NCBI GenBank assembly: GCA_049999805.1
Contig: JBNGIO010004149.1
Location: forward strand, 1 to 36,601
Direction: 5' to 3'
DNA: 36,601 nucleotides
Origin: Folioceros fuciformis
Lineage: Eukaryota
How positions within the stretch are numbered: position 1 is the first letter of the stretch; each line of letters begins with the position of its first letter. Under the pieces are notes generated by a model. That model did not search any database. It was not told the DNA's origin and saw only the letters and a list, made by a program, of their open reading frames with translations. The translations under genes were made by a program, and so were the position numbers. Below, one piece after another: positions 1 through 36,601 of the stretch.

Positions 1-420
1 AAGACAATATAGTTATAGTATCTACACAAGTTTTTTATTTTAAGTAAGAGACCTATAAGACAATATAGTTATATTTAAGGATCCAAATAAAGGTACATGC
101 ATTGGTTTCATTGAAGAGTTTATCTTCTTTAAAATTGTATTGAATAAAAGTTTTAAAGCTTGAAATTGTAATGATCAACATCAATGGTAAATAGATAAAT
201 ATTTGTGTTTCTCAAATTAAAATGATGATGATGATGATACATAATTTAATTATTATATTTTTCTTAATTTAAAATATTTAATTTTTCTCAGATCATTGTA
301 TAAATTATATTCTACATTACTCCTTAATTTTTTTTAGATCATTGTATAAATTGTATTTTGCATTATGAAATACCAATAAGAACAAGGGCTTTGTTAGAAG
401 TTTTGTTGTTTTGCATTTAA

Positions 421-696
421 TCCAAACTTTTCGACGTAATAACTTTGATCACTGCAGTAATTTGTCAATGTATAGGTGTCGTTATGAGGTCTAAATTTTT
501 CAACATATCAACCTAGACTGTTGCAATAATATACCATCATATAGATGTTCTAATGAGGACCAAAGTTTTCAAAGATAATAACCTTCACCACTTAGTAGTA
601 TGCCACCAAATACGTGTCCCAATGGCATCCAAAATTTTCCACATAACAACCTTGAACGTTTCAGTAGTATGCCACCATACAAGAACGTCATCAATG
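421..696. repeat. Degenerate 69-bp tandem array, ~4 units
   Basis: A CCAAA.TTTTC-like marker at 421, 490, 559, 628; AGTAGTATGCCACCA in two units. Confidence 0.7.
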
Positions 697-970
697 TTCG
701 CGTGATGTCTAGCCAGAGCAGTTGTCTGTATCAACTGACTAACCTTCAATCATCCAACACACATTACTGCATATGTCGGTGTCCTCACGAAAGCCTCGCA
801 AGTGTTGATTCTCATCCCGGTGGTGTCCTCCACAAACAGAGTTAGTAGTGCTTGTCCCCGCCCTCACAGCTTTGTCCGTGGCTCAAGTCCCCTCTCCTAC
901 TCCTAGCTTGCCCAGGCCAGGCTAGTGCTACGATCCAAGCTCAGCTGCATGATTCAGTCGAAGCGTCGAG

Positions 971-1113
971 GTCCAGGCACAGCTTCGCGATCCAGACACC
1001 ACGCCACGAGCCAGTCAGAGTGTCACAGTCCAAGCACAGCTTCGCGATCCAGGCACCACGCCACAAGCCAGACACAGTGTCACAATCCAAGCACCCCATC
1101 GAAATCCAAGCAC
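971..1113. repeat. 57-bp tandem repeat, ~2.5 copies
   Basis: GTCCA.GCACAGCTTCGCGATCCAG.CACCACGCCAC.AGCCAG...AGTGTCACA at 971 and 1028, partial at 1085. Confidence 0.9.
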
Positions 1114-1475
1114 GGTGTCGTGATCCTGGCACTGCAACGCGATCCCTGGCTCCTCAGTCCTAAAAGCGGCGACGGTGGCCTTGCGTGCACACATACATCG
1201 TCTCCCACACACGCGATCTACCCCTGCCGGCTCAACCTCACGACTAGATAGGTTCGGATTCACCAGGTGTCCTCCCCCTGTAGATCACAGATTGTACAGT
1301 CACCTCCTCAGCTTCATGAGCGAGCCTTCCACACAATCAGTTTGGTTCGAGTTCATGGACAGCCTAAGCTTGCGCTCACTGAGTCTCTCCCTCCTGGCTT
1401 TTGGCACTCACACACACGTCCATCCGTCGTTGTCCACCAGCCCACTTCTCCGCACCTCCATGCACCGGCGCCGCC

Positions 1476-1718
1476 CTGGTGCCCGCGACGGGACACACAG
1501 CTTGTTGGAATTCCTCTGGCGCTTGAGCTGAGTGCCTCAGCTCATTGTCCAGCATTGGCGCTACCCTGATGCCCGCGACGGGACACCATAGCTTGCTGGA
1601 ATTCCCCTGGCACTTGAGCTGAGTGCCTCAGCTCACCGTCCAGCGCTGTCATCCACCGATGTCATGCTGGTGCCCGCGACGGAGCACCATAGCACTTGTG
1701 AACTTGTGTGCTTGAGCT
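1476..1718. repeat. ~91-100-bp tandem repeat, ~2.5 copies, with internal hairpin
   Basis: TGCCCGCGACGG occurs three times; TGAGCTGAG-TGC-CTCAGCTCA at 1524-1544 and 1615-1635. Confidence 0.85.
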
Positions 1719-2975
1719 CTGGGGTTTGTAAGCCAGATCTCAATCCTGCAAGCACAGCGGCTGGGTTTGCGAGTCGTAGTAAGTTCCCCACCTAGCCCCG
1801 GCGTGGCACGCTCTGATTGCTAGTCACACATGCTCACACCGCAATGCAACCCATCAACGCTTTCACTCTGATTTTTGAGCAGTGGATTCACAAGCAATTC
1901 CTTGGCCAGCTACCTTAGCCGCAAGCTTAGGCTCAACGAGAGAACTTCTAACAACTGCGAGACTGAGCCTAGAAGTTCAGTTCTTATCTGTCACGCTGCG
2001 CCTGGCCGTTACCCCAAGTCCTCTTCTCCATCATCGCCATGCCGCCCACGCTCGAAACCTCTCCACCATTTCGCACAATGATGGTTCTGAACCCTTAACG
2101 GGTCACACGTTCCCTACCTAGCTATCCCTATCTACCTAATCATATAATTAGACTAATTACATATGATTAGCCTAATTATATCTATTTGATTAATTAGATA
2201 CCCTAATTAATCAACATAGCTTGATACCTCTAAGGCCGAAGGATTTCAGCCCGATCCATGGTTTTTGGATAGAGTCCTCCATTCAGATGGTTGCAATCTA
2301 TAGCACAAAGCATTGGAGAGGTTTTCCTACACTTGATCCTTATGAATAGGACCAATCCAAGTGACTTTAGAATCCCCCATCATTGCATCTACATGCCCAC
2401 ATCTAGCCCAAGAGCGAACTTCTTCGAATATGGCTTTTCTAAAGATGATCTTGTCCTCGGGGTGTTTAGGAGCTTCCTGCCACTTCATAAGGAGTAGATA
2501 TTTGAAACAGCGTCCCACCCCAAATCGGTGCCCCTAGCCTGAAACAATAATTTAAAGTGTCATTTCGATGGGGGTGGGGTACTTAACCCCCAAAACCTAG
2601 CCAATTTGGCATCGGTTCTAAACCGCTTCTTTCGTGCACCATTTCACACTTGTTGTTTTGTCCTTCAGCAAATTCCAATCTCTCACCAAGGTTTTCATCA
2701 ACTTCTACTCATTGTCATCCAAGCACCAAAACAAAAACCTTGTTTGGGCTCCAAGCTAGAGAAATTCTCCATATGAATTCTACCCTAATCCACCATTGAA
2801 AATTGAGCTAAGTTTGCCATCATTGGCGAATCCTCCCATTTCAATTCCTTTGAATGATGCTTCGGTTCTGTGGGATCAAGTAGAGGAGACAACACGATTC
2901 TTGGTAGATTTGAGTACTCGATTTCGCACACTAGAAAAATTCCATGTAATCCCTGTCTTAAAACACAGGCACGGC

Positions 2976-3075
2976 NNNNNNNNNNNNNNNNNNNNNNNNN
3001 NNNNNNNNNNNNNNNNNNNNNNNNNNNNNNNNNNNNNNNNNNNNNNNNNNNNNNNNNNNNNNNNNNNNNNNNNNN
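2976..3075. other. Assembly gap (100 N)
   Basis: Run of 100 N; the round number suggests a placeholder of unknown size. Confidence 0.99.
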
Positions 3076-3613
3076 TTTGTCAATTTGATAGGTTCTGGAA
3101 ACATTGCTCACAGACGCCATGATACTTTGTAGTAGAAAAACCAACAAAGCAAATTGGAGTATAAGAACACTGATTTGAGGTTTCAAGAACCGTGCCAAAG
3201 TTTTAAAATAAGTTCTATAAAGAACCTCTATAAGAGTCTAAAAGAAGGAAGTTCTATAAAGAACCGCCATAGAACTTGTAAAAGTTCAAGAAAGGTCATT
3301 GCCGATTATGCAGCGGAGTGCACATATCGACCAGCAGTCTCTTAGATTCAAGAACATTACAAAGAACATTCTGTGAAATTAGACGTAGAAAATATTTTGT
3401 GGTTTCTACATGCAAGACCACCGCATCTAACTGCCTCTGTGATTGTGACATTGCCTCTGTGATTGTGACATTGGTCATGATGGACAAGAATCCCAGAAAA
3501 GAGAGGAGACAGGGTCTAAAAATTCTGCTGTCTACGCTCCCACAGTATGGACAGGTTTTGCCAATGTCATTAGAGACCTTGGCAGAATTGCATTGGAGCA
3601 TTGCTCTAGCCAT

Positions 3614-3625
3614 GCTCTGATACCA
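3614..3625 (-). promoter_or_regulatory. Primer binding site (tRNA-iMet)
   Basis: TGGTATCAGAGC immediately follows the LTR's terminal CA. Confidence 0.9.
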
Positions 3626-3816
3626 TGTCTTAAAACACAGGCACGGCACTGGCGACCGTCTATGCACGGGAAAACAAGGATCACATGATCGGATCGAAAG
3701 AGTATGTTTTCATTGGATCGGGAGAGGGTATGTAAGAAGTGGCGCAGCACAGACGGTCACATCGGTTCGCACGTGAACGTCGCCAGTTAGTGTTATTCTA
3801 AACGGGCATTGTAACA
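3626..3816 (-). repeat. 5' LTR (191 bp)
   Basis: On the minus strand reads TGTTAC...AAGACA, bounded by the TSD and the PBS. Confidence 0.85.
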
Positions 3817-4090
3817 ATCCCATGTGATGTAATTTGTGTGTGGAGTGCAAGTTTTACAGAGTGGGATAACATTGCCGCCAATCTTTAAAGAATATCGTGG
3901 TTTACAATTCTAACTCGTGCTCTCGGCGTCTTGTCATAACAATTCATCGGCTCACGTGTTCGGTTTGAGTACTCTTGCGATGGCGGGCATGTTCGGTTCT
4001 CCTTTATCACCCTCAAAGCCTTTGTCTCCACCTCCGCCACCACCAATTTTTCCATTGCCACATGCCACTTCATTGCCGTACTTCAATATC

Positions 4091-5584
4091 ATGAACGTCA
4101 ACACTAACTTCGAGGAGAAGGACAGATTTAACAACACCAAATTTGAGGTGTGGTCCAAGCACATGAAAATAGCACTAAATATACAAGATTTCTCCCCATC
4201 ATGGAAGGTACCCTCCCTTAGCTATCTGGTCCCCAACCAACAATTGAGCTTGGGTTCAGCAAGATAGACAGGCCATGTAGATGCTTGTGTGTGGTCTTGA
4301 CGAGGTGACCTTACACCACACAAATGGTGTGTCCACTTCTGCTGAAGCATGGAAGCAAATAATCGACATTTATCAATCTACCAAAGTTATGATGTTGGTT
4401 ACGGTACGATTGGAATTTTGTTCTTTGCGTATGGGACCTAATGATAGTGTTGCTCATCCTATAAGCAAGTTTCGGTATTTGTAAGCAAAGCTTGTTGTTG
4501 TGGGGACGACCGTCACTAAATTTGAAGCTTTTGTTCAGTTACTCACTAGCCTTTCGACTAGCTATCAGACCTTTGTTTCCTCTCAAAACGAGACAGTGGG
4601 GAATGCTCACCAAGCTGTGAAGTCAGGCTAGGTGCCAAACATTACCATGTTCGAGATTGCTTGAGCTCTCCTTCAAGAGGACTATGCCAAGTTCAATGTC
4701 GAGACTTCAAAACATGGACAAGAATGGGCTTGTTCGTTGCCAAAGGACGTCAACAACAACACAAGCCTTCCAATAAACATAACTGCCAAAACCTTTCCCA
4801 AGGTTTCGACAAGCTTGCTTCCTTAGCAGCTTTCTCATCCAAGTTGTCAAAGCACCAAGGAATGTGCGACTAGTGTCAGATACGAAGTCATTGGGAACGT
4901 GACTGTCAAATGAAGCAAGCTGGTGAGGCCAAGCGAGAACCTCACACGGCAAATACCATGGTTGTTTAGTCTAAGGCCAAGACCCCTTTTCACTATGGTG
5001 GAGAGGTTTGTGAATAATGAAAGCTTTGTGAAGATATGGGTATGAAGCAAGAAGGACCAGCTATCTTGCATTGTGACAATATGTTAGCAATTGCTTTGGT
5101 TGCTAGCCTTGTCTTTCATGCATGCACCAAGTATATAGAAATTCAACATCATTATACAAAGAATGTTGCTAAGAAGGCTATTGTCAAGGTTCAATATGTG
5201 CCCACTCATGACAACATAACAAATGTGCTGACAAAATCCTTGTTGAAGTTCAATTATTGTTTGCATAGGGAAGGGCTTGGATTGGTGGATTGTAGTAGTT
5301 CAATGATACTAGAAAAATCACTTATTTGGTAGTGCCTCCATGGCATATGTTTCGTCACTTAGGTTGATGTTTCAAAGTAGATAGCATGCTTCTCCTCTAG
5401 TCACAAAAGTGGTGTTCTTCTATGTGATACACTATAAACTACAAGCTCAACGTAAGGAAGGACGACCGACTCTAGGTGATAATCGATTTGAAGGTGTTTG
5501 AAGCTTGGCTTCAACAGCGGTGATCTCCATTTGTCCTTAGGACCTTTTAGTTCAATGCAACCAGCGCATGTTTAAGAGGGAGAA
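4091..5584 (+). mobile_element. Degenerate, internally deleted Ty1/copia relic (gag, zinc knuckle, RNase H, PPT)
   Basis: Gag-like EKDRFNNTKFEVW and TSAEAWKQIIDIY. CX2CX4HX4C knuckle CD*CQIRSHWERDC at 4865-4906. Copia RNase H HCDN..AIAL....FHACTKYIEIQHH...LTKSL at 5036-5332. Purine tract at 5574-5584. Several stops and frameshifts. Confidence 0.85.
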
Positions 5585-7100
5585 TTAGAAAAAGAAGTAG
5601 ACCATGTGGTTTTGTATCACATTGGTTAGTCTAACTAGACCTAGGAATAAATGTAGTTAGTTAACTAATAGGCGACACACCCTTCGTTAAACCACTATTT
5701 AAGGGCTTCCAATGTACCCACCCATTGAGTTGTTAATAGATCATCTTTAATGCATCTAGATGCTTCCGCATTAGCAATTCTAACTCACCCCTATCTCCAT
5801 GATCTCCTGTTTATCGCCAGACCCTGCCTCTGCGCTCTATTGTCGATTGCCACACCCTTGGCCACATTTGGTACTAGGTGAAGAGCAAATGAGAAAGTCC
5901 CCTCCGTGCTTTCGTCACCATAGTCCACCTTCACACCTCAATGGCATTTCCCTCCATAAAAGCATCGTCATCAAATACTTAAAGAACATAGCACTTGCTT
6001 AAGGGAAAGCCCCCTTATATTTATTCCTCATCTCATGAGGGCAAGCCAAAGGTATACAGGGATTTAACTCAAACCACACATGTCCCAAAGCCATTGAGAA
6101 GACCCGACATTGTTGTAGAGAGCGAAGGAGGTGAAGTCAAGATATGTGCTTTGTATGTAGAAAAGACGCAACATGGCTGATCTCATAGGCCAAGAAAGGT
6201 AGGAGATTGCCAACTTTGTTGCAAACGACTGCTTGCTCATGAGCCTTTCTATACGAATTGTAAGTGGTGATGATTGAGAGCTAGGAGAAATTTGTGGAGG
6301 CACAACAAAGGGGTAGTGGAGCTTTGCAAGACTAGTTGCCATCCACCCTCTCATTGATTGAGAATTTTTGATTGATTAATATATAATAGTTGAAAGAAGC
6401 CTATTTGGCCTAACACAACAAGCTCATGGACAATATGAACTGCAAACATGAATACTATGATATCCCCTCAAGACCAAAGTGAAAACCAATTTTATTGCTG
6501 TTGTGCAAGGGGCATTGCCCTTACCAATCTTTGACTCAATAGGCCTATTGTTGTTGTAGGATCTTGCACATCTTGTCAACTACGAAGGAGGATTGATTGG
6601 CATCCACTTGTTTAGAAGAGTAAGTGACCCATTGAACATCCCCTATCCATAGGGGACAAACAAATGTTCACAAAAAACACCTCTATTATCTAGACACTAT
6701 TATGAGGAACCTATGGCATTTGGTGCCCAATTGTGTTGTAGTAAAATCTCATCCATAAGAATCGAAACGTCATTGAAGTGACCTCATAACATTGTAGTCT
6801 TCTGTATCTACTTAGCTGATGGGAAGAGCTTTAAAGAGATGATTAAAACAAGTGTCATGAGTCTCTAGGGCATGATGACCAAAGCAATTGCCCATAGTCT
6901 CAAAGGCCTTGAGACCAAAACAACTCCTCAATGTCTACAAATTTATTGGCTAAGCTATGAAGGTAGGGAGGAGGAGGCTAGACCTCTCCTCTTCTCGCAT
7001 GTCATCTCCCTACGATGCATGTGTTTGCTGGGTTTTCCTAGTGTTTGTCTGTTAACTATCAAAAAAAGGTTGTGACTGCATCTATAGTAGGTGTATGCTT

Positions 7101-7351
7101 CTAGGGTGGGCCTAATCTCTGGAGTCTATGTGGTGACCTAGACTTTAGGAATAGGTCAGAGCTTCCCAAGTATATTTGCATAGAAAGTATATATTAGAAA
7201 AAAAAGATGAGTATGGAACAAGAAATAGTCGATGTAGGCTCCTAGGGAAGGCCTAATCTCTGGAGTCTATGTGGTGACCTAGACTTTAGGAATATGTGAG
7301 AGCTTCTCAAGTATATTTGCATAGAAAGTATATATTAGAAAGAAAAGATGA
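7101..7351. repeat. Direct duplication of ~110 bp (period 141)
   Basis: GGCCTAATCTCTGGAGTCTATGTGGTGACCTAGACTTTAGGAATA...TATATTAGAAA in 7101-7210 and 7242-7351. Confidence 0.92.
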
Positions 7352-8774
7352 TACACATCGGTATTCCATAGTGCATGACATGAGAGTAATAGTGGCTTTG
7401 TGAAGGTAAAACTTTATGTATGTGGAAACATGTCCAACATGTTAACATGTTGGAATAAACTTAGATAAATTATAGAGTTTGAACTTAAAAATAAAGGAGT
7501 CTGTTTTTTTGTTGTAACTACTATAGTCTAATGAACATTTTAAAATGTCTTGCAATCTTTACACAAGTTTGTAAGATAAAAACTTAAAATATAATTGAAT
7601 AAGAAATAGAATAGTTTATCACGTAATCTACATACATTTTATGTGCTAGCTTAAAAGACTTGTCTAGGTCTAAAAAAGAAGGTCAATGAACTGGAATAGG
7701 TTAGACAAGTGGATAACTTCTCTAAGTTCCTGTTCTAATAATCAAACATTCTCTCGCATCCTTCCTTGTCCCAACACTAGAAGGAAGGGCCCAATGAAAG
7801 ATTTATATGAGAAAAGATAGCTTTTAAAATCCACAATATCATAACAGCTAAGAAACCACTCCGCGCCTCTAAGATTGGGTGAATGTAGAACTTTCCAAGT
7901 CCACATGAGTTTATTTCATCATATATAGACTAGTAGTGCAAGGTAATAAAGAGAACATTGTATGGGTGATAAAAAAAGAAAAGACAAGAACCTACTGTAG
8001 CTTGGGCTGGTGAGAAAATAGTATTGAATTGACCTGCGAGTGTTGAGTGAGAAGCGGGCTAGTGAGTCTGTTTTCGGGAGTTCCACAGTTTGGATTCAGA
8101 AGCTGCTGTCGTTGGCGTTTACTTGACCAGCAGTTCTTCCCCGTCGTTGTTCTCCAGTTGCGTAAGCCATGATACCCGGCGGTAGCGGAGACCAATCCCT
8201 GGCGCCTGTGGCTGTTACTGCTCCTGCTGCTGGCCCACAGTCACTTCCATGTTCAGGAGAACAGCGTCTCCATCTTCCCTCGCTGCAACCACGTGCTTGC
8301 AACATGGTTAGGTCCGTGACAACCCCTCATTGGCCTCTCCCTCCCCGCTCCTCTCCTGTCCTGTCGTTCTCCGGAAACAAACGCCAAGTTCGGGTTCGGC
8401 GATGTTCGCGCCGTTTCCTCAAATTTCGAGCCCGCTCTTCCCCGGGCCCCCGTCAACGCCACAAATTCTCGTCCAGGTTTCACTCATAGGTCACATTCCC
8501 CCGCCTCGAATGGAGCATCGCGTACCGTACTGGATGATTTATTTTCATTCCCTCGCTGCGTCGTTACCGCTGTCCCAGCGAATCGAACCCCAGACCTGCT
8601 TCTCCGGCGCCTCCGCCTTAACCGCTCGGCTAAAATGAAGGGCTGCCTTTTGGGCCTGATAATCGGCCTTGTCCTGTACGTAGAGTAAACATCTGCATTG
8701 GTAGCGGGGGTGTCAGAGCTCCGATGAAAGTGCGCTACAAATCTGGCCTAATTCCTTGAGGATGGAATCCGTGT

Positions 8775-8794
8775 GATTGATTGATTGATTGATT
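8775..8794. repeat. (GATT)5 microsatellite
   Basis: Read directly from the sequence. Confidence 0.95.
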
Positions 8795-9659
8795 GCACGG
8801 CTTAGCAGGGGTCCCGCTTCGTCCTCATCCCCCCGTACAGGATGTGTACAATGTCGGTCTGCAAGACTAGATGGAATTGGTTAGAGAGTTTGAATCCACC
8901 GAGAAGGAAGGAACGGGAGGAGGAGGAGGAAGGGGAAAGGATGAGGACTCACAGACAGCGTAGATGAATGGGAATTTATGAGACGGTGGAACTCTTGTTG
9001 TTGGGTTGCACGATTGAACACATATGCTTAGCAGAGATTGTGCATTTGTATGTTTTACAAGGAACGCGGATTGGAAGAAGAATTGGCAAGAAGGTTTGAT
9101 GGACGGAGGGAGGGAGGGAGGGATAGAGCTCATGCGTGAATCGTGAAGTTGGCTGGGATCGGAAATGACCCAGGGTGTACCCGGCACGTCGCACGCCGGA
9201 GAGGTGAAGTATGGACATGTGTAAGAAAGTGCGGTTTACGGAGGGACCGTTGGTGGCAGTTGGGGAGGTCAAAAGCAAGATGGCATGATGGGCCGGGGTC
9301 GGGCGACCAGGGGGCAGCGGTCGCGGGAGTCGAGGCAGGCGGAGGACCGGGCGGTGTGCGGCGCATGGGACGACGGGGTAACAGAACAGGAGCGAAACAG
9401 CCTTGGGTGCGACTGTATGGTTAGCGGTTACGAGTCACCGCACCGACTAACAAGCCTGGTGTTTTGCTGTTTCGGGAAGGGTGGGTCGTGGGAGCGAGTG
9501 CCCGGGACTGCACAGCAGGCGAACAAGGCGGCGTCGGGCTCGATCGGCCCCCGGCGCGATCGCGGCGCCACCGTCCTTGCGCCGTGCTGACAGAGAGGCT
9601 GGGGCATTCCTCTGACTCGGAGCGACGCCTGCGGGACCCGCTCAATGCCGTCGCCTCGC

Positions 9660-9665
9660 TATATA
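9660..9665 (+). promoter_or_regulatory. Candidate TATA box of EXPA gene 1
   Basis: TATATA in GC-rich context, followed by a pyrimidine-rich leader and a 5'UTR intron. Confidence 0.55.
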
Positions 9666-9777
9666 GCCTCGCTGCCCCCGCTTGCTAGGACATCGCACAT
9701 CGTCCGTCGCCATCTCTTACACCTGCTGCTCGCTCGCCCGCACTGCCTGCCTCGGACAGCTCGAGCTGAGCTTCCAG

Positions 9778-9951
9778 GTATGTGGTGGCCTGGATCTGGT
9801 TGCGCCGGTTTGGTGTTTGTCTCGCGCTAGGATTTGCTTTGGTGTTGTTTGAGGTGGTGGTGCGGGGTCGGATCTGGCGTTCTGTCGTGGAGGGGCAGGG
9901 TTGGGGAGCTAGGATACATGGCTGAGGTGGGCAATTGATGCAGGTTTGCAG
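9778..9951 (+). other. Probable 5'UTR intron of EXPA gene 1
   Basis: CAG|GTATGT donor at 9778 and a G/T-rich body. TTTGCAG acceptor ends at 9951, 2 nt before the ATG; an alternative TGCAG ends at 9943. Confidence 0.6.
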
Positions 9952-9953
9952 GA

Positions 9954-11285
9954 ATGGCGTCCATCAGATGGCAGGTGCTGCTGCTCGCGGTGATGATGTT
10001 CGTGGCTTACCAGGCGGTCGAGGTGGATGGCGTGCTGGAGAGGTACCAGAAGAAGAATCTGGATCCGAAGAAGCTGAAGAAGAAGGTTGAGCCGTTGAAG
10101 AAGAAGATCGAGTTGCATAAGAAGGATAGCGTGAAGGAGAAGGCTAAGAAGAAGAGTCACGAAGGGAAGAAGAGTCAGGAGGGGAAGAAGGCGAAGAAGG
10201 AGAAGAAGCCGGCTTCTTATGCTAAGAAGCCGTCTTTGCCGAAGAAGAAGAAGAAGCCGTCGCTGCCGTGGAAGAAGCCGTCTCTGCCGAAGAAGTTGCC
10301 CAAGGTCAAGAAGCCTAGCCTTCCCAAGAAGCTGCCGATTAAGAAGCCTAGGCTTCCGAAAGTTTCATACGGTGGAGGATCTGGAGCTGGCGGGCCGTGG
10401 AAGGCCGCTCATGCCACGTTTTATGGAGGAAACGATGCTTCGGGAACTAACGGTGAGCCTCTTCTTCCGTAAGCTAATTCTGGTTCGTTCCGGCTTCAGA
10501 TGTGCATCAGCTCCAGTGTTCGCTCGAGCAGGTGCGCGGGGAGACCTGATCTGAAAGGATTTTTGTTTTCGGGTGCAGGCGGTGCTTGCGGGTACGGTAA
10601 CATCTACAGCTTTGGCTACGGGATCGCCAATGCGGCCCTGAGCTATGCCCTTTTCAACAGCGGTGCACAATGCGGGGCCTGTTACCAGATCAAATGTTAC
10701 GGATCCAAGTGGTGCCTACCTGGAAACCCGTCCATTACCATCACAGCGACCAACTCTTGCCCTCCTAACTGGGCCCTACCCAGCGACAATGGTGGTTGGT
10801 GCAATCCTCCCAGGGAGCACTTTGACATGTCCGTTCCTGCTTGGACCTCGCTTGCAGTTTATGTTGGAGGAATTGTTCCAGTGAATTACAGAAGGTCAGT
10901 ACTGACTCTGATCCCCGTTTTCTACATTATCTGTGCGGCTGCTCGATAGTTTTCTCAATTCGTATGTCGTGTACCGCGCAGAGTGCCTTGCGTCCGTCAA
11001 GGCGGGATCCGATTTACCATCAGCGGTAACCCCAACTTTGATCTTGTCCTCGTTCACAACGTTGCTGGGGATGGTGTTGTGACGGCTCTGTCCATCAAGG
11101 GCAACGGCAACTGGGTGCCGATGAAGCGGAACTGGGGACAGAACTGGCAAGCCGGTGCAGTGCTGACGGGACAGCCACTTTCCTTCCTGGTTAGAACCAG
11201 TGACGGAAGATCGCTCGTTCTGTACAATGTGGCTCCTGCAAACTGGAGCTTCGGCTCGACCTACCAGTCTTCACAGAATTTTTAA
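9954..11285 (+). CDS. EXPA: Alpha-expansin (gene 1) with a long Lys-rich N-terminal extension; exons 9954-10452, 10579-10894, 10982-11285 (372 aa)
   Basis: Signal-peptide-like N-terminus. Motifs [64 protein letters not shown] introns sit at the usual EXPA positions (phase 1 and 2); the spliced length of 1119 nt is in frame. Confidence 0.96.
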
Positions 11286-12157
11286 GCTGACTGTGCATGG
11301 CGCTAGGAGTAGGCGCCAGCAGAGTCAGCAGGTTTGCAGATTGTGCAGGTTGTGCTATCCTTCATGGAGCCCATCAGCTATTTCTTTGGCAGTGCTGTGG
11401 TTTGGCATTCAGTCGCCCGCGGCCTTAGTTGCCCAGAAGTTGCGGGCCCGCTGCGGGCTCTATGCTCGGTTTCAAGGTGAGAGACCCATCTCCAGCTAAC
11501 GGCAATGGAGGTTTCACCCATCCAACTTGTAGTCTGAGTTTCCAACTGTTTCAGCTGCCACCTGCTCGGTGTCATTTCGACAGTTCAGGTTCTTTTGGTT
11601 TTATGTGAAGCAGGCCAGGAACAATAGGTTCCTTGAGCTGAGGCGGCATTCACGGGGAAAGACCGAACCCAGTGTTGCCCTAAAATGCCTCCTTTATGGA
11701 TCGTACTCTTGTAGAGAAGATTATTTATCATTGTGTGCCCACCTGATTAGTGTATCCATCGTGCATCTCAGCCCTCTGGATGTTACCAATTCTATTTCCC
11801 ATTCTAATAAACCGATTTTTTTTATTTTGTAACGAATATGCATTGATTGTGACTATGGCTGTACCAACTGGTCAATGAAAATTGGTTGTGCAAACTGTCC
11901 TTGCAATCGGTGTGTTGTCACTTCTGGCCTTGACTAACAAGAAAAATATACGTCAGATCTGAAACTGGTAGTAATAAATGCATTATGTCTTTTATTAAGT
12001 GAAAACCGATTGTTATTTAATAATAAATACCAAATCTCGCCATGGCGGTAGGTTTGACTATACATAATCAGAATGTGTTAATGCGAATCAGGTCTTAAAG
12101 TCGATCATTATTATGGTGAAGTTGACGCAACGAGGATACGGCAAAGTGGTCCACTCT

Positions 12158-12219
12158 AGCGCCAATGGTGCTTGGTGCAATGCTGCCAGGGAGCACTTTG
12201 ACATGTCCGTTCCTGCTTG
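12158..12219 (+). pseudogene. Fragment of expansin exon 2 (copy of 10782-10843)
   Basis: 58/62 nt identical to gene 1, including a 34-nt exact match; encodes [20 protein letters not shown]. Confidence 0.85.
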
Positions 12220-15200
12220 TAAGTTGTATATTGACTGCTACAGGAATCCAGCGTAGGCTGCTCACTCCGCCCGAGCTTGGCTTTATGTCTGTAGGCGATA
12301 ATCGATGCACGATCCTGTCAGGCTGGAAAGTGTTTCTTCTACCTCCTCTCTCAGGCTGGGTGACCTGCTCATCTTAGATTTAATGGTGCCTTGCCTCGAG
12401 AACTCTCTAGCGCCAGGGCAGCAAGTTTCCAATTAGCATTCCAGCTTTCTGGATCCAACAACCCCGTCAGGCTATCACCGTTCAGAGACGAGCCCATTTC
12501 ATCTCGTTGCTTGCGCACAGGATCTTACAAGTGCCGAACTACTGTACGTTGGAGACTGCAATCCGAGTATCACCAAACTACCGTATGTGTGATCTGACAT
12601 AGGCTGACACTTTGTCAGAAGTACCCGGCTTGTTCACATGCATCAATGAGAATCAAGGCTGTGATGAGGAGCATCCAAATTGGGTGCAACCAAGTCACAA
12701 TAAAGCCTGAGATGAAGAACTTGAGGGGTGGAGTTGAGACTCGGCTGCCAGTGCCTTCGCTTTGCTTTAAATGCAAGCATCTCCGTTGCTCTCCTAGTTG
12801 CTTTCTATTGTTGGTCTGACTGTGGTTCGAAGGATCGACTCCATGGTCCTCATCAACACTTTCGATTGGCTTTGGATAAGACATGGCTAACGTTTGGGCG
12901 ACCCGTGCTCTCACCAAGCAGCCAAGCACAGAGGATGAAGATCGGTTGCAAGCATTGAGAAAGCAGAGAGGCCGTCACATCCGGAGGAGATTCTCCCACA
13001 AGAAAACAAACGGGTGCGCAGAAACTGTGTGGCGGGTGAAGGACGGGCGCGGCTTGTGCCGGCGTGGGTTGCGGTAGGTAATAGACGGCGGAGGGCTGAT
13101 GCTCACGCTCACGAAGGAGAAAGGATTTTCAGGTTCCCATCTCCTTTTACAAAGCTTCACGGATGCAACCATGGCCCATGGGCTCCACTGCCCGAAAGCA
13201 GCCAACCACCCCACCCACGCCATGTACAGTGAATCCCGCACAACTCCTTCAAGTTCTTATCACACAGATACTTACACACAGGAAAGATGATCGCATCGCA
13301 TGCATGCGGTGGAGTGTGATGTGAGTAGAAACAGTGGTAGCGTGGGAGGCGACGTGCGTTCACGTTGTCTGTTTCAAGCTCGCCCCGCATGTGCGAAGGA
13401 GCGTGTGGGAGAGATGCTGCAGTGGCCCTTCATCCAAACCGGTCCGGAGGAAGCTGGAGGCTAGAGCTGGAGCAGTTGACTGTGCCCTGCAGGCTGCCCT
13501 GGGCCCGACCCCTACCCCGACCCCAACCCCGACCCTGCTTTGGGCTCCGCCTCCGGGATTGGGAGGTTTGGAAGTTTGGATGTTGGTGGTTGACAGTTGA
13601 TGTAACAGTCTCTCTCGATCCGCTCAGCTCCGCACCACTGCGCTCGCCTGTGGGTAGATAGATACAAGACGCAACAACAACAGTACGTCCATACGTTGTG
13701 GTGAAGAAAATCCTGGATCTCAACTGCACCCCTTCAATCCAAAATCAGCTCCATGCGTGCTGTGGGTGCGACTATCTGACATGAAATCCCGGACAGGCTT
13801 TGGGTCAGCGAGAATGCTGCTCCTGTGCCCAGTTGCAGCAGACTCCAGAGCCCAGTGGGCTTCGCCAGAGGCCAAGGCAGCCTGAATGTGGCTACAGTGC
13901 CACCACGCTCTCCCTTCACCCATTCAATCCTCCCCTATTGATCCACCCGACTCGCCTTATTATCTCCCATCCCTGCAAAAGGTGAAGACAGACCTGCACC
14001 CGAGTTGTGGTCGCAGCAGCTTCATCAGTTCTCTGTTACCACACTTATGGCGACCCATCTGGGATTTATGACACCGGCCTGAGAACGGGCCTGGAGGGAG
14101 TGAGGCGCCATGAATGCCGGCACGCCAGGCCCAGGCCCGTTTCAAGCCCATGGCCAGGCCCAGGCCCATTGCCAGACCCAGGTCCCAGAATGTTCTTTTG
14201 CGCAGAGTCCCTCATCTGGAAGCAATGCCGAAGAAAGGGCACTGCTTTTCCCTTTTCCCTTTTCCCTTTTCCCTTTTTCTCCCTTCACCGTTTCTCCCTC
14301 CCTGTTGCGAGACGTCTCATAAGCATGTGTGAGCAAGCCCATCACGCCATATGCACATGCTATCACTTGTCGCTTCTCGCTGTACTCGAGGGAGCTTTGG
14401 CGGGCCGTCCCTGTCCCGGTCCCGTTCAGTCCAGTCCAGTCCCGTGCCGTATCGTACCGTACCGTTGGGCCCCACCCCCCGTTGGCCGAGGCCTCCGTAC
14501 GCCGTTCCCACCATCCAAACCAGTTCCCCGGCCGATTGCGTCAAAACTGCAATGAGTGGCGAATGGGCCCTCTACTGCCCTCCCTTGCCGGAAAACGATA
14601 AAACGCAATATGAAAAACCCTAAACTCGGCCCGGACCAGGCCACGCCAAGCCGCCGGTGTCCGCGGTCCGGCGACAAGCTGGGCCCGGACAGGAGGCTCC
14701 GGCCTGACATGGGCCGAGTCCCATGCATCATGATGGCGCAACTGGAACCAGTCAGGCGAAACTGGTGCCACTGGCTGCCTTGGTGCCATCAAGTGGGCAC
14801 CTGCCCGTCCTGGCACTGCGCCGCGAATCGCTTCTCTCAGGAGCCAGTTGCAGCTCGCAGGCGTGCCTGGCTCCCTCCTGGTCGGCCCGAGACCCACAGC
14901 CCACAGTGGCACGCACAAACAAAGTATTTTCACCAAGCCGACAGCGTTGCCCAAGTCATCAATCCATGTCATCACCATAGCCTGGAACTGGGCCTGGAAG
15001 TTGGAACTGGCAGGCAGTTGAAGCCTGGCCCTCCAGGCTGCGGCAGGCACCAGGCACCAGGCAGTGCGCTTTAACCCAAGGCAGTTATGCAGCTTGCACG
15101 CAACAATGAGGGATTGGTGATATGCTATCCTCATTAGGCGTGTAGAGTTGCAGTCTGTGTGTGCGGATGGGATGGAAACTGGTTTCCTTGCAGCTCCGTG

Positions 15201-15790
15201 CTCAGCACTCGTCTCTAAGAAGAGGATGGGCTGTACAAATTTGCCTGAAGGTTATGGAAGTTGGGAGGTACAGTCATATTGGTCGGGAAGAGTCGATTTA
15301 CGGGACTCACTGTCCGGCATTGATTAGTTGATAGGGTGTTGCAGGTGCTCATGCAACCACCCAGTCGAATGTTTTCTTCATACCGCAAGTGTAGGTGACA
15401 ACTAGGCCGATTCCTTGGGTACTGGAAAATACTCTTGAAATTTTGTGAGTGGGGGACTTTTTGCAGCTTCTCACATCCCGAGAAAACAACTGTGTCAAAT
15501 GAGATCTCAGCAAACTGCGAAGTGGTTGTTGTTAACAGGCAAAATAAGAGTACAATACTGTCGTTGTTCTGCGGGATCTGAATTTGATTCTGGCCCGCAG
15601 CCTGCTATCAAAGCTTTTGGAACAGTTTAACCAATAAGGTGGTGGGATGGTCCTACGGACAGACCATATCCAGTCACATGTTAGTGTTGTATACAAGGAG
15701 CTGCGGGCAGCTCTAAAGCGCTCGCCTCGGCTGCTCTTCGGTAATAAAGTACAAGAAGTTGGTGCAGAGGCAGGACAACAAGATCAGCAA

Positions 15791-16923
15791 TTATCCGCGA
15801 AACTGCCTTCCTTCGTAAGTGGTCCCGAATTTCCAGCCAGCAGGGATGACGTTGGGGCTGTTGCAGAATCTCTTGTCGCTGGTGATAACCTTGATGGAGA
15901 AGGATTTGCCATCCAGGTAGTCGTCGTTCTCCCAGTTCTGTCCCCAGTTCCTCCTCAAGGCCTTCCAAGAAGAGCCAGAGCCGACTTGGATGTAAGCTTC
16001 CCTCACGTCTCCTACCCCTCCCACGTTCGTGATTAGAATAAGGTTGAAGTAGCTGTGGCCGTTGATCTGAAACTTGATGCCTCCTTCTTTCACGCACTTC
16101 ACTCTGGGAGACAAAGCGCCGCACAACATTCAGCAAGCCGGTTGCAACAGAAGTTGCAAAGCGTAACAAATCATCAGAATATTGTTGTAACAGTGGTCTG
16201 ATGACACCGTTGAGCTGCAGCAAACGATCAAGCGTACCTGCGGTAGTTGACAGGCACAACTCCAGTGACCGCAGCGGCCATCCTGGTGAAAGCTGGCTGG
16301 GACAGATCGAAATGCACTCTCGGCGCGTTGCACCAGCCGCCGGTCGATCCTTCCGGACAATAATTGGTGGCCGTGACAACAATCTTAGGCGCACCGGAGA
16401 AGCATCCGCCGGTACATTTGAGCTGATAGCAGGCTCCGCAAGTTTCTCCTCCCCCGAACAGAGCCGAGCTGAGAGCAGCGGTGTTGGTACCGTAGCCTTG
16501 ACTGTAGAGATTTCCATACCCGCACGCTCCGCCTGTAACACGAAATTCAACAAGCCTTAGGATGTGAGCTCGAAAGCGACAGACATGCAAACAAGCATCC
16601 ACATCGATTGACACTGTCTGTTGCACATATTGTCAAGACGCAGGAAACGTTCTTAGAACGTTTGCTGCACTCCCTCGACAAAGGAAAAAAAAAATGCTGC
16701 AGGGAAGATGCCCAGCGACAAATGCTGCACATGAAATCCATCTCCACGTTTCGTGCGTCTCCACCAGCTCATACTCACCGTTGGTCTCCGCCGCGTCGGA
16801 TCCTCCATAGAAAGTAGCATGCGCCACTCCCTTCACCCAAGGGTAGCTGATTTTGCCGTGCACTATCCGGCAACTGACAAAAAATAGAGCCAAAACCAGC
16901 TGCAAGGAGCTGATTCCTGCCAT
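15791..16923 (-). CDS. EXPA: Alpha-expansin (gene 2), short form without extension; exons 16923-16779, 16532-16238, 16103-15791 (250 aa)
   Basis: [15 protein letters not shown] signal; [41 protein letters not shown]. Donors GTGAG/GTACG with CAG acceptors; spliced length 753 nt is in frame. Confidence 0.96.
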
Positions 16924-17500
16924 TGAGCTCGAGGAGTGGATGGAATCCGTTCGGTAAGGCGTCGACAAAGCTAAAGAAAGCTGGAAAAATTCTGAAATCC
17001 AGCACGAGAGCACAGCAGAGCAATGCTCCAGGACTGGAGCTCCGAAAACAAGAGAAGAACTGAGAATGGAGACGAATTTGACGAAGACGGAGGGACGTGC
17101 AGTGGGTTGGGATGGGAAGGCAAGCAGCCGCAACTTAAAAGGCCGCAACTTCCCGTGTGTAAGGAAAAAAAGAGACGATAACAAAAGAGGCTTTCGCAAA
17201 AGAGGGTGGTGAGTGAGTGGGCACAACGGAACGGGCCCGCAGCGTTGCGCCGGGCCCAGGCCCGTTTAGGCGTGCCTGACACCTCGCCCGCTGCTCCCGC
17301 TGGTGGTCACATGCCGTAGTTGCCAACCCTGGTAAGCATCCGGTTGACTCGTCCCCGAATGATGCAAGCCCACCAGGCGGAGCACCAGAATGTACTGTAC
17401 TCTCAATCCCGTGTGGAACACTGGAAACAAATGTTGTCGTGTGGTCTCGTGGCGTGTAGATTTGTTAGGAATCGAGACGCGAATTTTGGCATCCGGGTAG

Positions 17501-17504
<4 letters not shown>

Positions 17505-17534
<30 letters not shown>
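17505..17534. repeat. (TG)15 microsatellite
   Basis: Read directly from the sequence. Confidence 0.98.
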
Positions 17535-17537
<3 letters not shown>

Positions 17538-18869
17538 AAATGAGGAGCATTTTTCGAATAAGAAAAAGGCTGACAGATTACGAGTACGTAATGGGAATTG
17601 GAGGGGACGAGACTGACAGAGCACCGACAAGTGGGACAGGGCCCGGCCAAAGGGCACAAAAGAGGGCAAGAAAGCAGCGGCCCGAAAGGGGCTGCAAGCC
17701 ATCATCATCCGGGCAAAGGCTCCAATGATGGAAATGCAAAATGCGTTTGGCCGTAGGCTTGCTTGGAGCCGGGACCGGGCTGAGGGAGAAACCGACCCGT
17801 TCCCCCAGGCGCGTGTCCCCATGTCAGTGGGGCCGGGACCGGGACCGGAGCCTGGGCCCCGCCGGGCACTCAGGTTTTTTCCAGTCCTTGTCAGTGGGAA
17901 CGTGGTAACGCTCCAAAATGGCAAAATTATAGGGGGTTAGGATTTAACCCGCTCGTGTGGCCTCGTGGAGCGGGATTCTGGTGGGCATGGCGTGTTGCAG
18001 GGCAGGGAATGGGAATGACGGATGGAGCGCTGGAAGGAACGCACGTTTCCGGGGCATGGAAACCAGAAACCTGCTTGCCCGCTTAACCAAACAGACTCGG
18101 GCGCTTGGCTTTCTGTTAACGGCTGTTAGGCAGTAGGGTACGCGGTTTAGCCGGCCCTAATCCGCGTAACCACCCCGGGTTTGAATCATGATGGTGGTAA
18201 CCGCTTTCCACCCAGCCATGTCATTTCACGTGGTGTTGCCCGTGGAAAGCCTTGTCGCTGGCCCGTCGTTTCGCCTCGCCCTTTTATCCCGCCCCGTCAA
18301 TCAAGACCGCCATTTACCGGTACCTGGGCGGTTACGGTAAGCGGGTCCCGCCGTGGCGGGCGCGGGAAAAGCGGTTAACCGCCGCGCTAAACCGCCACCC
18401 TCCCGGTCAATACCGGCCTCCCCTCGTTACCCTAATCAACGCCCCTTGCCCTTGCCATTGCCCTGTCTTGTATGCTCTCAAATCTCCCGCCATTTTATTT
18501 TGCACTAGGGTTAGGTTTTCTTTGCTGCCCACTTCCCCTAGTGTACCAATCAAGCTAGTCTAATTATCTGTATGCAAACTTTAAGTCTCTATATGTGCAA
18601 CAATCTTCTAACTATGAACATACAAGGAAGGAAGGATGTGAATTAGGAGAGTGTTGTACAAGTGTGCAAGACACTTACATATCTTGCCGTTCTTTCTAGA
18701 AGTTAGTACATACTATGTCAGAACGCAACATGCTAGCTGTATTTAGTGCAAGGAGTTATAAGTGAAAGCAACTTGGGGCAAAGTGAGTCTCTTGGGTGGG
18801 TGGTATGCTAGTTATTGTGGCAGCTACTCCTACTAATGATCTGACGATTGAAGAAAACTGTTGGCTGCC

Positions 18870-19790
18870 CTTGATGAGAAGAGTTGTAGAAGTGTGTAAG
18901 TGTCAGTTGATGAGCTATGCCGTCCATTATTCCATACGCAGAAGTGTGTAAGTGTCAATTGATGGGCCATGCCGTCCATTATTCCATACGTGTGAGATTG
19001 CTAGGATTTTTTAGCTGATGTACTTGGGTGAGAAGAGTTGTGTAAGTTGATGGGCACTAGTTGTTCTATCAGCCGTGCTTCTCATTATATCCATTCATGT
19101 AGAGAGAGCATTGGCAAAGGCACTTGGTGATTATGAGGGTTGGCAGCGAGTAAGTAAGTTGATGGACACTAGACGCAGTGCCCGCCGTGCATCCTAGCGT
19201 GCCTTTTGTTTGCCATGCTAGCTTGCCTGCCATTGCCATTACATCCTAGCGTGCCTTTTGTCTGCCATGCTAGCTTGCCTGCCATTGCCATTACATCAAA
19301 TACGTTACATCAAATACGTGTGAGGTTGTAAAGAGAATTGCCTTGCCAGAGGCACTTGGTGATCAGAAGGACTGGAAGTGAGCAAGCTGATGGGCACTAG
19401 ACGTTCTGTCAGCCATGCCTTGCATTATATCAATAAGTGCGAGATTGTCAGAAAATTGTAGGTGGCATTTAAACATGTATGAGTTGAAGGAAGCAAGTCC
19501 ATGGTTCTAGCTACACCTCGAAGGTGGTAATGAGTAATGTGATATGTCTTCCTTTGACTCAAGTTGAGGCCTCATTCACACATGGTCTACATAGCTTCTA
19601 GCTACATAGCTTCTTCGGTGACATTTAAACATGTGTGAGTGGAAGGAGGCAAGTCCATGGTTCTAGCAACACCTCGGCCGCAAGTCCAAGGTTCTAGCTA
19701 CACCTCGAAGGTGGTAATGAGTAATGTGACATGTCTTCCATTGACTCACGTTGAGGCCTCATTCACACATGGCCTACATAGCTTCTACAA
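18870..19790. repeat. Nested local duplications inside a CpG-poor island (probable decayed TE)
   Basis: 52-bp duplications near 18888/18940 and 19190/19242; TTACATCAAATACG twice; ~19470-19600 repeated in ~19625-19790; recurring GATGG.CACTAG. Confidence 0.8.
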
Positions 19791-21060
19791 AATCCCACCC
19801 ACCATGAAAGAAAATACCCTTTCCCAAGTTTCTCGAGCCTGGGAGGTACCATGCATTGGACTTCAATTCCACATAGGGAGAATTCAAATCTAAACATGAC
19901 ATTCCAAGCCTAGGTTGATGAGAAGTAGCATCACATTGGGAATACTACCTCAGCATTAAGAAGCAACAATGAATGCTGATCAAACAGAGGAGAGAGCACA
20001 TTATCAAATCTCTTGGGTAGTGGAACCTGATTCTCATGCCAATAAATATCCTACCTGCTTCTGCTTCTGCTTCTCCTTCTCCTTCCGCTTCTCATTGTGC
20101 TTGCCGTCTTCCACTACTTGGGATAGGATACTGTAGTCGGGTGGGAGTGGGTTGCCACTCCCTTCTTGGGAAGGGCGCAAAGGCCATGGAATTCCATGTG
20201 GAAAACACAAGGGGTGGGCCAAGCTCAAATGTGCAATTTCCTCATGTGGGCCAACTTCCTCTCTGCCCAGCCCCACGCTGCACATGCCATGCATGCATGC
20301 CCGCCCATCTCCGTCCCGGACCAGGTCCCGTTACACCGGGCCCGGCCCATCCCATCCCGGGGCTGGTCATTTATTGTCGTCACCATACTTGTGGCCCAAA
20401 CACGGGCCGGGTTAGGCGCCGGATTGCGGGCCCGGGCCTGCACCCCTTCCCTTTTCAATAACAACTGGCTTCCAAAAACTCTTTCCCGGACGTGGTGGGA
20501 AGCCTGATCAGCCGGTCAAATGTCAGAGCCCGTTAACCGAGCCCTTCACACGATTCCATTATCCTCACATTTATGATACGATTAATGGACGATCCAGATC
20601 CCCCGGGCCCGCCGCTCGTCCTCTCGCACAGATAAGTGAGGTCACACAGCGCACTTCACGTAAAGACAAGGCGTGGCTGCATAAAGAGAAAGCAGGCACC
20701 AGACCAGGTTGAGTCGAGTCGAATCGAATCGAGCCCCGCTTTACCAAGATCACTATGCTCTACTGGGCCTGCCAAGCCCTAACACGAAAGCCCACCATCT
20801 TCGTGGGTCCGGGCCTGTTCGGCTCGGCGGATCGTTGAATCTCATTAAGTCGGGTATGTAATGGTAATGCTGTTGCAGTATCAATGTCGGACGTTAATTG
20901 TCGGGCATGAGCAGTCCAGTAATCTCATTTCCGGCCCATCAGTTGGGCATCGGATTCGATCCCGGCACTTAAACCTTTTTCTGTTCCCAGAGCCAAGCAC
21001 TAACCAACAAGCCACATCACGCAAGCCGCAATCCCGTTTCCCCGAATAGCACCTCCCTAG

Positions 21061-21085
21061 CCAGGCCAGGCCAGGCCAGGCCAGG
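21061..21085. repeat. (CCAGG)5 microsatellite
   Basis: Read directly from the sequence. Confidence 0.95.
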
Positions 21086-23382
21086 TAACTGCCGAGCCCG
21101 TTGACGCCGTGTTGTGGCCCGCGCGCCAAGCCCGGTTAAAACAGACGGCCGTCCCTCACCGCCGGATGGCAATGCCCGGCCCCATCTGACGCGCAGGAGT
21201 GCGGCAGCCCCCATATATTTTTATCACGGCCCGATTGTGGCGCAGGCCAAGAAGGTCAACCCGCGGCCGTCGACAGTTGCCCAAACGGAATTAACGACCG
21301 TCTGGCCCGGACGCGGCAGCCGTGGGATGGAAGCCGGGCAGCCGCAGCCGTCGATGCGCGTCATCATGCCGGACGGCCGCTACTGGCTACCAGCCTGCGT
21401 GTCCGGACAAACCAAGGGATTCTGACGCCGTCTAATTGGGCGGACGGAGGACAGGCCTTCCTTCGCCCGGGCCCGCGATCGGGGTCCCACTCGCTCGGGC
21501 CGGTAATGGCAGTTTTGGAAGTTGTCCTGCCCCGAGGCCGAGGCCCCACCTCACATGCCCCGCCTGCGACTGGTCCCGGATCCCGTCCTTCTCCCCGGTT
21601 TGTGTAGGTATTCAATGCTGGTATTGTGAGGGATGGGCTTCCGCTCCGGGCCACGCCACGGAGCTTCCTTTCAGCGATGGTCCCGACCCGTCCAGTTCGC
21701 GCGGACGGGACGGGACAGGACGGGACGGGTGTTGGAAACGAAGTGGTGCAGACCAACAGCGGCCCGAATCGGGCCGTGGTCCGGACTCCGTCATGCCCAT
21801 GTGCGTGCTCCTGTCTTCCGTGCCCAAAACAAGGGCAGTGTTTTTGCGTCCCAAGTGTTTGTATGTACGTACCCTACGCCGGGGCGGCCACCGGAAAGCA
21901 GGAAAGGAAAGGAAAGCTTCTTGTAGTCTCTCTGCATGTCGGTCCGAGAGAATTCCATAAACAGACTCTGCTTTGGGCCGCGAAGGAAGGGCGCTGGTTC
22001 AGTTCAGGGTACAGGAAGGGCGAGCGACGATGCACGTCTGTTTCTTTGTGGGTCGGGCTGCGACGTAGATTCCAGGCTCGGACAAGACGCGCGTCACTTC
22101 CCGTCGCATCACGGCCGGGACCTGAAGTCGCGAGTCACACGAGTCACCAAACACATCACCATAAACACGCACACGGCATGATCTGACGAGTTGCCTTTGG
22201 CGCTCTCTTCACAGCGGCCGCACCGAGGGAGGGGACTCCTTTGCTCTCCTCTGCTTGGCGTACCAACCAGACTGAGTACGTCAAACAGGAGGCTGGACCA
22301 GCCCGAATCGGGCTGGGCTGCGACTCCCAACGCCGCAATTGCAACCACCTCCTGCCAACTACTGAAATTCCGGCCTCACGAGCAGCCGTTGGTGCATTAT
22401 GCTGCTGCTGCTGCATGGCCCCGGTCGTGCGTCTGGCTGGCAGGGGTACTTCCCAACACCAGACTACCAGTGCAAGCCCGCAAGGTGAATTGGGTTGTTG
22501 TTAGGTCGGATCGGGAAGCCTGATCGGCGGCCCTTGGACAGGACGGGGCCTCCCTGCTTGGACGGGCCCCGATGTACACTGTGTGTGCAAACACGAGCCC
22601 CCTCGGCCCGGCAATGCATCCATCCTCCACCGCATTATACAACGCATTCCTGTACCGGTAGCCTGCTTCCTTTAACCGCTTCTTCCCTATTTCTCAACAC
22701 CCCATTCCGGGCTTCCTTTCTTCTCCTCTGCATCTCCCTCTATTCATAAGAGTCAGTCCCGTAGCGTAGAGTAAGTGCACCCCATCTTCACCCTCGCTGC
22801 GGTCTGCGTCGTCTGTGGTCCCATGGCAGCCCGTGTCCGCCGGGCCGGTCTCTACCTCACAGGCTCTGCTCCCGGACCGGCTGACACCGCTCCCGGCGCG
22901 ACCACGTCCAATCCTCCTCCTCTTCCTCCTCCTCCTCTTCGCCTGCCCTGCCCTGCCCTCCCCTCCCCTGATCTGGTCCAAGATCATCTGCATCGCCAAT
23001 CCAGAGCAGAGCAAATTCCTCATCGCCCATTCCATTGAATTCCTCTTTGCCGCAGTTGGCCCCGCTTTTGTCCGCACCTGCAGCTCCCCGCTCTCTCTCC
23101 TCTGCCATAGCCTGCCTCTCTCTGCGGGCCTGTGGCTGCTGGGAGCATAAAACGCCGGCCTCCGGCCATCAGTAGTACTCTGCATCTGCGAATTCGCCTC
23201 CGGCTCTCCTCTCAGGCAGGCCCGCATTGCAGCCTAGTTCTCGGCATTGCCGCTCCTGGCATCTTGCGACCTCCCGGTTTCCAGCTTTCAGCTTCAGCGC
23301 AGCAAGAACTCACCAGCAGCATTGCGGAGCTCGCTGCCTGCTCATTTGCAAGTTCGCTCTCCCGCCCTCTCCTCCCCCCGCG

Positions 23383-24467
23383 ATGGCGGTCCTGCAAGTG
23401 AGCGTTTTCTTGGCTGTGTTTCTCGCCGCGGCGGTGCAGCAGGGGGGGGCTGTGGGAGGCCATCCTCCCGGCGTGGGCCACCACGCTCCTGGAAAGGGCC
23501 ATCACCCTCCTGGAAAGGGACACCACAAGAAGGGGTCTCAGCCTGGGAGCAGTGGCGGGGCTCTGGGAAGCTGGAACAGTGCCCATGCCACATTCTACGG
23601 GGGGAATGACGCCTCCGGAACGATGGGTGAGTGTGGCCATCTCCCTTCCTGGAGCTGCCATCTTGGCTCGGACAGAATTGGTTCTCTTCGTTCTCGCGCG
23701 CTTTGTTTTCGCCTCTCCTTGTTTCTCACCTGTCTGCTCCATCTGCAGGCGGGGCATGCGGCTATGGCAACCTCTACAGCGAGGGATACGGCACCAACTC
23801 TGCTGCACTGAGCACTGCCCTGTTCGACAACGGGCTTTCGTGCGGAGCCTGCTTCGAGATAGCCTGCGACTCCTCCGGCACCAAGTACTGCCTCGGTTCC
23901 AACTCCATCATCGTCACTGCCACCAATTTCTGCCCGGAGAACCTCGCCCTCCCCAACGACAACGGCGGTTGGTGCAACCAGCCCCGCCAGCACTTCGACA
24001 TGTCCGTCCCCGCCTTCGACCAGCTTGCCGCCCACGTCGCAGGAATCGTGCCAGTGAAGTACAGGAGGTGGGTTTCTTGCCCTTCAGCCCTCTTTCGCGA
24101 GCAATGCGGTTGGAGGTTGGGTGTCTGACCTGGTTCTCCGTTTCTTTCTGTCGCTCTGCTCAGGGTGACCTGCGTGAGGAAGGGAGGCGTTCGCTTCCAC
24201 CTCAACGGCCACGACTACTTCCTGCTCCTGCTGGTCTCCAACGTGGGAGGAAACGGAGCAGTTCACTCTGTCTCGCTCAAGGCCGGCAATGGGCCGTGGA
24301 AGGCTCTGAGCCGGAACTGGGGCCAGAACTGGCAAGACAATGACTACATTACGGGCCAGGCCCTCTCCATTTCCATCACCACGGAGGACGGCAAGACATT
24401 GATCTCCAACAACGTCGCTCCAGCGGGATGGCATTTCGGGGACACCTACGAGGGCTCGCAGTACTGA
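23383..24467 (+). CDS. EXPA: Alpha-expansin (gene 3) with His/Pro/Gly/Lys linker; exons 23383-23626, 23749-24067, 24164-24467 (288 aa)
   Basis: [17 protein letters not shown] signal; [42 protein letters not shown] introns; spliced length 867 nt is in frame. Confidence 0.96.
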
Positions 24468-26197
24468 GCAAAACAACACTGCAGGCTGGGCTCGTGTACC
24501 ATAGCAGCAGATCTCTCTATCTGGTGCAGCAGCTTTCTCTGTTTCTTGTATTCTTTTTATTTTCACGTCGGATACGCGGATGCGGGGGCTGATAAAGCAG
24601 CCCGCTCCACCGCCTTTCAATCGCAGCTGTGCAGCAGCGGAAGGTGGCTCTGCTCTTGCCTCCCGCTGCACAGTTGCAGGATTGAACGGCATAGTTGGTA
24701 AGCCCAACATTTGAAAGTAGCTGAGGTGGTAATTAGCCACCCGCTGTGTTCCGTAGCGAAAGAAGGTTGAATAGGGAAAACTCCTATTTGCACTTGGGTT
24801 GTGTCTGCGAAGTGAGATTGGCTTCTTGCCATCCCTTCCAGGGACCCAAGCGCTCTTATTGTATCAGCCCTCAATATGAGCTGTGCATCTTCATGTGCCC
24901 TAGTCTTCGTAATGCAAAGTGTTTGTGGCTTCATGGACATTTCAGAATACGTCAAGACTCTCCCTCCAGTGCGGTACGCTGAGCTGCATTTTCTTCCAAA
25001 AGTCCGGTGACCGGCTTCACGAATTCGATTCCCTCAATCAATCAATCTTGCACATCGTCTTTCTTTGGCTGATGGTTACCAACTGAAATTTCCGTCCCGA
25101 CAAAGTGCGTCCGACGATTGCGTTGAGTAGATCGTCTGCTTCAGTTTCGTGCAGTCGTGCATGTCCGTTTCTGCCTCTGCAACTGAGTTTCAAGTGTGAA
25201 CGTGCTGTATTCTACAATAGATGGATTGCTAACCAGGGGCGTGCCCGGACCCAACTTGTGCGTGTTATTACGGAGTTGGTTGTACTGGTTGCCAAAACTG
25301 ACACAAAGAGAAGCATCAGAAAACAACATCGGGGAGGGAATCTCGTGTGCAGTCCCCGAGCCGGTGTACATAAGCATGACCTGATCTGACCGGCCCTCTC
25401 ACCTGTCCTGACCGGCCCGGTCCGGTCCGGTCCGGCCCGGCCCTCTGGTTTCCTCTTCTGCTCCCCTCTTGTGCTGCTGCACAAGTCTCGCCAAGCCTGA
25501 GGCATGATCGGAATGTGACGAATGTGCGCACCTCACGCACCTGCAGCCTTGCACCTTTTCCTTCTTTCCCGAGGTAAAGAGGAAAAGCTGAACGTGATGT
25601 CATGTTGTACCACCACCGGTTGTCGTTGCCTGGGCTCTGGGTTACACTGTTACAGAGGGAGCAGATGAGCGAGTGGAACACAAGCATTGGGCGTTGGGCA
25701 GGTTGACAGCGTTTTTCTCTTTTGGCACGAGTTGGACTACGCTTACAAGGACTTCGAAGGCTCATGTGCAATTGGCATAATATTTGATTTTGATAGAAAA
25801 GGAACTCGTCCATGTAGAGCAGGAGCAGAATTTTAGATCCAACTCCGAGTAGTCTATCTATTTTACACAGAAAACTGCTGTCTAGACTGAGGCCCGACTT
25901 TAGCATCCGTGGTGTAGCGCAGAGGGTGGCAATTGCTGCATACAAATCACCTCTTCTGCGACCCAACACACAACTGAGCTATGACCTCCTGTGTCAAAAC
26001 CAAGTACCCTGATGAGAGGCTATCCTTTAACGGCGCTCCCATCTACATACTTCTCAGTCAGTACCTTTAACCATGATACATGCCTTACCCCTATTGCATT
26101 GGGCAGAAGGCTATCAGACACAAAGCTGGAAGATCCATAAAATTACACCGGCTGCAGACCAATTTGAACGAAAGGGACGGAGGTGAAGGAGGAGCCT

Positions 26198-27307
26198 TCA
26201 AAATTGGGCTCCGGAAAAGGTCTGCCCAAAGTTCCAGCTAGTGGGTGTGACGTCGTAGGAAATGAGGGTGCCGCCACTGGTGGTGACTTGGAAGGAGAGG
26301 CTCTGGCCGTTGAGGTAGGAGTTGCTCTGCCAGTTCTGGCCCCAGTTCCTCGTCATCGCCTCCCATCCGGTTCTAGAGCCCTTGACGGAAACAGCATGCA
26401 CGTCTCCTGCTCCTCCCACGTTGGTGACGAGCACCAAGTTGAAGTAGGCATGACCATTGATTGTGAACTGGATGCCCCCCTTCTTCACACACGAAACTCT
26501 GCACATGGAGCATTGCAGTGGAAACGTCACGCCACGAGTTCACGACCCAGGGCTGCAGATGCCACTAAAGCAGTGTGGTGCGCTCAGCATAGCCCGCGGT
26601 GGCCTCTCACCTTCTGTAGTTAACGGGAACGATGCCGGCCACTTGCTCTGCAATATCCAAGAAAGCAGGCACGGACATGTCGAAGTGCTGGAGAGGCATG
26701 TTGCACCAGCCCCCAGCGTCGTTGGGGAGAGCGGGATTCGGAGGGCAGAAATTGGTGGCAGTGATCGTGATGGGGGCAGATCCCTTGCACCACTTGGAGC
26801 CAGTGCATTGGATCTGGAAGCAGGCCCCGCAGGAGGCTCCATTGTTGTACAGCGCTGTGCTCAGAGCTGCTGTGCTGGTTCCGTAGCCCCGGTCGTACAG
26901 GTTTCCGTATCCACATGAGCCCCCTGCAATTCCAATCAGCTGGCCAGATCAGAACCTCTGCTTCGAAATTGGAAGCAAAGCGGACAGAAGAGAAGGCGTT
27001 CGATCGGTTGCTGCGTACCCAGTGTCCCAGACGCGTCGTTGCCTCCGTAGAATGTAGCATGAGCAGTTGACCAGCCAGCGCCTCCAGAATAGCCGCCAAC
27101 ACCACCACCGCCAGAGCTGCCACCATTCTTCTGGACACTTGCAGATTTGTGGTGCCCGCCTCCACCTTTGTGGTGACCGCCTCCCGCTTTGTGGTGCCCA
27201 ACTGTTGCTCCGTGTTTTCCTTTCGCGAGAACGAGTTGGCAAGATGGAAGTAGGAACAAGAACACCACCAATGCCGTCGAGCTCGATCTCTGCAGACGCA
27301 ATGCCAT
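26198..27307 (-). CDS. EXPA: Alpha-expansin (gene 4) with His/Gly/Lys linker; exons 27307-27019, 26923-26611, 26498-26198 (300 aa)
   Basis: Hydrophobic signal ([17 protein letters not shown]); [58 protein letters not shown] introns; spliced length 903 nt is in frame. Confidence 0.96.
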
Positions 27308-28279
27308 TTCTCACGGAAGCGAGGAGGGACGGAAGGGTGCTGACCCTGCTGGTCTTGCCGGTGCTGCAGATGCTGCTGCTCCTGCCTGCTGGGCTCAATC
27401 AACTGTGACTCTGAAGAGAAGGAACTGCAGCTGGAGATAGTGGAGATCAATCTCCACCACAACGATGCACAGAAAAGAGAAAATGGTGGCCGAAATCTGC
27501 ATCACAAGCAGGTGGGTGCTCAAGATGTGGTGAGAGGCGCGGGGGAGAGGCGAGTCAGGGCAGGCCAGAGAGCTGCACTGCGCAGGTCGAGGAGGCAAAG
27601 AAAGCAGGTCAGATGTTTGAATGAGTGCAGAGAGGCTAGGATTGCAGGCAATTTATGTGGCATGCCCGACGATTTGAAACAGTCGTGTGACGTTACCAGT
27701 GCCTCATTCACCACTGGTTGTGCTGGTGATGGAGGAGGGAGGAGAACCAGGAGAGCGCGAGCGCCACAATCATCCGGTGAGAACGGAGACCTGCATTAAA
27801 CTCGTTTCAATTTGTCAGAGAAGCAATAGTTTGATGTACAAGCTGGTAGACGGGGAGCCAAAAGCGGGCTTGCTTGCTTGCATCCAAAACTCGGTTGGCA
27901 GTCACCACATCAGGACATCTCCACTCAGTTACCCGGGCCTTCTTGGACAACATTCAATGCAAGTCAGTGTCTGTCTCTGAACGGGCCCACAAAATGGGTT
28001 TTCTAAGCTCCCTGCACGACACCCCCCTTTAACGGGTGTCAGAGCACATCCGAAATTTTGCATATTATTGCTCCTCACACATGGCCGGTCTGACACCAGT
28101 TCTCTCTCTTGTTCTTTGTCGAATCTCCCAAGCCTGACCTAACGCTCACCAGATGAAACTTCTATAGCATCCCATACATCTCTGTGACGCTTGCACGTAA
28201 GAGGAGATATATGTCTGCAAATTCCCAAGCATGATCCTTTTAACACAGTCCCTGATTCCAGATTAGAGCAACAGCTAAC

Positions 28280-28388
28280 AAAACTGTTGCAGGACATGCT
28301 CTTAAAACTGTTGCAGGACATGCTCTCAAGACTGTTGCACGACATGCTCTCAAAACTGTTGCAGGACATTCTCTCAAGACTGTTGCAG
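28280..28388. repeat. 24-bp minisatellite, ~4.5 copies
   Basis: Unit AA(A/G)ACTGTTGCAGGACATGCTCT(C/T) starting at 28280, 28304, 28328, 28352, 28376. Confidence 0.95.
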
Positions 28389-30348
28389 AAAGAGATTTCC
28401 CAGCTTTGCTGATTTACAAATTGCAAGACGTGGAACTTTACATTCTATCCTATCTTTGCTGCCAAGCCAAGCTGGCTTCTGGCTCAATGTTTTTACAACT
28501 GGCCCGATCACGTTCCCATGACAGTTGAAGGCGACTGGAGTGTCGGAGACCAAGCAGACAGCTTCAGTGATGGCACTATGGCTCAGATTCATATCTTTGC
28601 ACCAGGGCCTGGGCAGCCACAGGCTCCCTGCGGCCCAGTCTGGGCTCCATAAGGATAACCTTTTCTGGAAACCAGTTGCCATGCAGAAGGCTCTGTAGCC
28701 ACAAGAGCTACTGCACAAAGCAAGGAGGGCCCCGGGCCTCTCAGCTGCACTCATCGGTACAGTGTCCCCCAGTTACCAGTTTGGGTGCAGTACAACTCCC
28801 ATCACGGCCCTACAATCCGTTGTGAGGTTGCTCTGCAGGCCACCGCCCAGGGCTTCGCCGCAAAAGGACAAGGACAAGAGTACAGGATGCCGAAACCCCG
28901 CCTTCCGGGCCTGCTGCCTGCAAAGCCCCCATGTAAGACAAGTAAGAAGAGTAGAGCAACCATACAAACAGAAAGATACTGCAAGTTTCATCATCTCTGC
29001 TTCGTAAAGCTGTTCGTGCTGTCATTTGCATCTGGCCAAGTACGCGCACAGCTCTGCAAGCCTTGTTGGGTGATGGTGGGATTGGAACTCGAAGGTCCTC
29101 GATTCCCATCGGCCACCAGAGTAGGAATTCGAAATTCAAGGCACCGTCAGGATGACGAAAGCAGAGCCAATTTCACCATCACCCGGTGCCAGTCATGGGA
29201 CGTAGTGAGAGCACAACTTTCCAAGTGCGGCTCTGCCTACCGTGACGCCGTGCAACGGAACGGCTCTTTGAGGCCATCACATGGGCAGGCATGCTGCGCA
29301 TGGATGAGATACATAGGCGGGGGTGTCCGGGAAGTTCGAAACCGCGACAGCGACAGGTAGCGCCATCGATCACATGGTCCCACTCCTCTCTCGCACTTGT
29401 AACCGCGGCTGAATAGCGGCCTTTCGCACAAGCACGCACGCACCCAGCACAGGGCACTGCCCTTTCAAACAGACTGCTAGGATACCTGGATCATGGTGCA
29501 CTGGGTAGCGTCCACATGGGGTGTGGTGAGTCCACTAGCAATGCTCGCACAGGACGAGCAGCAGCACATGAGAGATTCACGCTTCCGCAAGCTTGCCAGC
29601 TTCCAGCTGATGGCAGCTTATTCCAGGACCCACCCAGCTCCGCACATGCATAAGCTTGCTAGCCATGTACATGCAGTGCCATGTCGTAACCTCCATGGCT
29701 GATCCTCGCCGTGGTTCACAATTTCACTCTCCTCTCCACTACCATTCGCAGCCCATCCAGAATTCCAGACGGGATGGATCCTTCGTGTTCTGTCCCTCAA
29801 TCTTCTCGGGACGCGAGCTCCAATTTGATACGCTGGCCACAGATTCCACGGTTACACCTAAGGTTCCTCCAACTTGTGAAATTTGTGACTGCCAATCAGG
29901 GACAGCCAGGGCCCGCTCATGTGGAGACTAGACTGGTCCTGGCCATCCATGGCATAGGGTGGTTGTTCTTGTTGAACCTGTTGTAGTCACAGTGGTTAGC
30001 TAGGGTGGTGTCACATGCTTTATCCTCCTGTCGTGTCGTGGGCCCTTGAACCCACTGTGACACAGTGCAGGTCAGCCTGGCTAGAGTTTTGAACCTCACA
30101 AACTTGTGTAGACGACCAGATCGTACTGACCCGGCACAGTCTCTAACGTACAGTCACAGAGCCGTCTTCTGCGAATGCCGATGCCGTGACATCTCCGTCC
30201 GGACCAGTGTCCTCGCTCGCTCGTCAACACCAAATTGTGATTCTCGTGATCCAGGAGACTGCAGGTCACGACACGCAGTCGAGAGCGTTGTAGGATTAAC
30301 GCCGTCAGTCTCTGTGTTTTCTCTGCCGTCTGATGTCTGATCCCGATT

Positions 30349-30378
30349 CTGCGCCTGCGCCTGCGCCTGCGCCTGCGC
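30349..30378. repeat. (CTGCGC)5 microsatellite
   Basis: Read directly from the sequence. Confidence 0.95.
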
Positions 30379-32346
30379 CAGCTCCTGCTCCTACCGCTGT
30401 GCGTCTGATTCTCATCAGAGAACCATAGCAAGACGCGCTCTTGTGCCAATATCGCCCACAATTGGTCCATCTGGTGGTTGGCAGTTGGACCCGAGTCCCC
30501 AGGCCCGGACACTGACGGAGCTGACCGCCCTGGTTCGAACCACAGTTCCGAGGAAGTTGGTGGTGTCGTCACAGGAGAAAAGAGTGAAACCCGTTAGAAC
30601 AAGGCACACATACTGCGATTGGGAATGGGAAAGGGATCTCTGCTACTCGAGGTTTCCAGGCTTCGCACGAACTTGGCATTCAAAAGAGGCACGCCTGCCC
30701 TCTGTCTTACCATTGGTGTGGTTGGTGGCTTGTTTGTGTTTTCATTACTCAGTCGTGAAACGTCTCATGTCGGTGGTTGGATACGTTTTTAGGCACTTCA
30801 AGGATACTGATATCCTTATCGCTCTGGAGCAGAGCTGCAGGCCAATCTGAAGTCTCGGTTTTCCCAAGATGACAGGACCCAGATGCTGTTCTAGGAGCAG
30901 CATGAGAAACAGCTGCCCGGCAAAAGCTTCGAAGCCTTGGGTGGGTCTTCTGATCCATGCACCTACCACCTGCTCAGGGTTCCACATGGAAAGAGCCGAC
31001 ATCTCACATCCCACTCTAGGAAGTACAGGCTGCACAATTCCTGAGCCTATAAGGACCGTGCCAAGGCAGTGCTCTCCTTTTTAGATGTGCTCACCAGAGG
31101 CTGATATGTCTTTTATGTACTTCTGTCTGCACGTCTACATCACTCACTCAGACGATGACAGGCGAGAAAGACGGGAGCTAGCTCTCCTCCTGTCGCTGTA
31201 TCATGGTGGTAGAGGCTTCCCAACGAGTCTTAAGTGGACCCAAGGCTGGGCTTGGAAGAAATTAACACTGTAGAGGAAGAGAAGAGACTGTGTCGGAAAG
31301 GTCTGATATGGAAGCGGTGGAAAACTTATTGCCAATGCATTGGCAAGTAGCTTTCAGTTTGTGAGAATGCGTAAGATATAGATTTGAGGGAACCAAGAAT
31401 GATAGGAGGGCGACCTCATCAATGCAGACAAGCATGTCCGATGCGCATGTTACGCATGATAGGAAGCTTGACTCAGGGCCGATAATGCTGCAAACACTAC
31501 TCGCTGAATAGGATAAGGGGTTTGTGAGCCCCAAGTCCAAAGCTGGACCTCTGCAACGCAGACAAGAGGCAGGCATGCCGTAAGTTAGGCATATGATTGG
31601 AAGCTGTCCAAAGAGCCAGATGATGCATGGAGGGCACGTGTGAACAGAGGGTTTCTGAGGTCCTCAGCTCGGAAAGCTCATCCTCTTCCTCCTGTGCTGG
31701 TACCGGTCACATGATGTGCGCATCTCCGGGACGGCCATGAGTGGCTTGTCATTGTCACATGATGCGGGCCGCAGTGCTGCACCCCGCAACTGCACTGCTG
31801 AGTCTGCATTTGCAAAATATTGCTGCTTGTCAAAAGGAAGAACAGGCATGATCCGTTGATATCCCCAAGCGTACGTGCAATTGCTCCGGGTGTGATATCG
31901 TTCCCTGCCGCAAGGGTGGGGACAGCTCGGAATTCCACTGTGGGCAGGCTTGGAAATTTATGCATGGTGGCCTCCTGCTGTTGTCACGATCACGTGCAAG
32001 GAGCAAGCGTCGAGCATTGATGCAGGCGGGGCCTGCAAGCTGGAGGGTGCGCTGCTACAGTGAGAGTCACCTGCAGACACGGGTTCCCAAGCAAGGGCAC
32101 CCTGCACCTGGAAGGCGGCAATTAGATGAATTGCAGCCTCTCGACTTGAGAATCAGATTCGAGAGAAAGAATGTCTGCGCGTTGTGCTGTAGCACTTGGC
32201 AGGCGTTGAAGACTAAACCCATGTGAGCCTGCAGGCCAGTTGTCGAACTGTGCGCGCATGCGATTCTAAATCCGGGCGCACCTCTCGATGGGTTTTTGTT
32301 TTGTCTCCCTGTCTCTGTTGATTCTGCCTCTGAACCTTGAGGAACG

Positions 32347-33586
32347 TTCTGGGTCTCGGAGGTGATGGGTCAAACCTCTCATTTCTATCACTGTGCCACT
32401 GCGAGCATACATCTACAGGTGACCTCATGCCGGCTCCTACAGGTGGCTCCTGTAGCCTGAGGCTAAGCAACAACAGTAATCCAGAGACTGATAAAAGACA
32501 AACACGGCCAGCATTTGAATCTTAATAAGGTGAGATTGCGAAAACGTGATCAACGGATGTTGATCATGCGGTCTCACTGATGAATGTCCACTGAATCCAA
32601 CCTGTTGGAAAGCTGACACACTTTTAATTGAAAGGGAGATCCGGAAGGCAGGACCAACGGAGTTTCCTTAACGGCAGGATGTTGCCCGACGAGCCTCGAG
32701 CTTGACGATCTTCTCTGCCCTCAGGCGATCCTGCACTGGGAGAAGGCAGCAACGAACTCGCTTTATTCGGGCATCGATTTGGAAGGAGGAAATTCTCTCT
32801 CCTCATTTGGCACGCCCATGGCGGTCTGCTTTTCGATTGTACAGGCCTGGCAAGGCCATGTCGTGGCTGGTTCCCATGTGCGCAAAGGTCAGGGGTTCTT
32901 GATGATGGTATTGGTGTGCGTGTGTTGGTCCCATGCTTCTCCAGCCGATGTACAAGAGTATTGTGGGAAGGTCAGCTTCCAGGTGGTGCGATGGAGACAG
33001 ACTGGTGATATAAGTGAAGCATGTATACATCTGAGCCGTTGCGGAGGATTGCTGCCCAGATCTGACGAGGAGCAAGAAATTCAGCTCCAGCATTCAGAGG
33101 GATGGCTAGTAGTTTCTCGTAGTGGCGTGGCAACGTTTGGCGGGTTGGCAACCAGATATGTGGTCTCAGGTGAGGGCGCCGGACAGGCTACCAAACTATG
33201 TAGACAGTTCAGCTTGCGGAAAGATCTTGTCGCCTCACCTGCTATAAAAAGAATCTATGCAAATGGGCTTAGTCGCTAGTCAAGGTGTATGTATATTAGC
33301 TGTCTACAAGCTTGCAGTTGGCCCTCAAAGTTTCCTGTTAGAATCTGATGCACAGCCGGAGTTCCCCCAATCACATGTAGCCTGTATGCTCAACTACTTC
33401 AGCTCCTTGACGAGCATGAGATCTGTAACCACTTGAGCGCCACCTTTATAGTTAACCGATCAGTAAGTTGGTTCAGCAGAGGGTAAAAACAGAATATAGA
33501 GCTTTTCCACAAAGGTTGTTCAGATGCAACTCTGACAGGGCTGGTTGAATTTCTGATGGCATGGATAGGGTCTGCTTTACGAAACT
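32347..33586 (+). repeat. Local duplication, copy 1 (CpG-retaining)
   Basis: Collinear homology with 34443-35353, e.g. GTGACCTCATGCC.GCTCCTACA, CCAGCATTTGAATC, TGTGTTGGTCCCATG, TCACATGTAGCCTG. Confidence 0.9.
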
Positions 33587-34643
33587 ATGCTGGTGCAAGC
33601 TGGAAAGATGGAGCACACCACTGTTTATGTCAATGTGGAAGCGATAGGTGAGCATCACTGCACGTTGTCCGTTTGACTGATCCACAATAGAGATCTCAAT
33701 AAGGTGTGCGGAAATATTGCCACAGGCCCAGACTTTCTCTTTGAATGTGAATTGCTAGGCAGGGATGCCTTTCTTGCAGGCTGTACCTTTCACAGAAAGA
33801 ACTCATTGCTCAAGAGTCATGGCCAAGAGAAAGTTACGGCCCCAAAAGTCGCAGGAGAAAGCCCACAAACAGGACGCACCTAGGGACATCGTTAGAACTG
33901 TTTGGGTAGACAATCAACACACAGTGCGCACTGGTTGTGGTACTGATGACTCTGGCACCGCTTCCCAAGCATTGACTACTACAGAAAGCATAAATCTCGT
34001 TAGCCCTGCACAGACTGCAAAGAGGACAGACTTTTGACTCGAAGAGCTGGAAAGCCAACAACATCTCCAGTTAGGCATCCTCACCACCTCCCACATCTCA
34101 TCCTGCATGATCAATCGAACTGGCACTTCAGAAAGATGCCGCGATCAAAGCCATGATCGTCAGGGCGTTCGGTGGGGGGAGATGTTCGCCATCGTGGCCG
34201 TCATAAAACAAACAGCCTGAGCCTTGTTCCGATTGGACGAATCCCCTCTCCGCATTTATACGCGCACAGACTTCCAGCTTTATTCCCAACGAACCCATGG
34301 CCGTGTATGCAAAAATGATATCATCTGTAGTGGAAATAAGCAAATTTGCTACACAAAGTCTCTTATAAGGAGTAGCACCAACGTAAACCCTGGCTTGCTG
34401 TTCAAGACGCTTAGAAATTCAAGTCTCAAAGGCTTTTTTCAATTTTAGGTCTTGAAAGTGATCAATCAAACTTTTGATGTAGGTCTTTGAGCCACTATGA
34501 TCATATATATACAAGTGACCTCATGCCAGCTCCTACAAGAGTCACTTGCACAAGGCAAAGCAACAAAAATCCAGAAACTAGTAAAAGACAAACACAACCA
34601 GCATTTGAATCCTACTATGGGCAGATTAGCAAAGTGTGATCAA

Positions 34644-34687
34644 TGGATGTTGATCATGTGGTTTTTAAACCACATGATCAACATCCA
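34644..34687. repeat. Perfect inverted repeat, 21-bp arms, 2-nt spacer
   Basis: TGGATGTTGATCATGTGGTTT-TT-AAACCACATGATCAACATCCA. Confidence 0.97.
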
Positions 34688-35229
34688 ACGTGTTGGAAAG
34701 CTAACAAACTTTTAATTAAGAGGGAGATCCAAAAGGCAGGAGTAACAACAAATCCTTAACGGTAAAATGTTGCCATACAAGCCTGGAGCTTGATTTTCAT
34801 CTCTACCTTCAAAAGCTTCTACCCTAAAAGAAGGCAAAAAATGAACTCACTTTAATTGGGCATCGATTTCGAAGTTGTCTCTCCTCATTTGACATGCCCA
34901 TAACCAACTACTTTTCGAGTGTACGGCCTTGCCAAAGCCATGTCATGGTTGGTTCCCATTTGTACAAAGGTCAAGGGTTCTTAATGGTGGTACTCATGTG
35001 CATGTGTTGGTCCCATGTTTCTCCAGCCATTGCACAAGAGTAGTATGGAAGGTTATCTTCTATGTTGTACCATGGAAACAAATTAGTGATAGAAGTTTTA
35101 ACTTATATTACCGATCGTACATGCTTAAAAGCATGTTCCCTAGTCACATGTAGCCTGAATATGATGCTCGTGTAGAAGCTGAAATAGTTGTCAACGAGCA
35201 TATAACTCAACTGAATTCAGCAAAAAGGC

Positions 35230-35324
35230 ACAACAATTGAACTTTTCCACAAGTGTCATTTAAATGCAACTAGCTCTACCAGAATTGCATTTAAATGACA
35301 TTTGTGGAAAAGTTCAATTGTTGT
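35230..35324. repeat. Inverted repeat, 40-bp arms (1 mismatch), 15-nt loop
   Basis: ACAACAATTGAACTTTTCCACAAGTGTCATTTAAATGCAA ... TTGCATTTAAATGACATTTGTGGAAAAGTTCAATTGTTGT. Confidence 0.97.
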
Positions 35325-35353
35325 AGCATGGATAGAGTTTACTTTGTGAACCT

Positions 35354-35604
35354 TGTTGAAATAGCACCACAGGCTTAGAAGGACTCCACAGTTCCTTACT
35401 TATGGTGCACAGGATGCTACATATATAGCCTTCAGGCGGGGCAACCCTCGATAAGGTAAGCCTTAGTCTCGAGGGTGCAATATCCTAGTATATCCTAATA
35501 ACACTTAGGTGATAGATAACTACGAGTTCAATATGGGATAATCTACACTATCCTAAGTGTTGTATGCTCTTAATAACAATTCAGTTAGAGCTTGATTTCT
35601 AACA
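35354..35604 (-). repeat. 3' LTR (~251 bp)
   Basis: Ends TGTTGAAAT.../...ATTTCTAACA form a short terminal inverted repeat. Adjacent to the PPT; internal TATATA near 35422-35428. Confidence 0.8.
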
Positions 35605-35617
35605 CTCCCCCTCAAGC

Positions 35618-36601
35618 TCAGACTATTTGTAACACTCCAAGTAGTTCACGAAAGTGTAAGAACTTATCTCTACCTAGCGACTTAGTAAAGATATCTGCTA
35701 CCTGGTCTTCGGTCTTCACGTGCCGAAGATCTATCTTCTCAGATAATACCGCTTCCCTGATGAAATGATAATGTACTTCTATGTGCTTCGAACGAGCATG
35801 AAACACAGGATTAGTAGCCAACCTCATGCTACTCATGTTGTCACAGTAGATTGTAACCTTGTTGTTCACTATATTTCCAAGATCATGTAGCAACTTCTGC
35901 AACCAAGCTGCTTCACAGGCTGCCATTGCAGCTTCTCGATACTCTGCTTCTGTGCTTGACAAAGCAACTGTCGGTTGTTTCTTGCTTTGCTAGCTGATCA
36001 TACTACTTCCCAGACTGAATGCATATCCACTGGTTGATCTTCTGTCATACGCATAACCAGCCCAATCAGCATCTATATATCCTGTCAGTTCAAGATGCTT
36101 CCTATGCTCATAGAGCAATCCAACTCAGTAGTTCCTTTCACATATCTCATGATTCTTCTAACTGCGTCCAAGTGCGGTTTCCTTGGGTTCTGCATGAATT
36201 GACTAATCAGTCCCACTGCATAACTTAAGTCAGGACGTGTGATAGTCAAGTAGATCAAACTTCCGACCATTTGTCGATACATAGTCACATTTTCCAGCTT
36301 AGCTCCTACATCCATTTGCAACTTGACGTTTTGCTCCAATGGTGTATCCATCGCTTTGCAATCTACCATGCCATACTTCTGCAACATATCCTTAGCATAT
36401 TGTTTTTGGAATAGCCAGATTTCTTGAGGTGTAGACACAACCTCAATTCTTAAGAAGTATCTGAGTTCACCAAGATCCTTCACCTTGAACTCTTTTTGCA
36501 GATTCGCCTTGACATTTGCAATACCATCTGCATCATCTCCTGTGATGATCAAGTCGTCAACATAAACGACAAGACACACTTGTCCTACCTTGGTCTGTTT
36601 T
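35618..36601 (-). pseudogene. Disrupted copia pol (RT-RNase H)
   Basis: 1-bp frameshift near 36122 (KGTTE/GLLY) and a TGG>TAG stop at 35990-35992 (IS*QSKKQ). Confidence 0.88.

Follow-up and report, generated by a model that had tools for sequence, protein, structure and literature searches.

In most canonical EXPAs, about 5–15 aa separate the signal peptide from the conserved Trp, whereas three of four EXPA genes (g1, g3 and g4, as opposed to g2) in a 36,601-nucleotide stretch of Folioceros fuciformis DNA, hereafter called the window, have linkers of 127, 40 and 49 aa at this place. Do these linkers hold expansins in the cell wall by their charge, or are they something more ordinary?

It is practically beyond doubt that positions 9954-27307 hold four intact, transcribed EXPA genes bearing the N-terminal modules described here. 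The ATG of g1 (+ strand) lies at 9954 and that of g4 (− strand) at 27307, and each of the four genes has three coding exons: 9954-10452, 10579-10894 and 10982-11285 in g1 (+, 372 aa), 16923-16779, 16532-16238 and 16103-15791 in g2 (−, 250 aa), 23383-23626, 23749-24067 and 24164-24467 in g3 (+, 288 aa), and 27307-27019, 26923-26611 and 26498-26198 in g4 (−, 300 aa). All eight introns are GT..AG, with lengths of 87-246 nt. In each gene, intron 1 is in phase 1, just 5' of GACGYG/GSCGYG, splitting the first Gly codon of GGxCGYG, and intron 2 is in phase 2, within the second Arg codon of YRR. In the RNA contigs of run X1, each of the four genes lacks precisely the introns of its gene model. Since the X1 pieces for g1, g3 and g4 showed no letter differing from the window, exon 1 with its extension is present in the spliced RNAs of these genes; g2 is represented by two joints only (16103..16238 and 16531..16778). 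The confirmation of exon 1 by RNA proposed in the initial annotation was thus obtained as a contiguous exon for g1, g3 and g4, and as joints for g2.

X1 record 1 joins 9774 to 9941, which defines a 5'UTR exon of g1 at 9615..9774 (+) and a 5'UTR intron of 166 nt (9775-9940, +, GT..AG), and the transcript extends to 11821, the end of this record. The spliced leader contains an in-frame stop, which makes the ATG at 9954 the first one in frame; a single uATG in another frame of the leader opens a 60-codon uORF. Coding exon 1 of g1 (9954..10452, +) runs from the putative signal peptide through the Lys/Pro-rich linker (about 10017-10397) into the first part of domain 1. It is followed by the DPBB in exon 2 (10579..10894, +; DPBB_1 E 8.3e-20), with HFD at 10818-10826 and its joints seen in X1, and by Expansin_C (E 3.1e-28) and the stop in exon 3 (10982..11285, +). 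The transcripts of g3 and g4 span 22981-24945 (X1 record 2, + strand) and 27680-25775 (X1 record 3, − strand), and the ORF list places a stop codon directly upstream of the g4 ATG.

Four Trp in domain 2 are diagnostic, eight Cys are the family number, and an insertion before HFD is a defining EXPA trait. In all four genes, exon 2 matched Pfam DPBB_1 with 63.6-77.0 bits (curated cut-off 28.8) and exon 3 matched Expansin_C with 85.5-105.1 bits (curated cut-off 24.6); exon 1 of the four genes matched no Pfam family. The HFD motif is present in all four proteins, as are four Trp in each domain 2. There are eight Cys in g1, g3 and g4 and nine in g2, seven of them before and one after YRR, with one extra in g2. 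The insertion before HFD (…ALP.D.GGWCN.P…) was found in g1, g3 and g4, and g2 is 5 residues shorter there in the alignment. All four N-termini consist of a short polar stretch and then a hydrophobic run, and the single-sequence AlphaFold2 model of g1 begins with an N-terminal helix. The best homologues were proteins named expansin-A (68-74% identity), and solved EXPB/EXLA chains gave weak matches (E 9e-5 to 7e-4). Identity to EXPAs of seed plants, ferns, Selaginella and Sphagnum was 57-74%, and no match above approximately 75% occurred among the best 120 listed homologues. The locus genes have a putative signal peptide and the DPBB with HFD, the four-Trp Expansin_C and the eight Cys of canonical EXPAs, and gene models, Pfam and motifs agree with the earlier description of four intact EXPA genes with common intron positions and a conserved HFD. 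The class is characterized by acid-induced, non-hydrolytic wall creep; by analogy, these expansin bodies, canonical in both domains, presumably loosen the wall as other EXPAs do.

Core identity among the four paralogues is 55-65%, suggesting that they are old and do not form a recently built modular set. Their cores are 57-74% identical to angiosperm EXPAs (top-5 blastp matches), and are thus about as distant from these as from each other. The paralogues that carry the linkers diverged long ago, and the cluster is no graded toolkit of recent assembly; the proposal of a modular system created by varying exon 1 did not hold for a recent set, with cores this dissimilar. The best explanation is that the cluster consists of old, functional genes of land-plant origin.

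The linkers were delimited from the heuristic signal-peptide ends up to the conserved Trp. The linker of g1 (127 aa) contains 44 K and 15 P, with a net charge of about +36, and that of g2 is 6 aa long. The g3 linker (40 aa, about 23452-23571) has 7 H, 4 K and 13 G, and the g4 linker (49 aa, about 27220-27074), in which GHH heptads are accompanied by a Gly/Ser-rich part, has 7 H, 5 K and 20 G. The sizes of 'none', '~40-50' and '~120' given previously, and the mostly Lys-rich nature of the g1 extension, were borne out by these values. Both His-rich linkers contain three clear GHHxxxx heptads with a degenerate one before them, and their DNA shows 21-nt tandem repeats (23460-23526 in g3, 3.2 copies; 27146-27199 in g4, 2.6 copies). 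A Gly-rich hinge lies just ahead of the conserved Trp in g1, g3 and g4. Elsewhere, most of the 120 listed homologues have their ATFYG motif at residue 25-44, and in 59 of the 76 exon-1 sequences taken from plant contigs of metagenomes the stretch before the motif measured 34-40 aa, indicating that the extensions of g1, g3 and g4 are real departures.

When residue order was compared between the g3 and g4 linkers, the score (z 6.2) was reached by none of 2000 shuffles, and the likeness persists despite a core identity of 65%. On residue order, the two linkers are homologous, and the His-type linker is an inherited feature common to g3 and g4. It is perhaps also shared by a Selaginella EXPA: the linker of Selaginella moellendorffii P0068 has the GHH-heptad and Gly/Ser-rich layout of g4, with z 3.1 in the order test (7 of 2000 shuffles). 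His-rich linkers occurred in seven of the 120 listed EXPA homologues, namely P0068, five grass proteins and one other. The grass proteins (Oryza glaberrima expansin-A5 P0099 and those of Leersia, Eleusine, Panicum and Arundo) likewise have a His/Gly-rich stretch before the conserved Trp, ending in HAP[L/I]GG, but their linkers are HP/HG-rich, with an order not significantly similar to that of g3 or g4, and their cores are basic. Since these proteins form their own clade inside the angiosperm EXPAs (SH-aLRT 100), their linkers probably arose independently. We found no discussion of His-rich EXPA linkers in the accessible portions of the literature searched.

The cores of g3 and g4 are unusually non-basic. 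Core pI is 5.9 in g3, 7.7 in g4 and 7.0, near neutral, in P0068, compared with a median of 8.84 in 76 other EXPA cores, 11% of which lie below 7.5; this pattern of low core pI is based on three proteins. The grass His-linker cores have pI values of 8.6-9.0, and the pooled core-pI test was not significant (p 0.29). Estimated with fixed pKa values, ignoring glycosylation and possible Pro hydroxylation, linker charge declines between pH 4.5 and 7.5 from +10.9 to +4.6 in g3 and from +11.9 to +5.6 in g4, and from +39.9 to +35.1 in g1. The charge logic of the initial annotation holds arithmetically, with g1 staying at approximately +35 to +40 and g3/g4 falling from about +11/+12 to +5/+6. Fixed-pKa sums for the whole proteins, linker included, gave net charges of +14.4, +17.5 and +18.8 at pH 4.5 for g2, g3 and g4, respectively, and of +1.2 at pH 7.5 for g3. 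Because g3 and g4 with their linkers are close to the practically linker-less g2 at pH 4.5, the His linker appears to replace core charge more than it adds a tether, and the data point to charge compensation or a pH switch. Thus, of the earlier reading, the difference between the N-terminal modules stands, and the His linker as an added tether is weakened, considering the non-basic cores and the charge near that of g2.

The g1 tail has two parts. Part A (10032..10187, +; about residues 27-78) is Lys/Glu/Leu-rich and predicted to be helical: the single-sequence AlphaFold2 model, with an overall mean pLDDT of 68.6, places a helix at residues 38-72, with block means of 90-93 for residues 41-60. 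Its DNA repeats have periods of 15-27 at 10048-10107 and of 18 at 10148-10190. Part B (10209..10364, +) contains five KKP[S/R]LP units, at residues 91, 100, 107, 119 and 130, and is predicted to be coil (residues 79-147); at 10192-10295 the DNA repeats in tandem, with periods of 21, 27 and 48. The first 15 residues past the hydrophobic core include three acidic and three basic ones, so some distance separates the signal peptide from the strongly positive stretch, an arrangement that would permit secretion. Homology searches, including HMMER and Atlas with g1 exon 1, detected no relatives of the tail, nor did 76 other EXPA exon-1 sequences contain a cationic counterpart. Pro-hydroxylation glycomodules are Ser-Pro, Ala-Pro, Thr-Pro or Pro runs. 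The tail was also considered as a hydroxyproline-rich glycoprotein module (PRP/AGP-like), and this was rejected: there is no Pfam family and no Ser-Pro, Ala-Pro, Thr-Pro or Pro-Pro, the residues before Pro in the linker being Lys, Leu, Asp, Glu and Gly.

We propose that the linkers could well have an electrostatic-retention role in the wall, a reading to which we give slightly less than an even chance. Within exon 1, short DNA units duplicated in tandem gave rise to these low-complexity linkers. They would remain on the mature proteins and would set the electrostatic interaction with anionic pectin, and thereby protein retention and mobility in the wall. In g3 and g4, the GHH-heptad linker would provide the positive charge missing from the non-basic core; as this charge is titratable, the proteins would be cationic like an ordinary EXPA at growth-permissive acid pH and near neutral at pH of at least 7. 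In g1, the constant charge of about +36, carried by the helical Lys/Glu part and then the KKPSLP repeats, would keep the protein on de-esterified pectin whatever the wall pH, and g1 would probably be confined near its site of secretion. That g1 is in this sense a naturally 'self-anchoring' expansin is, taken by itself, rather doubtful.

There are precedents for such binding. According to the available portion of one report, cationic peptides of wall glycoproteins that are rich in His or Lys attach to pectic RG-II by ionic binding, which is reversible and best at pH 2.5-5.5 for polyhistidine and permanent for polylysine (PMC10707938). The His-stretch of AGP31 and the basic regions of AGP17/18/19 are likewise cationic stretches of secreted wall proteins that bind pectin ionically, in a pH-dependent manner in the case of His (PMC10707938, same portion), but they are hosted by arabinogalactan proteins and not by expansins. 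The likeness is one of function and not of membership, and no sequence kinship of the linkers to AGP modules was detected (Pfam with all exon 1 sequences; HMMER and Atlas with g1 exon 1). Within the expansin superfamily, electrostatic binding of an EXLA to pectin has been reported (Men et al. 2026, as cited in the accessible parts of PMC13493406 and PMC13299222); this protein is of a different family from the locus genes, in which the charge resides in a low-complexity linker added to the protein. In beta-expansins (maize EXPB1 / group-1 grass pollen allergens), an extension of unknown function likewise follows the signal peptide and precedes domain 1, but it belongs to the EXPB family, is short, has a conserved VPPG-PNITT type motif and is not polycationic, as far as the available text of PMC4021193 goes. 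It has been suggested that pectin limits expansins by trapping them electrostatically, and more negative wall charge via PME reduced expansin-mediated creep of onion walls (PMC7210771), suggesting that strong ionic binding could hinder loosening rather than help it.

It is also conceivable, though on balance unlikely, that the extensions are neutral low-complexity expansions, produced by replication slippage of short repeats that is tolerated in the unconstrained part separating the signal peptide from domain 1, and have no specific role. All three linkers consist of tandem DNA repeats, the Lys codons of g1 exon 1 are AAG in 44 of 45 cases (AAA in one), recent slippage accounts for this codon use and the DNA repeats of g1 as well as selection does, the g1 tail lacks any family or homologue match in Pfam and homology searches, and studies of the expansin family discard this region because it cannot be aligned, according to the part of PMC3680112 available. 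Against this, g3 and g4 hold the same heptad register and flanking residues at 65% core identity, a comparable architecture occurs in P0068 (z 3.1), His-rich linkers persist in the five grass homologues, and the 127-aa frame of imperfect repeats in g1 (65-92% matches) is intact and in the transcript.

Retention also presupposes that the linkers stay on. If they were instead propeptides or trafficking or latency devices, cut off on the way to the wall or upon reaching it, the mature proteins would be ordinary EXPAs. We consider this improbable: the g1 linker is rich in KK/KR pairs, which are candidate dibasic cut sites, and in g1, g3 and g4 the conserved Trp follows a Gly-rich hinge, but no recognizable processing motif or prodomain family was found with Pfam, and a cationic linker on a non-basic core in g3 and g4 would be hard to understand if the linker were lost. 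Were the tails cleaved or neutral, the locus would simply be a normal expansin cluster.

His-rich stretches generally bind metals, and with paired His every seven residues and seven His per linker, the GHH heptads of g3 and g4 might be Zn, Cu or Ni sites that tie expansin action or stability to apoplastic metal. Sequence cannot separate metal binding from charge effects; protonated His, as at acidic wall pH, binds metals poorly, which counts against such sites, and the Lys-rich tail of g1 would be left unexplained, so that we regard this reading as very unlikely. A function of the cationic linkers as chaperones of RG-II borate bridging, coupling pectin cross-linking with loosening of the cellulose network, is remoter still. 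Such a function is reported for the His-rich and Lys-rich peptides of AGP31 and AGP17/18/19: RG-II dimerization in vitro is promoted by cationic AGP peptides and by His-rich peptides down to a length of 22 residues. The linkers of g3 and g4, 40-49 residues long, contain 7 His and 4-5 Lys, but their His density is approximately 15-18% compared with 14/22 in the AGP31 stretch, and polylysine stays bound without turnover, which argues against a catalytic role for g1 (PMC10707938, available portion).

Expansin action is usually attributed to gene expression and wall pH, and the movement of expansins and their sticking to wall components other than cellulose are poorly understood. If the self-anchoring reading were true, plants would control expansin also by diffusion and retention, beyond expression and wall pH. 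The locus provides natural constructs within one organism, with no tail, a titratable His tail on a non-basic body and a permanent tail of about +36, which could serve directly to ask whether loosening is tuned by retention through charge. Among EXPAs, linkers rich in His turn up repeatedly (in Selaginella and in five grass homologues, Oryza glaberrima EXPA5 among them), and family analyses routinely cut them out.

A further trace of an EXPA gene lies downstream of g1. In a tblastn search with the four proteins against the window, no other exons were found for it, and the ORF over it (12068-12256) had no Pfam match; the relic itself (12158..12217, +) is a piece of exon 2 encoding 20 aa around HFD that are 80% identical to residues 235-254 of g1.

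Stop-to-stop open reading frames and peptide anchoring were used for gene location, after which the junctions were read and the exons spliced by coordinates. The window is plant-like eukaryotic DNA of 36,601 bases, with a GC content of 34–63% per kilobase and a single run of 100 N at 2976–3075. It yielded four uninterrupted alpha-expansin (EXPA) coding sequences, which we call g1 to g4. The coding exons of g1 lie at 9954–10452, 10579–10894, and 10982–11285 (+ strand, 372 aa), those of g2 at 16923–16779, 16532–16238, and 16103–15791 (− strand, 250 aa), those of g3 at 23383–23626, 23749–24067, and 24164–24467 (+ strand, 288 aa), and those of g4 at 27307–27019, 26923–26611, and 26498–26198 (− strand, 300 aa). 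The introns, eight in total, are of the GT..AG type and 87–246 nt in length, and their two positions are common to the four genes: the first (phase 1) lies just before GACGYG/GSCGYG and splits the first Gly codon of GGxCGYG, and the second (phase 2) falls within the second Arg codon of YRR.

Pfam placed DPBB_1 on exon 2 and Expansin_C on exon 3 of all four genes, always above the curated cut-offs, and matched no family to any of the four first exons. Each protein has HFD, eight Cys, and four domain-2 Trp, with one extra Cys in g2. The gene models and Pfam thus agree with the initial annotation, which had described four intact EXPA genes with common intron positions and a retained HFD motif at 9954–27307, a span ending exactly at the first and last start codons of the cluster. 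The bodies of g1–g4 carry all the EXPA sequence features that could be tested, and loosening activity would be expected from family membership. The genes are EXPAs of the ordinary kind, and it is common for expansin genes to form tandem clusters. The most divergent paralogue is g2 (55–58% identity to the other three); its stretch just before HFD is 5 residues shorter than in g1, g3, and g4, and its extra Cys lies in domain 2.

The public sequencing run X1 contained 80% of the sampled words of 9900–11400, kept as contigs. X1 is not recorded as RNA and was taken as such only from the GT..AG introns skipped by its contigs: over 8800–28500 they skip precisely all eight predicted introns, and since contigs omitting such introns can only derive from spliced RNA, we regard them as transcripts. 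The depths of these contigs cannot rank expression, and rare isoforms may be missed. Where pieces are listed (g1, g3, and g4), they show 0 differing letters from the window; for g2 both joints are displayed, the piece rows listed covering only the other three genes. The g1 contig (1828 nt; 9615–9774, 9941–10451, 10578–10892, and 10980–11821) places the whole Lys-rich exon 1 in mature RNA, and the g3 and g4 contigs cover 22981–24945 and 25775–27680, respectively. The N-terminal extensions that had been read from the genomic sequence of g1, g3, and g4 are hence borne out in spliced contigs. Every modelled ATG has an in-frame stop upstream and no earlier in-frame ATG.

The g1 leader (9615–9953, + strand) has an extra 166-nt GT..AG 5′UTR intron at 9775–9940, and the spliced leader has one out-of-frame upstream ATG, opening a 60-codon uORF that overlaps the main start codon. 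Loose-ended X1 contigs diverge from the window at 27386, 8930, and 22165. The first divergence, in the g4 5′UTR, may be an alternative leader or a 5′UTR intron, and the other two suggest further transcribed, non-coding-looking stretches at 8800–9456 and 21940–23253. Runs X2 and X3, which are of other organisms in the same study, gave only short conserved pieces of 18–42 letters (34–42 within the expansin genes) and no orthologues.

The four proteins differ in the linker between the signal peptide and the conserved Trp. Counted to this Trp from signal-peptide ends that were chosen heuristically, the linker is 127 aa in g1 (44 K, 15 P, 12 L, and 8 E), 6 aa in g2, 40 aa in g3 (13 G, 7 H, 6 P, and 4 K), and 49 aa in g4 (20 G, 7 H, and 5 K). 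The g3 and g4 linkers each have three clear GHHxxxx heptads with a degenerate one ahead of them and, after these, a hinge rich in Gly and Ser. The g1 linker is Lys/Glu/Leu-rich at residues ~27–78, and residues 38–72 form a helix in a single-sequence AlphaFold2 model (block mean pLDDT 90–93 at 41–60) that is weak overall, with a mean pLDDT of 68.6. Five KKP[S/R]LP units, modelled as coil, follow at residues ~86–137. The Lys codon in g1 exon 1 is AAG in 44 of 45 cases. Three acidic and three basic residues are found among the 15 that follow the g1 hydrophobic core, so that the strongly positive stretch starts away from the signal peptide, a charge layout that we read as allowing normal translocation. 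The hydrophobic N-terminus and the eight-Cys secreted domain led us to reject a nuclear or histone-H1-like role of the g1 tail.

Charges were computed with fixed pKa values and are crude figures. At pH 4.5 and 7.5, respectively, the linkers carry +39.9 and +35.1 in g1, +10.9 and +4.6 in g3, and +11.9 and +5.6 in g4. The cores have a pI of ~8.9–9.0 in g1 and g2, similar to other EXPA cores (76 other usable cores: median 8.84, IQR 8.34–9.17, 11% below 7.5); the pI is 5.9 in g3 and 7.7 in g4. The estimated net charge of linker plus core at the same two pH values is about +50 and about +41 for g1, +14.4 and +8.3 for g2, +17.5 and +1.2 for g3, and +18.8 and +7.0 for g4. According to these sums, the His linkers raise the non-basic g3 and g4 bodies to ordinary-EXPA charge at acidic pH, and near neutrality most of the His-linker charge is lost by the same estimate. 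The g1 body is itself basic, and the tail brings a further charge that is large and constant.

We tentatively propose an electrostatic role in wall retention for the linkers of g1, g3, and g4, a reading to which we give slightly less than an even chance. The chemistry has published support. An EXLA is said, in papers citing Men et al. 2026, to bind pectin electrostatically. PMC10707938 reports that wall glycoproteins have cationic peptides, rich in His or in Lys, that bind anionic pectin domains, polyhistidine doing so reversibly and best at pH 2.5–5.5 and polylysine staying attached. In PMC7210771, onion walls made more negative displayed reduced expansin-mediated creep; a linker effect on activity could therefore go either way, and the g1 tail of about +36 might confine loosening, or even damp it.

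At the DNA level, 21-nt tandem repeats match the GHHxxxx heptads of g3 and g4, and the g1 linker is tandemly repeated with periods of 9–48. The possibility exists that the linkers are a neutral expansion of repeats, which we consider unlikely while still giving it some weight. The linkers could also be propeptides that are cleaved off; this we find distinctly improbable. Metal binding by the GHH heptads is very doubtful, and a function in RG-II borate chaperoning still more so. The reading of the cluster as a graded, tuned system is appealing as a hypothesis, and the data are compatible with it without calling for it.

Exon 2 of g3 matched 2758 expansins, the best 120 of which are at most 74% identical, come from angiosperms, conifers, ferns, Selaginella, and Sphagnum, and mostly have the ATFYG motif at residue 25–44. 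At such identities, proteins of the source plant itself are not in this set. The initial annotation had suggested looking for His- or Lys-rich linkers in other plant EXPAs; among these best 120, the His-rich kind was found in seven and the Lys-rich kind in none. The His-linker homologues among the matches listed are from Selaginella moellendorffii (P0068), Oryza glaberrima (expansin-A5, P0099), Leersia, Eleusine, Panicum, and Arundo, plus one unnamed sequence. The Selaginella core has a near-neutral pI of 7.0 and the grass cores are basic (8.6–9.0); the core pI of five usable His-linker homologues did not differ significantly from that of the 76 others (Mann-Whitney, p 0.29). Several long ‘expansin’ entries among the top matches (P0034, P0016, P0007, and others) are annotation fusions or internal duplications, such as a Sphagnum entry with two Expansin_C domains and tandem-gene fusions of 424–609 aa, and entry length is therefore no evidence of real extensions.

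Residue order was separated from composition by 2000 shuffles of the linkers. The g3 and g4 linkers resembled each other beyond composition (z 6.2, score reached in 0/2000), and the Selaginella linker gave z 3.1 with g4 (7/2000) and z 2.7 with g3 (24/2000). Values for the rice-type linker were z 1.6 with g4 (148/2000) and z 0.8 with g3 (447/2000), and those for g1 were z 0.3 with g4 (793/2000) and z −0.4 with g3 (1355/2000). A quick IQ-TREE of 32 cores, which did not include g2 and one Adiantum sequence, left g3 and g4 in an open polytomy with the sequences from Selaginella, ferns, mosses, and conifers, settling neither the lineage nor a His-linker clade; the grass His-linker genes grouped, with strong support, in a clade of their own among the angiosperm EXPAs. 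In our reading of the sequences, the GHH-heptad linker was inherited within a single EXPA lineage, to which g3, g4, and possibly the Selaginella gene belong, and the grass His-rich linker would be of separate origin. The g1–g4 cores are just 55–65% identical to one another, so the cluster is an old one.

Metagenome contigs contained 266 expansin-encoding stretches. The 80 plant contigs kept (best identity 75%) included no g1 orthologue, and their 76 detectable exon-1 sequences no cationic linker; 16 of the 76 were longer (56–124 aa before the motif) and were judged, from nine distinct sequences, to be upstream-ATG read-through artefacts. Against longer proteins, g1 exon 1 shared words with 5721 candidates, of which not one reached E ≤ 0.001, and g4 exon 1 with 982, none significant. 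HMMER with g1 exon 1 gave 0 matches among 1.84 billion representatives, and the ESM Atlas with g1 residues 22–147 gave no usable match. Because low-complexity queries score poorly, all these negative results are weak evidence of absence.

His-rich linkers are already present in public EXPA sequences. No discussion of them was found in the literature searched, which covered main texts. Two papers on family evolution either trim the alignments from the conserved Trp and are silent on the N-terminal region (PMC3680112) or have no passage on it (PMC13493406). Neither the combination of GHH linkers and non-basic cores nor the 127-aa Lys/Pro tail of g1 turned up in anything searchable, a scope in which plant proteins were reached through three queries with capped lists of matches and low-complexity sequences seldom match well.

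Pfam revealed no other genes in 101 flank ORFs and 84 ORFs between or beside the genes; apart from three chance matches below threshold, the scan gave one RVT_2 fragment. This is an ORF at 36088–36600 (− strand) that runs off the window end and matches the Pfam reverse transcriptase family RVT_2 with E 7e-18. It is part of a Ty1/copia-type retrotransposon and the sole other recognisable coding feature of the window. At 12158–12217 (+ strand), ~340 nt past the g1 transcript end, lies a 20-aa relic of EXPA exon 2 around HFD, 80% identical to g1 residues 235–254; no other exon was found with it, and a fifth EXPA copy that has decayed is its probable source. The DNA between the genes has no recognisable ORFs and is GC-rich (50–63%), with simple repeats at 17505–17535 ((TG)15), 13504–13535 (CCCGAC-type hexamers), and 14125–14188 (CCAGGC-type hexamers).
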